In this document: one piece after another, positions 1 to 64,000 of the stretch
Layout: each line of letters starts with the position of its first letter
Numbering within the stretch: position 1 is the first letter of the stretch
Assembly (NCBI GenBank): GCA_016781485.1
Contig: JADDQH010000003.1
Location: 5,384-69,383 of the forward strand
DNA: 64,000 nucleotides
DNA from: Chloroflexota bacterium
Lineage (GTDB): Bacteria > Chloroflexota > Limnocylindria > Limnocylindrales > CSP1-4
Direction: 5' to 3'
Program-made: the position numbers and the translations under genes
Notes under the pieces: generated by a model
Database searches by the model: none
What the model was told of the DNA's origin: nothing
The model's input: the letters and a program-made list of their open reading frames with translations, nothing else

Positions 1-8
1 GAGGCCCG

Positions 9-434
9 TTGCATCGAGCCGTTGCACCGACCTCTCTTCTTGCCATCGCCCTCGCCTTGAGTGCCTGCGGAGGAACCGCGGCGGTGGACATCAGGGAAGG
101 CCAGTGCTTCAACGGCGGCGGAGAGGAAGAGGTCGCCGAAGTGCAGGACGTCCCGTGCGAGGAGCCGCACGACAGCGAGGTCTACGCGGTCTTCGACTAC
201 CCGGCGCAGGAGGACGACTACCCGGGCAACGACGTCCTTCGCGACTACGGCGACGCGGAGTGCCGCGACCGGTTCGATGACTTCGTCGGCATCGACTACG
301 AGCAGTCGGAGCTCGTGATGGGCACGCTCTGGCCATCGACCGATACGTGGGCGATGGGCGACCGCGCGATCGTGTGCACCGTCTCCGCAGAAGAAGAGCA
401 GCTGACAGGCTCGATGAAGGGCTCGCGGCGCTAG
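9..434 (+). CDS. Septum-formation-family lipoprotein (actinobacterial)
   Basis: TTG start; lipoprotein signal peptide with lipobox LALSAC; conserved Cys pairs and W-x-GDR-x-VC tail typical of the actinobacterial Septum_form domain. Confidence 0.5.
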   Translation: MHRAVAPTSLLAIALALSACGGTAAVDIREGQCFNGGGEEEVAEVQDVPCEEPHDSEVYAVFDYPAQEDDYPGNDVLRDYGDAECRDRFDDFVGIDYEQSELVMGTLWPSTDTWAMGDRAIVCTVSAEEEQLTGSMKGSRR

Positions 435-476
435 GGAACGACTCGAACCCTACCTTTGCCGCGGCCTCGCGGTCGT

Positions 477-3400
477 CTAGCCTCCCAGCTCGAGCTCGAC
501 CAGCCCGTCGCCGAGCCTCCGCCGGATCGCCGCGAGCAGATCCCCGTCATACGCCACGCCCTGGCGCAACTCCATCGGCTGGTCGCGACCGGGCCCTGCT
601 GGGACGTGGAGGACGACCTTCGTCTCGCCGGGATGAGTCGCGAACAGGTCTCGGAGCGCCGAGAACGCGCCGAGGACGGCATCCTGCCCGGTCAGCCGGA
701 ACCGGACGTGGAGCGATCGGCCGGGAGGCGCCTGTAGTGGCTGGGTCGGAGCCGCCTCGTCGGCCACGACCCGCCGACGCGCCTCGTCAGGCAGCGGCGG
801 TTCGTCCTCGTGATCGGGTGAGAGCACGGCCACGGACCGAGGCTCCGCGGGCTCAGCGCGGGGCTCGACAGGCCGGGGGATCGGTCCGTCGATGACGAAC
901 TCCCGATACCCCGTCACCTCTCCGCCCCGCAGCGGTGACACGAGAGGGATCCGTCGGACTCGTGCCGGCGTGGCGGTCTGGACAGCACCGACCGGCACGG
1001 AGACAGGCGATGCGGCCGCGACGGGCACGGGCACGGGCGACCGCAACGCATCGTCATTCCCCCCGTTGCCCACGCCGTTCCCGTTGCCGGCGCCGTTCCC
1101 GTTACCGGCGCCGTTCCCGTTACCGCCGAGATGCCCATCCATGTGGGCCGGTCCGTTCCCGTTGTCCACGCCATTCGCGCGGTACCCCGGCCGGTTGGCT
1201 GCCCCGTTCGCCGCGCCGTTGCGCCAGCCGTTCCCATTCGCTGCGTTCCCGGTGCCGTTCCGGCGCCCGCGCTCGCCACTCGAGACCACGCGCGAGAACG
1301 CGTCGTCCCCCATCGTCGTCGCCTGCTCCCACGTCCAGACGCTGTCTGCGAGGAGGACGGATTCCTCCCCCTTGTGGTCCACGCGACCGGCGACGACCAG
1401 GATCGCTTCCTCCTGCCAGAGTCCGTCGGTCGTGTCCAGCGTCTTCGGGAAGACGACGACCTCGAGCGTCCCCTGGAGGTCCTCCAGTGAGACGCGAGCC
1501 ATCATGGAGCCGGACCGCGTCGGCTGGCGCCGGATGGCCGTAACGATGCCGGCGACCACGACCCGCTGCTGATCGAGCTCCTCCCCCATCTCCCCGCTGT
1601 ACGCGGTCACGTAGCGACCGATCTGGTCGGCGAGCTCGCCCAGCGGATGGTCGCTCAGGTACAGACCCAGCAGCTCCTTCTCCCAGCGGAGCCGCTCCCG
1701 CAGCGGGGCTTCGGTCGCCACGGGGAGCCGGCGCTCCATCGGGGCGTCGTCCACGACCGCGTCGAACAGCGACGTCTGCCCCGTCAGCCGGTCGCGCTGG
1801 GCCGCCTGCCCCGCTGCCATCGCGTCATCGAGCGCGAGCAGGAGCTGCGCGGGGTGGCCGAGCCGGTTGAGCGCGCCTACCTTGATCAGCGATTCGAGGA
1901 CCCGCTTGTTGGCGAGACGGAGGTCGATGCGGGAGCAGAAGTCTGCAAGTGACCGGAAGGCGCCGTCCGAGTCGCGCGCCTCGACGATCGACTCGATCGC
2001 CCCCTCCCCCACGTTCTTGACCGCGAGGAGCCCGAACCGGATCGCGTCCTCCTCGACCGTGAAGTCGAGCCCGCTCACGTGGACGTCCGGTGGCCGCACC
2101 TCGATCCCCATCCGGCGGCACTCCGCGACAGCCGCCGCGACCTTGTCCGCATTGTCGCGGGACGCGGACAGGACCGACGTCATGTACTCGACGGTGTAGT
2201 TCGCCTTGAGGTACGCCGTCTGGTAGGCGATGAGCCCGTAGCAGGTCGCGTGGGCCTTGTTGAAGCCGTAGCGCTCGAACGGCTGGAACGCGGCGAAGAC
2301 GGCGTCGATGACCTGGGCGGGGACGCCGCGCTCGGCCGCCTGTCGCACGAACTTCTCCCGCTGGGCGCGGAGCACCGACGACTTCTTCTTTCGGATCGCG
2401 TAGCCGAGGGTGTCCGCCTCCGGGCCCGTGAACCCGCCCAGGGCCTTCGCGGCGGACATGATGTCCTCCTGGTAGACGAAGATCCCGTACGTCTTCTCCA
2501 GGTACGGCTCGAGCAGCGGGTGGAGATAGGTCACGCGTTCCTGCCCGTGCTTGCGTCGGATGTACGCGGGGATGTTGTCCATCGGGCCGGGTCGGAAGAG
2601 CGCGACCATGGCCGCCAGGTCATGGACCGACGTCGGGCGCAGCTCCTTGACGTAGCGGCGCATGCCCGGCGACTCCAGCTGGAAGATGCCGGTCGTCTCG
2701 CCCGACGCAAGGAGCTCGAACGTCTTCGCGTCGTCGAGCGGGATGCGGTCCAGGTCGATCCGGTCGCCGCCGCGGGTCTTCTGGATCAGGTCCACGGCGT
2801 GGCGGAGGATGGTCAGGTTCGACAGGCCGAGGAAGTCGAACTTCAGCAGGCCCAGCGCCTCGACCGCGTGCATCTCGTACTGGGTCATCAGCGAGTCGGA
2901 GTTGGTCGCACGCTGGAGCGGCATCAGCTCGGTCAGCGGCTCGCGGCTGATGACCACGCCCGCGGCGTGCGTGGACGCGTTCCGGGCGACGCCTTCGACC
3001 TGCTTCGCGAGGTCCAGGAGCTTGCGGACCTGCGCGTCGCCCTCGTACGACTCCTTGAGCGGCGGGGAGACCTGGAGCGCCTCGTCGAGCTTGATGCCCA
3101 GCTGGTTCGGGACGGCCTTGGCGATCCGGTCGACCTCGCCGTAGCCGAAGCCGAGCACCCGCCCGACGTCGCGGATCGCGGCTCGCGCGAGCATGGTGCC
3201 GAACGTGATGATCTGGGCGACGTGATCCGATCCGTACTTCCGGGTGACGTACGCGATGACCTCATCGCGCCGCGAGTCCTCGAAGTCGACGTCGATGTCC
3301 GGCATCGTCACCCGCTCGGGGTTCAGGAACCGCTCGAACGGCAGGTCGTAGCGGATCGGATCGACCGGAGTGATGCCGAGCGTGTAGGTGACGAGTGAGC

Positions 3401-4511
3401 CGGGCGCGCTGCCGCGGCACGTGGTCGCGATCCCCTGCTCGCGCGCGAAGCGGGTGAAGTCGGCGACGATGAGGAAGTAGCCGGCGTACCCCATCTCGGT
3501 GATGACGCGCAGCTCGTAGTCGAGGCGGTCGCGCAGCTCCTGGGTCGGCTCACCGTACCGCTCCCGGAGACCCCGCTCGCACTCGGCGCGGAGCCAGCTC
3601 TCGACCGTGTGGCCGTCCGGGACCGGGAACTGGGGCAGGCGCAGCTGTCCGAAGCTGAACTCGAGCTTCGTCATCTCGGCGATCCGTCGCGTGTTCGCGA
3701 TCGACTCGGGCACATCGCGGAACGACTCGACCATCTCGGCCGCGCTCTTGAGGTAGAAGTCCTGGGTCTCGAAGCGCATCCGCCCGGGCGTGTCGAGGTT
3801 GGATGCCGTCCCGACGCATAGCAGCACGTCGTGGGCCTCGGCCTGGCTCTTGTGGACGTAGTGGAGGTCGTTCGTGGCGACGAGCGGCAGGGCCGCCTCG
3901 GGCGCGAGGCGCAGCAGCCGCTCGTTCAGCCGGCGCTGCTCGGGAAGCCCGTGGTCCTGGAGCTCGAGGAAGAAGTTCCCCTTCCCGAAGATGTCGCCGT
4001 AGGCGCCGGCGAGCCGTCGCGCGCTCTCCCAGTCGTCCGTCTCGAGCGCGCGAGGGATCTCGCCGTTCAGGCAGGCACTGAGGCCGATCAAGCCCTCGGC
4101 GTGCTGCGCGAGGTAGTCGCGGTCGATGCGGGGCTTGTAGTAGTAGCCGTCGAGGTGGGCGTCGGTGACGATCCGGCACAGGTTTCGGTAGCCGGTCCAG
4201 TCCTTCGCGAGGAGGATGAGGTGGAACGGCTGGGCGTCCGCCTTGCCCTCCCGGTCGGCCATCGAGCGTCGGGCGATGTACGTCTCGACGCCGATGATCG
4301 GCTTGATCCCCTTGTCCCGTGCCGCCTGGTAGAACGCGACGGCGCCGTAGAGCGCGCCGTGGTCGGTCAGCGCGAGCGAATCGAAGCCGTGCGCGGCCGC
4401 CTGATCGACGAGGTCCGGGATCCGCCCCAGCCCGTCGAGGAGGCTGAACTCGGAGTGCGTGTGAAGATGGACGAAGTCGTTCGGCGCGGTCACGGACAAG
4501 GAGACTACCAC
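477..4511 (-). CDS. dnaE: DNA polymerase III alpha subunit DnaE with an unusual ~250-aa C-terminal extension
   Basis: N-terminal PHP domain (HTHSEFSLLDG), polymerase core, OB fold; 1344 aa against the usual ~1180 aa; the C-terminal part contains an (NG)n low-complexity linker followed by an extra ~110-aa segment. Confidence 0.9.
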   Translation of the reverse strand: MVVSLSVTAPNDFVHLHTHSEFSLLDGLGRIPDLVDQAAAHGFDSLALTDHGALYGAVAFYQAARDKGIKPIIGVETYIARRSMADREGKADAQPFHLILLAKDWTGYRNLCRIVTDAHLDGYYYKPRIDRDYLAQHAEGLIGLSACLNGEIPRALETDDWESARRLAGAYGDIFGKGNFFLELQDHGLPEQRRLNERLLRLAPEAALPLVATNDLHYVHKSQAEAHDVLLCVGTASNLDTPGRMRFETQDFYLKSAAEMVESFRDVPESIANTRRIAEMTKLEFSFGQLRLPQFPVPDGHTVESWLRAECERGLRERYGEPTQELRDRLDYELRVITEMGYAGYFLIVADFTRFAREQGIATTCRGSAPGSLVTYTLGITPVDPIRYDLPFERFLNPERVTMPDIDVDFEDSRRDEVIAYVTRKYGSDHVAQIITFGTMLARAAIRDVGRVLGFGYGEVDRIAKAVPNQLGIKLDEALQVSPPLKESYEGDAQVRKLLDLAKQVEGVARNASTHAAGVVISREPLTELMPLQRATNSDSLMTQYEMHAVEALGLLKFDFLGLSNLTILRHAVDLIQKTRGGDRIDLDRIPLDDAKTFELLASGETTGIFQLESPGMRRYVKELRPTSVHDLAAMVALFRPGPMDNIPAYIRRKHGQERVTYLHPLLEPYLEKTYGIFVYQEDIMSAAKALGGFTGPEADTLGYAIRKKKSSVLRAQREKFVRQAAERGVPAQVIDAVFAAFQPFERYGFNKAHATCYGLIAYQTAYLKANYTVEYMTSVLSASRDNADKVAAAVAECRRMGIEVRPPDVHVSGLDFTVEEDAIRFGLLAVKNVGEGAIESIVEARDSDGAFRSLADFCSRIDLRLANKRVLESLIKVGALNRLGHPAQLLLALDDAMAAGQAAQRDRLTGQTSLFDAVVDDAPMERRLPVATEAPLRERLRWEKELLGLYLSDHPLGELADQIGRYVTAYSGEMGEELDQQRVVVAGIVTAIRRQPTRSGSMMARVSLEDLQGTLEVVVFPKTLDTTDGLWQEEAILVVAGRVDHKGEESVLLADSVWTWEQATTMGDDAFSRVVSSGERGRRNGTGNAANGNGWRNGAANGAANRPGYRANGVDNGNGPAHMDGHLGGNGNGAGNGNGAGNGNGVGNGGNDDALRSPVPVPVAAASPVSVPVGAVQTATPARVRRIPLVSPLRGGEVTGYREFVIDGPIPRPVEPRAEPAEPRSVAVLSPDHEDEPPLPDEARRRVVADEAAPTQPLQAPPGRSLHVRFRLTGQDAVLGAFSALRDLFATHPGETKVVLHVPAGPGRDQPMELRQGVAYDGDLLAAIRRRLGDGLVELELGG
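1074..1127. repeat. Three tandem 18-bp repeats (GCCGTTCCCGTTRCCGSC) embedded in a larger degenerate CCGTT-rich tract (~1000-1270) inside the 3' end of dnaE; encodes GNGNGA repeats
   Basis: Direct inspection: gccgttcccgttgccggc / gccgttcccgttaccggc / gccgttcccgttaccgcc are contiguous. Confidence 0.8.
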
Positions 4512-4723
4512 TCCATCTGGTACCGCGCCCGGCTCATCCTTCTACATCTTGTGGATGAGCGGTGGACGACGCGTGGACGACGACATCGTGGCGCGCACCC
4601 CCATCCTGTTGTGCACGCGGACCGTCTTACCAGTCGACGCTGACCCCGACGCGCACCACGTTCACCTCCGCCCTCAGAGCGAAGACAAGCGTTCATGGGA
4701 ACGACAGCCGGAGTGCTAGACTC

Positions 4724-4905
4724 GCTGCGGCCTTCGGGGCAGGGTGAGAATCCCGACCGGTGGTGGTTCCCCGCATCGCGGGGAGAGCCCACGAGCCGCA
4801 CTCGCTCGAGTCGAACGGGTGTGGCAGATCCGACAGCGGTGACTGTGTCAGCGCGAACGGAGCCGACGGTACAGTCCGGATGGAAGAAGGCGTCTTCGCC
4901 GTGCT
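4724..4905 (+). ncRNA. FMN riboswitch (RFN element) in the ribD leader
   Basis: CTTCGGGGCAGGGTGAGAATCCCGACCGGTGGT...AGCCCACGAGC...GCAGATCCGACAGCGGTGA...CAGTCCGGATGGAAGAAGG matches the conserved RFN core (B. subtilis ribD leader: GGGGCAGGGTGAAATTCCCGACCGGCGGTAG...CCGACAGTGAAAGTCTGGATGGGAGAAGG). P1 closure is CCTTC/GAAGG. A CGTGC/GCACG hairpin follows, then a GGAGG RBS before the ribD ATG at 4974. Confidence 0.85.
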
Positions 4906-4973
4906 GCTCGGCACGAGCGTCGCTGCGTTCGCCTGCCCCGAGGTCGCGGTCCTGGTCGCACCGGAGGCAGTGG

Positions 4974-6107
4974 ATGGACGGTATGGCGCGAGCGGTGGAG
5001 CTCGCGGAGCGCGGACTGGGGCGGACCGCCCCGAACCCGCCGGTCGGCGCAGTCGTCATCGCCGATGCCTCCATCGTGGGTGAGGGCTACCACACCGCCG
5101 CGGGACGGCCGCATGCCGAGAGCGTGGCACTCGACGAGGCGGGTGAGCGCGCCCTGGGTTCCACGCTCTACGTCACGCTCGAGCCGTGCGCCCATCACGG
5201 CCGCACCCCGCCCTGCGCGGACGCGATCGTGGCGGCCGGTGTCGGGGAGGTCCGTTACGCCGTTGAGGACCCGGACCCACGTGTCCGAGGACGAGGGAGG
5301 AAGCGGTTGGAGGCCGCGGGCATCCGCGTGGTCGCCGGCGACGGCAGCGCGGCAGCGGCGAGGACGCTTCGCGGGTACCTCAAGCGGCAGGCGACCGGCC
5401 TGCCCTGGATCACGGCGAAGTACGCGATGAGCCTGGACGGGAAGATCGCGGCCCGCACCGGTGACGCGCGGTGGATCAGCGGCGACGCATCACGGCGCTA
5501 CGCGCACGAGCTGCGCGACCGCGTCGACGCGGTCGTGGTGGGCGTGGGCACGGTCCGGACCGACGATCCACGGCTCACCGTCCGTCCCGCGCCGCCGGAC
5601 GGGCGGCAGCCGCTCCGCGTCGTGGTCGACACGCGGCTCTCGATCCCGCTCGACGCCGCGCTGGTCGGTCCCGAGCTCGCCGCCGGGACACTGGTCGCGT
5701 TCGGGTCTGACCGAGCGGCGAGAGCACCCGGATCGACGGAACGCCAACGGACGCTCGAAGAACGGGGCGTCTCGCTCGTGCCCGTGCCGGAAGACCCCGA
5801 CGGCAGGGTCGATCTCTCGGCGCTCGTCTCCGAGCTCGGCCGCCGTGGGCTGTCCGAGGTTCTCGTCGAAGGTGGAGGCGAACTCCTCGCCAGCTTCTTC
5901 GGCAAGGCTCTGGTGGACGAGGTCGAGTGTTGCGTCGCGCCGATCGTGATCGGGGGCCGCGGCGCCCCCACGCCGGCCGCGGGACGCGGGGTGGACCGCG
6001 TCGCTGACGCCGGCACATGGGAGATCGTCGACCTCCTGCAACGACCTCCCGACGTCTGGCTCCGCGCGCGGCCGCGAGGACACCCAGGGAGGACAGCAGA
6101 TGTTTAG
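4974..6107 (+). CDS. ribD: Bifunctional diaminohydroxyphosphoribosylaminopyrimidine deaminase / 5-amino-6-(5-phosphoribosylamino)uracil reductase RibD
   Basis: Deaminase zinc motifs HAE...PCxxC (HAESVAL, LEPCAHHGRTPPC) followed by a reductase domain. The ORF track extends upstream over the riboswitch; the start is set at the ATG after the GGAGG RBS. Confidence 0.85.
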   Translation: MDGMARAVELAERGLGRTAPNPPVGAVVIADASIVGEGYHTAAGRPHAESVALDEAGERALGSTLYVTLEPCAHHGRTPPCADAIVAAGVGEVRYAVEDPDPRVRGRGRKRLEAAGIRVVAGDGSAAAARTLRGYLKRQATGLPWITAKYAMSLDGKIAARTGDARWISGDASRRYAHELRDRVDAVVVGVGTVRTDDPRLTVRPAPPDGRQPLRVVVDTRLSIPLDAALVGPELAAGTLVAFGSDRAARAPGSTERQRTLEERGVSLVPVPEDPDGRVDLSALVSELGRRGLSEVLVEGGGELLASFFGKALVDEVECCVAPIVIGGRGAPTPAAGRGVDRVADAGTWEIVDLLQRPPDVWLRARPRGHPGRTADV

Positions 6108-7374
6108 CGGCATCGTCGAGGTGATCGCGAGCGTCCGATCCCTCCTTCACGTCGGTCCGGCGGTCCGTCTGACAGTGTCGGGGCTGCCAGCCGCGGAGGA
6201 GGTGGTCCTCGGCGAGAGCATCGCCGTGAACGGGGTGTGCCTGACCGTCGCGGGGCAGGGTGACGACGGTGATGTGACCTTCGACCTGATGCCCGAGACA
6301 CTGCACCGGACGAACCTGGGCTCCCTCGAGCCGGGGTCGGTCGTCAACCTGGAGCGTTCGCTTCGCTTCGGCGACCGGGTCGGCGGGCACTTCGTGCAGG
6401 GTCACGTCGATGGGACCGCGGAGGTCGTCTCGGTCGAACCCGAGGGTGACGCGCTGCTGGTCCGGTTCCGGCTCCACCAGCCGCGACTCGCCGCCTACCT
6501 CGTCGAGAAGGGGTTCGTCGCGGTCGACGGGGTGAGCCTGACGGTGGTCGAGACGCGCCACGAGACGTTCCTCGTCTCACTCGTCCGTACGACGATCGAG
6601 CGGACGTTGCTCGGGTCCCTGCGCACGGGCGCCGTCGTCAACATCGAGGTGGACGTCTTCGCTCGGTACCTGGTCGACCGCAGCATCCTCGCTCCCGCCG
6701 CCGGTGACGCACCGCCCTCAAGCCTGGTCGAAGAGGTCATCACCGACCTGAGGATGGGACGGCCGGTCATCCTCCTGGACGACCCGGACCGCGAGGACGA
6801 GGGCGATCTCGTGATGGCCGCAGAGTTCGCCACTCCGGAGTGGATCGCGTTCTTCATCCGGGAGGCGCGCGGTGTGCTGTGCGTCGCGATGGAAGGATCC
6901 CGCCTGGACGCGCTCGCGGTCCCGCTGATGATCGCCGAGAACACGTCTCCCCAGCGCACTCCGTTCACCGTCAGCGTCGATGCCGTCGGTACCTCGACCG
7001 GCGTCTCCGCCGCTGACCGTGCGCGGACGGTCAGGACGCTCGCGGACCCCGCCGCCCGGCCCTCCGACCTGCTTCGTCCCGGCCACGTGTTCCCGCTCCG
7101 CGCGGCAGCCGGCGGGTTGCAGGAGCGGCGCGGTCACACCGAAGCGGCCGTCGAACTGTGTCGCGCCGCGGGGCTCGCGGCTGCAGCCGTGATCGCCGAG
7201 ATCATCGAGCCCGACGGGCGGATGGCGCGCCGGCCCGAACTCGAGACGTTCGCGCGGACCCACGGCCTCCGGATCGTCTCGGTCGCCGAGCTCGCCGACT
7301 CCCTACGAGTGGACGCCGCGGCGCACCCCGCCGCGGACGGCCCGACGCCTCCCCTCCTGGCGACGATGGCATGA
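6100..7374 (+). CDS. Riboflavin synthase (RibE/RibC) fused in frame to 3,4-dihydroxy-2-butanone-4-phosphate synthase (RibB); no GTP cyclohydrolase II domain
   Basis: N-terminal MFSGIVE...two lumazine-binding repeats (~195 aa), linker, then the DHBP synthase core (RPVILLDDPDREDEGDLVMAAE...GHTEAAVELCRAAGL). At 424 aa there is no room for a RibA domain. Start overlaps the ribD stop; stop overlaps the ribH ATG (ATGA). Confidence 0.85.
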   Translation: MFSGIVEVIASVRSLLHVGPAVRLTVSGLPAAEEVVLGESIAVNGVCLTVAGQGDDGDVTFDLMPETLHRTNLGSLEPGSVVNLERSLRFGDRVGGHFVQGHVDGTAEVVSVEPEGDALLVRFRLHQPRLAAYLVEKGFVAVDGVSLTVVETRHETFLVSLVRTTIERTLLGSLRTGAVVNIEVDVFARYLVDRSILAPAAGDAPPSSLVEEVITDLRMGRPVILLDDPDREDEGDLVMAAEFATPEWIAFFIREARGVLCVAMEGSRLDALAVPLMIAENTSPQRTPFTVSVDAVGTSTGVSAADRARTVRTLADPAARPSDLLRPGHVFPLRAAAGGLQERRGHTEAAVELCRAAGLAAAAVIAEIIEPDGRMARRPELETFARTHGLRIVSVAELADSLRVDAAAHPAADGPTPPLLATMA

Positions 7375-7907
7375 CGGACCAGCCGGACGACCGGGGACTG
7401 ACGCTCGCGATCGTTGCCTCTCGGTTCAACGAGCAGATCGTAGATCGACTATTGGAGACGACGCTCGACGAGCTCACCCGTCTCGGGGTGTCGACCTCGG
7501 ACGTCCTGGTACTGCGCGCTCCGGGTGCCTTCGAGCTGCCCCTCGTGGCACAAGCCGTCCTGGACACGGCCGACCCTCCCGACGCGGTCATCTGCCTCGG
7601 TGCGGTCATCCGCGGCGAGACGCCGCACTTCGACTTCGTGGCGAGGTCCGCGGCAGATGGGATCCTTCGTGTCAGCCTCGACACCGGTCGGCCGGTGATC
7701 TTCGGCGTCCTGACCACCGATACCGCTGAACAGGCCCTCGACCGCGTGGACGGCCGCTACCGGCGGGGGGCCGACGCCGCCCGCGACGCGGTGACGATGG
7801 TGAGGCTCCTGGCGGCGACCCAAGGCGAGCGTCCGCGTACAGTTGCACGGATGCGAACGGGCCGCTCTGACGCCACCGACGGATCACGGGCTGGAGGAGA
7901 TGCGTGA
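7371..7907 (+). CDS. ribH: 6,7-dimethyl-8-ribityllumazine synthase
   Basis: LAIVASRFNEQIVDRLL...GAFELP...AVICLGAVIRGETPHFDFV lumazine synthase core; ATGA overlap with the upstream gene. Confidence 0.85.
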   Translation: MTDQPDDRGLTLAIVASRFNEQIVDRLLETTLDELTRLGVSTSDVLVLRAPGAFELPLVAQAVLDTADPPDAVICLGAVIRGETPHFDFVARSAADGILRVSLDTGRPVIFGVLTTDTAEQALDRVDGRYRRGADAARDAVTMVRLLAATQGERPRTVARMRTGRSDATDGSRAGGDA

Positions 7908-10345
7908 CGGGATCAGGGACCGGGCACACCGGCATCGACCGCGATGAAGCGGTCGCACTCGCCGCGGTCGACTCGGGGAGCGAGCTGGAGGCGCTCCTCG
8001 GACGCGCCGTCGAGGTGCGAGCGGCGCGAGGGAACGGGGTCATCACGTACTCGCCGAAGGTGTTCATCCCCCTGACGAAGCTGTGCCGCGACGTCTGCCA
8101 CTACTGCACGTTCGCCGCACCGCCGAAGCGCGGGCAGCGCAGTTACCTCCGGTCGGATGAGATCCTCGAGATCGCCCGGGCAGGGGCCGCAGCAGGATGC
8201 CGCGAGGCACTGTTCACCGTCGGGGACAAGCCGGAGCTCCGCTACGCTGCGGCTCGTTCCGAGCTCGCGGAGCTGGGGCACGAGACTACGGTCGGTTACC
8301 TCGCCGAGGCCGCCGCCGCCGTCCTCCGGGAGACCCGCCTCCTTCCCCACGCGAATCCCGGCGTGATGGGCGACGCCGAGCTCTCCCTCCTCCGGACCGT
8401 GGCTCCCTCCCAGGGCATCATGCTCGAGAGCCTCTCGACGCGGCTCGCTGAACGCGGCGGACCCCATTTCGGATCCCCGGACAAGATCCCCGGCAGTCGT
8501 CTGGAGACGATGGAGCGGGCGGGCGTGCTGTCCATCCCGTTCACGTCGGGGATCCTGATCGGGATCGGCGAGACGCGCGAGGAGCGGATCGACTCCCTGC
8601 TGGCGATCCGTGAACTCCACCGGCGTCACGGTCACATCCAGGAGGTGATCGTCCAGAACTTTCGAGCCAAGCCCGGGACGAAGATGGCCGGTCGACCTGA
8701 GCCGACGCTCGAGGATCACGTCTGGACGATCGCTATCGCCCGTCTCATCCTCGGCCCCTTCGTCCACATCCAGGCCCCTCCGAACCTCACGGGTGAGTTC
8801 GGCCGGCTCCTCGATGCCGGGATCGACGATTGGGGTGGCGTCTCGCCGGTCACGATCGACCACGTCAACCCGGAGGCTCCGTGGCCCGACCTGGAACGTT
8901 TGCGCGCGGTGACGGCATCGCGCGGGCTCACGCTCGAGCCGCGGCTGACGGTCTACCCGGAATACGTCCGAGAAGCCGGGCGTTGGATCGACGAGGCGGT
9001 GCGACCCCGCGTGCTGAGTCTCGCCGACGGCGAGGGACTCTCGCGCGACGACGCATGGTTCGCGGGGCTGACGGCCGACGCTCCCCCGTTCACCGCCCTC
9101 TTCGCGTCAGCCGTTGCGACTGACGTCCCGATCCGTACGCGCAGCGACCTGGGCTCGATCATCGCTCGCGCTCGCCGCGGGGAGGATCTCGACGAGTCGG
9201 AGATCGTGCGGCTCTTCGCCGCACGGGGGGCGGAGGTGCTCGCGGTGACGGAGGCGGCGGACGCAGTCCGTCGCGACGTGAACGGCGACGTCGTCACCTA
9301 CGTCGTGAACCGGAATATCAACTACACGAACGTCTGCTCGTTCCGGTGTCAGTTCTGTGCCTTCAGCAAGGGGAAGCTGTCCGAGGACCTCAGGGGGCGT
9401 CCGTATCTCCTGTCGCTCGAGGAAGTCGTGCGACGGAGCGTGGAGGCTTGGGAGCGCGGAGCGACGGAGGTCTGCCTGCAGGGCGGCATCCACCCGCAGT
9501 TCACCGGTGACTTCTACCTGGACGTCTGCCGTGCGATCAAGGATGCGCTTCCGCAGATGCACGTCCACGCGTTCTCGCCGCTCGAGGTCACCCACGGCGC
9601 GACAACGCTCGGCGTCCCGATCCCCGTGTTCCTGGAGCGGCTCCGGACGGCAGGCCTTGGGAGTCTGCCGGGGACCGCCGCCGAGATCCTCGATGACGAG
9701 GTGCGGGCGGTGATCTGTCCGGATAAGCTCCGGACGGCCGAGTGGGCGGAGGTGGTGGCGGGGGCGCACCACGTGGGCGTGCCGACGACGAGCACGATCA
9801 TGTTCGGCCACGTCGAGACGTACCACGCCTGGGCTCGCCACCTCCTCGTCCTCCGCCGACTCCAGCGCGAGACTGGCGGGATCACGGAGTTCGTGCCGCT
9901 CCCCTTCGTGCACGCGGAAGCGCCGATGTATCTCAAGGGACGATCGCGAAGGGGGCCCACGTACCGGGAGGCGATCCTCATGCACGCGGTCGCGCGCCTC
10001 GCACTGCACCCACTGATCCCGAGCATCCAGGCATCTTGGGTGAAGCTCGGGCCTACGGGTGCGGCAGGCGCACTGCGGAGCGGCGCCAACGACATGGGCG
10101 GGACGCTGATGAACGAGTCGATCTCCCGTGCCGCTGGCGCGTCTCACGGGCAGGAGCTCCCGCCCGAGACGATGGAGTCGCTCATCCGGTCCGTCGGGCG
10201 AGAGCCGCGGCAGCGGACGACGCTCTATGGTGTCCCGGCTTCGGAGCAGGTCGCCCGCTCGTTCACGGCGCCGCCCCTCGCCGCGCTCATCCAGCCGGCG
10301 GACCTGCGTTACCGGCGCCCTGATCCGACGATGGCGGTCAGGTGA
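7904..10345 (+). CDS. fbiC: Bifunctional FO synthase (7,8-didemethyl-8-hydroxy-5-deazariboflavin synthase, CofG+CofH domains), F420 biosynthesis
   Basis: Two radical-SAM CxxxCxxC motifs (CRDVCHYCTF and CSFRCQFCAF) in an 813-aa protein; GTG start overlapping the ribH stop (GTGA). Confidence 0.85.
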   Translation: MTGSGTGHTGIDRDEAVALAAVDSGSELEALLGRAVEVRAARGNGVITYSPKVFIPLTKLCRDVCHYCTFAAPPKRGQRSYLRSDEILEIARAGAAAGCREALFTVGDKPELRYAAARSELAELGHETTVGYLAEAAAAVLRETRLLPHANPGVMGDAELSLLRTVAPSQGIMLESLSTRLAERGGPHFGSPDKIPGSRLETMERAGVLSIPFTSGILIGIGETREERIDSLLAIRELHRRHGHIQEVIVQNFRAKPGTKMAGRPEPTLEDHVWTIAIARLILGPFVHIQAPPNLTGEFGRLLDAGIDDWGGVSPVTIDHVNPEAPWPDLERLRAVTASRGLTLEPRLTVYPEYVREAGRWIDEAVRPRVLSLADGEGLSRDDAWFAGLTADAPPFTALFASAVATDVPIRTRSDLGSIIARARRGEDLDESEIVRLFAARGAEVLAVTEAADAVRRDVNGDVVTYVVNRNINYTNVCSFRCQFCAFSKGKLSEDLRGRPYLLSLEEVVRRSVEAWERGATEVCLQGGIHPQFTGDFYLDVCRAIKDALPQMHVHAFSPLEVTHGATTLGVPIPVFLERLRTAGLGSLPGTAAEILDDEVRAVICPDKLRTAEWAEVVAGAHHVGVPTTSTIMFGHVETYHAWARHLLVLRRLQRETGGITEFVPLPFVHAEAPMYLKGRSRRGPTYREAILMHAVARLALHPLIPSIQASWVKLGPTGAAGALRSGANDMGGTLMNESISRAAGASHGQELPPETMESLIRSVGREPRQRTTLYGVPASEQVARSFTAPPLAALIQPADLRYRRPDPTMAVR

Positions 10346-10353
10346 CGGCGGCG

Positions 10354-10377
10354 GGGTGACCGCGCTCGCTCGGTCAC
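10354..10377. terminator. Hairpin between the convergent fbiC and Fe-ADH genes (GGTGACCG-N8-CGGTCACC)
   Basis: Perfect 8-bp inverted repeat immediately after the fbiC stop; no T-tract, as expected in a high-GC genome. Confidence 0.4.
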
Positions 10378-10496
10378 CGTCACAAGCACAGCGCGTGGTA
10401 GTCGTCCAGACCGTGTGCGTGACGGTGCTCGCTCATCGCTCCTCGCCGCGACCCTCAGCGCGTGTGCCAGGACCGGCGGGCCGACCTACCGACGAG

Positions 10497-11648
10497 TCAG
10501 GCGCAGATGGTCTCGTACGCCCTTCGAAGCAGCGCGGCGGCGGACGCCTGCTCGACCGCCACCAGGAAGTTGTCCGCGCGTCCGGGCGCGATGAAGCTGC
10601 CCCGGAGGCCGGAGAGCGCCGCCGCACTTCCGATGTGTTGCCTCAGCTCGTCGCCGGCTCCCGCGGACCGGAATAGCGCGTAGAGGCGGTCGACGGCGTC
10701 GGCGACGGACGTGGCGGCGAGCGCCTGGACGATCAGGGCCGCGCGGTCGGGAAACTCCTCGCCGACCTCGCGCAGGATCTCGGGAAGCGTCAGGCTGCAG
10801 GCGATCCCGTGCTGCACGCCAAGCTCCGCGGTCAGCGGATACGAGATCGAGTGCGCGAGCGCCGTCCGGGTATTGCTCATCGCCAGCCCGGCGACCAGCG
10901 CCGCCGAGGCGAGCCGCTCGCGTGCATCGGGATCAGCGGGCGACTCGAGGACGGCTCTCAACGCGTCCGGGATGAGGCCGATCGCACGGATCGCAAGCGC
11001 GTCCGAGATCGGATTCGACGCACGGTTCCAGATCGCCTCCATGGCATGTGACAGCGCGTCGAACGCGGTCGCGACCGTTGTCCTGCGCGGCACGCTGTGC
11101 GTGAGCAACGGATCGACGATGGCCGACTCCGGGTAAAGGCGGGGATGCGAGATCGAGTACTTCTTCCCGGTCCTCTCATCCCAGATCGTGCCCCACATCG
11201 TCACCTCGCTGCCGGTGCCTGCCGTGGTCGGGATGGCAAGGATCGCGGGAGGAAGGAAGTCGGCGGGGAACGGCCCGCCCTCCCTGAGGTGCGCCGAAAG
11301 CCAGGCGTCGGTGCCCGCGGCATCCTGGGCCGCGACCGCCTTCGCGGTGTCGATGACGCTCCCGCCGCCGATGGCCACGATCAGCTCCGCGTCGGCTGCC
11401 CGGACCTCCTCGAAGGCCGTCGTGCACGAGAGGACCGTGGGGTTCGGCGTGACGGCGGTGTACGTCGCGACGACCAGGTCGCCCAGCGCGTTCTCGACCG
11501 TGCGGAGCACGCCGCGGCGGGCCATCCCGTCGGACGTGAGGACGATGGTGCGACGGGACCGGGCGAGCTCCGCCAGCGCGCTCAGCGCGCCCGGGCCGAA
11601 GCGGATATGTACCGGGTTGTGGAAGGTCCTGGTTCGCCCGTCGGTCAA
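10497..11648 (-). CDS. Group III iron-containing alcohol dehydrogenase, predicted phosphonoacetaldehyde reductase (PhpC/FomC/Pdh-like)
   Basis: Fe-ADH fold signatures (GGGSVIDTAK, metal-binding His residues); last gene of the phosphonate operon; 4-nt overlap with ppd. Confidence 0.7.
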   Translation of the reverse strand: MTDGRTRTFHNPVHIRFGPGALSALAELARSRRTIVLTSDGMARRGVLRTVENALGDLVVATYTAVTPNPTVLSCTTAFEEVRAADAELIVAIGGGSVIDTAKAVAAQDAAGTDAWLSAHLREGGPFPADFLPPAILAIPTTAGTGSEVTMWGTIWDERTGKKYSISHPRLYPESAIVDPLLTHSVPRRTTVATAFDALSHAMEAIWNRASNPISDALAIRAIGLIPDALRAVLESPADPDARERLASAALVAGLAMSNTRTALAHSISYPLTAELGVQHGIACSLTLPEILREVGEEFPDRAALIVQALAATSVADAVDRLYALFRSAGAGDELRQHIGSAAALSGLRGSFIAPGRADNFLVAVEQASAAALLRRAYETICA

Positions 11649-12796
11649 CCGGGGAACCAGGACATGAACTGCTCCCTGACCTCGGCAGGCGCGTGGGCTG
11701 GCCGCCCGAGCTCCGGCGCTGAGCCGAGCGCGACCTTCACGTGCACGAGGTTGGGTCCGGTCGTGTTCATGCCCTCGGTGACGGCCGCCTCGAGCGCGTC
11801 GGCGGTGTCGACGCGCCAGATGTTCCGATAGCCGCAGCCAGCCGCGATCGTGGCGAAGTCGATACCCGAGGACACGGTCGCCTGACCGCCCGTCGACTCG
11901 TGCGCTTCGTTGTCGATGATCACGTGAAGGAAGCGAGCAGGTTGGCTGTAGCCGATGGTGGCGAGCGTGCCGAGCTTCATCAGCGCAGCGCCATCGCCGT
12001 CGAGGACGACGACGTTCCGGCTGCCGCGCCCGCCGAGATGCATGCCGAGGCCGATGCCGGACGCCGTCCCCATCGCCCCCACGACGTAGAACTGATTTGG
12101 GCGGTGGCCGAGCGTGTACAGCTCTCGTCCGATCTTTCCGGTCGTGCCGATGAGCGCCGCGCCGTCTCCGGCCGTGTCGCGAACGATCCGAATGGCCTCG
12201 ATCCGCGGCATCCGCTCCGACGGCGCGACCGTGAACGTCCCGCGTGGCGAGGCGAGCGGAGGCACCGGGTGGCGTGGCTGCTCGCTCAGCTCGTAGTCAT
12301 CGACCGCGCCCTTCCTCATCACGAACGCGTACGGACGTCCGGTCTCCGCCATGCACTCCTCGGCGCGCTCGAGGGCCGGCACGACCAGCGCCGGGTCCTC
12401 CGGGAAGAAGTCCCACGGGATCCGCATGGTCGTCAGCAGGTCACCTGTGATCTGGCCCATGAGCTCGTGCTGCGGCTCATCACGGACGCCGGGTGCGCCG
12501 CGGTGCGTGGTGATGAACAGCGTCGGGATCCGGAACGTGTAATTGAGTGACGTGAGCGGGTTGACCGCGTTGCCGAGCCCTGAGTTCTGGCAGATCACCA
12601 CGCTCTTGCGGCCGGCAAGATACGCGCCGGCCGCGACGCCGAGCGCCTCGCCTTCGCTCGCGGCGCCCACGTAGTCGACGTCGGGGCTACTGATGACGTA
12701 GTTGATGAATGGCGTGAGGAACGAGCACGGCACTCCGGCCCAGAACGAGTACCCCCGCTCGAGCGCCGGCTGGACGAAGTCGTGGGCCTTGATCAC
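11645..12796 (-). CDS. ppd: Phosphonopyruvate decarboxylase, fused alpha/beta (TPP-dependent)
   Basis: TPP-binding GDGA...N motif region (VVLDGDGAALMKLGTLATIG...IIDNEAHESTGGQ). The ORF-track ORF starts at a GTG 36 nt upstream; the start is set at the GTG that overlaps the stop of the upstream gene (GTGA). Adjacent to pepM. Confidence 0.85.
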   Translation of the reverse strand: MIKAHDFVQPALERGYSFWAGVPCSFLTPFINYVISSPDVDYVGAASEGEALGVAAGAYLAGRKSVVICQNSGLGNAVNPLTSLNYTFRIPTLFITTHRGAPGVRDEPQHELMGQITGDLLTTMRIPWDFFPEDPALVVPALERAEECMAETGRPYAFVMRKGAVDDYELSEQPRHPVPPLASPRGTFTVAPSERMPRIEAIRIVRDTAGDGAALIGTTGKIGRELYTLGHRPNQFYVVGAMGTASGIGLGMHLGGRGSRNVVVLDGDGAALMKLGTLATIGYSQPARFLHVIIDNEAHESTGGQATVSSGIDFATIAAGCGYRNIWRVDTADALEAAVTEGMNTTGPNLVHVKVALGSAPELGRPAHAPAEVREQFMSWFPG

Positions 12797-14907
12797 GACT
12801 CGATGTTCCTGCGGCCCTTGGCGTCGTACCACTGCCTGGAGTCGCCGACCACGCGCGCGAGGTTGTCGCGGCCCCCGGCGGCGATCGCCGAGAGCTCGAG
12901 TTGTGCGTCGCCGCTCACCCGGCCACCGATCCTGAGGACGAGCAACCGACCGCCCTGGCCCCGATAGCCGTGCCGAAGAGACGGCTTGGCGTATGCCGAA
13001 TCTCCCGGTGCGAGGGTGTCCTCGTATCGGTCCGTGCCGACCTCCCAGACCATGCTGACCGGGGTAGTGCCGACGTTGTAGACGTACTGGTGGAGGCCGA
13101 CGCGCAGGTCCGGCACGGCGGCTTCGTCGCGCTGCACGTTGAGCTCGAGACCCTTCGAGAACGGGAGGCTCCTCACCGGCGTGAGTTCCACCATCTCGTA
13201 TGCCGGCGCCCCGTCCGGATAGCTCCAGCGCGGTGAGTCGGCGTAGCGCTGGACCAGGACCGACTCCTCCAATACGTCGGGCACGAGCAGGTCGCGGACG
13301 CTGACGCGGAGCGCATCGGCGAAGCGTCGGAGCTCGTCCTCGGAGGGCTCGTCGCTGCCGGCCTCGAGCGCCTCTATCCGCGCCACGTGGAGCGCGGCCC
13401 GCCGCGCGAGCTCGCCGCAGGAGAGGCTGAGCCCCTCGCGATGGAAGCGCAGGAGCGACCCCATCGCTCGCTTCCGATCCGAGAAGTCGAGCACCAGCCC
13501 CGCAGCCAGCTCCGCGCCCAGCGCCGAGACCTCCTGGCGCGTCTCTCCAGCGAGCTTGTTCCCGTACGTCAGCGCCAGGATGAGGCCGAGCTCGCCGCGG
13601 TCATTCCTCCGTGAGGCGAACGAATGGGGAACGAACGGCGCGATGTACATCGAGTCGCCGGTGTCCATGACCGCGACGTTCTTTCGCCCGTCCGTCCCCC
13701 GGTAATAGAAATTCACCGGCCCCACGAAGTACGTGAACTGGTGGAGGAAGTGCCCGTTGTTCCACTGGATCGCCTGGTTCTCCGGGTCGTTGTCCTCGAC
13801 GACGCAGAGCTCCTTGATCCACTCGGGCCGGAATTGCGACAGCGAGCTCATCGCGGTGTCCCGGTACTCGTAGTAGTCCGCCCCGGCGCGCGCCATCACA
13901 CGGCTGCTCCGCTCGGAGTCCGCGGCGCGGAAGATGCGCACGCCGGTCGGGGCGTCGTCGTGGAGCAGATAGAACTCGCGCGGGCTGACCGGCCATGCCG
14001 CCGTGGCCTTGTCCACAAGCGCCGGCGGCAGCGACTTCCGCCCACCGATGATCTCCTCGATCTCGGGCAGAGGAACGCCGAGCTCTGCGGCGGCGTCCTC
14101 GGGGCGTCGCTTGAGGTCATTCAGGATCGCCCTGAAGTTCTCGCCGGTCCGTACGTCAGAAACCACTTGTCCTCCCGCCTTCCGGAAATCCTCGATCGTG
14201 TCGATCTCCCGCCACCCGCCACGGATGGTCACCGCGCGCACCTCGTGTCCGCGGTCGATGAGCTCCTGGAGCATATCGGTCAGGTACGCACGCTCCAGCT
14301 GCGCCGCCGCCTGGAACGGCCTGCCGGAGTGCGCCGCCGAGACATCGGCGAACACTCTCCGAAACGTCTGCGCGCCAGCGCGGGAGAGCCGCAGGAGGCC
14401 GATGAACTCGCCATCCGCATCGGCTTCGTCGAGATGCTTGCCGATCCTCGTGATGACCCCGTCCGTGAGGGCCACCTTCTCCGCCTGCGCGATCGGATGC
14501 TCCACCCGACCCTCGTACACCTTCCTCCAGTCGACGTCGCATACCGCCAGGAAGTCGCCCGTCGCCGACAGGAGTGTCTCGACCACGCTCGGCTCGTAGA
14601 CGATGTCCGAGTAGCTGACGACCACGTCGTCGTCGAGCTCCTCGCTCGCATACATCAGCGAGAGCAGGATGTTGTTGTTCCGGTAATCGGCGTTGAAGCG
14701 CGTCCTGACGCCGGAAAGCAACGGCGCGAGCCGGTCCGCCCGATACCCCGTGACGACGGTGATGTCGGCGATCCCGAACTCGCGGAACGTGTCGAGCTGG
14801 CGCTCGATGAGCGACCTTCCGTCCAGCTGGAGCATGCACTTCGGCTGGTCGCGCGTCAGGTGTCGCAGTCGGCTGCCCAGGCCGGCTGCCAGGACGATGG
14901 CTTTCAT
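12793..14907 (-). CDS. Fusion protein: N-terminal LicC-like nucleotidyl (cytidylyl) transferase (~250 aa) + C-terminal HEPD/MPnS/HppE-family bicupin dioxygenase with two HTH segments (~450 aa); candidate methylphosphonate synthase
   Basis: N-terminus MKAIVLAAGLGSRL...KCMLQLDGRSLIERQ is the NTP-transferase G-loop. The C-terminal part has an XRE-type HTH (LSLSCGELARRAALHVARIEALEAG) and a cupin with GHFLHQ...(37 aa)...FVPHSF. The ligand pattern is H, Q at +4 and H at +42, with F at +14 and I at +36. Length and layout match the bicupin-HTH enzymes. Confidence 0.7.
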   Translation of the reverse strand: MKAIVLAAGLGSRLRHLTRDQPKCMLQLDGRSLIERQLDTFREFGIADITVVTGYRADRLAPLLSGVRTRFNADYRNNNILLSLMYASEELDDDVVVSYSDIVYEPSVVETLLSATGDFLAVCDVDWRKVYEGRVEHPIAQAEKVALTDGVITRIGKHLDEADADGEFIGLLRLSRAGAQTFRRVFADVSAAHSGRPFQAAAQLERAYLTDMLQELIDRGHEVRAVTIRGGWREIDTIEDFRKAGGQVVSDVRTGENFRAILNDLKRRPEDAAAELGVPLPEIEEIIGGRKSLPPALVDKATAAWPVSPREFYLLHDDAPTGVRIFRAADSERSSRVMARAGADYYEYRDTAMSSLSQFRPEWIKELCVVEDNDPENQAIQWNNGHFLHQFTYFVGPVNFYYRGTDGRKNVAVMDTGDSMYIAPFVPHSFASRRNDRGELGLILALTYGNKLAGETRQEVSALGAELAAGLVLDFSDRKRAMGSLLRFHREGLSLSCGELARRAALHVARIEALEAGSDEPSEDELRRFADALRVSVRDLLVPDVLEESVLVQRYADSPRWSYPDGAPAYEMVELTPVRSLPFSKGLELNVQRDEAAVPDLRVGLHQYVYNVGTTPVSMVWEVGTDRYEDTLAPGDSAYAKPSLRHGYRGQGGRLLVLRIGGRVSGDAQLELSAIAAGGRDNLARVVGDSRQWYDAKGRRNIES

Positions 14908-14913
14908 GCTCCG

Positions 14914-16545
14914 TCACCGATACTGTCCGGCGCCGCCGAAATTCGACGCAGCGACGACGTCGTGCATGTCGTCCACGTCCAGCCAGTGGCCGCGGACGTA
15001 GACGACTTCGACCCGCCTGCCGCGCGCGAGGAGCGCATCGAAGACGTCCGCCATCCGCATGGTACGCGCGGCGCCGGTCGCCATCAGCTCCGTGCCCAGC
15101 TCCTTCAGCTGCTCCAGGCCCGACGCGGACATCTTCAGCAGGCCGATCCACTCGCCGTGCACCTGACCGGGCGGGAGCGTCGTGCTCATCTTCCCGAGGT
15201 GGGCGGTCTGATCGAACTCGCGCCAGTGGAACGGGCGGTCGCAGCACACCAGATCGCGGTAGCCGTCGCGATGCGCATCGTTCGCCGAGTCGGGGTCGAC
15301 GGCGATGCAGAAGTCCGAGTCCGACTCGAACAGCTGCATGGGGATGAACTTCTGGAAGAGGACGTCGCCGTACGCCACCAGGACCGGGCCAGAGAGCCCC
15401 TCCAACCCCTTGAACAGCGAGAAGGCCTCCTGGGTCGTGGCGTGCTCGTCGTTGTCGACGTACCGCGTATTCGGAAGCTGCAGTGCTTCCTTCCGGTAGC
15501 CGCGCACGACCGTGACGTCCTTGATGCCGATGCTCGTGAACGTCTCCATCATCCGCTCGAGAAGCGGCTTGCCCGCGATCTCGACCATCGCCTTCGGCCG
15601 ATCCTCCGTCAGGACGCCGAGCTCCTTGCCTCGGCCCGCCGCGAGCACGAGGGCCTGGGGCGCGCCCTGCCGAGCGGGGAGGTAGCGGCGCTCAGCCTCC
15701 TCCAGCTCGCCTGCGCCCTGGATCCGGAAGACCTCGCGGACGCTCACGATGCGGTCCTCGATATTCAGCAGGCTCTCCTCGCGAGAGAGCTGCTGCGCCG
15801 TCTGCTGCATCGCGGTGAGTGCGCTCCGCATGAGGTGGTTCGCCCAGATGACGACGCTGATGCCGGCCTCACGGAACACCTCGGTCGGCGTGCTGTAGTA
15901 CGTGGTCGGCACGATGACGACCGGGCAGCGGTCGCCCCATTCCTTCTTGAACGCGAGGATCTCGTCCGGGCGTGAGAGCTTGCTGTGGATGAGGATCGCG
16001 TCAGCGCCGGCGCGGTGATAGGCATCGGCCCTCCTGAGCGCCTCGGAAAGGCCCCAGCCGGCGATCAGCGCTTCCACGCGGGCGACGATGCTGAAGCTGT
16101 CATCGCGCTGCGCGTCCTTCCCCGCCTTGATCTTTCCGCAGAACTCGTCCACGTCGGCGAGTGGCTGGTTCTCGCCGATGAAGCTATTCGTCTTCGGGAA
16201 CAGTTTGTCCTCGATGGCCACTCCCGCCACGCCACGGGTCTCGAGCTTCTGGACGAGCCGCCGCATGTTGTTGAAGTTCCCGTAGCCCGTGTCACCGTCG
16301 AGCAGGATGGGGATCTTCACGGCATCGGTGACGAACTCGAGCAGGTCGAGCACCTGCGTCCAGCTCATCTCGTTGTTGTCGCGTACGCCCATCGAGGCGG
16401 AGATGGAGAGGCCGCTTCCCCACAGCCCTTCGAATCCCGCTTCCTCGGCGACCTTGGCGCTCAGGCCGTTGTGGGCCTCCATGAGGAAACTCAGCCCGTC
16501 GCGCGTCAGGATCTCTCGCAGCGCCTGCGTCTTCGATGAGTTCAT
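14914..16545 (-). CDS. pepM: Fusion protein: N-terminal phosphoenolpyruvate phosphomutase (PepM) + C-terminal LicC-like nucleotidyl (cytidylyl) transferase
   Basis: Diagnostic PepM motif [13 protein letters not shown] (EDKxxxxxNS) in an isocitrate-lyase-superfamily TIM barrel. The C-terminal part [33 protein letters not shown] is the NTP-transferase G-loop. GGAG RBS 6 nt before the downstream ATG. Confidence 0.85.
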
Positions 16546-17720
16546 GTCGCGACGTTTGCCGTGACGCGCTCGCGCGTCCTGTCCGCGACGAGGGCCACGT
16601 GGCTCGCGCCCACCGTCGCACTGCGCCCCACGTTGTAGACGTGACGTGCGCGCGCCTCTCGCAGCAGCGGCCGGAACCCTTCGCGCCTCGCGGAGAGATC
16701 GTCGATGCGGTCGAGGACAGCACGGAGGTCACCGGGGTCGACGATGCCGCCGAGCTCCTCGCGCACCGACTCTTCGAGCGGCACGAGTCCCACCCGTTCG
16801 TACTCGGGATTGTTGATCTTCTTCGGCGTGTCGACGAAGAGGACCGGACGCTCCAGGCCGAACGCGTACTCCAGGGCAGCTCCCGACCAGTCGCTGATCA
16901 TCAGGTCCGACTCGTGCAGCGACTGTTGTGCGTTCATGTCGGTCTCGACCCGGAATGACCGGTCGCCGAACCGCTGGGCCAGGGTCGTGGCGAGCTTCGG
17001 GAAGCGCCGCACGGTCATCGGGTGAAGGCGCAACACCACGGAGTGACCGGCGTCGACGAGTAGCTGCACGAGCTCCTGTCCGTACGGCGCCTCGATGAAA
17101 GAGCACGCTCCCCAGGACGGGGCGAGCACGATCCTGGTCATTCCGTCTTGTGCCGCCGCCCAGGGATGCTCGGCGCTCGTCCGGAGGATCGCGTCGAGAC
17201 GCCCGTAGCCGTGCTCCACGAGCTCCTTCGGCGGCAGCCCGTACGACTCCTCGGTGCGGCGGATCTCAGCGACGTGATGCGGTCCCACGCAGAAGACCGT
17301 GTCGTAGGCGTCGAACGCGCCCTTGCGATAGATCATGTGGGTGCTCACCATCGAATGGAACACGTAAACGTAGTGCACCGGGTGCACCGAGCGCTTCAGG
17401 TGGAACGACTCCAGGTCGGGAAGTGTCATCACGACGACATCGGCGTCCACGACCTTGAAGAACGCCGTCCGCGCCGCCCCCGCGCCGATGAAGAACGTGC
17501 GGATCCGAGGATCGTCGAGCGAGAGCACGGGATCGGTGGCGTCGGAGGTGACGTAGCAGATGCTGCGGCCCAACGAAGCCGTCAATTCGTTCACGATCGG
17601 CCCCAGGTGCGGCCAGTCGGCTCGTCCTTCCGCGTAGAAGACTATACCGCGGTCCTCCCGCGGAAGGCGATCGAAGGTCCGCATCGAGGACCACGCCGCG
17701 AAGGCATCCTTCAGCGACAC
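16542..17720 (-). CDS. TagF/TagB-like CDP-alcohol phosphotransferase (Glyphos_transf family), first gene of the phosphonate operon
   Basis: C-terminal region [27 protein letters not shown] resembles the TagF catalytic motif (xTDYSSxxFDYxxLxRPxxFY). ATGA overlap with pepM. Confidence 0.65.
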
Positions 17721-18028
17721 GGGGTCACCGGCGAGCCTTGGGTACCGACTTGTCGCCGGTCGTCGCCCGGTCGCTGACCCCTCTGCATCCCTCCGGGCGA
17801 CGTCCGGACGTCAGCCGTCCGGCGTCCGGGTCGACGGGGCTCGAGCTCGTCACCGGCGCGTTGCTCGTCTCCGGGGCCGTCACCGCCGATGCGATGGCGA
17901 CCCTGCTCCACCGCGTTCCGCAAGAAGAACGAGGTCGCGCCGGCTGGGGTGGATCTGGAGGAGCACGATGCCCGTGCCGGCATCGACGAACGCAAACGGC
18001 ATGTGGGAAGCCTCCCGGTTTCGGTAAG

Positions 18029-18108
18029 CCACTCGCCCGCCTGGGGGGCGAGGCAGGGTGCCGAGTGGGAGCGGCGATTGTCGCGGAATCCGGACCCTTT
18101 GACAATCG
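18029..18108. promoter_or_regulatory. GC-rich hairpin (CCACTCG...CGAGTGG) followed by a perfect 8-bp inverted repeat CGATTGTC-N18-GACAATCG, in the 490-bp gap between arsR and the phosphonate operon
   Basis: Seen directly; no convincing ORF in the gap; function unknown. Confidence 0.3.
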
Positions 18109-18208
18109 TAGCTGGACCAGGAACGTCGCCCACTACACCGTCGGACTCGGCTCGGCGGCCCATGAATGGCTGGCGCCGCTCACGCTCGCCCACTGCCGAA
18201 CGAAGGCG

Positions 18209-18553
18209 TTACCGCGGCTGGATCACGTCGAGTGGCTGCCGGCCACTGCGCAGCGCGCCGGCGGGGCGCGACTGCGTCGGCTCGATCTCCCCTGCGAGCC
18301 GGCGGAACCGCCCGACGGCTTCCGGCCGCAACGAGTACCAGATCCAGGTGCCGCGGCGCTCGCCGGCGACCCAGCCGGCGTCGCGCAGGACCTTCAGATG
18401 GTGCGAGACCGTGGGCTGGCTTACCTCGCAGCACGCGGTGAAGTCACAGGCGCAGATCTCGCCCTCCGCCGACAGCTGGCGGAGGATGGCGAGCCGTGTC
18501 GGGTCTGCGGCCGCCTGGAGGAGAACGACATCGGGGTCCGTCTGACGCTTCAT
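18209..18553 (-). CDS. arsR: ArsR/SmtB-family metalloregulator
   Basis: HTH region LAILRQL...CACDF...[18 protein letters not shown] with metal-binding Cys (ICACDF); start trimmed to the ATG matching the ~115-aa family length. Confidence 0.8.
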
Positions 18554-18621
18554 GCTTGACGAGGATATCGATGCTCGCCTATATTGACAACCGTCGATAC
18601 ATCGTAAGGAGGAGACCACTC

Positions 18622-18792
18622 GTGAACCAGGCCACCGAACTCGTCCGATCGGTGCAAAGGGAGCGTCTTCGCGAGGCCGAGCGTGGCCGTTTGGCCCGCC
18701 TTGCTGGCTTGGCGCGCGCCTGTTGCGCGGCCGCGTCCACGAAGATGTTGCGGCTGGGCCGCACGCGTCGACCCGCGTCCGCGTGCTGCTGA
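18622..18792 (+). CDS. Small (56 aa) Cys-pair-containing ORF upstream of arsM
   Basis: Strong RBS AAGGAGGAG 7 nt before the GTG; encodes [56 protein letters not shown] with two vicinal Cys pairs; the stop lies 10 nt before the arsM ATG. Confidence 0.3.
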
Positions 18793-18802
18793 GGCGACCG
18801 CG

Positions 18803-19618
18803 ATGATCGACGAGGTCCACGAAACCGTCCGCGACCGGTACGCGCAGGCCGCGCTCTCGGTGATGGCGACGGGCGCGAGCTGTTGCGGTGACGAGCCGGG
18901 GAGCGGGGGCGAGCTGTACGACGCGCTTACCCGCGACGAGTTGCCGGAGGCGGCCGTCCTCGCGTCACTCGGCTGCGGCAACCCCATCGCCGTGGCCGAT
19001 CTGCGAGAAGGCGAGCGCGTTCTCGACCTGGGTTCCGGCGGCGGGATAGACGTGTTGCTCTCGGCCAAGCGCGTGGGACCGACCGGGCGCGCGATCGGGC
19101 TCGACATGACCGACGAGATGCTCGCGCTGGCTCAGAAGAACGCCGCGGACGCGGGTGCGACGAACGTCGAGTTCCTGAAGGGCCACATCGAGGCCATCCC
19201 CTTGCCTGCCGACTCCGTTGATGTCGTGATCAGCAACTGCGTCGTCAACCTCGCTGCAGACAAGCCCGCGGTCTTCCGCGAGATCGCTCGCGTGCTCAGG
19301 GCCGGTGGACGCGTCGGCATCAGCGACATCGTGGCGGACGACGCGCTCACCCCTGGGCAGCGTGCCGAGCGGGGCTCGTATGTCGGTTGTATCGCCGGCG
19401 CATTGTCGGTATCGGAGTTCGAGGCCGGGCTCCGCGAGGTCGGGCTGACCGGGGTTTCCGTGACACCGACGCATGCTGTGGCGGAAGGCCTGTCCAGTGC
19501 GATCATCAAGGCGACCAAGCCCGGAGGCGCTGCGGGAGCCCCCGCGCCGGCGGTGAAACCGGGCGCGGTCTCCGCCTCGAGTGGCTGCTGCGGTGGCGGA
19601 GGCTGCTGCTGCTGCTAG
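18803..19618 (+). CDS. arsM: Arsenite S-adenosylmethionine methyltransferase with a Cys/Gly-rich C-terminal tail
   Basis: SAM-methyltransferase motif VLDLGSGGG plus conserved ArsM cysteines ([25 protein letters not shown]); C-terminus [13 protein letters not shown]. Confidence 0.8.
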
Positions 19619-19673
19619 CATCGACCGCTGCCAAGTGTCAGAAGCGGGCGACACGAACGTCTAGAGTGCACTG

Positions 19674-20606
19674 ATGGCGTTCGACCCCCGCCGATCGATG
19701 AAGGTCGGCGTCATCCTCCCGTTCTCGCAACGCGAGATGGGCGGAGAGACGCCACGCTGGAACGACCTCGTGGCGATGGCTCGGACGGCGGAGGCCATCG
19801 GCCTCGACTCGATCTGGATCTCGGACCACCTCCTGTTCCGATTCGAGGGGCAGGAACCGCGTGGCCCGTGGGAGTGCTGGTCGCTCGTCAGCGCGCTGGC
19901 GGTCGCGACCGAGCGGGTCGAGATCGGGACATATGTGAACTGCACGAGCTTCCGCAACCCGACGGTGTTCGCGAAGATGATCGACACGGTCGAGGAGATC
20001 AGCGGCGGGCGGCTGATCATCGGGCTCGGTGCCGGCTGGCACGAGCCGGAATACCAGGCGTTTGGCTTCCCGTTCGACCACCGGGTCAGCCGGTTCGAGG
20101 AAGCGATCGAGATCATCACCCGCCTGTTGCGCGAAGGGCACGTCGACTTCCAGGGGCGGTACTACCAGGCACGCGACTGCGAGCTACGCCCTCGCGGACC
20201 CCGCCCTGCCGGGCCACCGATCATGGTCGGCTCGACGCGCCCCCGGATGCTCCGGCTCGCCGCGCGGTACGCAGATGCGTGGAACGGCTTCGCAAAGCGG
20301 ATCGACGTCCTACCGTCACTGAACACGTCCGTCGACGAGGCATGCCGGGACGTTGGACGCGATCCCGCCACGCTCGCGCGAACCGCGGAGACCCACGTCC
20401 GCTTCCCGCACCTTGCCCCGGAGGGCGACGAAGCGGATCTCATGGGCGAGCCGGAAGAGCTGGCCGAGGTGCTGGCGCCGTATGCCGGGCACCGACTTGC
20501 CCATCTCCAGCTCCGGATCCGGCCGGACACCGTCGCATCGATCGAAGCGTTCGCGCCCGCGCTCGAGGCGCTCGATCGCCGGCTGGGTCATCGCGCCGGC
20601 GGGTGA
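19674..20606 (+). CDS. Luciferase-like monooxygenase (LLM) family oxidoreductase, probably F420-dependent
   Basis: LLM TIM-barrel signatures (MKVGVILPF...DSIWISDHL...GRLIIGLGAGW); F420 biosynthesis gene fbiC lies nearby. Confidence 0.6.
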   Translation: MAFDPRRSMKVGVILPFSQREMGGETPRWNDLVAMARTAEAIGLDSIWISDHLLFRFEGQEPRGPWECWSLVSALAVATERVEIGTYVNCTSFRNPTVFAKMIDTVEEISGGRLIIGLGAGWHEPEYQAFGFPFDHRVSRFEEAIEIITRLLREGHVDFQGRYYQARDCELRPRGPRPAGPPIMVGSTRPRMLRLAARYADAWNGFAKRIDVLPSLNTSVDEACRDVGRDPATLARTAETHVRFPHLAPEGDEADLMGEPEELAEVLAPYAGHRLAHLQLRIRPDTVASIEAFAPALEALDRRLGHRAGG

Positions 20607-20674
20607 CGAACGTGGGAGAGCAACCCGGCGGCTAAAGTCCGTCGAAGGTCGCGAACGACGGGCGACGACCGACG

Positions 20675-21922
20675 TCAGCGACCCGTGGCCGCACCGAGGA
20701 CGAGTCGGGCGCGCCGGACCGCACGCGACTCGCGGAGCGAGGCGTGAGCGCCGAGCCGGATCGGCGCGCCGGCGTTGTCGAGGTACAGCAGGACCCCTCC
20801 GGTCGTCGCGATCGCGCACAGGCCGAGGGCGGTCGTCAGGTCGACGAACCCTGTTTGGACCAGACCGGCGCCGAGGAACGGAGCGACCATCCCGCGCAGA
20901 CCGGTCGCCGCACTCCACCCTGCGACCGCGGCGCCACGGGATTCGAGCGGCGTGTTGTCGCTGATCACTGCCGAGATGCCGACATCGATCCCTGCGCTGG
21001 CCGCTCCCGCCGCGATCGCGGCGACCCAGAGGGTATGGAGGTCGCCCGCGATCGTGTACCCGAGCAACGATCCGAGCCCCAGCGCGCTTCCGCCGGCGAG
21101 GACCGCGCGAGGTCCTATCCTGTCGCTGACGACGCCCCAGGCGACGAACGAGACGGTGGTCGCGACCGAGATCAACGTGGCGACGACGGCCACATCGGCC
21201 AGCGACAGCGAGAGCCGGTCCACGTAGACGAGCGGATACAGAGGGACCGCCGCGATCATCCCGCCCCCGTAGAGCGCCTGCGCCAGAACGGCGCGGCGCA
21301 GCACGGGGCGCTCCGTGAGGGCACGGATCGATCCCCTCGCAGAGAACGCCGGCGCGTCACTGAGTCGAGCCCGCAGCCCGGCGTAGGCAGCTGCAGCAAG
21401 CATCCCGACGATCCCGGCCGCGGCGATGACGGGCAGGTCACCGGTCACGGCAGCAGCAACCCCGACCAGCAGCGTCGCGGCGACCGCCGCGCCGGCTCGG
21501 CCCGCGCCCAGCACGCCGAGCACGCGACCGCGCAGCCGGTCCGGGTACATCGCGCCCCAGAGACGCAGCTGGACGGGCGTCCCGAACGCGATCCCGACCC
21601 AGAATGCGAAGGCTGCGGCGACCATCACCGCGGGGATCGGCACGATCAGCACGGCCACGAGCGCGCCGGCGCCGAGTGCGCGGAGCAGCGCAAGCTGCCG
21701 TGGCGTCCGCGGGCCGATCCCGCCGGAGAACGCACCGAGGACGTTGGCGACGAACGGCGCTGAGGCAAGTGCAGCGAGTCCGGCAGGTTCGATCCCCGCA
21801 CGCCTCGCGACCGTGGGAAGGAGTGTCGAGACGACGACGACCGTGACGCCGACCCCCAGCGCGGCGAGCAGGTCGAGGGAAAGATTGCGCCGCATCCCGG
21901 CGGCGGGGATCTCGTGAGACAT
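20675..21922 (-). CDS. MFS transporter
   Basis: 12 predicted TM helices, Ala/Gly/Leu-rich; typical MFS loop 2-3 motif region. Confidence 0.7.
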   Translation of the reverse strand: MSHEIPAAGMRRNLSLDLLAALGVGVTVVVVSTLLPTVARRAGIEPAGLAALASAPFVANVLGAFSGGIGPRTPRQLALLRALGAGALVAVLIVPIPAVMVAAAFAFWVGIAFGTPVQLRLWGAMYPDRLRGRVLGVLGAGRAGAAVAATLLVGVAAAVTGDLPVIAAAGIVGMLAAAAYAGLRARLSDAPAFSARGSIRALTERPVLRRAVLAQALYGGGMIAAVPLYPLVYVDRLSLSLADVAVVATLISVATTVSFVAWGVVSDRIGPRAVLAGGSALGLGSLLGYTIAGDLHTLWVAAIAAGAASAGIDVGISAVISDNTPLESRGAAVAGWSAATGLRGMVAPFLGAGLVQTGFVDLTTALGLCAIATTGGVLLYLDNAGAPIRLGAHASLRESRAVRRARLVLGAATGR

Positions 21923-22112
21923 GACAGGACCTCGAGTGGGCAGTGGGCCTGCGAGGTCAGCTGTCGGGCTCGGCGGCGTGCGCCTTCGCGGTCCATCCGC
22001 GATTCGCCCCGGTGGGTGGTGGTTCCCCCGTCCTCTTGCGAGATTCGGCCAGGGACAAGGCTACACCGCATCGGCTTCGAAGGCCGGTGGCGCTCCCGGC
22101 TATCGTAGCCTT

Positions 22113-22880
22113 GTGGTCTCCCCGAGCAGCTCGGTCTTGGAGCAGCGAGAGTTCGACGTCCGCTTCGAATGGGGGCAAGAGGGGGCTCGACTCCTGGGGC
22201 CCGTGTCGGACATCGTCATCATCGTCGACGTCCTCCGGTTCACGACTGCCGTATCCGTCGCCGTCGATCGCGGCGCCGCGGTCTTCCCGTACCCGTGGGA
22301 CGACCCTTCCGCGGACGCGTTCGCGAAGGACCACGGGGCGATCCTCGCTACGAGAGGCGCCGGGCGCCTCTCGCTCTCTCCCACCTCGCTGCTGCACCTC
22401 TCGGAGGGTGAAAGACTCGTGCTTCCGTCACCGAACGGATCGACGTGTGCCGTGGTCGCTGCGGAAGCCGGATCCGCCGTCGTCGCCGGCTCCCTTCGAA
22501 ACGCCTCAGCTGTCGCCCGTTTCGCGCGCGCCCCGGGTCGGACCGTCGCCGTGATCGCCGCCGGCGAGCTCTGGCCGGGCGGTCAGCTGAGGCCGGCGAT
22601 CGAGGATCTGGTCGGCGCGGGCGCCATCCTGGCGGGGATGAGGCTCGGATCCCTGTCGCCCGAAGCTCGCGTCGCCGTAGCCGCATTCGGCGCGGTCTCG
22701 CGCGACCTACTGGCGACGATCAGCAAGTGCTCGTCCGGCAGGGAGCTCGCCGCGAAGGGCTGGGAGGAAGATCTGGCGCTCGCGAGCGAGCTCGACGCGA
22801 GCGACGAGGTACCCATCCTGTCGGGCGGCGCATTCGTTGCGCTCGCGGGAACGCATGGCACGGAGAGGCGCGGCAGCTAG
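22113..22880 (+). CDS. ComB-family (2-phosphosulfolactate phosphatase-like) protein
   Basis: EFDVRFEWGQEG...DIVIIVDVLRFTTAVSVAVDRGA matches the ComB family N-terminal core. The ORF track extends to 21921 and overlaps the MFS gene; the real start is uncertain (GTG 22113 or TTG 22137). Confidence 0.55.
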   Translation: MVSPSSSVLEQREFDVRFEWGQEGARLLGPVSDIVIIVDVLRFTTAVSVAVDRGAAVFPYPWDDPSADAFAKDHGAILATRGAGRLSLSPTSLLHLSEGERLVLPSPNGSTCAVVAAEAGSAVVAGSLRNASAVARFARAPGRTVAVIAAGELWPGGQLRPAIEDLVGAGAILAGMRLGSLSPEARVAVAAFGAVSRDLLATISKCSSGRELAAKGWEEDLALASELDASDEVPILSGGAFVALAGTHGTERRGS

Positions 22881-23251
22881 TCCTTCTCGCCGACGAACGC
22901 GTCCCAGTCGAGTTCCGACACGTGCTGCCACTCGCGCCAGTGGACGACCGTGTCGCCGCTGACGCGCGCGATCACCGAGCCGTGGTATCGATGGTGACCC
23001 TCGTAGGTGTACTCGGCCACGCCCGTCTGCTCGACCTCGTCGAACAGGATCCGGTGCCAGACGACCGAGTGCGTCCCACCCGGTGGCGGTTCGAAGAACG
23101 GGAGGAGCTCGTCGCGGGTGCTGAACCTCTACCGCGTGGGGTCCGAATAGCCGACTCGTTCCGCGAAGTGCTCAGCGACCGCTCGCGCGTCGCCGACGTT
23201 CCAGCCGTCCGCCATCGATTCCAGGAGACGGCGGAAAGCCTCGCGATCCAT
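22877..23251 (-). pseudogene. SnoaL-like / NTF2-like fold protein interrupted by an in-frame TAG
   Basis: MDREAFRRLLESMADGWNVGDARAVAEHFAERVGYSDPTR-(TAG at 23129-23131)-RFSTRDELLPFFEPPPGGTHSVVWHRILFDEVEQTGVAEYTYEGHHRYHGSVIARVSGDTVVHWREWQHVSELDWDAFVGEKD. Both halves are in the same frame and together make a typical ~125-aa SnoaL-like protein. Confidence 0.5.
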
Positions 23252-23256
23252 CGAGG

Positions 23257-23766
23257 TCAGCGCGCGGCTGACGTCGCGGTCTCCCCCGTCCGGAGCCGGT
23301 CGCGCATCACGTCGATCTGCGCCGAGTGCTCGCGCTTGTGGCCGTACGAGGTATACACGAGGTAGTCGTCGAGGGCGTACTGCGGCCCGTACCACGGCAA
23401 CGTGCCCACCTCGCGGCGTTTCTCCTCGGGGATCCGCTCGAGTATCCGCTCGCTCTGCTCGTACGCCTCCCTGTACTCGCCGACGATCTCCTCCGGCGAT
23501 CGTTGCGCGCGATCGGCGACCTGGCGCTCGTTGAACCCGTGGCCGCCGAGTTCCATGATCTGCGTCGCGTACGGCCCCAGCCCCTCCCCCAGGAACGACC
23601 CCAGCACCTCGCCGATCAATCGCTCGTACGACGTCAGGTGGCTCAGGATGTCCTTGATCGACCACGTTCCGACGGCGCCGGGAACCTCCCATTCCCATGG
23701 CTCGACGCCCTCGATCGAGCGCAGCAGCGTCTGGTTCCCGTATCTCACGATGTCCGTTGCGTTCAT
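23257..23766 (-). CDS. DinB/ClbS(DfsB)-family four-helix-bundle protein
   Basis: WSIKDILSHLTSYERL...YTSYGHKREHSAQI pattern of the ClbS/DfsB DUF1706-type family. Confidence 0.55.
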   Translation of the reverse strand: MNATDIVRYGNQTLLRSIEGVEPWEWEVPGAVGTWSIKDILSHLTSYERLIGEVLGSFLGEGLGPYATQIMELGGHGFNERQVADRAQRSPEEIVGEYREAYEQSERILERIPEEKRREVGTLPWYGPQYALDDYLVYTSYGHKREHSAQIDVMRDRLRTGETATSAAR

Positions 23767-24512
23767 CGTTCCTCAGTCGTCCTCCAGCGGTGGGGTACGG
23801 ATGCGCCGAGCTTCGCTTCGGCGGTCCGCCACGGCCGCTCATTGAACAGCTCGGTCAGCCAGCGCCCGAACGGCCCGGGCGGCTCCTCGTCAGGGTAGTC
23901 CCGGACGAGGGCCTCCAGCTGCGCCTGGATGTCGCGTGTCAGGCGCCCGACGTGTTGCCGGGTCGCCCGAGCGCCGCCCGTCGGGATCGCCGTCCCCACG
24001 CGGAGCCGGATCGGCTTCCCGAAGCGCAGCCACCTCGTTCCGTTGATCGCGACGGGCACGATCGGGACGCCCGCGCGCAGCGCGAAGTAGGCGGGCCCGG
24101 CGTGGAGCGGCATGACCTCACGTTCGGACTCGCTCAGCCGGCCCTCCCCGGCGATCGCGAGGACATTCCCGCCGGTCAGCACCAGGACGGCTCTCCGCGT
24201 CGTTTCCACCAGATCGTTCTTTCCGGGCTTCACCGGGACGGGCATCCCCGTCCAGCTCATCAGCCGGTTCTTGACGCCGACCTTCATGTCCTCTTCCGCG
24301 GGGCCGAAGATGAACAGCCGCTGATCGCGGGGCCAGAGCGCGACGAGGACGAACGGGTCGAGCCAGTTCAGGTGGTTGAAGCAGACCAGGTAGGGAGGGG
24401 CGGGCAGCCGCTCGAGACCCTCGGCTCGGAGCCGGAAGTAGGTCGGGAGCAGCAGGCCGAGCGCGGCACACGTGAACCGGTACCGAGGCTCGGCGGCCAA
24501 CGCCCCGCTCAC
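23763..24512 (-). CDS. 1-acyl-sn-glycerol-3-phosphate acyltransferase (PlsC family)
   Basis: HxxxxD acyltransferase motif FNHLNWLD and the PVVPVAI region; ATGA-type overlap with the downstream gene. Confidence 0.75.
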   Translation of the reverse strand: MSGALAAEPRYRFTCAALGLLLPTYFRLRAEGLERLPAPPYLVCFNHLNWLDPFVLVALWPRDQRLFIFGPAEEDMKVGVKNRLMSWTGMPVPVKPGKNDLVETTRRAVLVLTGGNVLAIAGEGRLSESEREVMPLHAGPAYFALRAGVPIVPVAINGTRWLRFGKPIRLRVGTAIPTGGARATRQHVGRLTRDIQAQLEALVRDYPDEEPPGPFGRWLTELFNERPWRTAEAKLGASVPHRWRTTEER

Positions 24513-24649
24513 GCCGCACCCTTCGGGCTCGCCATGCGCTCAGTTTGGGGGATGGAGAGGGTGTGCGAGGAAGGACCGCCTCTTTCGTCTCGACCCGCCG
24601 CCGACGGCTCCGCGCCGCTCTCCACACGTCCCTCGCGTACGATGGCCGG

Positions 24650-26089
24650 ATGTACGACCTTGTCGAGGCGGCCGTCCAGGCCGCGGTGGATGGCGGCGCA
24701 CGGTATGCGGACGCGCGGGTCATGGAGACGCGCGCCGAATCGATGTCGGCCCGCAACGGCGTGGTCGAGGCGCTCGACCGGCAGCAGAGCGCTGGCATCG
24801 GCGTCCGTGCCCTCATCGGCTCGTCCTGGGGCTTCTTCGCCGTCGCCGACCTCGGGGCCGAAGCGGCGCGGCGCGCTGGCGAGCAGGCTGCGAGCGTCGC
24901 GCGAGCGTCGGCACGGGTGTCGGGCAGAGAGCTTCTTCTCGCGGCGGCAACACCGGTGACCGGGAGCTGGGCGAGCGAGTGCCGCGAGGATCCGTGGGCC
25001 GTGACGCTCGCGGAGAAGGGCGACCGACTCGAGAGCGTCACGCGGACGATGCTCGCGCACGGAGCCGATCTTGCGGAGGCGAGCCATCGCATCTGGGATA
25101 CCCGCAAGTGGCTCTTCAGCAGCGAGGGTCATCGCGTCGACCAACACATCGTCGAGTGCGGGGCGGCGATGAGCGCGACCGCCGTGGGTGAGAACGAGAC
25201 CCAGCGTCGCTCGTATCCGGGGATCCGGGGCCAGTACGGGACGCGCGGCTGGGAGCTCGTCCGCGAGCTCGACCTTCCCGCCAACGCGCCCCGGATCGCG
25301 GAGGAGGCGCGCGCTCTGCTGACCGCTCCCGCGTGTCCCGCACTCGACGCCACGGACCTCATCCTCGGCAGCGAGCAGATGGCGCTCCAGATCCACGAGT
25401 CCGTGGGGCACGCCGTCGAGCTGGACCGGATCCTCGGGTGGGAGGCGGCGTTCGCGGGCACGTCCTGGCTCGACCTGGCGCAGATGGGGAGCCTCCGGTT
25501 CGGCTCCGGGCGGATGAACATCACCGCCGACGCGACCCTCCCCGGCGCTCTCGGTAGCTTCGGGTACGACGACGAGGGGACGCCGGCGCACGCGGTCGAC
25601 ATCGTCCGCGACGGGATCTGGGTCGGTGTCCTCTCCGGCCGGGATTCGGCGGCGCTCGCCGGCATCGATTCCGGTGGGGCCGTCCGTGCCGCCGGGTTCA
25701 ACCGGATCCCGATGGTCCGGATGACGAACGTAGGCCTGCTGCCGGGCGACAACAGCCTCGAGGAGATGATCGCGGCGACCGACGACGGTGTACTCATGGA
25801 CACGAACCGCTCGTGGTCGATCGACGACAAGCGGCTGAATTTCCAGTTCGGCTGCGAGATCGGATGGGAGATCAAGGGCGGCAAGCGCGGGCGCATGCTC
25901 CGGAATCCGACGTACACCGGTATCAGCCCGCGCTTCTGGGGCTCGATGGACATGGTCGGGAACCGGTCCGAGTGGACGTTCTGGGGTACCCCCAATTGCG
26001 GCAAGGGGCAACCGATGCAGGTCGGCCACACCGGACACCCTGCCGTCCCCGCGCGGTTCCGTGGCATCCGGGTGGGGGTGAGCGGATGA
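24650..26089 (+). CDS. tldD: TldD-family metallopeptidase
   Basis: HESVGHAVELD (HExxxH) zinc motif and the GxC C-terminal region; start set to the ATG giving the conserved N-terminus MYDLVEAAV. Confidence 0.8.
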   Translation: MYDLVEAAVQAAVDGGARYADARVMETRAESMSARNGVVEALDRQQSAGIGVRALIGSSWGFFAVADLGAEAARRAGEQAASVARASARVSGRELLLAAATPVTGSWASECREDPWAVTLAEKGDRLESVTRTMLAHGADLAEASHRIWDTRKWLFSSEGHRVDQHIVECGAAMSATAVGENETQRRSYPGIRGQYGTRGWELVRELDLPANAPRIAEEARALLTAPACPALDATDLILGSEQMALQIHESVGHAVELDRILGWEAAFAGTSWLDLAQMGSLRFGSGRMNITADATLPGALGSFGYDDEGTPAHAVDIVRDGIWVGVLSGRDSAALAGIDSGGAVRAAGFNRIPMVRMTNVGLLPGDNSLEEMIAATDDGVLMDTNRSWSIDDKRLNFQFGCEIGWEIKGGKRGRMLRNPTYTGISPRFWGSMDMVGNRSEWTFWGTPNCGKGQPMQVGHTGHPAVPARFRGIRVGVSG

Positions 26090-27465
26090 TCGAAGGGCCG
26101 ACATCGACCGAGTCACGGACGGGCGCCGCCGACCCGGTGGAGGTCGCCGAGCGCGCCCTCGAGATCATCCGCGCGAAGGCGCCCGAAGCGGAGGCGGAGG
26201 CGATCGTCGGGTCCGGCACCGAAGCACTGACGCGGTTCGCGAACAGCGTCATCCACCAGAACGTTGCCGAAGAGACGAGCCACATCGCGTTGCGGATCGC
26301 GATCGACGGACGGACGGCGTCGTCGAGCCTGGACGGGCCGCCAGACGGTGAGGCACTGGACAGGCTTGTCGATCACGTCCTGGAAGCGGCTCGCGTCCGG
26401 CCCCCCGATCCGGACTGGCCTGGCCTTGCTCCGCCCGCACCGGTACCTCCTGTCGATCACTGGGACCAAGCGACAGCTCACGCCTCCCCCGACGATCGGG
26501 CGACGCGTATCGCGGACTTCGTGGACGCGGCGGGCGGGCTGGAGACGGCAGGAACGTGCCTGACCAAGGCGTCCGTCGTCGCCTTCGCGAACAGCGCGGG
26601 ACAGAGATCGAGCGGCAGGACGACGGTCGCCGCCCTCGACGGGATCGCGCGGACAGGCACGTCGGACGGTAGCGCACGAGCGGCCTCGCACCGCGTCGCG
26701 GCATTCGACGGCCGGCTGCTCGGCGAGCGCGCGGCGCAGAAGGCCCGCGCGGCGGCGGATCCGACCGACCTCGAGCCAGGTCGTTACGAGGTGATCCTCG
26801 AGGCCCAGTGCGTGGCGAACGTCCTGCAGTTCCTGTTCATCTACGGGTTCAACGGACGCGCGGTCGAGGAGGGACGCTCGTTCGTCCGCGTCGGCGAGAC
26901 CCAGTTCGACCCAGCGGTCACACTCAGGGACGACCCCACCGACCCCGAGACCGTCGGGGTCGCGTTCGATGCCGAGGGGACGCCCAAGCGCCCGCTCCAC
27001 GTCGTTCGCCACGGCGTCACTTCCGCCGTGCTCCACACGCGCCGAACAGCAGCGAAGGCCGGCGTCGCAAGCACGGGACACGCGATCGAGGGTGCCGATG
27101 AGTGGGGGGCGTTGCCGTCGAACGTCGTGCTGGAGGCCGGCGACCGCTCGCAGGACGAGCTGATCTCCGGTGTCGAGCGGGGGCTTCTCGTGACCGATCT
27201 GTGGTACACCCGGATCCTCGACCCGCGGACACAGGTCGTCACCGGGCTGACACGGAACGGCGTCTGGCTCATCGAGGGCGGGCGGATCGCTCGACCCGTG
27301 CGCAACCTTCGTTTCACGCAGTCGTTCCACGAGGCGCTCGCGCCCGGCGCGGTCCGCGCGGTCGGCTCCGACCGATCGCTCGTGCTCGGCGGCTTCGAGG
27401 GCTCATATCTGGTCCCGAGCCTTCACCTCGCGTCCTGGAACTTCACCGGAGGCGCGTCCGGCTGA
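26086..27465 (+). CDS. PmbA/TldE-family partner metallopeptidase
   Basis: TldD/PmbA fold without HExxH, ATGA overlap with tldD; pairing is typical. Confidence 0.75.
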   Translation: MIEGPTSTESRTGAADPVEVAERALEIIRAKAPEAEAEAIVGSGTEALTRFANSVIHQNVAEETSHIALRIAIDGRTASSSLDGPPDGEALDRLVDHVLEAARVRPPDPDWPGLAPPAPVPPVDHWDQATAHASPDDRATRIADFVDAAGGLETAGTCLTKASVVAFANSAGQRSSGRTTVAALDGIARTGTSDGSARAASHRVAAFDGRLLGERAAQKARAAADPTDLEPGRYEVILEAQCVANVLQFLFIYGFNGRAVEEGRSFVRVGETQFDPAVTLRDDPTDPETVGVAFDAEGTPKRPLHVVRHGVTSAVLHTRRTAAKAGVASTGHAIEGADEWGALPSNVVLEAGDRSQDELISGVERGLLVTDLWYTRILDPRTQVVTGLTRNGVWLIEGGRIARPVRNLRFTQSFHEALAPGAVRAVGSDRSLVLGGFEGSYLVPSLHLASWNFTGGASG

Positions 27466-27474
27466 TCGCTCGCG

Positions 27475-28770
27475 TCAGTCGTCACGCCGGGTCGGGTCGA
27501 CCGGGCGCAGGCAGAGCGCGGCGAGGGCGAAGAACACGAGCGTCAACGCGAACGCGGCACGCGGACCGGCTCCGAAGTCACGGGCGCCGACACCATCGAG
27601 GATCAGGCCGCCGACGACCAGTCCCAGCGGACCGGCAAGCGCTGTCGCGACGTTCGAGATCCCCATGTACCTGCCGGAGGTCGCCTTGGGGATGATGTCG
27701 GTCATCAGCGCCCAGTCGACGGCGAGGAATGCGCCCGCAGAGATGCCGACCGCCACGAGTCCCGCGACGGCGACCTCGAGCGAAGGTGCCAGCGTCACCA
27801 CCAGCGTGCCGAGCGCGCCGACGACGCACGCGAGGTAAATCACGTTCTTGCGGCCGACGCGATCCGAGAGGCGCGCCGCCGGGAACGTCGCGAGGGCGGT
27901 CGTCGCTCCGACGATGACGAGGATCAGGAACAGCGAGCCCGCGGCCTGCTCGTCCGAGAAGCCGAGCGACCGCTGCAGGTAGTAGAGCGCGAAGCCCGTG
28001 ATGACGGCGGGTGCCGCCAGGAAGAACAGTCGCGACAGCAGCAGCCAGACGTAGCTACGCTGGTCGAGGATGTCGAGCGCCCACGCGGAGGCCGCGATGC
28101 GGGTCCACGAGCGCCCCTCTCGCGGCGGCCCGCTCCGACCCTCGTTCACGAAAGCGACGAGCACGAGCGCGGTCGCGACTTCGATCAGCCCGAGTCCGAC
28201 GGTCGGCCAGAAGAAGTCCGCTCGGGCGAGACCGGCCGTGGCAAGGCCTACGCCCACCATCTGGCCGAGGATGATCATGAGCCCCATCAACCCGCTCGCG
28301 AGGCCGACCTGTCGCGGCGGGACCAGATCAGGGACGTAGCCCTGGAACGGCCCCTGGGCAACGTTCGAAGAGAACTGCAGTAGCACGACGAAGGCGAGCA
28401 GCGCGAGGTACGTCTGCGATGTCGCGATCCCGAGAAGGAAGACGACGTCCAGGAGCCCGCCGATGATGATGTACGGCTTCCGCCTCCCCCACCTCGTGAC
28501 CGTGTAGTCGGAGATCGCCCCGACCGTCGGCTGGACTGCGATCGCGACGGCCATGCCGGCGGCCGTGATGACGCCGAGCGCCGTCCCTGACGTCCCGGTC
28601 CCGACGATGTCCACGAGGCGCCGCGGCAGGATGACGTCGTTGAGGCCGGCCCAGATCGCGTTGATCCCCAGCCAGTAGACGGACAGGTTGACGAGATGCA
28701 GCAGCGGCAGCGTACGGGTCGGCCTCCCTGCCGCCGCAGCCGTCGCCGCCGCGCGTTCCGCGATCGCCAT
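27475..28770 (-). CDS. MFS transporter
   Basis: 12 TM helices; conserved Arg-rich loop GRKNVIY-like motif region. Confidence 0.7.
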   Translation of the reverse strand: MAIAERAAATAAAAGRPTRTLPLLHLVNLSVYWLGINAIWAGLNDVILPRRLVDIVGTGTSGTALGVITAAGMAVAIAVQPTVGAISDYTVTRWGRRKPYIIIGGLLDVVFLLGIATSQTYLALLAFVVLLQFSSNVAQGPFQGYVPDLVPPRQVGLASGLMGLMIILGQMVGVGLATAGLARADFFWPTVGLGLIEVATALVLVAFVNEGRSGPPREGRSWTRIAASAWALDILDQRSYVWLLLSRLFFLAAPAVITGFALYYLQRSLGFSDEQAAGSLFLILVIVGATTALATFPAARLSDRVGRKNVIYLACVVGALGTLVVTLAPSLEVAVAGLVAVGISAGAFLAVDWALMTDIIPKATSGRYMGISNVATALAGPLGLVVGGLILDGVGARDFGAGPRAAFALTLVFFALAALCLRPVDPTRRDD

Positions 28771-29032
28771 GGCGCATTCTCACCCGTCCGTACCGAGATC
28801 CGTTGGCCCCATTCCAGCAACGGATGATCCGAGGGCCGAGCGACGAGTCCGCCGTCGCCACGACCGAGCGGCCGCCGTGATCGACGGCCTTGCCCGCCTA
28901 GGGGTGTGCTACGAGGAGCCGCGGTCGCTCATGAGTCCGGCTCGCCGCGCGGGAACGAGGACGCATCGCGAGCTTGCCGCGGCGCCGACGGGGTCCCGCG
29001 GCGGGGGGCGAGGTGGACGAGGGGGCCGCCGG

Positions 29033-30169
29033 TTACGCGGCGCCGGCGCGGATCGACGAGGAGCCCGGTCGCTCCATCACGCCACCGCCGCGCCCGTGGA
29101 CGAGGAGCGCGGTCGGCGGGAAAGTCGTGACAGGGACGAAGGCGGCGCCACGCCGCTCGATCTCGTCCAGCAGCAGCGGCACGAGGTCGGGGTCGAACTG
29201 CCGTCCCGCGTGTCGCACCAGCTCGTCGAGTCCCTGCTCCACCGGCAGCGCGGCGCGGTACGGCCGGTCGTGCGTCATCGCATCGAACGCATCGACAAGC
29301 GAGACGATGCGGGCACCCAGCGGGGTCTGCTCCCCACGAAGGCCGTCCGGATAGCCGCTGCCGTCCCAGTGCTCATGGTGGTGGCGGACGATGGGCAGCA
29401 ACGTGGGTGACGCCTCGAGTGGTCGGCAGATCCGCTCGCCGATCTCGGGGTGGCGGCGCATCACCGTCTGCTCTTCTTCGGTCAGCGGCCCGGGCTTGTT
29501 CAGGAACGCCTCAGGCACCCCGATCTTCCCGACGTCGTGCAGCAGAGCCCCGTACGCCACGCCTTCGAGATCGATCGTGTCGAGGCCCGCGCGCGTGCCG
29601 ACCCGCGCTGCGAGATGCGCCAGTCGCTGGCAGTGATGCTCCGTCATCGGGTCCTTCGCTTCGACCGCGTTGGCGAGAGCAGCCGCGACAGTGTGCGCAG
29701 TCTCCATCCGCGTGATCGCCTGTCGAAGGCGGAACGCACTCCGGATCCGAGCGAGCAGCTCCGGTTGCTGGAACGGCTTGGTCACGAAGTCGTCGGCGCC
29801 CGCATCAAGACCGGCGACGATGTCGTTCAGGTCGGTCCGGCCGCTGATGAGGATCACCGGGAGCGTCGCCGTCCGCGAGTCCTTCCGCAGGCGTCGACAG
29901 ACCTCGTATCCGTCCATGCGGGGCATCGTGACATCCAGGAGCACGAGATCCGGGTCGTGCTCCGGGATCGCGCGCAGTGCGCTGTCACCGTCTGCGACCG
30001 ATACGGCGCGGTAGCCCTCTCGTTCCAGGATGCGCGTCAGGAGCAGGCGATTGCTCGCCTCGTCTTCCACGACGAGGACAAGAGGGCCGGAACGGCGGGG
30101 CTCGAGTGGATGACCCAAGGGGTGTTCCTCGGCGTACTGGGCTCGCCGGAGATCCGGCAACGTCCGCAT
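29033..30169 (-). CDS. Response regulator with HD-GYP phosphodiesterase output domain (c-di-GMP)
   Basis: REC domain (LVVEDE...D...LLDVTMP...K) plus HD...HHExxDGxGYP (ALLHDVGK, RHHHEHWDGSGYPDG). Start trimmed to the ATG before the REC domain. Confidence 0.8.
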   Translation of the reverse strand: MRTLPDLRRAQYAEEHPLGHPLEPRRSGPLVLVVEDEASNRLLLTRILEREGYRAVSVADGDSALRAIPEHDPDLVLLDVTMPRMDGYEVCRRLRKDSRTATLPVILISGRTDLNDIVAGLDAGADDFVTKPFQQPELLARIRSAFRLRQAITRMETAHTVAAALANAVEAKDPMTEHHCQRLAHLAARVGTRAGLDTIDLEGVAYGALLHDVGKIGVPEAFLNKPGPLTEEEQTVMRRHPEIGERICRPLEASPTLLPIVRHHHEHWDGSGYPDGLRGEQTPLGARIVSLVDAFDAMTHDRPYRAALPVEQGLDELVRHAGRQFDPDLVPLLLDEIERRGAAFVPVTTFPPTALLVHGRGGGVMERPGSSSIRAGAA

Positions 30170-30374
30170 ATCTTTCGTGGTGGATGGGATGTGGAAAAGT
30201 CGGACGTTTGCACTAGGACTGCGCAGTACTTTCGAGCCAGACGCCGCTTCGGGCCGGGTGAGGATCCGTGGACGAACAGGACCATCGGGGACGGCGGTAC
30301 GGAATAAAGGGGGGTGTGCTGCGGAACCGCACCGGACCAGACTCCACCCGCCGATACCGAATCCGGGGAGCACG

Positions 30375-32129
30375 ATGATCCGAGTCCGCTCGCGCCCGCT
30401 GGCGCTGACCGCCATTGTCCTGGCCGCGGTCCTTACCGCGCCGTCCGGCGTTCTCGCCCTCGGTCCCACCGCTACCCCGCTTCCGGCCGACGGCGGTGCA
30501 GGGCGCTCCTTCAGCCCGGATCCCTACCCGACGCGAACGCTGACGCCCGCGTCCTCCGGGATCGACGCTGCGCGTGGCCGCGCCGAGACCGGCGAAGTGA
30601 CCATCGAAGCGACGACGAGCCAGTTCCCTCCGGGCGACGAGCGGTACCACACGTACGCCGAGATGAGCGCCGAGACCGCCGCGCTTGCCGCCGCGCATCC
30701 GCGGATCGTGAAGCGGTTCAGCATCGGCAAGTCGTACCAGGGACGCGAGCTGTGGGCCGCCAAGGTCAGTGACAACGTCCTGGTCGACGAGAACGAGCCG
30801 GAGGTGCTGTTCCAGGGGCTGCAGCACGGCGACGAGCACATGGCGCTCGAGATGACGCTGTACATCTTCAACCAGCTCGTGAAAGGCTATGCCGCTGGCG
30901 ATGCGCGCATCAGGAACATCGTGAACAACCGCGAGGTCTGGATCGTGTTCGCGCTGAATCCGGACGGCGCCGAGTACGACATCGCCGGCGGCTACTACCA
31001 CGGCTGGCGCAAGAACCGGCAGCCCACGCCCGGCTCGAGCCACATCGGCACCGACGTGAACCGCAACTTCCCGTACCACTGGGGTTGCTGCGGCGGCTCC
31101 AGCGGTGACCCATCGAGCTCCCGCTACCGCGGTCCGTCACCGCTCTCCACGCCGGAGGCGCTGGCGCTGAAGCGGTTCGTCACGAGTCGCATCGTGGGCG
31201 GGGGGCAGCAGATCCGGACGGCGATCGACTTCCATACGTACGGCCATCTCGTCTTGTGGCAGTACGGCTACACGAAGACCGACGTGCCGTACGACATGAC
31301 GAGGGCCGACCACGACGCCCTTGTCGCGATGGGAACGCACATGGCCAGCACGAACGGCTACACCGCCGGACAGGGAGCCGATCTGCTGTATCTCACCGAC
31401 GGATCCGCGACGATGTACCTGTACGGGGTCCACCGGATCTTCGTCTACACCTTCGAGCTCGACACGCACGACTATCCGGCGGACGAAACGATCGCCACGG
31501 AGACCGCCTCGAACCGCGAAGCCGCTCTGTATCTCATGGAGCAGGCAGGATGCCCGTACCGCGCCAGCGGGAAGGCGGCGCAGAACTGCGGGCCGCTCTA
31601 CGAGGACTTCGAGATCGGGCGCGGGTGGCGGATGGACCCGTACGGGACCGACACCGCGACGATGGGCCGGTTCGAGCGGGGCAACCCGCAGTGGACGAGC
31701 TCGAACGGCTACAAGCAGCGCGGCACTACGATCTCGGGCAGCGTCGACCTTGTCACCGGCCGGCTCGCAGGCTCGTCCGTGGGCACGTTCGACGTCGACG
31801 GTGGCGTCACGTCCGCGCTCTCTCCCGTGATCACACTGCCGGCGGGGAGCAGCTACACGCTCTCGTTCCGCTACTACTTCGCACACTCGCAACTGGGCTC
31901 CAGCGCCGACTACTTCCGGGTCAGCGTCGTCCGCGCTGATGGTTCGAGGAGTCGCGCGTTCCAGCGCCAGGGGTCGCTGAAGGATGTGGACGCGGCCTGG
32001 GCGACGGCGGGCATCGACCTGAGCACGTTCGCAGGACAGAAGGTGCGCCTGCTGTTCGAGGCGGCGGACAGCGGCACGAACAGCCTGATCGAGGCCGCCG
32101 TCGACGACGTGCGGGTCACGCGGCCGTGA
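30375..32129 (+). CDS. Secreted zinc carboxypeptidase, peptidase family M14, with a C-terminal beta-rich domain
   Basis: Signal peptide; M14 motifs HGDEH (HxxE), NPDG, NRNF, FHTYGH, YTFEL. Confidence 0.8.
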   Translation: MIRVRSRPLALTAIVLAAVLTAPSGVLALGPTATPLPADGGAGRSFSPDPYPTRTLTPASSGIDAARGRAETGEVTIEATTSQFPPGDERYHTYAEMSAETAALAAAHPRIVKRFSIGKSYQGRELWAAKVSDNVLVDENEPEVLFQGLQHGDEHMALEMTLYIFNQLVKGYAAGDARIRNIVNNREVWIVFALNPDGAEYDIAGGYYHGWRKNRQPTPGSSHIGTDVNRNFPYHWGCCGGSSGDPSSSRYRGPSPLSTPEALALKRFVTSRIVGGGQQIRTAIDFHTYGHLVLWQYGYTKTDVPYDMTRADHDALVAMGTHMASTNGYTAGQGADLLYLTDGSATMYLYGVHRIFVYTFELDTHDYPADETIATETASNREAALYLMEQAGCPYRASGKAAQNCGPLYEDFEIGRGWRMDPYGTDTATMGRFERGNPQWTSSNGYKQRGTTISGSVDLVTGRLAGSSVGTFDVDGGVTSALSPVITLPAGSSYTLSFRYYFAHSQLGSSADYFRVSVVRADGSRSRAFQRQGSLKDVDAAWATAGIDLSTFAGQKVRLLFEAADSGTNSLIEAAVDDVRVTRP

Positions 32130-33808
32130 ACCGCGCTCGGAGCGGCCGGCAGCAGGATGCCGGAGACGCACTCCCTGCTGTCCACCCCTCGCGGCGCCGG
32201 ACGTTCGCGCCGGCGTTGCTCATCGCCCTGGCCGTGACGCTCCTGACACCGCCGAGCCCGTCCGCGACCGCCGCTGCAGCCGATTTCCCGCCCGGCTTCG
32301 AGGGCTATCACACCTACTCGGAGATGGCGACCCATCTCGCGGACGTCGCTGCCGCGCGTCCCGGGATCGTCCGCCGGTTCAGTATCGGGAAGTCGTACCA
32401 GGGGCGGGACATCTGGGCGGTCAAGGTGAGTGACAACGTGGGGACCGACGAAAACGAGCCGGAGGTGCTGTTCGACGGCAACACGCACGCGCGCGAGCAC
32501 ATCACCGGCGAGATGGCGATCTACCTGCTGGACATGCTCGTGCGGGGCTACGTGAACGGCGACGCACGCGTCAGGCGGGTCGTGAACACGCGAGAGATCT
32601 TCATCGTTCCGATGGTGAACCCGGACGGCGTGCAGTACGACATCTCCGGCGGGGTGTTCCACTACTGGCGGAAGAACCGTCAGCCGAACGCGGCTACCAC
32701 GGCCGTCGGAACGGACATCAACCGCAACTACGGCTACCACTGGGGCTGCTGCAACGGCTCCAGCACGAGCCCTTCGAGCAGCCAGTACCGCGGCCCGAGT
32801 GCGTGGTCGACGCACGAAGCGCGCGCCCTCCGGGATTTCATCAACCGACGGGTGGTCGGCGGTCGGCAACAGATCAGGGCCGCGATCAGCTTCCACAGTG
32901 CGGGCGAGCAGGTCCTGTGGCCGTACGGGTACACGTTCACGGATGTTCCGGGCGACATGACGACCGAGGATCACACCGCGCTCGTCGCGCTCGCTCGCGG
33001 CATGGCCGCCGACAGCGACTACACCGCGATGCAGTCGAGCGGCCTCTACGTCACCGACGGCGATTACATCGACTGGGCATACGGGATCCACCGGATCTTC
33101 GCCTACACCTTCGAGCTCTACCCGCCGGTGACGAGCGACCCCGATCGGCACTACCCCGACGACTCGCTCGTCCCCCGCGAGACCTCCCGCAACAGGAGCG
33201 CGGTGCTACGGCTGCTCGAGAACGCCGATTGCCCCTACCGGGCATCCGGGCGTGCTCTCCTCGACTGCGGCCCGCTCTACGACGACTTCGAGATCGCCCG
33301 CGGCTGGCGCATGAACCCGAGCGGTACCGACACGGCGACGGCGGGACGCTTCGAGCGAGGGAACCCGGAGACGACCTCGTCGTCGGGGTACAAGCAGCTG
33401 GGCACGGCCGCGAGTGGCAGCCTCGACCTCGTGACCGGGCGCCTGGCCGGAGCGTCGGTCGGGACGCACGACGTGGACGGTGGGAAGACCTCCGCGATGT
33501 CACCCTCGATCACCCTCAGTGGTGGCTCGACCTTCCAGCTCCGGTTCCGCTACTACTTCGCGCATTCGTCCCTGTCCTCGACCGCCGACTACCTTCGCGT
33601 GAAGGTCGTGACCTCCTCGGGTGCGACGAGGACGGTCTTCCAGGAGTTCGGCTCCGCGGTGGATGACGACGCCGCGTGGACGAGCCGAAGCATCGACCTC
33701 GACGCATACGCCGGCCAGAGCGTCCGACTCCTCGTCGAGGTGGCCGACGGAAGCACGAACAGCCTCGTCGAGGTGGCGATCGACGACGTGCGGGTGACAC
33801 GGGAGTAG
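32126..33808 (+). CDS. Secreted zinc carboxypeptidase M14, tandem paralog of the upstream gene
   Basis: Same motif set (HAREH, NPDG, NRNY, FHSAGE, YTFEL); ~55% identical by eye to the upstream copy over the full length; ATGA overlap. Confidence 0.8.
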   Translation: MNRARSGRQQDAGDALPAVHPSRRRTFAPALLIALAVTLLTPPSPSATAAAADFPPGFEGYHTYSEMATHLADVAAARPGIVRRFSIGKSYQGRDIWAVKVSDNVGTDENEPEVLFDGNTHAREHITGEMAIYLLDMLVRGYVNGDARVRRVVNTREIFIVPMVNPDGVQYDISGGVFHYWRKNRQPNAATTAVGTDINRNYGYHWGCCNGSSTSPSSSQYRGPSAWSTHEARALRDFINRRVVGGRQQIRAAISFHSAGEQVLWPYGYTFTDVPGDMTTEDHTALVALARGMAADSDYTAMQSSGLYVTDGDYIDWAYGIHRIFAYTFELYPPVTSDPDRHYPDDSLVPRETSRNRSAVLRLLENADCPYRASGRALLDCGPLYDDFEIARGWRMNPSGTDTATAGRFERGNPETTSSSGYKQLGTAASGSLDLVTGRLAGASVGTHDVDGGKTSAMSPSITLSGGSTFQLRFRYYFAHSSLSSTADYLRVKVVTSSGATRTVFQEFGSAVDDDAAWTSRSIDLDAYAGQSVRLLVEVADGSTNSLVEVAIDDVRVTRE

Positions 33809-33839
33809 CGGCGGCCGCTCGGCGGCTGTGTTGCTGCCC

Positions 33840-34832
33840 TCAGGGGAAGGCGGCCACCGCCGCGACGAGCAGCTCGACGAACCGTTCTCGGTCGATGCGG
33901 ACGCCGACCTCCGCGTTCGGGGCCAGGCGTTCCTGATCGGCTGGATCGACCAGCTCGACGATCGTCCGCCCTCGGCTCGACTCGTCGCCGGTCTCGACCT
34001 CCACGCGTGCCGAGCGCGTCTCGACGAGGCCGAGGTCCAGGACATGGGCCACCGCCACGGCGTCGTGGATCGGCGATCCTTCCCAGCCGTAGCGGTCGGC
34101 GTGGAAGCGGGCGAAGTACCGGAGCAGGTCGGCGAACACAGCGCCCGTCCGGGTCGCCAGCGACCGCAGACGCTCTGCGTCGGCGAGGGTGAACAGCGCC
34201 TGATGGGTGACGTCGAGCCCGATCATCGTGACCGGGCGTCCGGACGCGAAGACGCGCGCGGCCGCCTCGGGGTCCTGCCAGATGTTGAATTCCGCGGCGG
34301 GTGTGATGTTCCCCTCCCCGATCGCACCGCCCATGACGCAGATGTGCGCTATCCGGCCGGCGAGCGTCGGGTATGCGTCGAGGAACATGGCCACGTTGGT
34401 CAGCGGCCCGACCGGGACCAGAGTGACGGCCTCCGAGCTCGCTCCGATCAGGTGAGCCATCAGCTCGACGGCACCCTCGGGCCAGGGATCGATCGCCGGG
34501 ACGGGTAGCTCCGCTCCCTCGAGACCGCTCTCGCCGTGAACGTGATCGGCGACCTGGAGCGAGCGCCGGAGCGGCCGATCGGCGCCCGCGCCGACGGGGA
34601 TGTCAGTGCGGCCCGCCAACGTCAGTACCGCGAGGGCGTTGCGGGTCGTGTGCGCGAGCGTGGCATTCCCCGCCACGGTCGTGACGCCCAGCAGGCGCAC
34701 CTCGGGACGGGCGAGCGCGAGGAGCATCGCGAGCGCGTCGTCGTGCCCCGGGTCACAGTCGAGGATGATCGCCGTGCGCCGCCTCCCGCCGGCGGCGTCG
34801 GCGGCAGGACCTGCTGGAACGACGGGCCTCAC
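33840..34832 (-). CDS. Nucleoside hydrolase (inosine-uridine-preferring family)
   Basis: N-terminal DCDPGHDDA (DxDxxxDD) calcium/ribose-binding motif. Confidence 0.8.
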   Translation of the reverse strand: MRPVVPAGPAADAAGGRRRTAIILDCDPGHDDALAMLLALARPEVRLLGVTTVAGNATLAHTTRNALAVLTLAGRTDIPVGAGADRPLRRSLQVADHVHGESGLEGAELPVPAIDPWPEGAVELMAHLIGASSEAVTLVPVGPLTNVAMFLDAYPTLAGRIAHICVMGGAIGEGNITPAAEFNIWQDPEAAARVFASGRPVTMIGLDVTHQALFTLADAERLRSLATRTGAVFADLLRYFARFHADRYGWEGSPIHDAVAVAHVLDLGLVETRSARVEVETGDESSRGRTIVELVDPADQERLAPNAEVGVRIDRERFVELLVAAVAAFP

Positions 34833-36103
34833 TCTTTCTCGTACGGCCGGCCGTCGGCGGCAGGAGCCCGCGCGCGCCCGACGAGCCCGGCCACGACGAG
34901 GATCGTGACGACGTACGGCACCATCAATAGCAGCTCTGACGGGATGGGCACGTTCAGGATCGACAGGCGCGCCTGGAGTGAGTCGGCGAAGCCGAACACG
35001 AGGCTGGCGAAGAACGACCCGACCGGGGCCCAGCCGCCGAAGATCATCGCGGCGAGCCCGATGAACCCACGGCCCGCGGTCATCTCGCGGTCGAACCGCC
35101 CCGTCGACCCCAGGACCAGGAAGGCGCCGCCGACCCCCGCCAGCATCCCGCCCAGGATCACGTTCTGGTAGCGCGTGCGGAGGACGTCGATGCCGACCGT
35201 GTCCGCCGCCTTCGGGTGCTCACCCACGGCTCGGACGCGCAGGCCCCACCGCGTCTTGAACAGCGCGACGTGGATGAGCACGACGAGCACGAACATCGCG
35301 TACACGAACACGTTGTTGTTGAAGACGATCGGTCCGACGACCGGGATATCGGAGAGCAGCGGGATCTGGATCGGACCCAGCCGGTCGGGGTTGTTGAGCT
35401 CGGGCCTCCGTTGCAGCACGCGAGCGGAGAGGAAGCTGGTCATGCCGATCGCGAAGATGTTGATGACCGTCCCGGCGATGATCTGGTCGACCCGGTAGCG
35501 GATCGAGAGCACCGCGAGCAGTGCGGCCAGCAGTGCCCCCACGACGACGGCCGCGATGATCCCGATCCACGGGCTGCCCGTCGCACTCGCGGCGACGGCG
35601 GCGACGAACGCGCCGGTGAGGAGCATTCCCTCGATCGCGATGTTCACCACGCCGGCCCGTTCGCACAGCACACCCGCGAGGGCCGCGAACGTGATCGGCG
35701 TTGCGCGCTGGAGCGTGCCCTGGAGGACGCCGACGAGATTCATCGAGCGCGTCGATGCTGCCCAGACCAGGAAACCCGCGATGAACAGCAGGACGACAGC
35801 TCCGAGCACGACGGCGTTCCGTGCCCCGAACCCACGCGTGAGCTGGACGGCCCCCAGGAATGCGCACAAGCCGGCGAGCGCGTATGCCGTGGGCGCCGAC
35901 GGGACGACGAGTGGTGGCAGCTGGACGGCGACGCGGGGCGCGTTCAGCTCGAACGACGAGGTCGCTCCGGGCTCCGTCGCGGCGCCGAACGCGACCGCGA
36001 TGATCGCCGCCAGAGCGAGATAGACGAACCCGAACAGCTGCTGGCGACGGAGGCCGGCAGAGCCCGCGCCAACGGTGGTGGCGGCGGCGGTCACGTGCCC
36101 CAC
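34829..36103 (-). CDS. ABC transporter permease (BMP/nucleoside uptake type)
   Basis: Multi-TM permease; operon with the BMP-family SBP and a dual-NBD ATPase. Confidence 0.75.
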   Translation of the reverse strand: MGHVTAAATTVGAGSAGLRRQQLFGFVYLALAAIIAVAFGAATEPGATSSFELNAPRVAVQLPPLVVPSAPTAYALAGLCAFLGAVQLTRGFGARNAVVLGAVVLLFIAGFLVWAASTRSMNLVGVLQGTLQRATPITFAALAGVLCERAGVVNIAIEGMLLTGAFVAAVAASATGSPWIGIIAAVVVGALLAALLAVLSIRYRVDQIIAGTVINIFAIGMTSFLSARVLQRRPELNNPDRLGPIQIPLLSDIPVVGPIVFNNNVFVYAMFVLVVLIHVALFKTRWGLRVRAVGEHPKAADTVGIDVLRTRYQNVILGGMLAGVGGAFLVLGSTGRFDREMTAGRGFIGLAAMIFGGWAPVGSFFASLVFGFADSLQARLSILNVPIPSELLLMVPYVVTILVVAGLVGRARAPAADGRPYEKE

Positions 36104-37479
36104 CCCTTCGAGAAGACCTCGGTGCCCGTCGTGCGCCCGGCGCGGATCCGGTAGAGGCCGCGGACGAGGGCCGGAGCGGCGATGAACATGATGACCAGCG
36201 CCTGCACGACGACGACGAGGTCGATCGGGATCCCCGTCGCTGCCTGCATCGGGGTCGCGCCGGCGCGCAGGGCGCCGAACAGGAGCGCAGCGGCGACGAC
36301 GCCGAGGGGCCGGGAGCGGCCGAGCAGCGCCAGCGCGATCGCATCGAAACCGTAGCCCGGAGACAGCCCCGAGACGAGCCGTCGGTTGGAGCCGAGCACC
36401 TCCGACGTGCCCGCGAGCCCCGCGAGGCCGCCGCAGACCGCCATCGCGAGGATGACCGTTCGGCCGGTGTCGATACCGGCGTACCGCGCCGCCTGCGGGT
36501 TGAGGCCGACGGCTCGGAACTCGAAGCCCTTGGTGGAGCGGAACAGCAGCCAGGAGACGACGGCGGCAGCGATCAGCGCGATGACGAGTCCCCAGTGGAC
36601 GCCGGCGGCGAGGCCGGGGATCAACGGCGGGAGAGCCGCACTCTCGACGACCTCCTTGGAGATCGGATCCTCGCGACCCGGTCTCTGGAACACATCGGTC
36701 TTGAGGGCGAGGTCGATCAACCGGTAGGCGACGTAGTTGAGCATGATCGTGACGATCACCTCATGGGCGCCGGTCCGCGCCTTGAGGAACCCGGGGATGA
36801 ATCCCCAGAGCGCACCACCCAGGAACCCTGCGGCGACCGCGAGCGGGATGTGGATGAAGAACGGAAGCCCGGGGAACGAGAACCCGACGAACACCGCGAA
36901 CAGCGCGCCCAGATACAGCTGTCCCTCGGCCCCGATGTTGAAGAGCCCCGAGCGGAACGCGAGGGCGACCGAGAGGCCCGCGAAGATGAGCGGCGTCGAG
37001 CGCTGGAGCGTGACGCTGATGGGGTCGAGTGCCGCCACGAACGCGTCGAGGTCGCCTGCTGCGAGCGCTCCCACGAGGTCCCCGGGGTTGCCGATGGAGC
37101 CGGCGATGAGCGCACCGTAGGCCGCGGCGACGAGGTCCCACGAGGCCCCGAGCGCGGCCACCGGATCGACGCCGAACAGCGTGACGAGATCGGGGTCGCT
37201 GAGCACGATCACCAGCGCTCCCAGGATCAACGCCGTGAGGATCGCGAGCGCCGGGAGCAGCAGCCCCCGCCCGAACGTGACCGCCTGCCGAGTGAGACCG
37301 GGGCGGGTCGGGCGCTCGGGGACGGCTGCCATGGAACCCTGACCAGGCGCAGCCACGGGCGCAGCGTCGAGGGCGACAGGTGTCGCCGACATGGTCTCGG
37401 GAGGTGCGCCCGGGGAATCCGCGGCGCCGACACCAGAAGGGGAAACGCCACCCGCTGAAGAGTCGCGAGGTTCGGTCAT
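36091..37479 (-). CDS. ABC transporter permease (BMP/nucleoside uptake type)
   Basis: Multi-TM permease with an N-terminal low-complexity extension. Confidence 0.75.
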   Translation of the reverse strand: MTEPRDSSAGGVSPSGVGAADSPGAPPETMSATPVALDAAPVAAPGQGSMAAVPERPTRPGLTRQAVTFGRGLLLPALAILTALILGALVIVLSDPDLVTLFGVDPVAALGASWDLVAAAYGALIAGSIGNPGDLVGALAAGDLDAFVAALDPISVTLQRSTPLIFAGLSVALAFRSGLFNIGAEGQLYLGALFAVFVGFSFPGLPFFIHIPLAVAAGFLGGALWGFIPGFLKARTGAHEVIVTIMLNYVAYRLIDLALKTDVFQRPGREDPISKEVVESAALPPLIPGLAAGVHWGLVIALIAAAVVSWLLFRSTKGFEFRAVGLNPQAARYAGIDTGRTVILAMAVCGGLAGLAGTSEVLGSNRRLVSGLSPGYGFDAIALALLGRSRPLGVVAAALLFGALRAGATPMQAATGIPIDLVVVVQALVIMFIAAPALVRGLYRIRAGRTTGTEVFSKGWGT

Positions 37480-39038
37480 CCCGCGGATGCTGCGGCGGCG
37501 GCGATCTCCTGTGCCTCCGGGTCGAGCCCCTCCTCGGGCCGCGCTCCGCCCATCAGCAGCCCCAGGCGCTCCGGCGTCGCCTCGGCTGGATCGAGGATCG
37601 CGACGATCCGCCCCTGGTACATGACCGCGATGCGGTCGGCGAGTGCGAGCACCTCGTCGAGCTCGGTGGAAACGATCAGCACCGCCGTCCCCTCGTCGCG
37701 CTTCTCGACGATCCGGCGGTGGATGTACTCGATCGATCCCACGTCAAGACCTCGCGTCGGCTGCGCCGCGACGAGCAGGCGGATCGGCCGCGAGAACTCA
37801 CGCGCGACGATGACCTTCTGCTGATTCCCGCCCGAGAGGTTCGCGACGTCGTTGAACACCGACGGCGTCCGGACGTCGTACTGGGCGACCTGCTCGCGTG
37901 CCCTCTGCAGGATGGCGTGGCGCTCGAGTCGCAGCCCGGTGGCGTACGGCGCGAGGTAGTAGCTGTTCAGCACGAGGTTGTCCGCGATCGTGAAGCCGGG
38001 CACCAGCCCGTCCTCCAACCGGTCCTCGGGGACGTGCGCGCACCCGGCCTCGAAGACGCGCCGCGGATGTGCCGTGATCGGACGCCCGTCGAGCGTCACG
38101 GTCCCTGCGGAGACGGGCCGGAGACCGGTCACGGCCTCAACGAGCTCCGTCTGCCCGTTTCCCTGCACGCCCGCGATGCACGCGATCTCTCCTGCGTGCA
38201 CGGTCAGGTCCAGCCCGTCGACGGCGACGTGATCACGGTCGTCACACACGACCAGTCCCTTGATCTCGAGCACCGTGCCCGCGGGTTCCGAGGGCGCTTT
38301 GTCCACCTGGAGCTGAACGCTCCGCCCGACCATCATCGCCGCCAGCTGCTCCCTGCTCGTCGTGCCGGGTGTCGTCGTCCCGGCCACCCGACCCCGTCGC
38401 AGGACCGTGATCCGATCGGCGACCTGCAGCACTTCGTTCAGCTTGTGCGTGATGAAGATGATCGACGTCCCGCTCCGCGCGAGCGAGCGCATGATCGCGA
38501 ACAGCTCTTCGCCTTCCTGGGGCGTCAGGACAGCGGTCGGCTCGTCGAGGATGAGCACGTCCGATCGGCGGTACAGCGCCTTGATGATCTCGACGCGTTG
38601 GCGTACACCGACGGGCAGGTCTTCGACGAGTGCGTCGGGGTCGACCCTGAGACCGTGACGCTCCGACACCTCGACGATCCGGCGTCTCGCGTCCGCCACG
38701 TCCAGTAGCCCCCCGAAGCCTCTGGTCGACTCGGCACCGAGCATGACGTTCTCCGTGACGGTGAATACCGGCACGAGCATGAAGTGCTGGTGGACCATCC
38801 CGATCCCGGCCGCGATCGCGTCGCCCGGGTCGTGGAACGTCACGGACCGGCCGTCGAGGAGGATCTCGCCCTCGTCCGGCCGATACAGGCCGTACAGCAC
38901 GTTCATCAGGGTCGTCTTGCCCGCGCCGTTCTCGCCCAGCAGCGCATGGATCTCGCCCGGCTCGACGACGAGGTCCACACCTTCGTTCGCCACGACGCCC
39001 GGGAAGCGCTTCGTGATGCCCTGCAGCTCGAGCTTCAC
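37476..39038 (-). CDS. ABC transporter ATP-binding protein with two fused nucleotide-binding domains
   Basis: Two Walker A motifs (GENGAGKTT and GVQGNGQTE), two LSGGQ signatures, ~520 aa. Confidence 0.85.
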   Translation of the reverse strand: MKLELQGITKRFPGVVANEGVDLVVEPGEIHALLGENGAGKTTLMNVLYGLYRPDEGEILLDGRSVTFHDPGDAIAAGIGMVHQHFMLVPVFTVTENVMLGAESTRGFGGLLDVADARRRIVEVSERHGLRVDPDALVEDLPVGVRQRVEIIKALYRRSDVLILDEPTAVLTPQEGEELFAIMRSLARSGTSIIFITHKLNEVLQVADRITVLRRGRVAGTTTPGTTSREQLAAMMVGRSVQLQVDKAPSEPAGTVLEIKGLVVCDDRDHVAVDGLDLTVHAGEIACIAGVQGNGQTELVEAVTGLRPVSAGTVTLDGRPITAHPRRVFEAGCAHVPEDRLEDGLVPGFTIADNLVLNSYYLAPYATGLRLERHAILQRAREQVAQYDVRTPSVFNDVANLSGGNQQKVIVAREFSRPIRLLVAAQPTRGLDVGSIEYIHRRIVEKRDEGTAVLIVSTELDEVLALADRIAVMYQGRIVAILDPAEATPERLGLLMGGARPEEGLDPEAQEIAAAAASAG

Positions 39039-39059
39039 GTTCTCACTCCCCTCCGGTCC

Positions 39060-40292
39060 TCAGACCCTGACCCGTAGCTCCTGCAGCCCGCGCAGGATGT
39101 ACGTCGGCTTCCAGACCGGCTCCGCCACGACCGTCATCGTGGGCAGGCGCCGCAGCAGTGTCGCGAACAGGATGGCGAGCTCCAGGCGCGCGAGTGGCGC
39201 GCCGAGGCAGTAATGGACGCCAGCCCCGAAAGCGAGATGCGGGTTCGGGGAGCGAGAAAGGTCCAGGCGGTCGGGCTCGTCGAACACATCGGGGTCGTGG
39301 TTCGCCGACCCGAACAGGAGCGCGAGTTCCTCGCCCCTCGGGATCCTCACCCCCTCGACTTCGATGTCCTCCAACACCCATCGCTCGAACATCTGGAGCG
39401 GTGTGTCGTAGCGCATCAGTTCCTCGATCGCGCTCGCGACGAGCGAGTGATCCTCGCGAAGCCGCGCGAACTGCTCCGGGTTTCGGAACAACGCCCACCA
39501 CGCGTTACCCGCCAGGTTCACCGATGCCTCGTGACCGGCGTTGAGCAGGAGCACACAGGTCCCGATCAGCTCGTCCTCGGTGAGCACGTCGCCTTCGTCC
39601 ACGACCTGGGTGAGCCGGGAGATGAGATCGTCGCCGGGATCCGCCCGCCTCTTCCGCGACAGCTCGCGCAGGTAGTCCGAGAACTCCACGCTCGCGCGCA
39701 CCGCCCTGCGGGCCGATGCCTCGGAGGGATTGAGCTCGTACATCAGGCAGATGTCGGCCGACCAGGGACGCAGCAGCGGGCGGTCGACCTCGGGTACCCC
39801 GAGCAGTTCTGCGATGACGGTGACCGGGAGCGGTTCTGCGATCCGCGAGATGAGATCGAACTCGGGCTCACCTTGCACGGCGTCGATCAGTCCGTCGACG
39901 ATGCCCTGGATCCGCCCGCGGAGGTTCTCCACCGTCCGGGGCGTGAACGCGCGCGAGACGAGGCGCCGCAGGCGGGTGTGGTCGGGCGGCTCGCGGTCGA
40001 GCATCCCGTTCCGGATGAGATGCCAGAACGGGGCATGCCATTCCGGCTCTTCGGGGCGGCCCATCTCCTGGTGGGACGCGACATGGAGGTACGTCCGCCC
40101 GAGCCGCCGATCGCGAAGCAGCGCGTTGACGTCAGCGTACCGGGAGACGATCCACTGGTTCGTGTCGCCGTTATAGAGGACGGGGTATCGCTCGCGGAGC
40201 TCCGCGTACGTGGGATACGGGTTCGCGATGAACGCGACGTCCCACGGATCGAAGCCGAGGCTGCGGGGCGTCGCGGACGAGACCGCGCTCAT
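39060..40292 (-). CDS. Cytochrome P450
   Basis: Heme-thiolate loop FGAGVHYCLGAPLA (FGxGxHxCxG), ExxR (ELMRYD) and I-helix AGHEAS. Confidence 0.8.
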   Translation of the reverse strand: MSAVSSATPRSLGFDPWDVAFIANPYPTYAELRERYPVLYNGDTNQWIVSRYADVNALLRDRRLGRTYLHVASHQEMGRPEEPEWHAPFWHLIRNGMLDREPPDHTRLRRLVSRAFTPRTVENLRGRIQGIVDGLIDAVQGEPEFDLISRIAEPLPVTVIAELLGVPEVDRPLLRPWSADICLMYELNPSEASARRAVRASVEFSDYLRELSRKRRADPGDDLISRLTQVVDEGDVLTEDELIGTCVLLLNAGHEASVNLAGNAWWALFRNPEQFARLREDHSLVASAIEELMRYDTPLQMFERWVLEDIEVEGVRIPRGEELALLFGSANHDPDVFDEPDRLDLSRSPNPHLAFGAGVHYCLGAPLARLELAILFATLLRRLPTMTVVAEPVWKPTYILRGLQELRVRV

Positions 40293-40392
40293 GGGGTCCT
40301 CAGCGTATCGGTCCGGCCGGCGGTCTGCAGCGGATGAAGACGGACGGCGTCCAGTGGGGACGCCGTCCGTCGGTGCTGCGCGCGAAAACGGC

Positions 40393-41583
40393 CTATTGCC
40401 CGGGGGCGCCCTCATACCAGTCTGCAGGCTTGACCTGGCCGGACGCGATCGCCTGCCGCAGCGCGTCGATCTCCGCGTCGAGCTCCTGCGGGACGTCGTT
40501 CTCGAACTCGTGGTACGGCGCCAGGCCGACGCCCTCGTTCTTGAGCGTGTTCACCTGTACGCCACCCTTGAATCTGCCTTCGAGAGCGGACCTGATGGCG
40601 CCCTTCACGCCATTGTCGATGCGCTTCAGGATGCTCGAGAGCATCACGTCCCTGTACTCGGGCGCGGAGATCGCCTGGTCCACGTCGACGCCGATGAACA
40701 TCACGCCCTCGGCATCCTGCACCGCGGCTGCGGCTCCGAGCCCGACGGGGCCGGCGACCGCCATGACCACGTCGGCGCCTTCCTGGATGAAGCCCTCGGT
40801 GACCTGACGGCCCTTCGCCGTATCCTGGAAGTCGCCGGTGAAGGATCCGCTCTTCTTCTTGGGATCCCAGCCGAGCAACTGGACGTTCTTGCCCTTCTGC
40901 TTGTTGTAGTAGTTCACGCCGGCGGCAAAGCCTTCCATGAACGTGCGCACCGGCGGGATGTCGATGCCCCCGAACGTGGCCACCTTGCCGGTCTTGCTCA
41001 TGCCCGCGGCGAGATACCCGCCGAGCATCGTCGCCTCGTCGATCGCGAACACGATCCCGGCGACGTTCGGGATGACGGGGTCATAGGCGAAGTCGACGAT
41101 CGCGAACTTCTGCTTCGGGTTCGCCTTCGCCGCTGCCTCTGTCGCATCGCCCAGCAGGAAGCCGACGGTGACGATCAGATCGCACTTCTCGTTGATGAAG
41201 GTCTGGATGTTGCGGTTGTAGTCGGCTTCGGACGTGGACTCGAGGAACTTGATCTCGCCGATGCCGAACTCGGCCTTGGCACCCTCGAGCCCCGCGTACG
41301 CGTTCTGGTTGAACCCCTTGTCGTCGATGCCGCCGGTATCGCTGACCTCGCAGGCCTTGAAGTCGGCTGCACCGGGAAGCGGAGTCCCTGCCGCGGCCCC
41401 GCCGCCCGCCGGACTCCCGCCCGCCGGACCCCCGCCCGCTGGACTGTTCGCCGCCGGGCTCCCGGCCCCGGCGCCGCCGGCGGCCGGACTTCCACCACCC
41501 GGGCGACCTGCGCCGCCCTGGCACGCCCCTACGATGAGGGCGGTCGCGGCGACGAGCGCCGCGAGAGCACGCGTCGTGCCCAA
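40393..41583 (-). CDS. BMP-family (Med/PnrA-like) ABC substrate-binding lipoprotein, probably nucleoside-binding
   Basis: TTG start after a GAGGAG RBS; lipobox IVGAC; a long Gly/Ala/Pro/Ser tether; then the BMP fold (ACEVSDTGGIDDKGFNQ). Confidence 0.8.
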   Translation of the reverse strand: MGTTRALAALVAATALIVGACQGGAGRPGGGSPAAGGAGAGSPAANSPAGGGPAGGSPAGGGAAAGTPLPGAADFKACEVSDTGGIDDKGFNQNAYAGLEGAKAEFGIGEIKFLESTSEADYNRNIQTFINEKCDLIVTVGFLLGDATEAAAKANPKQKFAIVDFAYDPVIPNVAGIVFAIDEATMLGGYLAAGMSKTGKVATFGGIDIPPVRTFMEGFAAGVNYYNKQKGKNVQLLGWDPKKKSGSFTGDFQDTAKGRQVTEGFIQEGADVVMAVAGPVGLGAAAAVQDAEGVMFIGVDVDQAISAPEYRDVMLSSILKRIDNGVKGAIRSALEGRFKGGVQVNTLKNEGVGLAPYHEFENDVPQELDAEIDALRQAIASGQVKPADWYEGAPGQ

Positions 41584-41666
41584 TGTCTCCTCCTCTGAAG
41601 TGATCGGTCGCCCATCCGGCCGCGCCTCGGTACGCCCGTCGGCGACGGATGCAATGATGGCACGGC

Positions 41667-42167
41667 GTGACGGCGGATGAGCGGGCGCGAGCCCGGGACG
41701 TGCTCGACCTCCAGGAGGGCCGGTGGCACGTTCCCATCCTCGACGCGCGAGGCGCGGAGGAGCTGCTCGCGACCGCTCACCGGATCGCCGTGATCGGTGC
41801 CTCGCCCGATGCGGCGCGACCATCCCATGGCGTGATGCGCTACCTCCTGGCGCACGGCTATGAGTGTGTCCCCGTCAACCCGCGGGCGACCGACGTCCTC
41901 GGCAACATCTCGTTCCCGTCACTTGAGATCGCAGTGGCGGAGACAGGGCCGTTCGACATCGTCAACGTGTTCCGGCGCCCCGGGGCGACGCCTGACGTCG
42001 CACGAAGTGCCGTCGCGACCGGCGCCAGGGCTCTGTGGCTCCAGTTCGGCATCGTGAACTGGGAGGCCGCCCGGATCGCGCACGAGGGCGGCCTGGGAGT
42101 GGTGATGGATCGCTGTACCCGCATCGATCACGAGGTCGCGATCCGACGGAGGACCCGCGACCGCTGA
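41667..42167 (+). CDS. CoA-binding domain protein (YccU-like)
   Basis: IAVIGASPDAARPSHGVMRYLLAHGYECVPVNP Rossmann-like CoA-binding motif. Confidence 0.6.
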   Translation: MTADERARARDVLDLQEGRWHVPILDARGAEELLATAHRIAVIGASPDAARPSHGVMRYLLAHGYECVPVNPRATDVLGNISFPSLEIAVAETGPFDIVNVFRRPGATPDVARSAVATGARALWLQFGIVNWEAARIAHEGGLGVVMDRCTRIDHEVAIRRRTRDR

Positions 42168-42199
42168 GGACACGTACCGGGACCGGCCGAGTCGGGCTC

Positions 42200-42568
42200 C
42201 TAGATGCGGAGATCCTCCCAGAGCCCCAGCTCATTCCCCTCGGTGTCCGCGACGACGGCATACCAGCCCTGCCCCGGCACCTCAGCCCTTGGCTCGACCA
42301 CCGAACCGCCCAACTGCTCGATGCGGGGCAGTGTCTCGTCGATCGAATCGACCGTCACGAAGTTGCGGACACGCTCCCCCGCCGACCTTCCACGCCGCCC
42401 GACGGCGCCGCCGAGCCCCTCACGGCCCGCGGCCGTCTCGAACAGGTAGTAGTCCGGGAAGTCCTCCATCGCCCGGAACCGCCAGCCGAACGCCTCTGCG
42501 TAGAAGTTCCGCGCCCGTTCCGGGTCATCCGCCGGGAACTCGACGTGAGTGATGTCACCGTGCGCCAT
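42200..42568 (-). CDS. VOC (glyoxalase/bleomycin-resistance) family protein
   Basis: ITHVEFPADDPERARNFYAEAFGW...GGSVVEP fold signature; start trimmed to the internal ATG. Confidence 0.65.
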   Translation of the reverse strand: MAHGDITHVEFPADDPERARNFYAEAFGWRFRAMEDFPDYYLFETAAGREGLGGAVGRRGRSAGERVRNFVTVDSIDETLPRIEQLGGSVVEPRAEVPGQGWYAVVADTEGNELGLWEDLRI

Positions 42569-42626
42569 CCTCGCCTCCCCTCTTCGGCGGCGTTGCGCCG
42601 CCTCAGGGCCGGAGTCTAGCCGGGCG

Positions 42627-42914
42627 TCAGCGGATGGCGAAGCCGAGGAACACAAGAACGACCCCCGCGACGGCGACGAACGCCCAGCGCCGGGCGCGGT
42701 CACGCAGCTCCTGGCGCATCACGTCAGCGCCTGTGACCGACCGATCCCTACCGCCCGCGGCCGTGCGCCGTCCACCACGCCAGTCCTCGTACCGCCGCAC
42801 GTTCTCCTCGGTCGCCTGCAGTGCGCGATACCGCTGGTACGGCGCGCGCGCCTGGAGGTAGCCGACCACGATCAGCGCGACGCCGGCGAGCCACAGGAGG
42901 AGGTTGACGGTCAC
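42627..42914 (-). CDS. Small two-TM membrane protein, hypothetical
   Basis: Two hydrophobic helices flanking a charged loop; no family assigned. Confidence 0.35.
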   Translation of the reverse strand: MTVNLLLWLAGVALIVVGYLQARAPYQRYRALQATEENVRRYEDWRGGRRTAAGGRDRSVTGADVMRQELRDRARRWAFVAVAGVVLVFLGFAIR

Positions 42915-42995
42915 CGGTGCGGGCCGGGGATCGCCGCGGAAGCGAGTCGTCCGGCGTGGCGCAGACGCCCGATGCTCACGTGCCTCGGCCGAGGT

Positions 42996-44540
42996 TCAGG
43001 CGCCAAGCCGGTCGCGGAACAGCCGCTGGACGATCGCCGCGTTCGCCTGTCCGCGGGTCGCCTTCATGACCTGTCCGGTCAGGAAACCCACCGCCTGCGT
43101 CTTGCCGGCGCGCACGTCGGCGACCGCGGCCGGGTTCGCCTCGAGCACCTCGTCCACGGCGGCCTCCAGCGCCGATACGTCGCTGATCTGCCGCAGCCCA
43201 AGCTCCGCGACGATGGCATCGACTCCCTCCCTCGTCGCGAAGTGCCGCTCGAACACCTGCTTCGCGTTCGTGCCGGAGATCGCGCCGTCCTCCACGAGGC
43301 GGACGAGTCGGGCCAGCTCGCGGGGTGAGACGGGCGGCTGACCGGCTGCCTCGCCGTCACCACCGCCGCCCCCGATGCCGTTGCGATCGCCTCCGCCGGG
43401 ACCCGGAACCGTCCCCTCCCCGCCAGCGACCTTCGCCAAGCGGAGGTACTCCCCCGTGACCCAGTTCGCGACGCGCTTCGCCGGCAGCGCCTCGTCGGCG
43501 GTGAGCGCTGCCTCGAACAGCCGAGTCGCGTCGAGGTCGGCCACGAGCACCGCGGCGTCGTACGCGGACAGGCCGAGCTCCTCCACGTATCTGCGTCGCC
43601 GTGCCGCGGGTAGCTCCGGCATCCGGGCCCGGATCCCCTCGAGCCACGCGTCGTCCGTGCGAAGCGGCGGGAGATCCGGCTCCGGGAAGTACCGGTAGTC
43701 CTGCGAGTACTCCTTCGAGCGCATCGTGTACGTCGCGCCGCGGTCGTCGTCCCAGCCACGGGTCTCCTGGAGGAGCCGCTCCCCGGCGTCGATCGCCCGC
43801 GCCTGCCGCTCGATCTCGAACCCGATCGCTCGCTCCACGGATCGGAACGAGTTCATGTTCTTCACTTCCACCCGGGTCCCGAACGCCTCCTGGCCCCATG
43901 GCCGCAACGAGACGTTCGCCTCGACGCGCATCTGGCCGTTCTCGAGCTCCGCGTCCGACGCGCCGATCGTCATCAGCAGCATCCGCAGCTCCTCGGCGTA
44001 GCGTCGCGCCTGCTCCGCCGTCCGGAGGTCGGGCTCGGTCACGATCTCCATCAGCGGGACCCCGGAGCGGTTGAAGTCCACTCGGCTGACCCGCTTGCCG
44101 TTCGAGTCGACCTCATGGACGAGCCGGGCGGTGTCCTCCTCGAGGTGTGCGCGTGTGATGGCGACCGAGACCTGGCCGTCCGATGTGTCGAACTCGAGCC
44201 GCCCGCGGGCAGACAGCGGCAGGTCGTACTGGCTGATCTGATAGCCCTTCGGTAGGTCCGGATAGAAGTAGTTCTTCCGATCCCACCGGGTGTACTCCGG
44301 GATCTCGGCGCCGAGCGCCAGCGCCGTGGCGAGCACGTGCTCCACGGCTACCCGGTTGATCACCGGCAGCGCGCCCGGGAGCCCGAGACAGACGGGGCAG
44401 GTGTGCGAGTTGGGCGGATCGTCCTGGAAGTCCGTCGAGCACGGGCAGAACATCTTCGAGGCGGTCCGCAGCTGGACGTGGCACTCGATGCCGATGACCG
44501 CTTCGTACTTCACCAGCGGGGACGCTTCCGCAACGTTCAT
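42996..44540 (-). CDS. gatB: Asp-tRNA(Asn)/Glu-tRNA(Gln) amidotransferase subunit B
   Basis: N-terminus YEAVIGIECHVQL...FCPCS; contains a Gly-rich insertion (GGGDRNGIGGGGGDGEAAGQPP) in the C-terminal region. Confidence 0.9.
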   Translation of the reverse strand: MNVAEASPLVKYEAVIGIECHVQLRTASKMFCPCSTDFQDDPPNSHTCPVCLGLPGALPVINRVAVEHVLATALALGAEIPEYTRWDRKNYFYPDLPKGYQISQYDLPLSARGRLEFDTSDGQVSVAITRAHLEEDTARLVHEVDSNGKRVSRVDFNRSGVPLMEIVTEPDLRTAEQARRYAEELRMLLMTIGASDAELENGQMRVEANVSLRPWGQEAFGTRVEVKNMNSFRSVERAIGFEIERQARAIDAGERLLQETRGWDDDRGATYTMRSKEYSQDYRYFPEPDLPPLRTDDAWLEGIRARMPELPAARRRRYVEELGLSAYDAAVLVADLDATRLFEAALTADEALPAKRVANWVTGEYLRLAKVAGGEGTVPGPGGGDRNGIGGGGGDGEAAGQPPVSPRELARLVRLVEDGAISGTNAKQVFERHFATREGVDAIVAELGLRQISDVSALEAAVDEVLEANPAAVADVRAGKTQAVGFLTGQVMKATRGQANAAIVQRLFRDRLGA

Positions 44541-44925
44541 GAGGCTAGTTTCGCATGCGACCAACGTCCTGCTACTGCTCGCGCCTTTCGGCCGACGCCC
44601 GCGCGAAATGCAAGGGCTAGCCTCGACGGGTGCATCGACTCCACGCACTCCTCGTGCAGATCATCGTCGCCGGATCGCTCGTCGCGGCGTGCATGCCCGG
44701 GGGTGCTGGGGGCCCCGGTAACGCGACACGTCCCTCGAGCTCGTCCGCGCCCACCTGGTCGTCTCGGGTGAGCAGATCGTCGGCGCGTGGATCTCGGTAG
44801 AGCCGGAGGCGCCCGGCGTCTACCCTCTCGACACTCCGCGCGAGGAGCTCCAGGGGTAGTGGTGTAGGCGAGCATGCAGTTCACCGCCGGGTTCGGGATG
44901 CTGCGAACCGACCACGCCGCGGCCC

Positions 44926-46179
44926 CTAGAGCGAGCGGACGAAGCGCTCGATCCGGCGGACGGCCTCCTGAAGGCCCTCGAAGCTCGTCGCGTACGACGC
45001 CCGGACGTGGCCCTCCCCGGACGGCCCGAACGCGGTGCCCGGGATGACCGCGACCTGGTGCTCGAACAGGAGACGCTCGGCGAACTCCTCGCTCGAGAGG
45101 CCGGTCCCCTTGATGCTCGGGAACGCGTAGAACGCGCCGTGCGGATCGAACGTGGGCAGCCCGATCCGGTTCAGCTCGGCCACGAACATCCGGCGTCGGC
45201 GGTCGTACTCGTCGACCATCCGGAGAACGTCATGTTCCGCGCCGGTCAACGCCGTGACCGCGGCGTCCTGCGCCGTCGTCGGCGCCGACATGATCTGGTA
45301 CTGGTGGATCTTGACGAACCCTTCGAGGAGCTCGCGCGGCGCGCACGCGTACCCGACTCGCCACCCGGTCATCGCGTATGCCTTGGAGAAGCCGCCGAGC
45401 AGGACGGTTCGCTCGCGCATCCCCGGCAAGGAGCTGAACGCGCGATGACGGTGACCGGCGTAGACGAGGCGGTCGTAGATCTCGTCGCTGACGACGAGCA
45501 GGTCGTGGCGCTCGGCGATATCGGCGATGGCGTCGAGCGTGTCGTGCGCGAGGACGGCACCCGTCGGGTTGCAGGGATAGCCGAGGAAGATCGCCTTGGT
45601 TCGCGGAGTCACCGCTGCCTCCACCTCCGCGGGGTCGAGCTCGAAGGCTCGCTCGGCGCGGGTCGAGACGAAGACGGGGACGCCTCCGCTGAACACGATC
45701 GCCGGGACGTAGGCGACGTACGACGGCTCGTGGAGGATGACCTCGTCACCAGGATCGACGATCGCGGCCATCGTCACGGCCAGCGCCTCGGAGGCCCCGA
45801 CCGTCACGCAGATCTCGCCCTCGGGGTCGTAGCGGACCCCGTAGAGCCGCTCGAGGTGACCGCTCAGTCCCCGCCGGAGGTCGAGCGTGCCGTAGTTGCT
45901 CGTGTAGTGGGTCCGGCCGGCTCGGAGCGATCGGACGCCCTCCTCGACGATCTGGGGAGGCGTCGTGAAGTCCGGCTCGCCGACGCCGAGGCTGATGACG
46001 TCCGGCATCGTCGCGATGACGTCGAAGTACTTCCGGATCCCGGATGGCGGCACGCGGCGGACGCGCTCGGCAAGACGCTCGCGCACGACGGGCACGGGCG
46101 CGGACTGGACGGCTCCCGGGGTCGGCGGGACGGGCTCGGGCGCGGCGCTCCGGTGCGACATGAGCGGTTCGATCGACAT
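44926..46179 (-). CDS. Pyridoxal-phosphate-dependent aminotransferase, class I/II (aspartate aminotransferase-like)
   Basis: PSGIRKYFD...GEPDF...NPTG...SFSKAYAMTGWRVGY (PLP-binding Lys) motifs. Confidence 0.8.
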   Translation of the reverse strand: MSIEPLMSHRSAAPEPVPPTPGAVQSAPVPVVRERLAERVRRVPPSGIRKYFDVIATMPDVISLGVGEPDFTTPPQIVEEGVRSLRAGRTHYTSNYGTLDLRRGLSGHLERLYGVRYDPEGEICVTVGASEALAVTMAAIVDPGDEVILHEPSYVAYVPAIVFSGGVPVFVSTRAERAFELDPAEVEAAVTPRTKAIFLGYPCNPTGAVLAHDTLDAIADIAERHDLLVVSDEIYDRLVYAGHRHRAFSSLPGMRERTVLLGGFSKAYAMTGWRVGYACAPRELLEGFVKIHQYQIMSAPTTAQDAAVTALTGAEHDVLRMVDEYDRRRRMFVAELNRIGLPTFDPHGAFYAFPSIKGTGLSSEEFAERLLFEHQVAVIPGTAFGPSGEGHVRASYATSFEGLQEAVRRIERFVRSL

Positions 46180-46225
46180 CAGTCTCCTCGAGAGTCGGCG
46201 CTCGGGCGGCGAGTATACGGGGACG

Positions 46226-47815
46226 TCACGCTCGCGCCGTGGCCAGACGTTCTGCGGGTGTCCGTGCCTCAGCGTCGTCGAGCGCGGTGAGATCCGCGGG
46301 CTCGAGACGGCGCCAGTCCGCGTCCGCCGTGATCGCCTCGTACGCGCGCGCGAGCTGGAAGAGCCTCGACTCGTCCCAGGCCCGGCCGATGAACTGCAGA
46401 CCGACGGGCAGCCCCTCGCTCAGCCCGCACGGGATCGAGACGCCAGGCAGGCCGGCCATGTTGACGGGCAGCGTGCAGGCGTCCGAGAGGTACATCGCGA
46501 CGGGATCGGTGAGCCTGGCGGCGAACGGGAACGCCACCGTGGGACTGGTCGGCGCGACGAGCGCGTCGACCTTCGCGAACGCCTCGTCGAAGTCCTTCTT
46601 GATCAGCGTCCGGACCTTCTGCGCCTTCAGGTAGTACGCGTCGTAATACCCAGCCGACAGGGCGTACGTGCCGAGCATGATCCGCCGCTTGACCTCCGCG
46701 CCGAAGCCGCTCCCCCGCGTCGCGAGATAGTTCTCGAGCACGTTGCCGGCGCGGCTGCTGTACCCGTACCGGATCCCGTCGTACCGCGCGAGGTTCGCCG
46801 AAGCCTCGGCGGGCGCGATGATGTAGTACGTTGCGAGCCCGTAGTCGGTGTGCGGGAGGTCGACGTCGACGATCTGGGCGCCGGCCGACTCGAGCGCACG
46901 GACAGCCGCGCGCACGCGGGCCTCTACACCCGGCTCCATCCCGGTCACGAAGTACTGCCGGGGCAGCCCCAGGCGCGCTCCGCGGAGCGAAGCCGCCGCT
47001 TCGTCGTCGCTAGCGGGCAGGGCCGCGGCGTAGTCGGGCACCGGCACGGGCGCGGACGTCGCGTCCCGGTCGTCACGGCCAGCCACGGCCTGCAACAGCA
47101 GCGCGGCATCGCGGACGTCCCGGCCGAACGGCCCGATCTGGTCGAGCGAGCTCGCGAACGCGACGATGCCGTATCGACTGACCCGACCGTACGTCGGCTT
47201 CATCCCCACGATCCCGCACAGCGCCGCCGGCTGCCGGATGGACCCGCCCGTGTCGGTTCCGATCGACACCGGGACGTGGTAGGCCGCGACGGCCGCGGCG
47301 GAACCCCCGCTGCTCCCGCCCGGGACTCGGTCGAGGTCCCAGGGGTTGCTCGTCGGGCCCCACGCCGAGTGCTCCGTGGAGGAGCCCATCGCGAACTCGT
47401 CCATGTTGGTCTTGCCCGGTACGACCGCGCCCGCCTCTTCCAGCCGCTCCGCGATGTGGGCGTCATAGGGGCTGACGAAGCCTTCGAGGATCCGGCTCCC
47501 GGCCGTCGCGGTCTGGCCGCGGGTCAGGACGAGATCCTTGAGCGCGACCGGGATGCCGAGGAGCGCCGGGAGGGCGGCGAGCGCGTCGGGGCCAGTAGTC
47601 CGCGCACGTGCCAGGCGTTCGTCCGCTTCCCTCGCCTTGGCGCGTGCGCGTTCCCCATCAAGGAAAAGCCACGCGCCGAGCCGCTCGTCCTGACGGGACG
47701 CGAGCGCGAGGTGCGCGTCGAGCAGCTCACCGGCAGTGAAGTCGCCGCGGCGGAGCGCGGCGGCCATCTCGTGAGCGTGGAGCCGCGTCAGCAAGGGAAC
47801 GGCGGAGTCAGCCAT
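46226..47815 (-). CDS. gatA: Glu-tRNA(Gln) amidotransferase subunit A (amidase signature family)
   Basis: Amidase signature GGSSGGSAAAVAA with the Ser-cisSer-Lys triad region. Confidence 0.9.
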   Translation of the reverse strand: MADSAVPLLTRLHAHEMAAALRRGDFTAGELLDAHLALASRQDERLGAWLFLDGERARAKAREADERLARARTTGPDALAALPALLGIPVALKDLVLTRGQTATAGSRILEGFVSPYDAHIAERLEEAGAVVPGKTNMDEFAMGSSTEHSAWGPTSNPWDLDRVPGGSSGGSAAAVAAYHVPVSIGTDTGGSIRQPAALCGIVGMKPTYGRVSRYGIVAFASSLDQIGPFGRDVRDAALLLQAVAGRDDRDATSAPVPVPDYAAALPASDDEAAASLRGARLGLPRQYFVTGMEPGVEARVRAAVRALESAGAQIVDVDLPHTDYGLATYYIIAPAEASANLARYDGIRYGYSSRAGNVLENYLATRGSGFGAEVKRRIMLGTYALSAGYYDAYYLKAQKVRTLIKKDFDEAFAKVDALVAPTSPTVAFPFAARLTDPVAMYLSDACTLPVNMAGLPGVSIPCGLSEGLPVGLQFIGRAWDESRLFQLARAYEAITADADWRRLEPADLTALDDAEARTPAERLATARA

Positions 47816-47839
47816 GTGCCGACGTGCGGCGACGACGAG

Positions 47840-48142
47840 TCACTCGCCCGCGCCGCCGATGATCGCGGGCACGACGAACACATCGCCGGCCCGCTCGGGT
47901 GCGTTCGACAGCACCTCGTCAGACGGGAGCGATGGCATCGGGACGTCCTCGCGGAGGATGTTCTCGAGCTCGATCGTCTGCGCGGTCGGCGGGATCCGCT
48001 CGGTATCCAGCTCGGCGAGCACGCGGTACTGGTCCAGGATGTGGTTCAGCTGCCCCTCGAGCCGCGTTAGCTCTTCCTCGCTCAGCCCGAGCCGCGCGAG
48101 GTACGCGACGTGCTCCACGTCAGCACGGGTGAGTTCGGCCAC
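47840..48142 (-). CDS. gatC: Glu-tRNA(Gln) amidotransferase subunit C
   Basis: 100-aa protein, LARLGLSEEEL motif, immediately upstream of gatA. Confidence 0.85.
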   Translation of the reverse strand: MAELTRADVEHVAYLARLGLSEEELTRLEGQLNHILDQYRVLAELDTERIPPTAQTIELENILREDVPMPSLPSDEVLSNAPERAGDVFVVPAIIGGAGE

Positions 48143-48202
48143 GGGCTCAGGATAGCGGAGCGGCGCGCAGTCCCTCCTCCACCCCGTCGCCGCTGACGAT
48201 CG

Positions 48203-51200
48203 TCAGCGCTGGACGACCGTCACAGCCGAGGCTGGCGCCGAGTACGTCTGATCGCCGTAGAACTGGGCGCGATTCACGAGCAGCGTCCCATCGGCGAGCG
48301 TCTTCCACAGTCGCACCCTGAGGTAGACGGTCCCGGTCCCGTCAGTCGGGACCGTCCCGAGTGACCACTTCACCTGGCGTCTACTCGCGTCGTACGTCCC
48401 GCCGTTCGTCGCCGAGTAGAACGAGACGCCGGTCGGGAGGCTGTCGACGATACGGGCGTGCGCCGACGCGAACGGGCCGAGGTTCTTGTACGACAGTGCG
48501 TAGCGGATGACCGTCGCAGGAGCGGCCTCCGTGGGCCCGGTCTTCCGGAGCACGACGAACGGGTCGTCGGGGTCGTCGTCGCGGATCGTGCCGACGCCCC
48601 GGGCATCAGCGATCGTCGCGTTGACGGCGCTCGAGAGGTTGACGTAGAACGTTTCCGTCAGCTCCCGGCGGTTCTCTCCCTTGATCGCGACCCGGATCGT
48701 CTTGGTCACCTGCCCTGGGCTGAACCAAAGCGTCCCGCTGCGCGCCGTGTAGTCATCAGGCGCGCGCGCACTCCCGTCCTGGGTCGCGAAGCGGACCGTC
48801 ACAGTCTTGCCGCTCGCCTTGTCCAGCCGGACGGTGAAGTCGGCGTAGGAGGTGGTGTCACGCTCGGTGACGCTGACGTCGTTGATCCGCAGCGACGGGA
48901 GCGGGTCGTTGTCGAGGATCGTTCCGACGCCCCGGCCATCTGCGAGGATGGCGCCCGACAGGTTCACGTAGAACCGCTCGTTCCACTCGTCCGTCGTGTC
49001 GCCCAGCACCGGGATGCTGACCGTCTTGCGCGTCTCTCCGGCAGCGAACGTCACGGATCCGCTCTTCGCGGTGTAGTCCTTCCCGGCGCGTGCGGTGCCG
49101 TCGGCGGTCGCGTACTTGACCGTCACGGCGTTGGCGCTCGCGTTCGGCATCGTGAGCGCGAACGTGGCGTTCCTCGAACCCGAGTCACCCTCCGTGACGG
49201 TCACGTCGTTGATCGAGATCGGGGGATGACGCGTCCAGTCGAGCGTGTTCTCGAGCACCTGGTATCCCGTATACGTGAGGGCATAGTTCGCCAGCCCGAA
49301 CGGGTGGTAGTACTGCTCGGTCGGCATCGGGAGGAGTGGCCCGATGATCCGAACGCGCCCGTTCCCGACCTTCAGCTCGCCGAGCGTCACCTGGTCCGCT
49401 GTCGTGAGCCCGACCGTGCGCCCCCCCTTCTTCTCCCACTCCACCTGGTCGATCGCCCAGACGGGTGACGCGTTGAAGTCGGCCCCGCTCTCGTTCTGGA
49501 TCGCGTACCCGATCGGCACCGGTTCGTAGGTCTGGTGCCGATGGCCTTCGCCTTCGGCGGCGCCGGGCTGGTTCACGTTCCTGGCCAGCGGGTCGTCGTA
49601 GGTCGTCCCCTCGCCGTCCCGGGTGAAGCCGATGTATCCGGCGTAGACCGTGAAGTTGTTGATGATGTTGCGCGGCAGGACTCCCATGTAGGCGACGTTC
49701 TTCAAGGCCGCGTCGGTGAGCACGAGGTTTCCACCGCGCTCCGCAAAGGAGCGGAGTTTCGCGCCCCACGCGTTCCTCTCCTCGAGCGATCGCGCAGAGG
49801 GTGGGCGAGGCGGGCCAGCGTACTCGTTGGAGAAGGCGACCTTGAATTCGTTCGGAGGCTGCGTCCCGGCCCAGTTGATGATCCGAGCGCGGTAGTGGCC
49901 GACAGGAGGCGTCAGGATCGTGACGTCCTCGTTCCCGGTCGCCGTCGTCGAAGAACCCACGTTGAACCACTCGCCGGTGATCCTGCTCTGCCGCTGAAGG
50001 TACAGATCCCAGTCGTTCTCGGCGGCCTCCGGCGCCCTGAGCGTCACACTGAGCTGCTGGTTGTTGGATTCGGCACTCGCGTCGAATTCGTAGTCCACGT
50101 GACAGGTCGGCGGAAGCACGGGGTTCGTCGGGTAGGCACACGGGACAGTGGCGGCGGCCGTGAGGCCGTTCGAACCAGGATCCGTCGTCGGGTTCTTCGT
50201 GAAGCCCGGCTGGGCCGGTCCGGTCGGGATCGGCTCCGTGAAGCCGGGCAGCGGATCGTCCGCGATCACGAGGCTCGTGAACCGGTCGAGGTTCACGCTT
50301 CCCGTCAGGACGTCGTCGACGCTCACCGGGACGAGCTGGCCCGGGTCCATGTTCCGGGCGAGGTCGGCGAAGAACTTCATGTTGGTCGCGTTGTACGGGA
50401 GCTGGCCGGGATCCTCCCACGCCTTCTCCTGGCTGAACGTGATGTCGAGATCGACGTACCCGTTCGCCGCGCTCTGGGTCACGAGCCCGCCGGTGACGCA
50501 GATGCGCCAGCGCCCGGGGATCGGGAGATTCGTGTGGACGGCCTGACCCGCCTGGAGATAGACCGAGGACTGGTTGAAGTACCGGTTGATCTCCTGCCAC
50601 CGGTCCCTGTCCGTGGCACAGCGCGTGTTGTCCGTGGTCGTGTTCGGGTCGGCCTCCTCGGGCCGGTACCGCTCGAGCACTAGCGACGTGGTCGACTCCG
50701 CGCTCACGCCCTCGACGTTCGTGGCCGTCGCCTTACCCTCGACCCCCCCGTTGTAGACGCCGTCCTTCTGGCCCTTGATCTCGAATTCCTTCGTGTATCC
50801 GTTCGTCGGGTCGAGCCGCACATCCATGATCGGCTCCTGCGGGTCCAGGCCTTCGCCGGGCACCGGCGCCAGGAGCTCGCCCTCGTTCCGCAACACCTGC
50901 GGGTTGTAGACGTACCCGACCTTGCCGGGTGCACGGAACCTGGTCTCCTCGGGCAGCAGGCTGAAGTTGACCATCGCGTAGATGAGGCTCTTGTTGCCGT
51001 CGACATGCAGCTGCTCCGCGTCCTTCAGGTAGCACGACCCGGTGCCGCAGTTGCTCAGGTGCGACAGGCTCATCTCGTTATCGATCCCGTCACCGTTCAG
51101 ACCCAGCGGAGAGTCGATCCAGTCTCCGAGGGATCCCGTCACCGTGTAGTCGATCGTGTCCCATACGGTTCCCCATTGGACGCCGTAGACGCGGGGGTCG

Positions 51201-52468
51201 TCCTCCGGAGCGTCGTTCGGCTTGATCGCAGGCGACCACTTCAGCCGAGCTTCGGCGTCGGCCCACGCGCCCTTTACGGTCTGGAGGATCCGTTGGTTCT
51301 TCGAGTAGTTCCGCTCGGACGCCCCGAGCAGAGTGAACGAGAAGGCGCGGTCGATGAGCTGGCCGTGGAGATCGATCCCGCCGTCCCATTTCGGGTTGCC
51401 GTTCGCGTCCTTGGGACCGATCTCCTGAAGGACCTTGCCGAACGAGCGCGTCTCCGGCTCTGACCAGGGCGTATATGGCTTGAACGTGTAGCCGATCGTC
51501 GGCCAGTCCCGGTTCATGTCCACGCCGTTGCCGTTGTAGCGCTGGTAGAACCGGACGACGTTCCCCTCGGCGTTCGTGCCCTCGATGCCCGTCACAGGGT
51601 CGCCACGCCGCCAGCCATCGGGGTTTGCGAACACGAAATAGATCACGGACTGCTTCAGGGCGGAACCGGCCTTGACGCTCGTCGCCGGCTGTGTCTCGAG
51701 CAGGGGGTGAGGGATGTCACCCTCCTGCGGGCAGCCGACGGGCGCCGTCGGCGTCTCGACAGCTTCGCCGTTGTTGATCGCCTCGCAGTAGGCCCATGTG
51801 GCCAGATCCTCGGCGGCGCGGGCGCCGGCCTCGACACCCGCCCGCTCGATGCCGTGGATCGAGAGCGGGAACACGAAATGCCGCTTCCCAGCCGTCGGAT
51901 CGCCCCCGACCGCCACGCGCTCGTCGGTCACTCGGATCATGTACAGGTCCGAGCGCAGCCGGTCCGGAGATACCCCTTGCCTCGGCAGCCCCGCGGAGCA
52001 CATGTCGAGGTTGCTTGTGGACCTCGAGCAGTCGTCGCCGCCTCCGAAGTCCTCCTCGAGCCGGTGGAACTCGATGAACTGCGGGAACAGCTGCTCCAGG
52101 TAGGTCGACCCGTCGATCATGTCCTGATAGGTGAGGAAGTCGTTGGCCTGGCACTCGGCGTTGCCCTTCGCCCAAGGCGAGCGTCCCGGCGCCTGGGCGT
52201 CGGGGACGCCATCGGTGGGCGTCCAGTACGCGTGAGGGTCGGAGAAGACGCGGCCGCACAGCAGATACGAGGCGTCGTCGGGCGCCGTCCCCGACGGCCT
52301 CGGCTGCGCGTTCGTCGCGTCGCCGATCACCGTTGCGGGCGCGCTCGCACCGATCGCGACACCCGGTCCGGATGCGGCCAGGAGCGCGGTCACGAGCAGG
52401 AGGACGGGCAACACTCGTGCCGACGAATCAGCGCGGGTACGTGCAGCCGAAGTTCTCACGGACCGCAT
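48203..52468 (-). CDS. Secreted multidomain protein (1,421 aa): N-terminal M14-like peptidase domain, two Calx-beta-like domains, C-terminal beta domain
   Basis: Signal peptide (start trimmed to M11). FANPDGW...MNRDWP...IDLHG resemble M14 motifs. Two repeats INDV[ST]VTE...G-x-G-T-I-x-D-[DN]-D match the Calx-beta consensus. Confidence 0.7.
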   Translation of the reverse strand: MRSVRTSAARTRADSSARVLPVLLLVTALLAASGPGVAIGASAPATVIGDATNAQPRPSGTAPDDASYLLCGRVFSDPHAYWTPTDGVPDAQAPGRSPWAKGNAECQANDFLTYQDMIDGSTYLEQLFPQFIEFHRLEEDFGGGDDCSRSTSNLDMCSAGLPRQGVSPDRLRSDLYMIRVTDERVAVGGDPTAGKRHFVFPLSIHGIERAGVEAGARAAEDLATWAYCEAINNGEAVETPTAPVGCPQEGDIPHPLLETQPATSVKAGSALKQSVIYFVFANPDGWRRGDPVTGIEGTNAEGNVVRFYQRYNGNGVDMNRDWPTIGYTFKPYTPWSEPETRSFGKVLQEIGPKDANGNPKWDGGIDLHGQLIDRAFSFTLLGASERNYSKNQRILQTVKGAWADAEARLKWSPAIKPNDAPEDDPRVYGVQWGTVWDTIDYTVTGSLGDWIDSPLGLNGDGIDNEMSLSHLSNCGTGSCYLKDAEQLHVDGNKSLIYAMVNFSLLPEETRFRAPGKVGYVYNPQVLRNEGELLAPVPGEGLDPQEPIMDVRLDPTNGYTKEFEIKGQKDGVYNGGVEGKATATNVEGVSAESTTSLVLERYRPEEADPNTTTDNTRCATDRDRWQEINRYFNQSSVYLQAGQAVHTNLPIPGRWRICVTGGLVTQSAANGYVDLDITFSQEKAWEDPGQLPYNATNMKFFADLARNMDPGQLVPVSVDDVLTGSVNLDRFTSLVIADDPLPGFTEPIPTGPAQPGFTKNPTTDPGSNGLTAAATVPCAYPTNPVLPPTCHVDYEFDASAESNNQQLSVTLRAPEAAENDWDLYLQRQSRITGEWFNVGSSTTATGNEDVTILTPPVGHYRARIINWAGTQPPNEFKVAFSNEYAGPPRPPSARSLEERNAWGAKLRSFAERGGNLVLTDAALKNVAYMGVLPRNIINNFTVYAGYIGFTRDGEGTTYDDPLARNVNQPGAAEGEGHRHQTYEPVPIGYAIQNESGADFNASPVWAIDQVEWEKKGGRTVGLTTADQVTLGELKVGNGRVRIIGPLLPMPTEQYYHPFGLANYALTYTGYQVLENTLDWTRHPPISINDVTVTEGDSGSRNATFALTMPNASANAVTVKYATADGTARAGKDYTAKSGSVTFAAGETRKTVSIPVLGDTTDEWNERFYVNLSGAILADGRGVGTILDNDPLPSLRINDVSVTERDTTSYADFTVRLDKASGKTVTVRFATQDGSARAPDDYTARSGTLWFSPGQVTKTIRVAIKGENRRELTETFYVNLSSAVNATIADARGVGTIRDDDPDDPFVVLRKTGPTEAAPATVIRYALSYKNLGPFASAHARIVDSLPTGVSFYSATNGGTYDASRRQVKWSLGTVPTDGTGTVYLRVRLWKTLADGTLLVNRAQFYGDQTYSAPASAVTVVQR

Positions 52469-52638
52469 CAGGACCTCCCATCGCGGGGCTCGCGCCACGC
52501 CATCCCTCGGCGGTCAGGGGTAGTGCCATGCATGGCGCCGGCATGACCACGCCGCCGCGTGCTCACGCCGCCTGTCCTTCGGTTCGCCGGTGCCGCACGA
52601 GGTCGACGACCTCCATCGCGGCCGCTCTCCGCCGCGTC

Positions 52639-52806
52639 CTAGATCCGGTCGTCGTCGCGGATGTAGCCGACGCCTCGCCCGTCGACGATGGTGCCGTTCG
52701 CCGCGCTGCTCAGGTTGATCGCCGCGCCCGGAATGCCGAGCGCGACGGACACCGCGAGGACCGTCCCCACCGCCGCCGTTCGCGCAGATCGATCGTTCAT
52801 CGTCAT
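52639..52806 (-). CDS. Small secreted-peptide ORF (55 aa) with a Calx-beta-like C-terminal motif fragment
   Basis: MTMNDRSARTAAVGTVLAVSVALGIPGAA signal-like segment, then GTIVDGRGVGYIRDDD, which mirrors the DGRGVGTILDNDP / DARGVGTIRDDDP motifs of the downstream gene; very uncertain. Confidence 0.2.
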   Translation of the reverse strand: MTMNDRSARTAAVGTVLAVSVALGIPGAAINLSSAANGTIVDGRGVGYIRDDDRI

Positions 52807-52947
52807 CCCGGTCGTCCCCTCAGTGCCCCTCGTCGCGCGCCATCGCGGGCGCGAGGAACACTTATACACGCTAGTACTGCCGAGCGATAGCCCTTTAGTA
52901 CTGGCTGGAGTGCCAGGGTGTCGATGCCGGACACCCTCGGAGTCCGG

Positions 52948-57701
<4,754 letters not shown>

Positions 57702-58101
57702 CGCGAACCACTCTGCGAAGTGCGGAGGTTCGGCGGAGGGCGGGTCGTCGGCGCTTCCCCGCCCCTCCGTTTGCCCGGTTCTTCGGCCCCGTCGTGACTT
57801 CGTCGAGCGCGGGTCAGCCCCGGGATCGATCGGGGCGTCGAGCTCAGGGATGAACTCGGGGGACCCCTCGATCGACCAGTCGACCTCTGCATTCGGCCCC
57901 GGCGACAGCGTCGCGAGCTCATCGTCTCCGGGAGTTCCGTTCACGCGTCGATTCTACCGATGGCCCCTTTCCCGCGACTCGCGGCGCCCCAGCTCGGACC
58001 CCCCTTCCATCAGCGCGGTGTCTCGACCGTCAGCGCCGCCAAGCGGGCACGGCGTGGCGCGACGGGACCGGTGGCGTCGAGAGTAGCGCCCGGACAGGCA
58101 G

Positions 58102-59442
58102 TCAGCGTGCCGGGAGCACGATGAGGAACGTCGTCCCCCCAGGGCCCGTGCTCTCGACACCGATCCGTCCGCCGTTCGCGGCCAGGAGCTCGCGAGCGAT
58201 CGTGAGGCCGATCCCGGCGCCACCGGGGCGGGTACGTGCGGGGTCGGCTCGATAGAACCGCTCGAAGAGATGCGGGAGATGGGCTCGATCGATCCCCGGA
58301 CCCTCGTCGATCACGCGCACCTCGGACTCGCGCCCACCGCACTCAGCCCGAACGCGCACGGTGCCGCCCGGTCGGGTGTGCTGTGCCGCATTCGCCAGGA
58401 CGTTGCGGATCGCGCGCTCGATCTGGAGGCGGTCCGCCGACGCCGGCACCTCCTGCCCGTCTCCGTCGAGCTCCAGGTGCACTCCACGTTCGGCGTAGAG
58501 CGCGTCGAGAGCGCGACCCGCCTCAGCGACGACCGAACGCAGCTCGAGTCGCTCCGGGCGCCGCTGGAGACTCGCAGACTCCGCGCTGGCGAGGTCGGAC
58601 AGCTGACCGACGACACCGCTCAGCGCGGTGGCGGACGCGCGCGCCGACTCCAGGCGGTCGCGATTCGCGGGCACGACGGCGTCGACCATGGCCTGGAGCT
58701 GCGTCTCGAGGACGGTCGCCGGTGTCGCGAGGTCGTGGGCGATGTCGCTGGCAGCTCTCCTCCTGAGCTGCTCCGAGCGCTCGAGGCGCTCTGCCATGTC
58801 GTTGAAGGCCGCCGCGAGCTCTCGCGACTCGCGGTCAGGACCGCCTCGCGCTCGCGCTGACAGATCCCCCTCGCCGAGCTTCCCCGCGGCCTCGGCAAGG
58901 TCGCGGAGCGGTCGGGTCAGACGCTTGGAGAGGAGCGCCGCAACGACGAGGATCGCGAGGACGGTCACGGCGCCGCCGACGAGCAGGCTCAGGTTGAACG
59001 CGCGCAGGAAACGCTGGGGCGGGTCGGGCACGGGCGCGTCCACGGTCAGAGACCCGAGCGGTTCAGCACCGTCGTGCAGCGAGATCTGGTGACGCCTGAC
59101 CTGTGCAGAGCCGTCCAGCGGTCGTCCGGCCTGGGCGATCAGCTCCCCGCCCGGTCCGTGGATCCGGACGTGCGCGCCGAGGCGAGACGCGATCCGCGAG
59201 AGGAGACGTTCGGCCGGGCGCATCCGGCCCTGCTCCCTGTACAGCTCGAGGAGAGAGCCCCCCGCGAACTCGAGCCGCGCGCGCTCCTCGGCGCCGACGA
59301 GATCCTCGACGTTCCTCGTCACGAGCACGTTCACGAGGACGCCGACCGCGAGCAGCACGACGGCGACTCCCGCGACGAGCCACAGAGCCAGCCGGATCGC
59401 CAGTGAGTCGTGCGAGCGGGCCGGACCGAGGGGCGTGGTCAC
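58102..59442 (-). CDS. Sensor histidine kinase (two TM helices, HAMP, HisKA, HATPase_c)
   Basis: H-box AASDIAHDLATP, N/G boxes (NVLANAAQHT, DEGPGI, GGAGIGLTIA). Confidence 0.8.
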   Translation of the reverse strand: MTTPLGPARSHDSLAIRLALWLVAGVAVVLLAVGVLVNVLVTRNVEDLVGAEERARLEFAGGSLLELYREQGRMRPAERLLSRIASRLGAHVRIHGPGGELIAQAGRPLDGSAQVRRHQISLHDGAEPLGSLTVDAPVPDPPQRFLRAFNLSLLVGGAVTVLAILVVAALLSKRLTRPLRDLAEAAGKLGEGDLSARARGGPDRESRELAAAFNDMAERLERSEQLRRRAASDIAHDLATPATVLETQLQAMVDAVVPANRDRLESARASATALSGVVGQLSDLASAESASLQRRPERLELRSVVAEAGRALDALYAERGVHLELDGDGQEVPASADRLQIERAIRNVLANAAQHTRPGGTVRVRAECGGRESEVRVIDEGPGIDRAHLPHLFERFYRADPARTRPGGAGIGLTIARELLAANGGRIGVESTGPGGTTFLIVLPAR

Positions 59443-60176
59443 TGCGACGAACCGGGATCGACCGAAGCGATGAGCCGATATCCGATCGCGGGGATGGTCT
59501 CGATGAGCCAGGGCGCGTCGCTGTCGTCGCGCAGCTTCCGCCGCAGGTTCGCGACATGCGCGTCAACGAGCCGGTCGTAGACGTCATCGGGACGGCGCGC
59601 GATCGACTCGAGCAGCTGCGGACGCGTGAACGGAGCGCCCGGCCGGCGGGCGAGCGTCTGCAGAAGGCGAAACTCGCCCGGCGTCAGCCGCCCCGCGCCC
59701 TCGCCCGACAGCGAATACCTCCTCGTCAGCGGGTCGACGACGAGCCGGCCGCCAGAAAGGGACAGCACCGAGTCCTCGACGATCTTCGAGTGTCCGGCCC
59801 GGCGAAGGATCGCCTCGACACGGGCGAGCAGCTCGTGGGGGTTGAAGGGCTTGCCGAGGTAGTCATCTGCGCCCAGCCGCAGCCCCGCGATCCTCTCGGC
59901 GTCGCTCCGCTTCGCCGAAGCGACGAGGATGGGCACTGACGAGACGGCGCGCAGAGCCGTCATGACCGCCTCACCCTGGAGACCAGGGAGCATCAGGTCC
60001 AGGACGACGAGGTCCGGTTGCGCAGCCTCGAACGACGCAAGCGCGGCCCGTCCGTCACCCGCCTCGATCACCTCGTACCACTCGCGCTCGAGGTAGAGAC
60101 GCAGCAGCGACCGAAGTTGCGGCTCGTCCTCGACGATGAGGATCCGTGCGCGCCCCGGTGACGCCGTCGATGCCAT
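59439..60176 (-). CDS. OmpR-family response regulator
   Basis: REC domain (ILIVEDE...D...LMLP...K) plus winged-helix trans_reg_C (RRPDDVYD...VANLRRKL...IETIPAIGYRL). Confidence 0.85.
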   Translation of the reverse strand: MASTASPGRARILIVEDEPQLRSLLRLYLEREWYEVIEAGDGRAALASFEAAQPDLVVLDLMLPGLQGEAVMTALRAVSSVPILVASAKRSDAERIAGLRLGADDYLGKPFNPHELLARVEAILRRAGHSKIVEDSVLSLSGGRLVVDPLTRRYSLSGEGAGRLTPGEFRLLQTLARRPGAPFTRPQLLESIARRPDDVYDRLVDAHVANLRRKLRDDSDAPWLIETIPAIGYRLIASVDPGSSQ

Positions 60177-60367
60177 CTGGGCGCATCGTAGCCAGCGAAC
60201 GATGAAGACCCTGTGAAGGACCTGTCACCCTTCTTGATGCCGTCTTCATGGACGCTGCCGATGATCGTGGCTGCATCGACGCGCGCTCCGAGCGGATGAT
60301 GGGAGTCGGAGTGTCGTCCCACGAGAGGGCGAAGAGCCCGGAGACAGAAGCCGAGGGTGGTGACGAG

Positions 60368-61126
60368 ATGAGGAACACGAGAGTCGCGATCGGGATCGGC
60401 GCGCTCGTCCTTGCCGGGATGCTGGGCGGAACGCTCGTCGGCAGCGCACTGGGGACGACAGGCACGGGGGCGGCGTCGCCGGCTGACCCCGCCGCGGTCC
60501 CTCGCAGCGAGTATTGCGATCTGTTCCTCGACCGGTTCTCCCAGGAGCTGGGCGTCGAGCGATCGGCAGTACTTGCGGCGGCCAAGACCGCAGCCGGGGC
60601 CGCGGTGGACGCTGCGGTTGCTCGTGGAGACCTGACCAACGAGCACGGGGATCGGATCAAGGAGCGCATCGCGTCCGCCGACCGACTTCCCTGCCCGAGC
60701 GCGAGCCATCGGTTCGGGCACGGGCGTGGGTTCGGGCACGGGCGCCATCACGCCGGCGGCTTCGACTCGATCCCCGGGAAGGGACTCCTTCACGGGCTCG
60801 GCGGTGCCGCAGCAACAGCGCTCGGGGTGGATCGCGAAGGCCTCGTGGACCGGATGCTGAGGGGCGAGTCATTGCGCGAGATCGCGTCCGCGCAGAAGGT
60901 CGACTACGAGAGCGTCCGCACGGCCGTCCTGGATCGCGCTCGGGAACGACTCGGCCGTGCCGTCGAAAAGGGACGCCTGCATCAGGAGGGAGCGGACCGG
61001 CTGATCGCAGGCATCGACCAGTGGCTGGCGGACGGAGGCGATCTTCCCCTCGACCTGGAGGTCGAGGGCGAGCGCCGTTCGAACGCTTCCACCTCCGCCC
61101 CAGGTGTGGCCGCGCCGACGCCCTAG
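60368..61126 (+). CDS. Membrane-anchored/secreted hypothetical protein with a His-rich motif
   Basis: N-terminal TM/signal segment VAIGIGALVLAGMLGG; HRFGHGRGFGHGRHHAGG His-rich stretch; divergent from the two-component system. Confidence 0.5.
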   Translation: MRNTRVAIGIGALVLAGMLGGTLVGSALGTTGTGAASPADPAAVPRSEYCDLFLDRFSQELGVERSAVLAAAKTAAGAAVDAAVARGDLTNEHGDRIKERIASADRLPCPSASHRFGHGRGFGHGRHHAGGFDSIPGKGLLHGLGGAAATALGVDREGLVDRMLRGESLREIASAQKVDYESVRTAVLDRARERLGRAVEKGRLHQEGADRLIAGIDQWLADGGDLPLDLEVEGERRSNASTSAPGVAAPTP

Positions 61127-61242
61127 AAGGTCCACCCGCTCGAGGGCCGATGCCACCACCGGAAGGAAACGCACACGCGGAAGGAAACGCAGAGGCGGCG
61201 CACCGGCGGACGACTCGTCCGATCCGGGGAGCTGGAAAGAAC

Positions 61243-61271
61243 GAGACCCCGGCCGATCCGGCCGGGGTCTC
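61243..61271. terminator. Bidirectional intrinsic terminator hairpin GAGACCCCGGCCG-ATC-CGGCCGGGGTCTC between convergent genes, 23 nt after the groEL stop
   Basis: Perfect 13-bp inverted repeat. Confidence 0.6.
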
Positions 61272-61293
61272 CTGTCTCGAAGAGGTTCTTCGA

Positions 61294-62946
<1,653 letters not shown>

Positions 62947-62947
62947 T

Positions 62948-62968
62948 CAGCGAGCCGGTCCTTGCTGG
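62948..62968 (-). other. Intercistronic hairpin (GCCGGTCC-TTGCT-GGACCGGC) between groES and groEL
   Basis: Perfect 8-bp inverted repeat in the 83-nt spacer. Confidence 0.3.
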
Positions 62969-63005
62969 ACCGGCCGTTCGTGCGGCCGGTGTGCCTCGGC
63001 CGTTG

Positions 63006-63329
63006 TCAGCTGTTGTCGCCCGTCTCGACGACCGCGAGGATGTCCTTCTGGCTGACGATCAGGTACTCCTCGCCGTCGACCTTGAACTCGGTGCCCGCGT
63101 ACTTCGCGTACAGGACCTTCTGGCCCTCCTGCACGTCCATCGGCTCCCGGGTCCCGTCGTCGAAGCGGCCCGGTCCTACGGCGATGATCTCGCCCTCCTG
63201 CGGCTTCTCCTTGGCGGTGTCAGGCAGGAAGATCCCGGTCTTCGTCATCTCCTCGCGGGGAGTCGGACGGATGACGACGCGGTCACCGAGCGGGCGGAGC
63301 TTGGTTGCAGACGCAGTGGCAGTCGCCAA
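63006..63329 (-). CDS. groES: Co-chaperonin GroES (Cpn10)
   Basis: TTG start 5 nt after GGAGGGA; [13 protein letters not shown]...GEIIAVGPG; the ORF-track ORF extends further upstream through an ATG with no RBS. Confidence 0.9.
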
Positions 63330-63468
63330 CGCGATCCCTCCTAGTGTTGATCGGGCTTGTGCGGCCGTCGGGGCGGGGTGGACGGGAGCCGCGCCTGCAC
63401 GCGAATGGCGGTGGCGTACGGGGCTCGCCGTGCTCCGCCGGACCCCGATGAGGTCCGCGTTCATCGTA

Positions 63469-63495
63469 TTAGCACTCTCAGTCCGAGAGTGCTAA
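63469..63495. promoter_or_regulatory. CIRCE heat-shock operator (HrcA binding site) upstream of groES-groEL
   Basis: TTAGCACTC-TCAGTCCGA-GAGTGCTAA is a perfect match to the consensus TTAGCACTC-N9-GAGTGCTAA. Confidence 0.9.
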
Positions 63496-63560
63496 TAGGC
63501 TAAGTCATCGCGGTAGTGGTGTCAAGACACCCAGGGAGAGTCCGTCTCCTAAACTCGGCG

Positions 63561-64000
63561 CGTGTCCCTTCCCGGCAGGTTGGAGGTCCCATTCCGCGTC
63601 CGCTTCGACGAGGCGGGTGCGGACGGGCGACTCAGCAGCTCCGGCTTCCTTCGCTACGCGCAGGAGGTGGCACAGCGGCACGCGGAAGATGCGGGATTCG
63701 GCCGCGCGTGGACGGGGGAGCGACGTCTGGTGTGGCTGATCCGAGCCGTCGAGCTGGACATCCTCGCCCCGCTCGACCACGCCTCGGAGATCCGCGTCTC
63801 GACCGAGGTCATCGGCTTCCGCCGCGTCTGGGGACGCCGCCGAAGCGAGTTCCACCGGCTCGCGGACGAGCGCATCCTCGCCGTTGCGGTCATCGACTGG
63901 GTGCTCCTGGACGCGCAGGCGAACCGGCCGAAGCGCGTCCCGCAGGAGATCCACGAAGCATTCGCGAGACCGCTCCCGACCTTCACCCCGGCAAGGCTCG
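63561..64000 (+). CDS. Hotdog-fold acyl-CoA thioesterase (4HBT/YbgC-like), 3'-truncated by the window end
   Basis: GTG start; VPFRVRFDEAGADGRLSSSGFLRYAQEVAQRH...WLIRAVELDILAPLDHASEIRVSTEV pattern of 4HBT thioesterases; not in the ORF track because no stop lies within the window. Confidence 0.55.

Follow-up and report, generated by a model that had tools for sequence, protein, structure and literature searches.

An operon of a soil-type Chloroflexota lineage that probably makes, activates and transfers methylphosphonate

The Nitrosopumilus maritimus (N. maritimus) cluster, as PMC9381506 and PMC8942020 relate it from Metcalf et al. 2012, comprises pepM, ppd, pdh, mpnS, nucleotidyltransferase and sulfatase-like genes, and the same two papers cite methylphosphonate (MPn) esters on the exopolysaccharide of this organism. 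In the phosphonyl-tailoring (Pnt) pathway for 2-AEP, described by Rice et al. 2019 (PMC6697681), the cytidylyltransferase PntC is partnered by a LicD-type transferase; that work provides the precedent for CMP-phosphonate activation by both PntC and Fom1, with LicD-type transfer being proposed, and it also records fusions of PepM to PF12804 nucleotidyltransferase (NTP) domains and clusters with a fused as well as a separate NTP.

The window, i.e. the entire 64-kb stretch of DNA that was analysed, contains a related system in which five co-directional minus-strand genes form one compact operon at 10497-17720 (Table 1). Our ORF calls agree with the earlier note on the places of these genes; all five show a GC3 of 0.86-0.90 and, by codon position, the GC distribution typical of true genes in this genome, and domain searches bore out the domain content claimed for their products. 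GroEL, on the other hand, places the host, a MAG of a soil-type lineage, in the class Limnocylindria of the Chloroflexota, and not among the high-GC Gram-positives as had been supposed. We consider it probable, though by no means assured, that the operon constitutes a self-contained module by which MPn is made, activated with CTP and placed as an ester on a cell-envelope or cellular acceptor.

Table 1. Positions in the window of the operon genes, their domains and the leader
Feature	Positions	Strand	Extent	Basis
Gene 1, TagF-like (Glyphos_transf family) GT-B protein	16542..17720	-	392 aa	PF04464, AlphaFold model, Foldseek
Gene 2, PepM-NTP1	14914..16545	-	543 aa	
PEP mutase domain of gene 2	15676..16545	-	aa 1-290	TIGR02320, PDB 1m1b alignment
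NTP1, LicC-like domain, C-terminal fusion on PepM	14914..15675	-		PF12804, LicC 1jyk
Gene 3, NTP2-MPnS	12793..14907	-	704 aa	
NTP2, LicC/PntC-like domain of gene 3	14164..14907	-	aa 1-248	PF12804, 1jyk, 6pd1
Predicted methylphosphonate synthase (MPnS) domain of gene 3	12793..14163	-	aa 249-704	PDB 6b9s match, triad, markers
Gene 4, phosphonopyruvate decarboxylase (Ppd), one polypeptide with TPP N- and C-domains	11645..12796	-	383 aa from GTG 12796	TIGR03297
Gene 5, group III Fe-dependent alcohol dehydrogenase (Fe-ADH), candidate phosphonoacetaldehyde reductase (PnAA to 2-HEP)	10497..11648	-	383 aa	Pfam Fe-ADH, TIGR03405
Non-coding leader/promoter region	17721..18208	-	488 bp	Between ArsR-family gene and TagF-like start

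The five genes are tightly coupled at the translation level. Read directly from the sequence, the TagF-like/PepM junction is an ATGA overlap and the PepM/NTP-MPnS junction a 6-nt spacer with GGAG (TGA-CGGAGC-ATG), and at the MPnS/Ppd junction the sequence and the public gene call agree on a GTGA overlap of the Ppd start with the MPnS stop. These three junctions are as described earlier, but the overlaps are not confined to ATGA and GTGA, since the Ppd/ADH junction, also read directly, is TTGA with a TTG start for the ADH. The longest ORF for Ppd extends to 12832; the start given by the public gene call was used here. In the leader, no GC3-supported ORF and no Rfam match at E<=1 were found, and a single weak sigma-70-like site lies at 18105-18077 on the minus strand.

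The route from PEP to 2-hydroxyethylphosphonate (2-HEP) is represented by PepM, Ppd and the Fe-ADH. The PepM domain scores 385.8 bits with TIGR02320 (equivalog cut-off 319.55) and does not reach the cut-offs of the models for phosphonopyruvate hydrolase and methylisocitrate lyase. Its alignment with the Mytilus PEP mutase 1m1b (E 2.8e-121) is full-length and keeps DxD, EDK..NS, R and H, with DGDTGYG, VARVEA and IHSK conserved; both the EDKxxxxxNS motif noted earlier and the catalytic Asp, Arg and His of the isocitrate-lyase fold are present. Ppd reaches 413.2 bits with TIGR03297 (cut-off 312.5), and PF02776 and PF02775 were both found in it. The gene for the ADH follows ppd as in known clusters, and its product matches Pfam Fe-ADH at 4.7e-40. 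Its assignment to the group III Fe-ADHs agrees with TIGR03405 (Phn_Fe-ADH) being its best NCBIfam family at 338.7 bits (next family 183 bits), although this score is under the equivalog cut-off of 423.7.

The bicupin, which had been assigned to the HEPD/MPnS/HppE family as a whole, resolves to MPnS, and is predicted to turn 2-HEP and O2 into MPn and CO2 or bicarbonate. It matches the N. maritimus MPnS 6b9s over its full length (E 3.1e-141, 475 bits), and its 2-His-1-Gln iron triad H386, Q390 and H428, equivalent to H148, Q152 and H190 of 6b9s, is invariant across the fused NTP-MPnS clade. K266, R340, Y348 and N383 likewise align with K28, R102, Y110 and N145 of the N. maritimus enzyme. The criterion cited in PMC11978286 is that Phe and Ile beside the Gln ligand are needed for the formation of MPn rather than hydroxymethylphosphonate, and the bicupin has these marker residues as F400 and I422. 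In our census, the pattern HQFIH occurs in 55 MPnS-type loci and HQYGH, with Tyr and Gly, in 25 actinomycete HEPD-type loci. It is extremely improbable that the bicupin is instead an HEPD-type enzyme yielding hydroxymethylphosphonate, the other C1 product considered in the earlier note: the two enzymes belong to the same superfamily and HEPD 6b9r is matched at E 1.5e-93, but at 318 bits this match is much weaker than that to the solved MPnS, and an HEPD identity was rejected given that the Tyr and Gly found in all 25 of the actinomycete homologues are replaced by Phe and Ile. HppE, the fosfomycin epoxidase, is a single-cupin enzyme of about 198 aa, and was rejected as its match to the bicupin is weak, partial and limited to one cupin (5u55 8.9e-6; 1zz6 2.6e-3).

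The two NTP domains are both LicC-like members of PF12804 but are only 30% identical to each other. NTP2 scores 56.5 bits with PF12804 (gathering score 27), matches LicC 1jyk at 2.4e-16 and PntC 6pd1 at 9e-9, and has a canonical nucleotide-binding loop, LAAGLGSRLRHLTRDQPK, of the AAGxG(S/T)RL...PK pattern. Fusions of NTP to MPnS occur in Limnocylindria, Planctomycetota and Vampirovibrionales, and at least 14 further loci of many phyla have the two next to each other, with either one leading. From this fusion and adjacency it may be supposed that NTP2 uses CTP and a phosphonate, making it a candidate methylphosphonate cytidylyltransferase. NTP1 gives 48.7 bits with PF12804 and matches LicC 1jyk at 2.3e-12, and its N-terminal loop, LAAGRGKEL, is non-canonical; in all PepM-fused homologues examined, NTP1 included, the loop Arg is replaced and the PK lysine is kept. 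Hence, of the two cytidylyltransferases claimed in the earlier note, both LicC-like domains are present, but that label is not established for the pair because NTP1 is devoid of the canonical nucleotide-binding-loop Arg. NTP1 could be a 2-HEP cytidylyltransferase along the lines of Fom1, resulting in mixed HEP/MPn decoration, or else a non-catalytic partner.

The former possibility leads to a different end product, carrying 2-HEP or both 2-HEP and MPn, in which case NTP1 would cytidylylate 2-HEP and NTP2 MPn, with the TagF-like protein transferring either. Sister clusters of the layout TagF-like, PepM-NTP, Ppd, stand-alone NTP and ADH must have a HEP-type product because they have no MPnS; two NTP domains are kept in the present operon, and in Fom1 there is precedent for a domain fused to PepM that cytidylylates HEP (PMC6697681). 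However, since the clusters without MPnS also hold two NTPs, a second phosphonate does not account for the second NTP. The missing loop Arg in every NTP1 homologue examined also speaks against such a product, as does the difference between NTP1 (PF12804) and the Fom1 CyTase (PF01467), whose fusion order is reversed. We therefore regard a HEP-bearing product as unlikely, if still to be reckoned with, and MPn as the favored moiety.

The TagF-like protein is a candidate CMP-phosphonate:acceptor phosphonyltransferase. Its membership of the Glyphos_transf family, as earlier claimed, is supported by PF04464, which scores 32.5 bits (cut-off 22.1) in a partial match that covers residues 156-296 only. 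Its AlphaFold model (pLDDT 92.5) recovers TagF 3l7m as the top Foldseek match in the PDB (E 1.4e-12), along with the Cps3 polymerase 8qoy and TarL 8va1, and generic GT-B enzymes follow at 1e-9 or weaker. The family profile aligns with TarL residues 345-489 through the segments GYGRLD, APSWG, RLHP and ISDWSG..EY, and the nucleotide-binding motifs of the C-domain are kept. Two histidines, H122 and H148, do not vary among 36 homologues, and H122 is a candidate for the catalytic histidine of the N-domain (H444 in TagF, H300 in TarL) by its spacing from the GxxRxD motif, not by superposition.

The subfamily to which the protein belongs is large, mostly lacks annotation and has a recurrent link to phosphonate genes. 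Five of the seven distant homologues sampled (about 50-55% identity) adjoin the 2-HEP phosphonate genes for PepM and Fe-ADH; three of these five loci also have a recognizable Ppd and none of the five has MPnS. Homologues neighbor MPnS in Thaumarchaeota, SAR202, Vampirovibrionales and Myxococcota. These patterns bear on the suggestion that the gene encodes an ordinary CDP-glycerol transferase of the teichoic-acid type, co-transcribed with the phosphonate genes by chance. The NCBI label on the homologues, "CDP-glycerol glycerophosphotransferase family protein", and the Pfam membership would fit such an enzyme, yet the operon has no tagD-like gene for CDP-glycerol synthesis, a 4-nt overlap ties the gene to pepM, the subfamily recurs with phosphonate genes in unrelated phyla of both domains of life, and the protein is too divergent for a plain sequence search to find the characterized TagF or TarL. 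An ordinary transferase is thus very improbable, and the gene neighborhood speaks for a CMP-phosphonate as the donor in place of a CDP-polyol.

Taken together, these assignments suggest the following pathway. PepM would form the C-P bond by converting PEP to phosphonopyruvate, and its decarboxylation by Ppd to phosphonoacetaldehyde would drag the unfavorable mutase equilibrium forward. The Fe-ADH would then reduce phosphonoacetaldehyde to 2-HEP, which in its free form would be oxidatively cleaved to MPn by the MPnS domain. These four predicted steps rest on equivalog-level or marker-residue evidence. In the fifth step the fused NTP2 domain would join MPn and CTP to CMP-MPn, a phosphate-phosphonate anhydride analogous to CDP-glycerol and CDP-choline, and in the sixth a hydroxyl of the acceptor (a glycan, glycolipid or glycerol-lipid) would attack the phosphonyl P at the TagF-like GT-B enzyme, with CMP leaving and an MPn monoester staying on the acceptor. 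We infer these last two steps from family membership, fusion or adjacency, and conserved co-localization. Comparative genomics supports the idea, already put forward in the earlier note, that a CMP-activated phosphonate is passed to the TagF-like transferase: it gains strength from the many phyla in which NTP lies beside MPnS or is fused to it, and from the recurrence of phosphonate genes next to members of the TagF-like subfamily, with transfer and acceptor being the more conjectural parts.

The operon is not unique to this host but is conserved in many soil MAGs. The same five-gene order is found in at least 8 Limnocylindria/Chloroflexia MAGs at 60-86% identity with unrelated flanks, and Myxococcota and Acidobacteriota have rearranged versions of it. 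In most relatives, membrane-anchored sulfatase/LtaS-like genes lie downstream; no such gene is present in the entire window, and the pathway in the present host may be incomplete or use unlinked genes. The operon is flanked here by genes for riboflavin, by fbiC and by genes for an ArsR-like protein and a methyltransferase; none of its neighbors is a gene for a glycosyltransferase, polysaccharide export or lipid synthesis. This neighborhood, and the want of an LtaS-like gene, would suit a product that is free MPn or a small soluble conjugate of it, serving as a phosphorus store or secreted metabolite in place of a decorated envelope polymer, the TagF-like protein then acting on glycerol or another small alcohol. 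Against this, nucleotidyl activation coupled to a transferase is the typical logic of macromolecule decoration (PMC6697681), and the genes that surround related clusters include glycosyltransferase, Bac_transf, NeuB and sulfatase-like ones; a soluble product accordingly appears quite improbable, and esterification of a cellular acceptor is retained as the preferred reading.

Methylphosphonate is the compound behind aerobic methane production, and the operon in soil Limnocylindria points to a non-marine source of it. The logic of the pathway is known; the new elements are the fusion of NTP to MPnS, the partnership with a TagF-like protein and the occurrence in a soil lineage. As to the earlier view of the architecture as undescribed, PepM-NTP fusions and two-NTP clusters are documented (PMC6697681; PMC8942020).

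With N. maritimus the operon shares what is predicted to be the same four-enzyme route from PEP to MPn, the iron ligands and Phe/Ile markers of MPnS, a nearby LicC-like NTP gene and the proposed outcome of an MPn ester on a surface polymer, and some marine group I relatives have a TagF-like homologue (L052). It differs in the fusion of an NTP to MPnS and of a second NTP domain to PepM, in a single-polypeptide Ppd where the archaeal loci give two hits, in its tight five-gene organization headed by the TagF-like gene, in the absence of sulfatase-like genes from the window, and in its soil-type Chloroflexota host as opposed to a marine archaeon. As in the Pnt pathway, a PF12804 LicC-like enzyme would make a CMP-phosphonate for transfer to a surface acceptor (PMC6697681), but the presumed substrate is the amine-free C1 compound MPn, the operon has no aminotransferase, the NTP is fused to the enzyme making its presumed substrate, and the place of LicD is taken by a candidate transferase of the TagF-like GT-B type. 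This protein shares with TagF, TarL and the TagF-like capsule polymerases (3l7m, 8va1, 8qoy), its best structural matches, the GT-B fold, the C-domain motifs GxxRxD, RxHP and SDxS..EY and a predicted attack of an acceptor hydroxyl on the P distal to CMP; it is, however, only about 13-16% identical to them, retrieves none of them in a plain sequence search, has no polymerase-type membrane-association extension, and would use a CMP-phosphonate instead of a CDP-polyol. Because MPn has no hydroxyl for extension, the enzyme would probably carry out single decoration rather than polymerization. Fom1 (CyTase-PepM) offers a parallel in its PepM-nucleotidyltransferase fusion, with a route via 2-HEP and Ppd and Fe-ADH alongside. 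Its CyTase is an N-terminal PF01467 domain, a type also fused to PepM in the related clusters L085, L087 and L088, whereas the domain fused to PepM here is a C-terminal PF12804, and, by domain content and flanking genes, the radical-SAM methyltransferase, FomD and HppE of the Fom1 pathway have no counterparts in this locus.

The outcome of the five-gene phosphonate operon hinges on the bicupin encoded by its third gene, which lies C-terminal to a PF12804 nucleotidyltransferase domain (NTP2). Residues ~250-700 of this 704-aa protein match the methylphosphonate synthase (MPnS) of N. maritimus (PDB: 6b9s; E 3.1e-141, 475 bits) much more strongly than HEPD (PDB: 6b9r; 1.5e-93, 318 bits), and HppE gives only a marginal match; this places the bicupin in the HEPD/MPnS/HppE family, as the earlier note had proposed, with MPnS as its best match. 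The positions discriminating MPnS, whose residue numbers we take to be those of Born et al. 2017, are all retained in the window as H386, Q390, H428, F400 and I422. As cited in PMC11978286, these discriminators are a 2-His-1-Gln iron triad with a Phe and an Ile beside the Gln. Scoring the five positions over 83 homologue-bearing loci (80 scan loci, designated by L numbers, and three copies of the window operon) revealed a clean split. The MPnS-type read-out HQFIH is found in 55, among them the window and every NTP-linked gene, as well as the majority of Nitrosopumilaceae and other archaeal loci. The HEPD-type HQYGH is found in 25, including 20 actinomycete or Actinomycetes-labelled loci (Streptomyces, Amycolatopsis and others), two of 'Ca. 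Angelobacter', one of Pyrinomonadaceae, those of Phenylobacterium and Myxococcales (L072, L073), and L028; the window bicupin lacks these HEPD markers. Given this split, the "C1 (or C2)" phosphonate predicted earlier would narrow, at the level of marker residues, to methylphosphonate (MPn). Mixed markers (Tyr and Ile, HQYIH) occur in the MPnS/HEPD homologues of SAR202 marine Chloroflexi (L040, L053). As the exception among the archaeal loci, the Marine Group I thaumarchaeote F20 (L028) displays HEPD-type Tyr/Gly in an otherwise MPnS-like cluster with a TagF-like gene. Some homologues already bear the label "methylphosphonate synthase" in JGI automated annotation.

The upstream enzymes are recognizable at differing levels. 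PEP mutase (PepM; TIGR02320, 385.8 bits) and phosphonopyruvate decarboxylase (Ppd; TIGR03297, 413.2 bits) score above the curated equivalog cut-offs, and the alcohol dehydrogenase (ADH) is a group III Fe-ADH for which the phosphonate-pathway ADH is the best family by a wide margin, at a score below the model cut-off. Over its entire length, the PepM domain can be aligned with the PEP mutase of Mytilus (PDB: 1m1b; E 2.8e-121), with Asp-x-Asp, [10 protein letters not shown], the Arg and the His all intact, which bears out the earlier motif-based assignment. The predicted route would lead from PEP to phosphonopyruvate (PepM, equivalog level), phosphonoacetaldehyde (Ppd, equivalog level) and 2-hydroxyethylphosphonate (2-HEP; ADH, family level), and MPnS would convert 2-HEP to MPn (marker level). 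We think that MPnS uses free 2-HEP and that NTP2 acts later, given that K266, R340, Y348 and N383 of the window MPnS are conserved and align with K28, R102, Y110 and N145 of the N. maritimus enzyme, which presumably bind free phosphonate. The opposite order, with MPnS acting on CMP-HEP in a Fom3-like logic, we infer to be unlikely from the same conservation of phosphonate-contact positions. With free 2-HEP as the MPnS substrate, NTP2 would subsequently form CMP-MPn, by the precedent of PntC and Fom1 with other phosphonates (PMC6697681).

A second PF12804 domain, NTP1, occupies the C-terminus of the PepM protein (window 14914-15675, minus strand) and shares 30% identity with NTP2. The loop common to the PepM-fused domains, NTP1 included, reads LAA[G/S]RGxEL: the Arg of AAGxG(S/T)RL is missing in every PepM-fused homologue examined (L004-L012, L033, L036, L042, L058, L060, L084) and the PK lysine is kept; the loop Arg is retained in NTP2 and all MPnS-adjacent NTPs. 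The PepM-fused domains may have a different substrate or mechanism, or be non-catalytic. Other permutations in related clusters include an NTP-PepM fusion with N-terminal NTP in Nanoarchaeota and a PepM-NTP fusion in Woesearchaeota (loci L031 1733-3439; L048 9017-10783), and Fom1-type PF01467 (CTP_transf_like)-PepM fusions adjoin the same TagF-like subfamily (L085, L087, L088).

Searched against PDB by sequence alone, the TagF-like protein gave nothing meaningful, so its affinities had to be sought with family profiles and fold comparison. The Pfam Glyphos_transf model matches it above the gathering score (32.5 versus 22.1 bits) over residues 156-296 only. Its structure model (pLDDT 92.5, pTM 0.90) finds TagF (PDB: 3l7m; E 1.4e-12) as top fold match together with the TagF-like Cps3 capsule polymerase (PDB: 8qoy); TarL (PDB: 8va1) ranks lower, and generic GT-B glycosyltransferases and 2-epimerases match at E 1e-9 or weaker. 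The family assignment proposed earlier is thereby upheld with partial coverage. The family profile covers TarL residues 345-489, with the motifs GYGRLD (GxPRxD), APSWG, RLHP and ISDWSG..EY. His122 and His148 are invariant in an alignment of 36 homologues, and the spacing from GxxRxD suggests that His122 is likely the equivalent of the catalytic His of TagF/TarL. By exact analogy with the transfer of glycerol-phosphate from CDP-glycerol, an acceptor hydroxyl would attack the phosphonyl phosphorus and CMP would leave; as MPn has no hydroxyl, the outcome would be terminal decoration rather than polymerization. Many members of this subfamily are labelled "YidC/Oxa1 family membrane protein insertase" by JGI/IMG (protein database matches P0163, P0183, P0185-P0187, P0191, P0200, P0206, P0241), which looks like a propagated mis-annotation given the soluble GT-B fold of the model.

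The linkage of NTP and MPnS is widespread. In the protein database the ~700-aa fusion falls into some 45 clusters at >=70% identity, and those with a source label come from soil metagenomes or Limnocylindria MAGs. At least 8 Limnocylindria/Chloroflexia MAGs (L004-L009, L011, L051) keep the five genes in the same order, with proteins 60-86% identical, and a reordered version (TagF-like, PepM-NTP1, Ppd, NTP2, MPnS, ADH) is found in Myxococcota and Acidobacteriota (L033, L036). True fusions are seen in Limnocylindria, Planctomycetota (L010) and Vampirovibrionales (L035, L069). Separate neighbouring genes occur as NTP followed by MPnS in six loci and in the reverse order in eight, in bacteria as well as DPANN archaea, and Nitrosopumilaceae have an NTP2-like gene within about 1.2 kb. 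This repeated adjacency in both orders, taken together with the independent fusions, is strong contextual evidence that the MPnS-linked NTP acts on the MPnS product.

TagF-like homologues with 31-42% identity are likewise found close to MPnS/HEPD-family genes in marine group I Thaumarchaeota (L028, L052), SAR202 (L053), Vampirovibrionales and another Myxococcota locus. Among seven sampled, more distant members (about 50-55% identity), five adjoin PepM and Fe-ADH genes without MPnS (L084, L085, L087, L088, L089); a recognizable Ppd is present in three of these loci, a stand-alone NTP in three, and a sulfatase-like gene is usual. Of the remaining two, both accompanied by a sulfatase-like gene, L090 also has an NTP and a methyltransferase, and L086 has ATP sulfurylase. 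The presence of distant members beside 2-HEP genes lacking MPnS suggests that the ancestral module comprised 2-HEP synthesis, an NTP and the TagF-like transferase, and it appears that in the window lineage MPnS was acquired by the stand-alone NTP. In most Limnocylindria relatives the operon is followed by one or two ~520-540-aa proteins of LtaS/EptA-like topology, in which an N-terminal multi-TM segment is combined with a weakly matching Sulfatase domain of the alkaline-phosphatase superfamily (L004 15375-18541; L051 15483-18664; L006, L007, L008, L011, L013). Similar genes occur in archaeal and other bacterial clusters (L027, L028, L052, L033, L084, L085, L087, L088, L090), and the pairing with the TagF-like gene extends across phyla. 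No LtaS/EptA-like homologue is present in the 64 kb of the window and no glycan or lipid genes flank the operon; the pathway may rely on unlinked genes.

The five ORFs (see table) have GC3 values of 0.86-0.90, the bias of real genes, in a sequence of ~69% GC, and the same five genes appear in the public gene call for the contig. The junctions are, in order, ATGA, TGA-CGGAGC-ATG, GTGA and TTGA. Translational coupling, as claimed in the earlier note, is thus evident, as are its ATGA/GTGA overlaps and GGAG spacer; the last overlap is instead TTGA, with a TTG start. An Rfam scan of window 10000-19000 (E<=1) matched no riboswitch or other RNA family, promoter scans gave weak sigma-70-like sites only, and no intrinsic terminator was found by the terminator scan. 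The nearby ArsR/SmtB-family HTH gene was rejected as an operon regulator for want of support, as it lies 488 bp away in a divergent pair with a SAM-dependent methyltransferase and is not kept beside the operon in relatives. The methyltransferase matches Methyltransf_31/25/11 and shares with the HTH gene an intergenic region containing promoter-like sites; the two could form an ArsR-ArsM-type pair, probably unrelated to the phosphonate operon.

Coordinates of the operon genes and of other features in the window
Feature	Position	Strand	Length or remark
ORF 1, TagF-like	17720..16542	-	392 aa
ORF 2, PepM-NTP1	16545..14914	-	543 aa
ORF 3, NTP2-MPnS	14907..12793	-	704 aa
ORF 4, Ppd	12796..11645	-	383 aa; longest ORF reaches 12832
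ORF 5, Fe-ADH	11648..10497	-	383 aa
Riboflavin operon and fbiC	4695-10345	+	ribD, ribE-ribB fusion, ribH, fbiC
Radical-SAM gene (fbiC)	7904-10345	+	fused CofG/CofH type
ArsR/SmtB-family HTH	18209-18553	-	
SAM-dependent methyltransferase	18683/18803-19618	+	
Luciferase-like monooxygenase	19674-20606	+	
ComB-type phosphatase	21921-22880	+	
Two M14 zinc carboxypeptidases	30177-33808	+	650 and 560 aa
Class I/II aminotransferase	44926-46179		
Weak M14 match protein	48203-52498	-	1431 aa

The earlier note had taken the host for a high-GC Gram-positive, which our analysis corrects. The window GroEL shares 88-92% identity with proteins that carry the labels Chloroflexota, Candidatus Limnocylindria/Limnocylindrales or CSP1-4, and the operon proteins likewise have their closest relatives in Limnocylindria or "Chloroflexia" soil MAGs; the host is thus a Limnocylindria-class Chloroflexota. 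No synteny was found between the operon flanks and those of Limnocylindria relatives, so the operon behaves as a cassette and its neighbourhood is uninformative on taxonomy, for which GroEL was used. Housekeeping genes make up the rest of the window (dnaE, rib genes, fbiC, gatCAB, ligA, pcrA, groES/EL). On one side the riboflavin operon runs directly into fbiC, and on the other lie the luciferase-like monooxygenase and the ComB-type 2-phosphosulfolactate phosphatase, a CofB-like candidate; the cassette hence seems to sit as an insertion among genes for flavin/F420 cofactors. Two potential partners were dismissed: the radical-SAM gene, which runs on the other strand, encodes a fused F0 synthase of the CofG/CofH type (FbiC) rather than a Fom3-like methyltransferase, and the class I/II aminotransferase lies 27 kb off beside gatCAB and is unrelated. 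Elsewhere, two M14 zinc carboxypeptidase genes stand in tandem, and a further large protein, probably secreted or located at the surface, combines two Calx-beta domains with a DUF11 domain and matches M14 weakly.

MPn is the accepted precursor of methane formed in oxygenated water, and to our knowledge its producers recognized so far are marine (Thaumarchaeota, SAR11). The marker-complete MPnS found here, part of an operon conserved in a Chloroflexota class associated with soil, is a concrete candidate for a terrestrial source. Tentatively, and with slightly less than an even chance of holding as a whole, we propose that Limnocylindria are unrecognized terrestrial producers of MPn esters and that the ~390-aa TagF-like subfamily supplies the missing HEP/MPn phosphonyltransferase for envelope acceptors, using CMP-phosphonate donors and often accompanied by LtaS-like membrane enzymes. 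If so, this widespread soil and freshwater class would be a substrate source for C-P-lyase-driven aerobic methane outside the ocean, and phosphonyl transfer would extend the TagF fold to a new enzyme activity. The searchable literature yielded no characterization of enzymes for HEP/MPn nucleotidyl activation and transfer; specific candidates for these steps in phosphonoglycan or phosphonolipid assembly are now provided by the fused NTP-MPnS protein and by the TagF-like protein that repeatedly accompanies it.

The architecture had been regarded as undescribed, and this stands in part. In the searchable literature we found no NTP-MPnS fusion, no MPnS in Limnocylindria, and no link of TagF-like/Glyphos_transf proteins to phosphonate clusters, including under glycerophosphotransferase and PEP mutase. 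Both the MPn route and the notion that surface polymers bear MPn esters are known from N. maritimus, as summarized in PMC9381506 and PMC8942020; PepM-PF12804 fusions constitute about a third of Ppm proteins, and two-NTP clusters are documented (PMC6697681, PMC8942020). The mpnS gene is absent or rare in freshwater and groundwater studies (PMC10734540, PMC11978286), and a 2026 review of soil Chloroflexota, in its summary of Wang et al. 2025, refers to pepM chiefly in Chloroflexota classes other than this one. The operon is therefore not near-unprecedented. Compared with the other loci considered here, it is the most compact full form of a "make, activate, attach" system, convenient for heterologous reconstitution, with the TagF-like protein as a candidate new phosphonyltransferase within this minimal module.

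Follow-up and report, generated by a model that had tools for sequence, protein, structure and literature searches.

The gene on the minus strand at 12793..14907 of the window (the whole 64,000-nucleotide stretch of DNA that was analysed) is predicted from its sequence to encode two enzymes in one chain, namely a LicC/PntC-type nucleotidyltransferase (NTase) followed by a full-length methylphosphonate synthase (MPnS). This one polypeptide probably carries out two successive steps of a pathway that decorates the cell envelope with methylphosphonate (MPn) and leads from 2-HEP through MPn and CMP-MPn to the envelope. MPn, the product of MPnS, is the precursor of 'aerobic' methane.

Architecture of the fusion protein

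The minus strand of 12793-14907 is a single open reading frame that starts with ATG, carries GGAG 4-7 nt 5' of this start and encodes 704 aa before the stop codon. The identical 704-aa product was called in two NCBI assemblies and in one independent Logan assembly; therefore, the fusion is not an assembly artefact. The host is a soil/terrestrial metagenome-assembled genome of the Limnocylindria (Chloroflexota).

The NTase domain occupies residues 1-246 (14170..14907, minus strand, as for all parts of this gene) and contains the NTP-binding signature G9-L-G11-S12-R13-x8-P22-K23 (14839..14883), which fits GxG(T/S)Rx4-8PK. Alignment of fused and stand-alone homologs delimited a five-residue interdomain linker, QVVSD (14155..14169), and the MPnS module follows at residues 252-704 (12796..14154) with an HTH-like segment, cupin 1, a second HTH-like segment and cupin 2. 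The sequence-only reading had placed one HTH-like segment before each cupin, and our results agreed: Pfam HTH_31 matched the second segment at residues 482-538 (13294..13464; E 4.4e-10), and the AF2 model has helices at 249-312 and 478-540, one set ahead of each cupin. The pTM of the fused protein was 0.66, without confident interdomain geometry; therefore, channelling cannot be argued.

Assignment of the C-terminal module

When PDB chains were searched by using phmmer, residues 252-699 matched Nitrosopumilus maritimus MPnS (6b9s) with 475 bits and an E value of 3e-141, values that rule out a chance match. The alignment covered MPnS residues 14-455 of 457, consistent with the nearly full-length MPnS-like part described earlier. 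The match to Streptomyces albus HEPD (6b9r) was weaker (318 bits, E 1.5e-93). Foldseek superposition of the AF2 model on 6b9t, an MPnS crystal structure that contains 2-HEP and Fe(II), gave a TMt of 0.95 and an rmsd of 1.9 A. The cupin module was 48-55% identical to N. maritimus MPnS (48% in the Foldseek alignment) and 51-60% identical to stand-alone homologs, the nearest of which were Thaumarchaeota-type MPnSs.

The predicted iron site lies in cupin 1 (13624..13752, with the discriminator residues). Counting along the sequence reproduced the offsets given by the sequence-only reading: from His386 (in GHFLHQ), Gln390 lies at +4, Phe400 at +14, Ile422 at +36 and His428 (in FVPHSF) at +42. In the phmmer alignment, His386/Gln390/His428 paired column for column with H148/Q152/H190 of MPnS, and Phe400/Ile422 paired with F162/I184; the residue numbers given by the sequence-only reading were identical to those counted on the 6b9s chain. 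HppE (1zz6) aligned through GHAGNE and VPH, and counting gave H138, E142 and H180. Because this count puts E142 at the column of Gln390, the Gln replaces the HppE carboxylate, and the HppE spacing recognised earlier was upheld. The Tyr and Gly expected of HEPD were also found in the two discriminator columns of S. albus HEPD 6b9r (GHLLYQFTYFVGPVNYYF; DSVWGLPFAPH). The 2-His-1-Gln triad together with the Gln-adjacent Phe and the Ile is required for MPn synthesis (PMC11978286, citing Born 2017).

A 47-sequence alignment revealed that H386, Q390, I422 and H428 were invariant and that F400 was at least 90% conserved. The HQFIH pattern occurred in 117 of the 120 best homolog clusters. Other discriminator pairs (S/I, L/F, V/M, H/T, F/L and F/M) were seen among the homologs, and Y/G homologs, such as those of Micromonospora and Actinophytocola, formed separate entries. 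The presence of the triad and the Phe/Ile pair, the higher bit score for MPnS than for HEPD, the TM of 0.95 and the location of PepM, Ppd and Fe-ADH in the same operon strongly support the assignment of this module as an MPnS. The candidate function suggested from the sequence was hence substantiated by both the alignment to MPnS, HEPD and HppE and the AF2 superposition.

The N-terminal nucleotidyltransferase

The N-terminal ~245 aa matched Pfam NTP_transf_3 (E 5e-15), LicC (1jyk, E 2.4e-16) and PntC-AEPT (6pd1, E 9e-9), in accordance with the LicC-like NTase of the sequence-only reading. The fold of the domain in the AF2 model matched LicC with a TMt of 0.82, and the first NTase match in Foldseek was 6pd2. 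G9, G11, R13, P22 and K23 were invariant in 32 fused homologs, and Tyr99 likewise showed no variation among the 32 fused proteins aligned. R13, K23 and K157 align with R15, K25 and K153 of Tde-PntC, the replacement of which with Ala removes more than 90% of the activity (PMC6697681). The invariance of catalytic residues across fused proteins that are only 38-51% identical in the NTase domain indicates purifying selection on catalysis.

The NTase subgroup of this domain also takes in the stand-alone NTase of a Thaumarchaeota MPn cluster (34-49% identity, 164-250 bits), and the PepM-fused NTases group apart from this MPnS-associated subgroup. Members of the subgroup are also fused to Fe-ADH, GT2, APS kinase, sulfatase-family and PepM domains; with fusion partners this promiscuous, fusion alone is therefore no proof of consecutive reactions.

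Operon and neighbouring genes

The gene belongs to a translationally coupled minus-strand operon of five genes in the order TagF-like transferase, PepM-NTase, NTase-MPnS, Ppd and Fe-ADH; three junctions are 4-nt start/stop overlaps, and the fourth is a 6-nt gap. The identical five genes in identical order were found in three Chloroflexia metagenome-assembled genomes.

The first gene (16542..17720) encodes a 392-aa TagF-like GT-B protein of the CDP-glycerol glycerophosphotransferase family, the proposed phosphonyl transferase. It scored 32.5 bits against Pfam Glyphos_transf (cut-off 22.1), and the best PDB fold matches of its AF2 model (pLDDT 91.9) were the TagF structures 3l7j, 3l7k and 3l7m (E 1e-12); no PDB match was found at the sequence level. 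All three sampled homologs adjoin PepM genes. The GT-B-like fold and Glyphos_transf are common to this protein and TagF (3l7j-3l7m), but the two are only 13-14% identical with a TM of about 0.56, and the subfamily of the present protein occurs in phosphonate clusters. TagF, a wall teichoic acid polymerase, takes a phosphoryl-linked group off a CMP-linked donor and releases CMP, which is the chemistry that the use of CMP-MPn needs.

The second gene (14914..16545) encodes a 543-aa PepM that matched the NCBIfam PEP_mutase equivalog (385.8 bits, cut-off 319.55) and PDB 1m1b (E 1.4e-120). Its translation carries a 10-letter motif and a second, divergent C-terminal Pfam NTP_transf_3 domain (residues 298-398). 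At the R13 and K157 positions this NTase has Glu and Thr, respectively, and it appears the less competent of the two, because Ala at the equivalent Tde-PntC residues leaves less than 10% activity. Downstream of the fusion gene lie those of a 383-aa phosphonopyruvate decarboxylase (Ppd; 11645..12796; NCBIfam equivalog TIGR03297, 413.2 bits, cut-off 312.5), which begins with a GTG that shares the sequence GTGA with the NTase-MPnS stop codon, and of a 383-aa Fe-dependent alcohol dehydrogenase (Pfam Fe-ADH; 10497..11648), whose TTG start overlaps the Ppd stop (TTGA) and to which we assigned the reduction of phosphonoacetaldehyde to 2-HEP. The best NCBIfam match of the latter was Phn_Fe-ADH (TIGR03405, 338.7 bits), below the cut-off of 423.7.

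Upstream of the operon, an ArsR-type HTH regulator (18209..18553, minus strand; called with Pfam HTH_20/HTH_5 in L001 and L003) is separated from it by a 488-nt spacer with a promoter-like site at 18105-18077 of the minus strand. It is at most a candidate regulator of the operon.

Recurrence and origin of the fusion

The NTase-MPnS fusion is real and recurrent. It accounted for 43 of the 120 best 90%-identity protein clusters and occurred in at least eight 50%-identity cluster representatives, every one with the F/I pair. Some of the fused proteins are already named 'methylphosphonate synthase' by JGI. The earlier statement that the fusion has no described precedent held in that our literature search found no paper on an NTase-MPnS fusion; however, this domain arrangement is widespread among database sequences, and the published PntC-AEPT is, by analogy, a direct precedent for its logic (PMC6697681).

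Both halves are orthologous to stand-alone genes of MPn clusters. In two relatives (L017 and L019), a stand-alone NTase ortholog, 52-55% identical to the NTase domain, lies directly upstream of a stand-alone F/I MPnS, with an 8-nt overlap between the NTase stop and the MPnS start; the gene set is otherwise alike (TagF-like, PepM-NT, Ppd, NT, MPnS and ADH). The fusion probably arose through loss of the stop codon between such adjacent, translationally coupled genes.

Proposed pathway and alternative explanations

In the proposed pathway, the neighbouring enzymes would supply 2-HEP by converting PEP to phosphonopyruvate (PepM), phosphonoacetaldehyde (Ppd) and 2-HEP (Fe-ADH). The bicupin would bind Fe(II) on His386/Gln390/His428, with Phe400 and Ile422 pinning the Gln on the metal, and would cleave the C1-C2 bond of free 2-HEP in an O2-dependent reaction to yield MPn and CO2. 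We infer that MPn is the substrate of the NTase, which would condense it with an NTP, most likely CTP, to form CMP-MPn and PPi. The TagF-like GT-B would then use CMP-MPn to attach the methylphosphonyl group to a hydroxyl of an envelope glycopolymer, the presumed acceptor, with release of CMP. This logic is already published for PntC, a cytidylyltransferase for AEP that forms the N-terminal part of a fusion with the transaminase that makes AEP (PMC6697681).

The fused NTase might instead activate 2-HEP, or both 2-HEP and MPn, with CMP-HEP used directly to decorate the envelope with HEP alongside MPn formation; we regard this as unlikely. NTases of the same fold are fused to F/I cupins and, in a related NTase, to a Tyr/Gly (HEPD-type) cupin, and what these fusions have in common is the substrate 2-HEP, not the product, which is compatible with an NTase that uses 2-HEP. 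In protein P0210, an NTase of the MPnS-associated subgroup is fused to Fe-ADH, the 2-HEP-making enzyme; cluster L018 has TagF-like, PepM, Ppd, NTase and ADH genes without MPnS, and the CyTase domain of Fom1 is known to cytidylylate HEP (PMC6697681). However, an NTase that competes with its own fusion partner for one substrate would be less economical than a sequential pair, and the published PntC-AEPT precedent is sequential. Moreover, the NTases of the HEP-only cluster and the HEPD fusion belong to different subgroups (29-30% identity) with His at the Tyr99 position, and in the MPnS clusters L013 (fused NTase) and L015 (Thaumarchaeota, stand-alone NTase), where PepM is unfused, the MPnS-associated type is the only NTase.

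We consider it very improbable that the domain activates a non-phosphonate (sugar-1-phosphate, phosphocholine or glycerol-phosphate) for the acceptor polymer while the PepM-fused NTase activates the phosphonate; this sole NTase of L013 and L015 argues against it. The NCBIfam matches of the domain, all partial and far below cut-offs, were to sugar-1-P or inositol-P NTases; CDP-glycerol is the usual TagF-family substrate, and the operon contains a second NTase. Nevertheless, that second NTase has the Glu/Thr replacements, and the phosphonate-specific PntC was among the best structural matches of the fused one.

The sequence-only reading had also suggested that the cupin may act on CMP-HEP. The order would then be reversed, with the NTase producing CMP-HEP and the cupin cleaving it to CMP-MPn; Fom3, for comparison, acts on CMP-HEP in fosfomycin biosynthesis. 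The NTase is N-terminal, the operon has two NTase domains, and another phosphonate pathway does use nucleotidylated HEP as an enzyme substrate (Fom1; PMC6697681). By contrast, the NTase gene lies downstream of mpnS in L007 and L008, and the cupin module, at 48-55% identity, has no insertion near the active site relative to N. maritimus MPnS. K266, R340, Y348 and N383 align with K28, R102, Y110 and N145 of MPnS, which we take to be the residues binding the 2-HEP phosphonate, and were invariant in 47 fused and stand-alone homologs, including the N. maritimus enzyme crystallised with free 2-HEP and Fe(II). Because of this invariance, we consider cleavage of CMP-HEP extremely unlikely.

There is only a slim chance that the cupin, despite Phe/Ile, is a HEPD (forming hydroxymethylphosphonate and formate) or catalyses another 2-HEP oxidation: fold, triad and substrate are common to MPnS and class-II HEPD, subtle second-sphere effects set the product and homologs with other residue pairs exist, but the exact F/I pair, the 475 versus 318 bits, the Thaumarchaeota-type MPnSs as closest stand-alone relatives and the separate Y/G homologs argue for MPnS.

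Comparison with known systems

N. maritimus MPnS (6b9s, 6b9t) has the same triad, Phe/Ile pair and K/R/Y/N residues, and the clusters are alike in that Thaumarchaeota cluster L015 also has PepM, Ppd, Fe-ADH and an NTP_transf_3 nucleotidyltransferase. In the present system, by contrast, the NTase is covalently attached at the N-terminal end, the host is a land-dwelling bacterium of the Chloroflexota rather than a marine archaeon, the putative transferase is TagF-like rather than of the sulfatase family, Ppd consists of a single chain and PepM has an additional NTase domain. S. albus HEPD (class-II, 6b9r) shares the bicupin fold (TMt 0.91), the H-x3-Q...H triad and the substrate 2-HEP, but has Tyr/Gly at the Phe400/Ile422 positions, is unfused and makes hydroxymethylphosphonate and formate. 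HppE (1zz6, 5u55), a related cupin, spaces its ligands in the same way (H138, +4, +42), but the similarity is weak (E 3e-4 to 3e-6), and HppE has Glu142 at the Gln390 position, is a single cupin of ~198 aa and differs in chemistry and substrate.

Treponema denticola Tde1415 PntC-AEPT (6pd1, 6pd2; PMC6697681) joins a PF12804 LicC-like cytidylyltransferase, at its N-terminus, to the enzyme that makes the phosphonate for that domain. It has the NTP signature and catalytic Arg/Lys/Lys found here and is the best NTase-structure fold match to our domain; however, its partner is a PLP-dependent AEP transaminase, its substrate is 2-aminoethylphosphonate, its identity is only 20-22% and the residue that it has at the Tyr99 position is Glu104, which makes contact with the amine of AEP. 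Fom1 (CyTase-PepM) likewise combines a phosphonate-pathway enzyme with a cytidylyltransferase for a small phosphonate, in this case 2-HEP (PMC6697681), but its CyTase is of another fold family (PF01467, CTP_transf_like), its partner is PepM and not a cupin oxygenase, and its CMP-HEP is a handle for a radical-SAM methylase rather than a donor used to decorate the envelope.

The enzyme clearly belongs to a known family; what sets it apart is the fusion alone. That MPn is made and then nucleotidyl-activated is the best-supported reading of this fusion, in which a single chain would both form MPn and prepare it for the cell envelope.

Identity of the Methylphosphonate Synthase Module

The 704-aa fusion is encoded on the minus strand (12793-14907) by a single uninterrupted frame with an ATG start and a GGAG sequence 4-7 nt upstream, and its codon-position GC values (0.69/0.45/0.89) are typical for real genes in a window of 69% GC. 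Two NCBI assemblies and a Logan assembly contain the identical product, which, together with dozens of fused homologs, ruled out an assembly or frameshift artefact. The Pfam search identified NTP_transf_3 at residues 3-118 (56.5 bits; cut-off 27) and HTH_31 at residues 482-538, and a Cupin_2 match was sub-threshold. NCBIfam yielded only partial nucleotidyltransferase (NTase) matches far under their cut-offs; because this collection has no model for methylphosphonate synthase (MPnS), the NCBI protein name is uninformative.

We used phmmer against the PDB and Foldseek with the AF2 model to analyze the C-terminal module. Residues 252-699 aligned with residues 14-455 of the 457-residue Nitrosopumilus maritimus MPnS (6b9s; E 3.1e-141, 475 bits), compared with 318 bits (E 1.5e-93) for the class-II hydroxyethylphosphonate dioxygenase (HEPD) of S. 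albus (6b9r). The structural comparison revealed a TMt of 0.95 and an rmsd of 1.9 A to 6b9t, which is MPnS with 2-hydroxyethylphosphonate (2-HEP) and Fe(II), and a TMt of 0.91 to S. albus HEPD. The module has the bicupin fold of MPnS, and phmmer, Foldseek, and the Pfam HTH_31 match agreed with the sequence-only reading on its length of approximately 450 aa and on the HTH-like helical segment ahead of each cupin.

The cupin residues H386, Q390, F400, I422, and H428 (offsets +4, +14, +36, and +42) aligned with H148, Q152, F162, I184, and H190 of MPnS. The MPnS numbers come from a count along the PDB chains as printed in the alignments, and this count returned the same MPnS and HppE positions and offsets that the sequence-only reading had given. 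The 2-His-1-Gln triad H386/Q390/H428 lies in aligned columns and is invariant in 47 homologs, F400 and I422 form the Gln-adjacent pair that distinguishes MPnS from class-II HEPD, and the combination HQFIH is present in 117 of the 120 closest 90%-identity clusters. K266, R340, Y348, and N383, which are invariant in the 47-sequence alignment of fused and stand-alone proteins, aligned with K28 (K28'), R102, Y110, and N145 of MPnS, which we take to be the 2-HEP-binding residues. Both the triad and the Gln-adjacent Phe and Ile are needed for methylphosphonate (MPn) synthesis (PMC11978286, restating Born et al. 2017).

Three related enzyme types were considered and rejected. A class-II HEPD of the S. 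albus type is expected to carry Tyr and Gly next to the Gln, as 6b9r bears out, whereas the module carries Phe400 and Ile422. Class-I HEPD (PhpD type) shares only 21% identity and a TMt of 0.76-0.77 (3g7d, 3gbf, and 4yar; Foldseek). Counting, rather than a residue-level alignment, places the counterpart of class-I Glu176 at Ile422, six residues ahead of the distal His; E176 is presumably a ligand of the 2-His-1-carboxylate triad in class-I HEPD, and the PDB title of 4yar is 'HEPD E176H'. The HppE epoxidase has a single cupin with the triad H138/E142/H180 (GHAGNE ... VPH in our alignment), whereas the module is a bicupin with Gln390 at the E142 position and reaches HppE at E values of only 3e-4 to 3e-6.

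The module thus has every MPnS feature accessible to sequence and structure analysis, including a genomic link to the 2-HEP pathway: genes for PEP mutase (PepM), phosphonopyruvate decarboxylase (Ppd), and an Fe-dependent alcohol dehydrogenase (Fe-ADH) lie in the same translationally coupled operon. The triad, the Phe/Ile pair, the bit scores, the TMt, and this operon all support the MPnS assignment that was the main interpretation of the sequence-only reading, and the module is predicted to convert 2-HEP and O2 to MPn and CO2.

Among MPnS/HEPD homologs, P0048, P0156, P0202, P0216, P0221, P0225, and P0267 read S/I, L/F, F/M, H/T, F/L, or F/S at the discriminator positions. Because neither Phe/Ile nor Tyr/Gly is present, the published rule gives no product prediction for these proteins.

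The N-Terminal Nucleotidyltransferase Domain

A phmmer search of all PDB sequences matched residues 1-170 to LicC (1jyk; E 2.4e-16) and residues 2-273 to the PntC-AEPT protein (6pd1; E 9e-9). The fold is that of the LicC/PntC/IPCT group (Foldseek: 6pd2, E 5.7e-16; 1jyk, TMt 0.82; 2xme, TMt 0.84). A Fom1-type CyTase (PF01467, CTP_transf_like) was rejected, as Pfam gave no PF01467 match and placed the domain in PF12804/PF00483. The domain retains the complete GxG(T/S)Rx4-8PK signature (G9-L-G-S-R13-x8-P-K23), and its R13, K23, and K157 aligned in phmmer with R15, K25, and K153 of the Treponema denticola cytidylyltransferase (Tde-PntC), the alanine mutants of which keep <10% activity (Rice et al., PMC6697681). 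No variation occurs among 32 fused homologs at G9, G11, R13, P22, K23, Y99-S100-D101, K157, E234, and D236, and some of these proteins are only 38-51% identical within the domain; the invariance of catalytic residues at this divergence indicates that the domain is under selection as an enzyme. By signature and fold, the domain belongs to the LicC/PntC-type cytidylyltransferase family (PF12804), and its use of CTP and MPn is predicted. The AF2 model of the fusion (mean pLDDT 86.6) has a pTM of 0.66, a value that supports no statement on interdomain geometry or channelling.

Tyr99 aligned with Glu104 of Tde-PntC, which contacts the AEP amine (PMC6697681). This replacement argues only against an amine-bearing substrate, such as AEP or phosphocholine, and does not by itself identify the true one. 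The position is Tyr in MPnS-associated NTases and His in two NTases from HEP/hydroxymethylphosphonate (HMP) contexts; we treat this contrast as no more than suggestive and rejected reading specificity from it alone, given n = 2 and the many other fusion partners of Tyr-type NTases.

The Operon and Its Surroundings

The fusion gene occupies third place in a run of five genes that all lie on the minus strand. It is preceded by genes for a TagF-like GT-B protein (16542-17720) and for PepM with a C-terminal NTP_transf_3 domain (14914-16545; a 10-residue motif is present and the NCBIfam equivalog passed), and followed by genes for Ppd (11645-12796; NCBIfam equivalog passed) and Fe-ADH (10497-11648; top NCBIfam match Phn_Fe-ADH, under its cut-off). 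Three of the junctions are 4-nt start/stop overlaps (ATGA, GTGA, and TTGA) and the fourth is a 6-nt spacer. The Rfam scan detected no RNA element in the 488-nt leader of the operon, and no terminator-like site was found around it. Because a sequence search of the PDB with the TagF-like protein returned noise only, we assigned it through structure prediction and fold search: its AF2 model (pLDDT 91.9) had TagF as the top fold match, and Pfam Glyphos_transf was over the cut-off.

The second NTase domain, fused to PepM (residues 297-543; 14917-15657, minus strand), belongs to a distinct group approximately 30% identical to the MPnS-fused domain. It reads GRGKE where GxG(T/S)R is expected and has Thr at the position of K157, and the corresponding domain of the homologous locus L008 reads SRGEV at the NTP loop. 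With substitutions at two of the three positions that Tde-PntC requires, this domain, which is widespread in fusion with PepM, may be inactive or altered in its catalysis.

Housekeeping genes surround the operon (DnaE, the riboflavin operon, FbiC, GatA/B, LigA, PcrA, and GroEL). The window corresponds to contig JAGELI010000020.1 of MAG GCA_017884105.1, and its GroEL shares 88-92% identity with proteins annotated as Chloroflexota, Candidatus Limnocylindria, or CSP1-4. An FMN riboswitch (RF00050, 83.7 bits; 4726-4895, plus strand) lies upstream of ribD, ribE/ribBA, and ribH, and a c-di-AMP (ydaO/yuaA) riboswitch (RF00379, 59 bits; 21932-22060, minus strand) lies directly upstream of an MFS transporter gene (20675-21922, minus strand). 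The 64-kb window also encodes three M14 zinc-carboxypeptidase paralogs, two in tandem (30177-32129 and 32126-33808, plus strand) and a third of 1431 aa (48203-52498, minus strand) that also carries Calx-beta and DUF11 repeats.

Distribution of the Fusion and of Its Separate Parts

Both domains were present in 43 of the 120 best 90%-identity clusters. Several of these are named 'methylphosphonate synthase' by JGI and 'NTP transferase domain-containing protein' by NCBI. An exhaustive search of 50%-identity representatives revealed at least eight fused proteins, down to 36% identity and all with F/I. The sequence-only reading, to which no precedent was known, had therefore overestimated the novelty: the architecture is already common in databases and partly annotated as MPnS, and its logic has a published precedent, the closest being Tde1415, in which PntC forms the N-terminal part of one protein with the AEP transaminase that produces the substrate of PntC (PMC6697681).

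The same five-gene operon with the fusion was found in the Chloroflexia MAGs L004-L006. Locus L011 contained only the fusion and Fe-ADH, and the marine-type cluster L013 combined the fusion with unfused PepM, a split Ppd, two sulfatase-family genes, and glycosyltransferases. Loci L017 and L019 carry the two parts unfused (10984-13087 and 10934-13064, respectively) in an otherwise equivalent operon, in the order TagF-like, PepM-NTase, Ppd, stand-alone NTase, stand-alone F/I MPnS, and Fe-ADH; these NTases are 52-55% identical to the fused domain, and an 8-nt overlap joins the stop of their genes to the start of mpnS. The Thaumarchaeota MPn cluster L015 encodes a stand-alone NTase of the same subgroup (34-49% identical to fused domains; 164-250 bits), and in both L013 and L015 the MPnS-associated type is the sole NTase present. 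These separate pairs and subgroup members show that the fusion joins two neighbouring pathway genes whose partnership is conserved in archaea and in several bacterial phyla.

The putative phosphonyl transferases are TagF-like in Chloroflexota-type operons and of the sulfatase family (alkaline-phosphatase superfamily) in marine/Thaumarchaeota-type ones (L013 and L015). The Bdellovibrionales MAG L018 has both types and no MPnS, and presumably decorates with 2-HEP.

Proposed Pathway and Alternatives

We propose that PepM, Ppd, and Fe-ADH would supply free 2-HEP, that the C-terminal module would convert it to MPn, that the N-terminal module would form CMP-MPn from MPn and CTP, and that the TagF-like enzyme would transfer the methylphosphonyl group to an envelope polymer, freeing CMP. 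In the TagF reaction with CDP-glycerol, the leaving group is likewise CMP. Homology strongly supports 2-HEP synthesis and its conversion to MPn; CMP-MPn formation and methylphosphonyl transfer we infer. We consider it moderately likely that CMP-MPn is the hitherto uncharacterised activated donor for MPn esters and that TagF-like enzymes are phosphonyl transferases.

The NTase might instead use 2-HEP as its substrate, either alone or in addition to MPn. The weight of the MPnS fusion is limited by the fusion of the same NTase subgroup to Fe-ADH, GT2, APS kinase, a sulfatase-family domain, and PepM, and by a related NTase that is joined to a HEPD-type (Tyr/Gly) cupin; for these reasons the alternative stays live, although we judge it rather unlikely. 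The fusion proteins P0210, P0211, P0255, P0263, and P0281 carry NTases of this subgroup that are 41-49% identical and mostly have the YSD motif; P0193 combines Fe-ADH with an MPnS-like cupin that reads Val/Met at the discriminators. Domain fusion appears to be rampant in phosphonate-tailoring clusters. The HEPD-type bicupin fusion is P0208 (710 aa; L020, 7001-9133), whose NTase has His-Gly-Asp where MPnS-associated NTases have Tyr-Ser-Asp; its cluster also encodes CTP_transf_like-PepM, Ppd, Fe-ADH, and a 1039-aa sulfatase-family protein, and may represent a cytidylyl-hydroxymethylphosphonate pathway.

A reversed order, in which the NTase makes CMP-2-HEP and the cupin cleaves it directly to CMP-MPn without ever releasing free MPn, has an analogy in Fom3, which acts on CMP-HEP, and would make the fused family a new kind of MPnS acting on a nucleotidylated substrate, but it is highly improbable because K266/R340/Y348/N383, which we take to bind the phosphonate, do not differ from those of the enzyme whose crystal structure contains free 2-HEP.

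Significance

To our knowledge, no biological source of MPn other than MPnS has been described, and neither an activated donor nor a transferase for MPn esters has been identified biochemically so far. Cleavage of MPn by C-P lyase is a proposed methane source in oxygenated water. Work on mpnS has been mostly marine. Producers are believed to carry MPn as esters on macromolecules (PMC9381506). Our literature search, the coverage of which is incomplete and no proof of novelty, found nothing relevant on an NTase-MPnS fusion, CMP-MPn, or mpnS in Chloroflexota or soil, and the fusion is unmentioned in Rice 2019, Li & Horsman 2022, Acker 2022, and Lockwood 2022. The new elements are the covalent linkage of NTase and MPnS, the TagF-like partner, and a terrestrial host from the Chloroflexota; the reactions themselves are expected to follow the chemistry of known enzyme families.

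The fusion provides genomic 'Rosetta-stone' evidence for a joint function of MPnS and the LicC-like nucleotidyltransferase of the cluster. It favours CMP-MPn as the donor and offers a single soluble protein for a one-pot test of CMP-MPn formation from 2-HEP. The operon nominates the TagF-like family, which recurs in PepM clusters, as phosphonyl transferases, and places a complete predicted MPn pathway in the abundant soil Chloroflexota (Limnocylindria). If MPn is activated as CMP-MPn and transferred by TagF-like enzymes, this methane precursor would have a terrestrial source in soil Chloroflexota.

Follow-up and report, generated by a model that had tools for sequence, protein, structure and literature searches.

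Fusion of PEP mutase (Ppm, also PepM) to a PF12804 nucleotidyltransferase (NTase) is the commonest Ppm architecture, accounting for 33% of non-redundant Ppm, and some clusters carry a ppm-fused NTase together with a nearby second NTase (Rice et al. 2019, Nat Commun 10:3698, PMC6697681). PntC was characterised as an AEP cytidylyltransferase in the same study (Rice 2019, PMC6697681), and Ppm is described as 'often' fused to PntC (Li & Horsman 2022). In Fom1 of fosfomycin biosynthesis, the cytidylyltransferase (CyTase) domain belongs to PF01467 (Rice 2019, PMC6697681); according to passages of Rice 2019 (PMC6697681) and PMC8976061 citing Cho 2017, it forms CMP-HEP, which is used by later fosfomycin steps. 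Looking for studies on the biochemistry of Ppm-fused PF12804 domains, or on fusions between an NTase and methylphosphonate synthase (MpnS), we found Rice 2019 and Li & Horsman 2022 only, and in the literature covered no biochemical result on any Ppm-fused PF12804 domain. For about one third of Ppm-associated NTases, the function is thus a matter of inference.

Methylphosphonate (MPn) synthesis in Nitrosopumilus maritimus, which Metcalf in 2012 and Born in 2017 are said to have described, reportedly involves Ppm, Ppd, Pdh and MpnS, and the substrate of its MpnS (NmMpnS) is said to be free 2-hydroxyethylphosphonate (2-HEP). Here, we analyze a PepM-NTase gene and its neighbours (Table 1) in a stretch of 64,000 nucleotides, referred to as the window.

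Table 1. Phosphonate-related features of the window and the basis of their assignment.
Feature	Coordinates	Strand	Size, extent or basis
ArsR-family HTH regulator	18209..18553	(-)	PF01022 E 1.6e-14; ~490 nt upstream of operon, same strand
TagF-like transferase (CDP-glycerol glycerophosphotransferase family, distant), first operon gene	16542..17720	(-)	PF04464 32.5 bits vs cutoff 22.1
PepM-NTase ORF (bifunctional PEP mutase Ppm/PepM + PF12804 nucleotidyltransferase)	14914..16545	(-)	543 aa
PEP mutase domain	15679..16545	(-)	aa 1-289; TIGR02320, PDB identity, omega
LicC/PntC-fold NTase domain	14926..15657	(-)	aa 297-540; Pfam, PDB sequence match, fold, conservation
PPi loop of PepM-fused NTase	15592-15645	(-)	L301-K318; alignment
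NTase-MpnS fusion	12793..14907	(-)	704 aa; N-terminal PF12804 NTase aa 1-~245, C-terminal methylphosphonate synthase aa ~252-700
Phosphonopyruvate decarboxylase (Ppd)	11645..12796	(-)	383 aa; TIGR03297 413 bits vs cutoff 312.5
Fe-dependent alcohol dehydrogenase (Fe-ADH)	10497..11648	(-)	PF00465/PF25137

Domain architecture of the PepM-NTase protein

The PepM-NTase gene starts with ATG, overlaps the stop of its upstream gene by 4 nt and is followed by its downstream gene after a gap of 6 nt. The N-terminal half of the product matches PF13714 (PEP_mutase) at aa 10-253 (213 bits, E 5.6e-63) and the PEP mutase equivalog TIGR02320 at aa 9-277 (385.8 bits, cutoff 319.55). Its EDK(X)5NS motif, which occupies aa 112-121 (nt 16183-16212), reads E112-D113-K114-LFPKT-N120-S121; this motif served as the criterion for Ppm in Rice et al. 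2019 (PMC6697681). Moreover, this half is 62-63% identical to the Mytilus (mussel) PEP mutase 1s2v/1pym, on which the AF2 model superimposes with a TM(target) of 0.90-0.93, and its omega is 0.10-0.21. By these features the N-terminal half is a PEP mutase, with a predicted activity converting PEP to phosphonopyruvate.

The C-terminal half matches PF12804 (NTP_transf_3) at aa 298-398 with 48.7 bits against a cutoff of 27. A PDB fold search with the full-length model returned PepM and isocitrate-lyase matches only, and the C-terminal domain was remodelled alone; for the resulting model (pLDDT 92), the leading Foldseek matches were LicC 1jyl (E 2.3e-16) and PntC-AEPT 6pd2 (E 4.6e-16), and the top PDB match by sequence was LicC 1jyk (E 2.2e-12). 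The earlier note on this DNA had placed PepM at the N-terminus and a LicC-like NTase at the C-terminus, and both assignments are borne out; the G-loop stretch that it quoted from the latter domain is found as given. Weak, partial NCBIfam and PDB matches might hint at a sugar-1-phosphate nucleotidyltransferase with no part in phosphonate activation, but this is highly improbable. Those matches cover only the N-terminal ~60-120 residues and all lie far under the family cutoffs, whereas LicC and PntC rank first both by sequence and by fold, and the domain is PepM-fused in all >110 full-length homologues and in all 80 loci analyzed (the best 80 of 590).

The PPi loop of the PepM-fused NTase reads G304-R-G306-K307-E308. 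The (T/S)R of the GXG(T/S)R(X4-8)PK consensus is absent, and the LicC Arg is aligned with Glu308. A Glu occupies this position in 98 of the 114 full-length homologues, Arg305, three residues upstream in the same loop, is conserved in 102, and P317-K318, holding the PK lysine of the consensus, is invariant (114/114). Judged from this alignment, a conserved non-canonical PPi loop, [S/G]RGxE and not GXG(T/S)R, is a feature of Ppm-fused domains. The metal-binding acidic residues are present as Y392-G393-D394 and W521-x-D523-x-D525, and across an alignment of 45 sequences K318, Y392-G393-D394, G464-E465-W466, W521, D523 and D525 are invariant. The omega of the domain is 0.14-0.33; on these values and on the invariant catalytic residues, the idea of a decaying pseudo-domain was rejected. 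On this evidence, the PepM-fused NTase is a paralogue conserved by purifying selection, and its PPi loop is atypical.

Because the loop departs from the consensus, the activity of the domain may be reduced or altered. The domain nevertheless looks functional, and we regard it as catalytically competent, given that it is the sole NTase detected near PepM in many loci: in about half of the 80 loci (best 80 of 590), no second NTase was detected in the fetched flanks. The earlier note had associated an inactive domain with loss of the G-loop and Mg-binding residues, and here the outcome is mixed, as both the PK lysine and the Asp residues for Mg binding have been retained, but Glu308 stands in place of the canonical G-loop Arg. 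Catalytic impairment, with the domain retained to serve PEP mutase in structure, oligomerisation or nucleotide sensing, would accommodate both this replacement of the PPi-binding Arg in most family members and the canonical NTase next door. We consider it very unlikely in view of the invariance across phyla of the lysine in PK, the Asp in YGD and the acidic positions of WxDxD, the conserved Arg three residues upstream in the loop, the low omega and the many loci with this domain as the only NTase detected.

The adjacent NTase-MpnS fusion

The second NTase fusion that the earlier note had located next door, at 12793-14907, is indeed a PF12804 domain followed by an MpnS domain. The PF12804 match lies at aa 3-118 of the 704-aa ORF and the PPi loop is canonical (GLGSRLRHLTRDQPK). 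With E values of 2.3e-17 to LicC and 7.2e-9 to PntC, the MpnS-fused NTase is nearer to both known enzymes than is the PepM-fused NTase. The pairwise alignment proposed in that note was carried out and gave 30% identity over 246 aa between the two window domains, with differing PPi loops; the 'YSD' of the MpnS-fused NTase aligns with the 'ESD' of Tde-PntC, and the YGD of the PepM-fused domain aligns with that YSD.

The MpnS domain is 57% identical to N. maritimus MpnS 6b9s (E 1e-141). Aligned to 6b9s and 6b9r, it has His, Gln, Phe, Ile and His at the positions of NmMpnS H148, Q152, F162, I184 and H190, whose roles as metal-site and discriminating residues we take to be those described by Born in 2017. 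In S. albus HEPD, the discriminating Phe/Ile pair of MpnS is replaced by Tyr and Gly, a pair that is diagnostic of class II HEPD (PMC8976061). The usual form of MpnS is a stand-alone protein of ~455 aa, and the NTase-MpnS fusion is confined to a few lineages. The fusion provides a 'Rosetta-stone' hint that MPn esters may be formed from CMP-MPn as the activated donor. The MpnS-fused NTase has a canonical PPi loop and, by analogy with PntC-AEPT (Tde1415), is the more likely MPn cytidylyltransferase.

Operon organisation

The gene order is TagF-like transferase, PepM-NTase, NTase-MpnS, Ppd and Fe-ADH, PepM-NTase being second. The genes overlap or stand 6 nt apart; the start of the Ppd gene, for instance, overlaps the stop of its upstream gene by 4 nt. 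By this arrangement the five genes are a translationally coupled operon. Five Limnocylindria/Chloroflexia MAG loci carry the same gene set (TagF-like, PepM-NT, NT-MpnS, Ppd and ADH). The top NCBIfam match of the Fe-ADH is TIGR03405 (Phn_Fe-ADH) at 338.7 bits, under the cutoff of 423.7, and the protein is likely a PhpC/Pdh-like phosphonoacetaldehyde reductase. The ArsR-family HTH protein is a possible regulator of the operon.

For the TagF-like protein, phmmer found no PDB relative. Its weak Pfam match (32.5 bits) and gene context point to a putative CMP-phosphonate:acceptor transferase, and homologues adjoin PepM-NTase in eight loci from other phyla. The operon flanks contain no acceptor-synthesis genes such as glycosyltransferases. 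An adjacent radical-SAM gene on the opposite strand, beside riboflavin genes, was considered as Fom3-like and rejected; with its Radical_SAM and CofH_C domains, it is read as an F420 FO synthase.

A proposed methylphosphonate pathway

We propose, with a probability of roughly 0.6, that the operon makes methylphosphonate, activates it with CMP and transfers it to a cell-surface acceptor, with PepM-NTase as an ordinary Ppm–PF12804 member. From what is shown above on domain identity, sequence motifs, fold, conservation and genomic neighbourhood, we infer the catalytic steps together with the nucleotide, the acceptor and what each NTase acts on, as follows. PEP would be isomerised by the PepM domain to phosphonopyruvate, which Ppd would convert to phosphonoacetaldehyde, a decarboxylation expected to pull the unfavourable PepM equilibrium forward. 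Fe-ADH would then produce 2-HEP, which the MpnS domain would cleave in its free form to yield MPn. MPn, possibly also 2-HEP, would react with CTP to give the CMP-phosphonate, from which the TagF-like enzyme would transfer the phosphonyl group onto an acceptor hydroxyl in the cell envelope.

A different use of cytidylylation would follow the example of Fom1: the PepM-fused NTase would make CMP-2-HEP, MpnS would act on the CMP-bound substrate and CMP-phosphonates would be obligatory. The use of CMP-HEP in later fosfomycin steps, as given in the passages cited above, and the presence of two NTase domains fused to pathway enzymes within one operon both agree with such a scheme. We nevertheless hold it to be unlikely: the Fom1 CyTase family is unrelated to PF12804, a Fom3-type methyltransferase and a FomD-type hydrolase are absent from the operon, the MpnS domain closely resembles NmMpnS with conserved active-site residues, stand-alone MpnS is the norm, and the NTase pair also occurs without MpnS.

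Under the proposed pathway to surface-linked MPn, the operon and its relatives indicate a complete MPn pathway in Chloroflexota-like MAGs, some of them from soil. The MPn pathway is usually discussed for marine archaea and SAR11, and these MAGs fall outside both.

Distribution of the fusion and roles of the two NTases

The earlier note had singled out the PepM-NTase order as the reverse of Fom1 and had asked for phylogenetic profiling of the same domain order. The published figure of 33% (Rice et al. 2019, PMC6697681) and the profiling itself both show that the architecture is not unusual. The Ppm-then-NTase order is found in >110 proteins and in the best 80 of 590 genome loci, spanning many phyla; 114 full-length homologues align end to end with the 543-aa protein. 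Among the best 80 of 590 confirmed genome loci, full-length identity to the window protein is 54-81%, and the NTase match follows the PepM match on the same strand in every one (80/80). A search of a representative library with the NTase domain yielded mostly metagenomic fragments, and only 76 clusters at E<=1e-30. Relatives with the Ppm–NTase architecture are routinely annotated 'phosphoenolpyruvate mutase'. As far as its sequence goes, the PepM-NTase ORF is an ordinary member of the widespread and already known Ppm–PF12804 class, and the fusion of PepM to a LicC-like NTase in itself matters little, having been catalogued in 2019 as the commonest PEP mutase form. The MpnS-containing context is rare, with MpnS in 5 of 80 related loci (best 80 of 590).

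The combination of a Ppm-fused NTase and a second NTase (NT2) occurs in clusters of AEP type (one locus), HEP type (three loci) and MPn type. Because the pair is also present in AEP- and HEP-type clusters lacking MpnS, it demonstrates neither obligatory CMP-phosphonate intermediates, for which the earlier note had argued from the two fusions, nor a split of the two NTases between 2-HEP and MPn. What survives of the suggested difference in roles is that the domains, by their low mutual identity and distinct PPi loops, are non-redundant.

The canonical Arg is kept in all 22 NT2 sequences examined (22/22), in contrast to [S/G]RGxE in the fused domain. Identity of the fused domain is 38-44% between cluster types and 45% within the AEP type, while NT2 shows 33-51% within a type and only 25-28% between types, a comparison confounded by phylogeny and drawn on an NT2 set that may be non-orthologous. 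Among type-conserved residues of the fused domain, only G/S304 and M/L320 separate AEP, HEP and MPn clusters; by contrast, the Ppd-less Nitrospirales group differs at D431G, E465V and D525N. This lack of cluster-type differences sits uneasily with a fused NTase that recognises the final head group.

A division of labour, which we entertain tentatively as the less probable course, would explain these patterns: the MpnS-fused NT2 would be the true MPn cytidylyltransferase, and the PepM-fused NTase would have a role independent of the head group, its substrate being shared by all Ppd-containing clusters; candidates are an early intermediate, such as phosphonoacetaldehyde or phosphonopyruvate, and a non-phosphonate alcohol phosphate needed by the transferase. 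The recurrence of the pair across the three cluster types, the contrasting loops, the flat identity of the fused domain beside the falling identity of NT2, the scarcity of type-distinguishing positions and the divergence of the Ppd-less Nitrospirales are all in line with it. The identity comparison carries the confounding just mentioned, however, and in many loci no NTase other than the fused domain was detected, so that there it should serve as PntC. Furthermore, both Ppd and AEPT act on free substrates in vitro, and we know of no precedent for CMP-PnAA or CMP-PnPy.

More speculative, and in our judgement doubtful, is the wider proposal that Ppm-fused PF12804 domains form a distinct subfamily and are not simple PntC duplicates. 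They may activate a shared early intermediate or co-substrate, with the partner NTase making the CMP-phosphonate. As a corollary, if this were true, the TagF-like transferase would attach methylphosphonate to the envelope of Limnocylindria-like, apparently non-marine bacteria, which would then represent a terrestrial source of a methane precursor.

Comparison with known systems

Fom1 resembles the window protein in that PepM is fused to a phosphonate-cytidylylating domain, and the functional logic is analogous. The 'reverse domain order to Fom1' claimed in the earlier note nonetheless compares non-homologous domains. The Fom1 CyTase is of the TagD/CCT type (PF01467) and N-terminal to PepM, whereas the window NTase is PF12804 and C-terminal, at aa 297-540. 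Accordingly, the Fom1 CyTase structure 5x3d matches TagD at E 1.4e-11 and is absent from the PDB matches of both window NTases at E<=1, and Pfam gave no PF01467 match in the 543-aa protein. The fosfomycin pathway further has Fom3 and FomD, which the window operon lacks.

The closest counterparts of the protein itself are the Ppm–PF12804 fusions (Rice 2019; Li & Horsman 2022), which likewise combine both domains, carry the EDK(X)5NS motif and have Ppd next door and a second NTase within the cluster. They are identical in architecture; what differs is the context, here a rare MpnS-containing operon. With PntC (Tde1415 PntC-AEPT, 6pd1/6pd2; Ari1348) and LicC (1jyk/1jyl), the PepM-fused NTase shares the fold (Foldseek TM 0.72-0.82), the PK lysine and the metal-binding acidic residues. 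It is only ~20% identical to them, however, and has G-R-G-K-E where they have G-x-G-(T/S)-R; moreover, it is C-terminal to Ppm, whereas PntC is free or N-terminal to AEPT.

The window operon has in common with the MPn pathway of N. maritimus the four core enzymes, and its MpnS domain keeps the Gln, Phe, Ile signature of the archaeal enzyme. It differs from that pathway in the fusion of MpnS to an NTase, in the presence of a TagF-like transferase, and in its host, a high-GC MAG most closely related to Limnocylindria (Chloroflexota) MAGs, soil-metagenome proteins among them.

The PEP mutase-nucleotidyltransferase fusion and its operon

The PEP mutase-nucleotidyltransferase (PepM-NTase) is encoded by a real open reading frame, the second of five closely packed minus-strand genes in a MAG with a GC content of 70%. 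Residues 9-277 of its product match the PEP mutase equivalog TIGR02320 (385.8 bits; cutoff 319.55), this half matches PF13714 (E 5.6e-63), and the Ppm-specific EDK(X)5NS motif is present (E112-D113-K114…N120-S121). Mussel PEP mutase is 62-63% identical and has a TM of 0.93 to an AlphaFold model of the protein (pLDDT 85; input alignment of 45 homologues), in which the linker between the halves is short and of low confidence (288-291). Residues 297-540 match PF12804 (48.7 bits; cutoff 27) and, in a PDB sequence search, LicC (1jyk; E 2.2e-12). Modelled alone (pLDDT 92), this fused NTase has LicC (E 2.3e-16) and the phosphonate cytidylyltransferase PntC-AEPT 6pd2 (E 4.6e-16) as its best structural matches. 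Profile, motif and model matches bear out the earlier note's description of a PepM followed by a LicC-like NTase; a sugar-1-phosphate NTase is a highly improbable reading of the PepM-fused domain.

Genomic features of the window and of related loci (L numbers)
Feature	Position or locus	Strand	Remarks
TagF-like transferase, distant (PF04464)	16542-17720	-	operon gene 1
PepM-NTase, 543 aa	14914-16545	-	TIGR02320 + PF12804
PPi loop of fused NTase	15592-15645	-	aa 301-318
NTase-MpnS, 704 aa	12793-14907	-	N-terminal PF12804; C-terminal match to N. maritimus MpnS, E 1e-141
Phosphonopyruvate decarboxylase (Ppd)	11645-12796	-	TIGR03297, 413 bits
Fe-alcohol dehydrogenase (Fe-ADH)	10497-11648	-	operon gene 5
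ArsR-family HTH gene	18209-18553	-	~490 nt upstream of operon, same strand
Flanking F420-like neighbourhood	6100-10345; 19674-22880	+ (first)	Radical_SAM + CofH_C gene, riboflavin genes, luciferase-like oxidoreductase, 2-phosphosulfolactate-phosphatase-family gene
Other NTase-MpnS fusions or pairs	L001-L004, L010; L085-L087; L090:2864-4985		window lineage and others
TagF-like homologues beside PepM-NTase	L066:12591-13778; L089:5757-6905; L012, L021, L027, L039, L053, L080
Gene order, Gammaproteobacteria	L088		LicD; PepM-NT, Ppd, AEPT, NT2, sulfatase
Gene order	L089		TagF-like, PepM-NT, Ppd, NT2, Fe-ADH, sulfatase
Gene order, Gemmatimonadaceae	L066		PepM-NT, Ppd, NT2, Fe-ADH, TagF-like
Nitrospirales PepM-NTase, then aldo/keto reductase	L025:7980-10515		about 10 others (e.g. 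L015, L016, L028, L030, L036-L038)

The gene set recurs at five Limnocylindria/Chloroflexia MAG loci (~80% identity), and this predicted complete methylphosphonate (MPn) operon of Limnocylindria-like MAGs is worth carrying forward. Its flanks hold unrelated genes, including an MFS transporter, a luciferase-like protein, riboflavin genes and an 813-aa Radical_SAM + CofH_C gene, in our view a fused F420 FO synthase; they look like an F420-related neighbourhood without evident phosphonate link. The operon promoter could lie in the long gap downstream of the ArsR-family gene. The TagF-like protein, for which a sequence search found no PDB relative, recurs beside PepM-NTase across several phyla, where the clusters are of HEP type or, in some cases, AEP type. 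Like the LicD and sulfatase-family genes of other clusters, it is a candidate for the phosphonyl transfer step.

A common architecture with a non-canonical loop

Among the 1485 non-redundant Ppm proteins of Rice et al. 2019 (PMC6697681), 59.5% are fusions; PF12804 (LicC type) is joined to 33% and PF01467 (Fom1 type) to 23.6% of all Ppm, and some clusters combine a ppm-fused NTase with a second NTase nearby; Li & Horsman 2022 make the point on Ppm-NTase fusion again. Both domains were present in all of our best 120 homologues, whose 114 full-length members span 520-570 aa; the annotation of relatives reads 'phosphoenolpyruvate mutase'. When one genome per species was scanned, 590 matches were confirmed, with PepM first and NTase second in all of the best 80, which covered Chloroflexota, Nitrospirota, Proteobacteria, Spirochaetota, Cyanobacteria, Gemmatimonadota, Bacillota and CPR. 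The architecture is thus common and already known: the fusion that the earlier note observed is confirmed, but it is not unusual, and the interpretation placed on it is only partly supported. Relatives of the fused NTase also form residues 761-1004 of the 1004-aa protein P0249, possibly a triple fusion, and the N-terminus (14-253) of the 611-aa P0270, possibly PntC-AEPT-like.

The LicC/PntC-type PPi-site consensus is GXG(T/S)R(X4-8)PK (quoted in Rice et al. 2019, PMC6697681). In the 114 full-length homologues the loop reads L-A-A-[S/G]-R-G-x-E-L-G-x-L-T-x-D-[R/K]-P-K. The PK lysine (K318) is invariant, and the window protein has K307-E308 for the (T/S)R pair. In an ungapped alignment Glu308 falls on the LicC Arg, and 98 of the 114 have Glu there; R305, three residues before, is kept in 102. 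Y392-G393-D394, G464-E465-W466, W521, D523 and D525 are invariant in 45 diverse sequences. Pairwise Nei-Gojobori omega among the window protein and four orthologues is 0.14-0.33 for the fused NTase and 0.10-0.21 for PepM. Selection thus maintains the fused NTase, with most catalytic residues retained and one defining motif position failed, so the check for an inactive domain gave a mixed outcome: the lysine and most catalytic residues stand, while the canonical Arg is Glu308. Since about half of the 80 loci showed no second NTase close to PepM, we infer that the PepM-fused NTase is probably active; an impaired or regulatory domain, the reading to which Glu308 would lend itself, is very unlikely.

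Two nucleotidyltransferases and the head group

The fused NTase and the MpnS-fused NTase are collinear paralogues (30% identity over 246 aa, E 3e-32). The latter has the canonical PPi loop GLGSRLRHLTRDQPK and is nearer to LicC (E 2.3e-17) and Tde-PntC (E 7.2e-9), and its canonical Arg is kept in all 22 partner NTases (NT2) read in related loci. The conserved [S/G]-R-G-x-E loop of Ppm-fused NTases, as opposed to G-x-G-(T/S)-R, is a sequence feature worth carrying forward.

Typed by neighbouring genes, the best 80 loci comprise 33 AEP-type, 5 MPn-type and 5 HEP-type clusters and ~10 Nitrospirales loci, typed separately (aldo-keto reductase, no Ppd); the rest are unassigned. PepM-NT and NT2 are generally found as a pair. 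Because the pair also occurs where only one phosphonate is expected, the suggestion that one NTase serves 2-HEP and the other the C1 product is weakened. Residues of the fused NTase conserved within types do not differ among AEP, HEP and MPn clusters except at G/S304 and M/L320; only the Ppd-less Nitrospirales differ (D431G, E465V, D525N). Fused-NTase identity is 38-44% between types vs 45% within the AEP type, and NT2 identity falls from 33-51% within to 25-28% between types. This suggests that NT2, not the fused NTase, is the head-group-specific cytidylyltransferase, although phylogeny is a confounder here and the NT2 proteins compared may not be orthologues. A head-group-independent role for the PepM-fused NTase is a tentative possibility.

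The flanks of the Nitrospirales PepM-NTase genes, covered for up to ~8 kb on each side, yielded neither a Ppd nor a second NTase or a transferase; these loci, with their aldo/keto reductase, may follow another phosphonate route that does not need Ppd.

At positions 148, 152, 162, 184 and 190 of NmMpnS (N. maritimus MpnS), the MpnS-like domain retains His, Gln, Phe, Ile and His; the two of these positions that discriminate are Tyr and Gly in S. albus HEPD, a pair diagnostic of class II HEPD (PMC8976061). MpnS usually stands alone (~455 aa). The ~700-aa fusion occurs in roughly 40 protein clusters of the same Limnocylindria-like lineage as the window operon and in two further lineages, beside Fe-ADH (P0163) or flanked by a split Ppd and a sulfatase (P0167); this lineage-restricted fusion is worth carrying forward. 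At L090, NT2 adjoins a separate 456-aa MpnS-type (Phe/Ile) gene, with PepM-NT, Ppd and Fe-ADH. In the light of this arrangement and the general pairing, the window operon is a HEP-type module whose NT2 has fused with an adjacent MpnS gene.

Proposed pathway and comparison with known systems

We infer all catalytic steps of the window pathway and favour the following route, at a probability of roughly 0.6. PepM would convert PEP to phosphonopyruvate, Ppd this to phosphonoacetaldehyde, and Fe-ADH this to 2-HEP; the MpnS domain would act on free 2-HEP to give MPn. CMP activation would follow MPn synthesis, and the TagF-like enzyme would move the phosphonyl group onto an envelope acceptor. By analogy with PntC-AEPT, the MpnS-fused NTase most likely makes CMP-MPn.

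Obligatory CMP intermediates as in Fom1 are unlikely. The earlier note saw the reverse of the Fom1 domain order, which is not borne out. The Fom1 CyTase is assigned to PF01467 because its structure (5x3d) matches B. subtilis TagD (E 1.4e-11); 5x3d is absent from the PDB matches of both window NTases at E<=1, and a Pfam search found no PF01467 in the PepM-NTase protein. Rather than one domain pair swapped, PepM was joined independently to non-homologous cytidylyltransferase families in Fom1 and in the window protein. The favoured pathway, from PEP through MPn to the envelope, is built on the same logic as the Lic/Pnt systems of Rice et al.

What the first reader, a model, noticed from the sequence alone, without database searches (positions are those of the whole stretch)
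16542..17720. TagF-like transferase as lead gene of a phosphonate operon: predicted CMP-phosphonate:acceptor phosphonyl transferase
Seen in sequence: a 392-aa protein whose C-terminal half carries the Glyphos_transf-type motif ([25 protein letters not shown]), translationally coupled to pepM. Established knowledge: TagF/TagB enzymes polymerise or prime teichoic acid by transferring glycerol-phosphate from CDP-glycerol, releasing CMP. Inference: in this context the donor is probably a CMP-phosphonate, so this enzyme would install a phosphonate (possibly methylphosphonate) ester on a polymer. That would be a new substrate class for the TagF fold and would imply a phosphonate-decorated cell envelope
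Basis: inference. Interest (0 to 1): 0.7.

Follow-up and report, generated by a model that had tools for sequence, protein, structure and literature searches.

The report
TagF-like transferase heading a methylphosphonate operon
A small teichoic-acid-type (TagF-like) transferase sits at the head of a complete methylphosphonate-synthesis operon. It belongs to a large uncharacterised family that is almost always encoded beside enzymes making nucleotide-activated small phosphorus groups, so it is the best candidate for the unknown enzyme that attaches methylphosphonate to cell material.

Summary
Window 16542..17720 (minus strand) encodes a 392-aa protein with a significant but partial Glyphos_transf hit. 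Its predicted GT-B fold is closest to TagF. Both family histidines appear present: H233 is firmly aligned, H122 only at low confidence. Its stop overlaps the pepM start by 4 nt, and it is the first of five tightly packed genes.

The operon encodes PepM fused to a LicC/PntC-like cytidylyltransferase, a second such domain fused to a methylphosphonate synthase with the full MpnS signature, phosphonopyruvate decarboxylase, and an Fe-alcohol dehydrogenase.

Across 81 unique relatives, 58 lie beside a pathway for a CMP-activated small phosphorus group. 24 are phosphonate-type, always with a cytidylyltransferase. 34 carry a cassette resembling the Campylobacter phosphoramidate pathway. The archetypal Nitrosopumilus maritimus cluster lacks this gene.

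Best reading (confidence about 0.6): the enzyme transfers methylphosphonyl, or possibly 2-hydroxyethylphosphonyl, from a CMP-phosphonate to a hydroxyl acceptor and releases CMP. Donor and acceptor are inferred, not shown. I found no paper linking TagF-like enzymes to phosphonates. C. difficile FtaD already shows that TagF-like enzymes can use non-polyol CDP donors. I rate it a new variant of a known kind.

The parts
16542..17720 (-). TagF-like (Glyphos_transf) GT-B phosphotransferase, 392 aa. It has no extra polymerase domain and no predicted transmembrane segment. Proposed CMP-phosphonate:acceptor phosphonyl transferase.
14914..16545 (-). PEP mutase (residues 1-~290) fused to a C-terminal LicC/PntC-like nucleotidyltransferase (residues ~297-543).
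   Evidence: TIGR02320 386 bits against cut-off 320. PF13714 and PF12804. PDB 1M1B PEP mutase 407 bits; LicC 1JYK E 8.5e-12 for residues 296-406. [10 protein letters not shown] motif seen. ATGA overlap with the upstream gene.
12793..14907 (-). N-terminal LicC/PntC-like nucleotidyltransferase (residues 1-~245) fused to methylphosphonate synthase (residues ~250-704).
   Evidence: PDB 6B9S N. maritimus MpnS E 3e-141, 475 bits, against HEPD 6B9R 318 bits. LicC 1JYK E 2.4e-16. PntC fusion 6PD1 E 9e-9. Signature H-Q-F-I-H retained. PF12804 and HTH_31.
11645..12796 (-). Phosphonopyruvate decarboxylase. The public gene call is 383 aa; the longest ORF would start at 12832.
   Evidence: TIGR03297 413 bits against cut-off 312.5. 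Gene call in L001.
10497..11648 (-). Fe-dependent alcohol dehydrogenase, probably phosphonoacetaldehyde reductase making 2-hydroxyethylphosphonate.
   Evidence: PF00465/PF25137. Best NCBIfam model is TIGR03405 Phn_Fe-ADH at 339 bits, below its cut-off of 424.
17721..18208 (-). Upstream intergenic region, presumably holding the operon promoter (not demonstrated).
   Evidence: 488-nt gap to the ArsR-like gene. One sigma-70-like match at 18105..18077, no better than chance.

Best explanation
The five genes form a self-contained module that makes methylphosphonate (MPn) and hands it on. The biosynthetic steps follow from confident family assignments. PepM converts PEP to phosphonopyruvate. Ppd decarboxylates it to phosphonoacetaldehyde. 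The Fe-ADH reduces that to 2-hydroxyethylphosphonate (HEP). MpnS converts HEP to MPn. The next steps are inferred. The LicC/PntC-like domains fused to PepM and MpnS use CTP to make CMP-phosphonate (CMP-MPn, perhaps also CMP-HEP). The TagF-like enzyme then works like TagF or TarL. H122 deprotonates an acceptor hydroxyl, which attacks the phosphonate phosphorus of the CMP-phosphonate. H233 and the SDWSG/APSWG motifs hold the CMP leaving group and help it depart. The product is a methylphosphonate monoester plus CMP. MPn has no free hydroxyl, so the transfer can only cap; it cannot polymerise. This fits a protein that is a bare GT-B domain without the N-terminal polymerase domain. The acceptor is unknown. 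The most likely candidate is a membrane-associated glycoconjugate or glycerolipid at the cytoplasmic face.
For: Family and catalytic apparatus. The TarL paper (PMC10901376) shows that H300 and H433 are both essential.

MPn pathway.

Operon structure.

The same cassette, with the TagF-like gene immediately upstream of pepM, occurs in 12 unique loci from Chloroflexota-, Acidobacteriota- and Myxococcota-labelled MAGs with unrelated flanks.

Family-wide linkage in 81 unique relatives:
- 24 are phosphonate-type. All PepM-linked ones carry a cytidylyltransferase fused to PepM, either the C-terminal LicC type or the N-terminal Fom1 type PF01467.
- 34 lie in the order PPDK-like kinase / Peptidase_C26 amidase / nucleotidyltransferase / TagF-like. 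The amidase's best NCBIfam hit is gamma-glutamyl-CDP-amidate hydrolase, the Campylobacter Cj1417 activity. Its product, cytidine diphosphoramidate, is CMP-P(O2)-NH2 and is isosteric with CMP-P(O2)-CH3.

In these conserved cores the TagF-like protein is the only candidate transferase. On an NJ tree most phosphonate-context members form one clade that includes the window protein.

Fusions to a YidC-like membrane domain and to an ABC-transporter ATPase point to membrane and exported-polymer biology.

Precedent: TagF-like FtaD transfers N-methyl-phosphothreonine from a CDP donor to GlcNAc in vitro.
Confidence: 0.6

Rival explanations
1. The chemistry is the same, but the donor is CMP-2-hydroxyethylphosphonate rather than CMP-MPn. 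The PepM-fused cytidylyltransferase would make CMP-HEP, as Fom1 does in fosfomycin biosynthesis. The TagF-like enzyme would transfer HEP, possibly repeatedly, because HEP keeps a free hydroxyl like glycerol phosphate. MPn would then be a second, separate product or a cap.
For: Ten unique relatives sit in PepM-Ppd-ADH loci without MpnS, where HEP is the expected end product. There PepM carries a Fom1-type N-terminal cytidylyltransferase. The window operon has two cytidylyltransferase domains, one on PepM. From my own knowledge, HEP esters occur in actinomycete phosphonoglycans (Yu et al. 2014, J Bacteriol 196:1768; paper not held).
Against: In the window and its closest relatives an MpnS with the full signature is always present and is fused or overlapped with its own cytidylyltransferase. 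This argues that MPn is what gets activated. The enzyme also lacks the N-terminal domain typical of TagF-family polymerases (for the rule; for the 392-aa GT-B).
Confidence: 0.17
2. It is a conventional TagB/TarF-like primase. It would use CDP-glycerol or another CDP-alditol to add a polyol-phosphate linker that later carries, or merely accompanies, the phosphonate.
For: Public annotation names the family 'CDP-glycerol glycerophosphotransferase family protein'. The Pfam hit is to that family. From my own knowledge, a HEP mono(2,3-dihydroxypropyl) ester was released from Glycomyces phosphonoglycan (Yu et al. 2014, not held), so glycerol and phosphonate can be joined.
Against: No glycerol-3-phosphate or ribitol-phosphate supply genes (TagD, TarI/TarJ types) appear in the conserved cassettes. 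The only nucleotidyltransferases present are fused to PepM and MpnS. This reading would leave the phosphonate and phosphoramidate pathways with no transferase in their conserved cores. No NCBIfam teichoic-acid model matches. The similarity to bona fide TagF/TarL is remote (E 0.0036 to TarL).
Confidence: 0.1
3. It removes the cytidylyl group rather than transferring the phosphonate to a macromolecule. It would play a FomD-like role: water, or a small alcohol, is the acceptor, cytidylylation is transient, and free MPn is the product.
For: From my own knowledge, transient cytidylylation followed by hydrolysis is established in fosfomycin biosynthesis (Fom1/FomD). The window operon has no neighbouring glycan or lipid genes.
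Against: FomD is an unrelated fold. An invariant general-base histidine and a GT-B acceptor cleft are features of transferases. Family members are fused to membrane (YidC-like) and ABC-exporter modules. Many lie in surface-glycan loci.
Confidence: 0.07
4. It is not a phosphotransferase at all, but a generic GT-B glycosyltransferase or 2-epimerase-like enzyme recruited to these loci.
Against: The only Pfam family matched is Glyphos_transf. The TagF-family motifs are all present and invariant: GxxRxD, APxxxG, xHP and SDxSx. There is no Epimerase_2 or Glycos_transf match.
Confidence: 0.04

Closest known systems
TagF / TarL / TagB teichoic-acid polyol-phosphate transferases (Pfam PF04464; PDB 3L7I, 8VA1)
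   Same: GT-B fold. Closest solved structures. Shared motifs, including the HP histidine (H233 = TarL H433) and probably the base histidine (H122 = TarL H300). The expected chemistry is attack of an acceptor hydroxyl on the beta-phosphorus of a cytidine-linked donor, with release of CMP (PMC10901376).
   Different: Sequence relationship is very remote (14-17% identity; only the C-terminal domain aligns significantly). There is no N-terminal polymerase domain. It is not in a teichoic-acid locus. The predicted donor has a P-C bond and no polyol, so only a single capping transfer is possible.
FtaD (CD0244) of Clostridioides difficile, a TagF-like CDP-N-methylthreonine:GlcNAc phosphotransferase
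   Same: A TagF-like enzyme used for a one-off decoration with a non-polyol group. It is paired in an operon with the nucleotidyltransferase that makes its CDP-linked donor, and it has been shown in vitro (bioRxiv 10.64898/2026.02.12.704994).
   Different: Its donor is a phosphate diester of an amino acid, not a phosphonate. Its acceptor is a flagellin O-GlcNAc. Sequence similarity to the window protein was not tested here.
Pnt / Lic logic: PntC or LicC cytidylyltransferase followed by a LicD-type transferase (Rice et al. 2019, PMC6697681)
   Same: Activation of a phosphonate as a CMP conjugate by a LicC-like enzyme, often fused to PepM, followed by transfer to a surface molecule. The paper states that the later tailoring steps remain enigmatic.
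   Different: The transferases discussed there are LicD-like or glycosyltransferases. TagF-like enzymes are not mentioned in that paper (0 occurrences). The phosphonate there is 2-aminoethylphosphonate.
Nitrosopumilus maritimus methylphosphonate cluster (MpnS archetype)
   Same: PepM, Ppd, Fe-ADH, MpnS and one NTP_transf_3 nucleotidyltransferase are present. MpnS is 47% identical by tblastn and carries the same signature.
   Different: There is no TagF-like gene within 10 kb. Two soluble-size sulfatase-family genes flank mpnS. No gene fusions are present.
Campylobacter jejuni O-methyl phosphoramidate pathway (Cj1416-Cj1418, transferases Cj1421/Cj1422)
   Same: 34 relatives of the window protein lie directly after a PPDK-like kinase, a C26 amidase whose best model is gamma-glutamyl-CDP-amidate hydrolase, and a nucleotidyltransferase. 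The expected donor, cytidine diphosphoramidate, is isosteric with CMP-MPn.
   Different: The amidase score is below the NCBIfam cut-off (119 against 250). I could not obtain Cj1421/Cj1422 sequences, so whether they belong to this family is untested. The enzymology of the decoration step is still open according to PMC12409886.
Fom1 (cytidylyltransferase-PepM) of fosfomycin biosynthesis
   Same: It has the same domain pair as the PepM of the MpnS-less relatives (PF01467 + PF13714). From my own knowledge, it makes CMP-HEP.
   Different: In fosfomycin biosynthesis the CMP group is later hydrolysed off rather than used for transfer. No TagF-like partner is involved.

Membership tests
TagF-like / Glyphos_transf (PF04464) | Significant match to the family profile | tested here: met
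   32.5 bits against gathering 22.1, E 5.9e-8, but only residues 156-296. hhalign against TarL-like sequences gives 94% probability, E 1.3e-7, over the same region. No NCBIfam model matches.
TagF-like / Glyphos_transf (PF04464) | GT-B fold with TagF-family enzymes as nearest structures | tested here: met
TagF-like / Glyphos_transf (PF04464) | Invariant histidine that contacts the alpha-phosphate and protonates the CMP leaving group (TarL H433) | tested here: met
   Query LRLH233P aligns with TarL KMH433P. Invariant in 80/80 relatives. Role taken from PMC10901376.
TagF-like / Glyphos_transf (PF04464) | Invariant catalytic-base histidine preceded by an aromatic residue (TagF H444, TarL W299-H300) | tested here: inconclusive
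   F121-H122 falls on W-H only in extended (mact 0.01) and global hhalign, in a low-confidence stretch. H122 is invariant in 80/80 relatives. Residue 121 is F/H/Q/Y. No residue-level structural superposition was available.
TagF-like / Glyphos_transf (PF04464) | Uses CDP-glycerol or CDP-ribitol as donor | not testable with these tools
   Context argues against it: no polyol-phosphate supply genes are present, and the nucleotidyltransferases are fused to PepM and MpnS.
TagF-family polymerases (TagF, TarL, TarK) | Additional N-terminal domain before the GT-B domain | tested here: not met
   The 392-aa protein is modelled as a single GT-B unit from residue ~25. The rule is stated in PMC10901376. 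It therefore resembles single-addition members, not polymerases.
Methylphosphonate synthase (MpnS), for the 704-aa neighbour | Closer to MpnS than to HEPD, with iron ligands His/Gln/His plus the Phe and Ile that distinguish MpnS from HEPD (Born et al. 2017, from my own knowledge; paper not held) | tested here: met
   475 bits against 318 bits. The query has NNGHFLHQ...VNFYY...SMYIAP...PH. The solved HEPD shows Y and G at the two discriminating positions in the same alignment. Signature HQFIH.
PEP mutase | Equivalog-level profile score and the EDK-X5-NS catalytic motif (criterion quoted in PMC8931226) | tested here: met
   TIGR02320 386 bits against 320. [10 protein letters not shown] in the translation. 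407 bits to PDB 1M1B.
PntC/LicC-like phosphonate cytidylyltransferase | NTP_transf_3 fold with LicC/PntC as nearest characterised relatives; specificity for a phosphonate and for CTP | tested here: inconclusive
   The fold and relatives criterion is met: PF12804 at 48.7 and 56.5 bits, LicC E 1e-11 to 1e-16, PntC fusion 6PD1 E 9e-9. Substrate and nucleotide specificity cannot be read from sequence here.
Campylobacter-type phosphoramidate pathway (in relatives, not in the window) | Homologues of glutamine kinase, gamma-glutamyl-CDP-amidate hydrolase and phosphoglutamine cytidylyltransferase in one locus | tested here: inconclusive
   In L071 the kinase-like protein matches NF004508 at 890 bits (an unnamed family). 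The amidase's best hit is NF045546 at 119 bits, below cut-off 250. The nucleotidyltransferase is generic. The gene order recurs in 34 loci.

The most novel reading that the evidence does not exclude
This TagF-like clade (at least 671 clusters at 50% identity) would be a general family of 'small phosphorus-cap transferases'. Members would take nucleotide-activated donors of the form NMP-P(O2)-X, with X = CH3, CH2CH2OH or NH2, and possibly AMP-sulfate in the ATP-sulfurylase-linked members. They would install non-extendable caps on membrane-bound glycans or glycerolipids before export. In the phosphonate branch the first product may be a lipid-linked phosphonate, which the co-occurring LtaS/EptA-like membrane proteins pass on to extracytoplasmic acceptors. 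That would make this enzyme the missing step that turns methylphosphonate into the esterified form found in the environment, including in non-marine lineages.
Probability: 0.3. Interest if true: 0.85.

Novelty: new variant of a known kind. Interest (0 to 1): 0.66.

Why it matters
How phosphonates are attached to cell-surface material after activation is an acknowledged gap. Rice et al. 2019 call the tailoring steps enigmatic. Methylphosphonate esters are the proposed substrate for aerobic methane production in oxic waters.

A defined, widespread candidate transferase makes the attachment step directly testable with a CMP-release assay and a five-gene expression construct.

The cassette also places a bona fide MpnS in MAGs labelled Limnocylindria/Chloroflexia, Acidobacteriota and Myxococcota. 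A lake study could not find mpnS by KEGG annotation (PMC10734540), so non-marine sources of methylphosphonate may be under-counted.

The same family may also supply the still-uncharacterised phosphoramidate transferases outside Campylobacter.

Finally, the current database names for these proteins ('CDP-glycerol glycerophosphotransferase', and in JGI even 'YidC/Oxa1 insertase') are probably misleading.

Tried and rejected
- **phmmer of the protein against PDB.** No meaningful hit. Only the family profile reached TarL.
- **hhalign in default local mode.** It aligned only the C-terminal domain. The N-terminal histidine could be placed only with relaxed or global settings, so I do not count it as firmly met.
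- **Canonical TagF sequences for comparison.** A search with a TarL fragment returned only fragments of 253 aa or less. I used those that span both histidines.
- **AFDB50 fold search.** It might have surfaced named homologues such as Cj1421, but the library was not installed.
- **Key papers not held.** Yu 2014, Yu 2013, Ju 2015, Metcalf 2012 and Born 2017 could not be read. I therefore could not check whether the Glycomyces/Stackebrandtia phosphonoglycan clusters contain this gene. Statements from those papers are marked as my own knowledge.
- **Full-text searches.** Searches combining glycerophosphotransferase or TagF with pepM, phosphonate or methylphosphonate found nothing relevant.
- **The C. 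jejuni 'CGPTase' paper (PMC8949473).** I considered it as evidence that MeOPN transferases are TagF-like and rejected it. The CGPTase gene there is distinct from the MeOPN transferase gene.
- **Residues fixed differently in phosphonate- and phosphoramidate-context members.** None were found at 80% conservation. Only softer differences exist, for example position 232.
- **The actinomycete assumption.** 70% GC suggested an actinomycete, but the nearest relatives of the cassette are Limnocylindria/Chloroflexia MAGs. The organism itself was not identified.
Full report
**Observation.** The ORF is real. It lies on the minus strand at 16542..17720, starts with GTG and encodes 392 aa. The same gene is called in the public record of this contig, GCA_017884105.1 JAGELI010000020.1. 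The quoted motif lies at residues 275-299. Pfam gives one family, PF04464 Glyphos_transf (E 5.9e-8, 32.5 bits against a gathering score of 22.1). It covers only residues 156-296, and no NCBIfam model matches. The stop codon overlaps the ATG of the next gene by 4 nt. All five genes down to 10497 are co-directional, with overlaps or gaps of 6 nt or less. Upstream there is a 488-nt gap to an ArsR-like gene. No terminator-like site lies within the operon, and the single promoter-like match is at chance level.

**The operon.** The second gene is a PEP mutase (TIGR02320, 386 bits; 407 bits to PDB 1M1B; [10 protein letters not shown] motif). It is fused to a C-terminal NTP_transf_3 domain whose best solved relative is LicC.

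The third gene (704 aa) has an N-terminal LicC/PntC-like domain (1JYK E 2e-16; PntC fusion 6PD1 E 9e-9). The rest of it matches N. maritimus methylphosphonate synthase far better than HEPD (475 against 318 bits). In the printed alignment the query shares with MpnS the residues H, Q, F, I and H, while the solved HEPD has Y and G at the two discriminating positions. That these two positions decide MpnS versus HEPD chemistry is from my own knowledge of Born et al. 2017; the paper was not held.

The fourth and fifth genes are phosphonopyruvate decarboxylase (TIGR03297, 413 bits) and an Fe-alcohol dehydrogenase. The dehydrogenase's best model is the phosphonate-associated TIGR03405, scoring below its cut-off.

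The pathway PEP to phosphonopyruvate, phosphonoacetaldehyde, HEP and then methylphosphonate is therefore confidently encoded. Two cytidylyltransferase-type domains are built into it.

Sequence motifs do better. A profile of the family hits TarL (E 0.0036). It aligns GYGRLD with GVPRTD, APSWG with APTFRG, LRLH233P with KMH433P, and SDWSG with SDYSS. hhalign against TarL-like sequences gives 94% probability over the same region. TarL H433 and H300 are the two histidines shown to be essential (PMC10901376). The base histidine could only be placed with relaxed or global hhalign, where F121-H122 falls on W299-H300. I treat this as probable, not shown.

H122, R231, H233, S279, G280 and K301 are invariant in all 80 relatives examined. 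There is no N-terminal polymerase domain and no hydrophobic segment.

**The family and its neighbours.** This is the most informative evidence. The protein has over 3000 relatives in the word-indexed search. It has 671 clusters at 50% identity with E of 1e-30 or better, and relatives in 453 species genomes.

I compared 85 loci by tblastn with the window's proteins and with those of a Pseudomonas canadensis locus. The 81 unique family members divide as follows:

| Context | Members | Notes |
|---|---|---|
| PepM plus MpnS-type gene | 12 | Always with the HQFIH signature |
| MpnS-type gene, no PepM on the fragment | 2 | |
| PepM-Ppd-ADH without MpnS | 10 | |
| PPDK-like kinase / Peptidase_C26 amidase / nucleotidyltransferase / TagF-like | 34 | |
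| LicC-like nucleotidyltransferase only | 6 | |
| Nothing recognised | 17 | Several on short contigs |

In the 12 closest loci the order TagF-like then PepM-NT is kept. These loci are labelled Chloroflexia/Limnocylindria, Acidobacteriota and Myxococcota, and their flanks are unrelated. So the cassette moves as a unit.

Every PepM in the MpnS-less loci carries an N-terminal Fom1-type cytidylyltransferase (PF01467).

In the Pseudomonas locus the amidase's best NCBIfam model is gamma-glutamyl-CDP-amidate hydrolase, below cut-off. The kinase-like protein matches NF004508 at 890 bits. This resembles the Cj1418/Cj1417/Cj1416 route to cytidine diphosphoramidate.

Three members in one clade sit next to an ATP sulfurylase.

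In each conserved core the TagF-like protein is the only plausible transferase, and each donor would be a nucleotide joined to a very small phosphorus (or sulfur) group. On an NJ tree most phosphonate-context members, including the window protein, form one clade. Position 232, next to the catalytic histidine, is Leu in 17 of 23 phosphonate-context members and Pro in 34 of 34 phosphoramidate-context members.

Some members are fused to a YidC-like membrane domain, to an ABC-transporter ATPase, or to a formyltransferase-like domain.

**What it most likely does.** I conclude that the enzyme transfers the methylphosphonyl group, or possibly the 2-hydroxyethylphosphonyl group, from a CMP-phosphonate to a hydroxyl acceptor with release of CMP. 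It would use the TagF/TarL mechanism. MPn has no hydroxyl, so this is a capping reaction, consistent with the absence of a polymerase domain.

- Resting on confident assignments: the biosynthesis of MPn, and membership of the TagF-like superfamily.
- Inferred: the cytidylylation of MPn or HEP, the donor used by the transferase, and the acceptor.

**Comparison with what is known.** The cytidylyl-activation logic is that of the Pnt and Lic pathways. Rice et al. 2019 found nucleotidyltransferases in most phosphonate clusters and called the later steps enigmatic. That paper mentions LicD-like enzymes but not TagF-like ones.

A TagF-like enzyme using a non-polyol CDP donor for a one-off glycan decoration has just been demonstrated (FtaD). 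So the TagF fold is already known to go beyond polyol phosphates, although not to P-C donors.

The archetypal MPn producer N. maritimus has PepM, Ppd, ADH, MpnS and one nucleotidyltransferase but no TagF-like gene within 10 kb. It has two sulfatase-family genes instead. So the window shows a different transfer module.

Four full-text searches found no paper connecting TagF-like enzymes or glycerophosphotransferases with pepM or phosphonates. The most relevant older papers are not in the library, so prior mention cannot be excluded.

**Caveats.**
- The window gives no clue to the acceptor. The rest of the 64 kb is housekeeping: DnaE, riboflavin genes, FbiC, GatA/B, LigA, PcrA, GroEL and a nucleoside ABC importer.
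- In the closest relatives the cassette is followed by one or two genes for proteins with four to five N-terminal transmembrane helices and a weak sulfatase-superfamily domain, a layout like LtaS or EptA. Such genes occur in 21 loci, almost all outside the phosphoramidate class, but not in this window. This raises the possibility of a lipid-linked intermediate. I could not test it.
- Why there are two cytidylyltransferase domains is unexplained.

**Verdict.** I rate it a new variant of a known kind, with interest about 0.66.

Noticed in passing
window 12793..14907 (-); also L003, L005-L014: A methylphosphonate synthase with the full MpnS signature is fused to, or overlapped by 8 nt with, its own LicC-like nucleotidyltransferase. 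It occurs in MAGs labelled Limnocylindria/Chloroflexia, Acidobacteriota and Myxococcota. These are lineages not usually listed as methylphosphonate producers.
   Followed up: partly
L071 5504..11137 (Pseudomonas canadensis Feb-92); same order in 34 loci, e.g. L079 (Vibrio sp.), L074 (SAR86), L043, L050, L052 (Acidimicrobiia/Actinomycetota MAGs): A cassette of PPDK-like kinase, Peptidase_C26 amidase (best model gamma-glutamyl-CDP-amidate hydrolase, below cut-off), nucleotidyltransferase and TagF-like gene, often followed by a formyltransferase-like gene. It looks like a Campylobacter-type phosphoramidate pathway, spread across many phyla with a TagF-like candidate transferase.
   Followed up: partly
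L024 8865..9932, L025 11148..12179, L028 3961..4992: In one clade of the family the gene next to the TagF-like gene is an ATP sulfurylase (PUA_2 + ATP-sulfurylase, 264 bits). In L024 a sulfatase-like/TPR protein and an FGE-sulfatase-domain protein are nearby. The donor there might be adenylyl-sulfate or another adenylylated anion.
   Followed up: partly
L007 17423..19024 and 19024..20586; similar in L006, L008, L010, L012 and 16 other loci; none in the window: One or two genes (a tandem pair in L006 and L007) sit directly after the methylphosphonate cassette in the closest relatives. They encode proteins with 4-5 N-terminal transmembrane helices and a weak sulfatase-superfamily domain (21-35 bits), an LtaS/EptA-like layout. 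They are almost absent from the phosphoramidate-type loci.
   Followed up: partly
proteins P0485, P0486, P0478, P0405: Family members are fused to a YidC-like 60KD_IMP membrane domain, to an ABC-transporter ATPase, or to a formyltransferase-like domain. A free-standing YidC-like gene follows the TagF-like gene in 16 loci. This probably explains the JGI label 'YidC/Oxa1 family membrane protein insertase' given to several plain TagF-like proteins.
   Followed up: partly
L005 20817..21176: About 10 kb downstream of the Myxococcota cassette lies an ABC_tran + Wzt_C gene. From my own knowledge, this is the type of exporter subunit that recognises terminal caps on O-antigen-like glycans.
   Followed up: no
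window 14001..18000 compared with flanks: The operon region has a G+C fraction of 0.665-0.666 against about 0.70 in the flanking 2-kb windows. It is wedged between an ArsR/arsenite-methyltransferase-like pair and the F420 gene fbiC. Homologous cassettes in other phyla have unrelated flanks, which is consistent with horizontal transfer.
   Followed up: partly
window 30177..33808 (+) and 48203..52498 (-): There are two adjacent Peptidase_M14 carboxypeptidase genes. There is also a 1431-aa protein with Calx-beta and DUF11 domains and a weak M14 match.
   Followed up: no
residue 232 of the window protein (codon at about 17025..17027, minus strand): The residue before the catalytic HP histidine is Leu in 17 of 23 phosphonate-context relatives and Pro in 34 of 34 phosphoramidate-context relatives. 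Positions 206-207, 298, 300 and 313 also differ by class. These are possible donor-specificity markers.
   Followed up: partly
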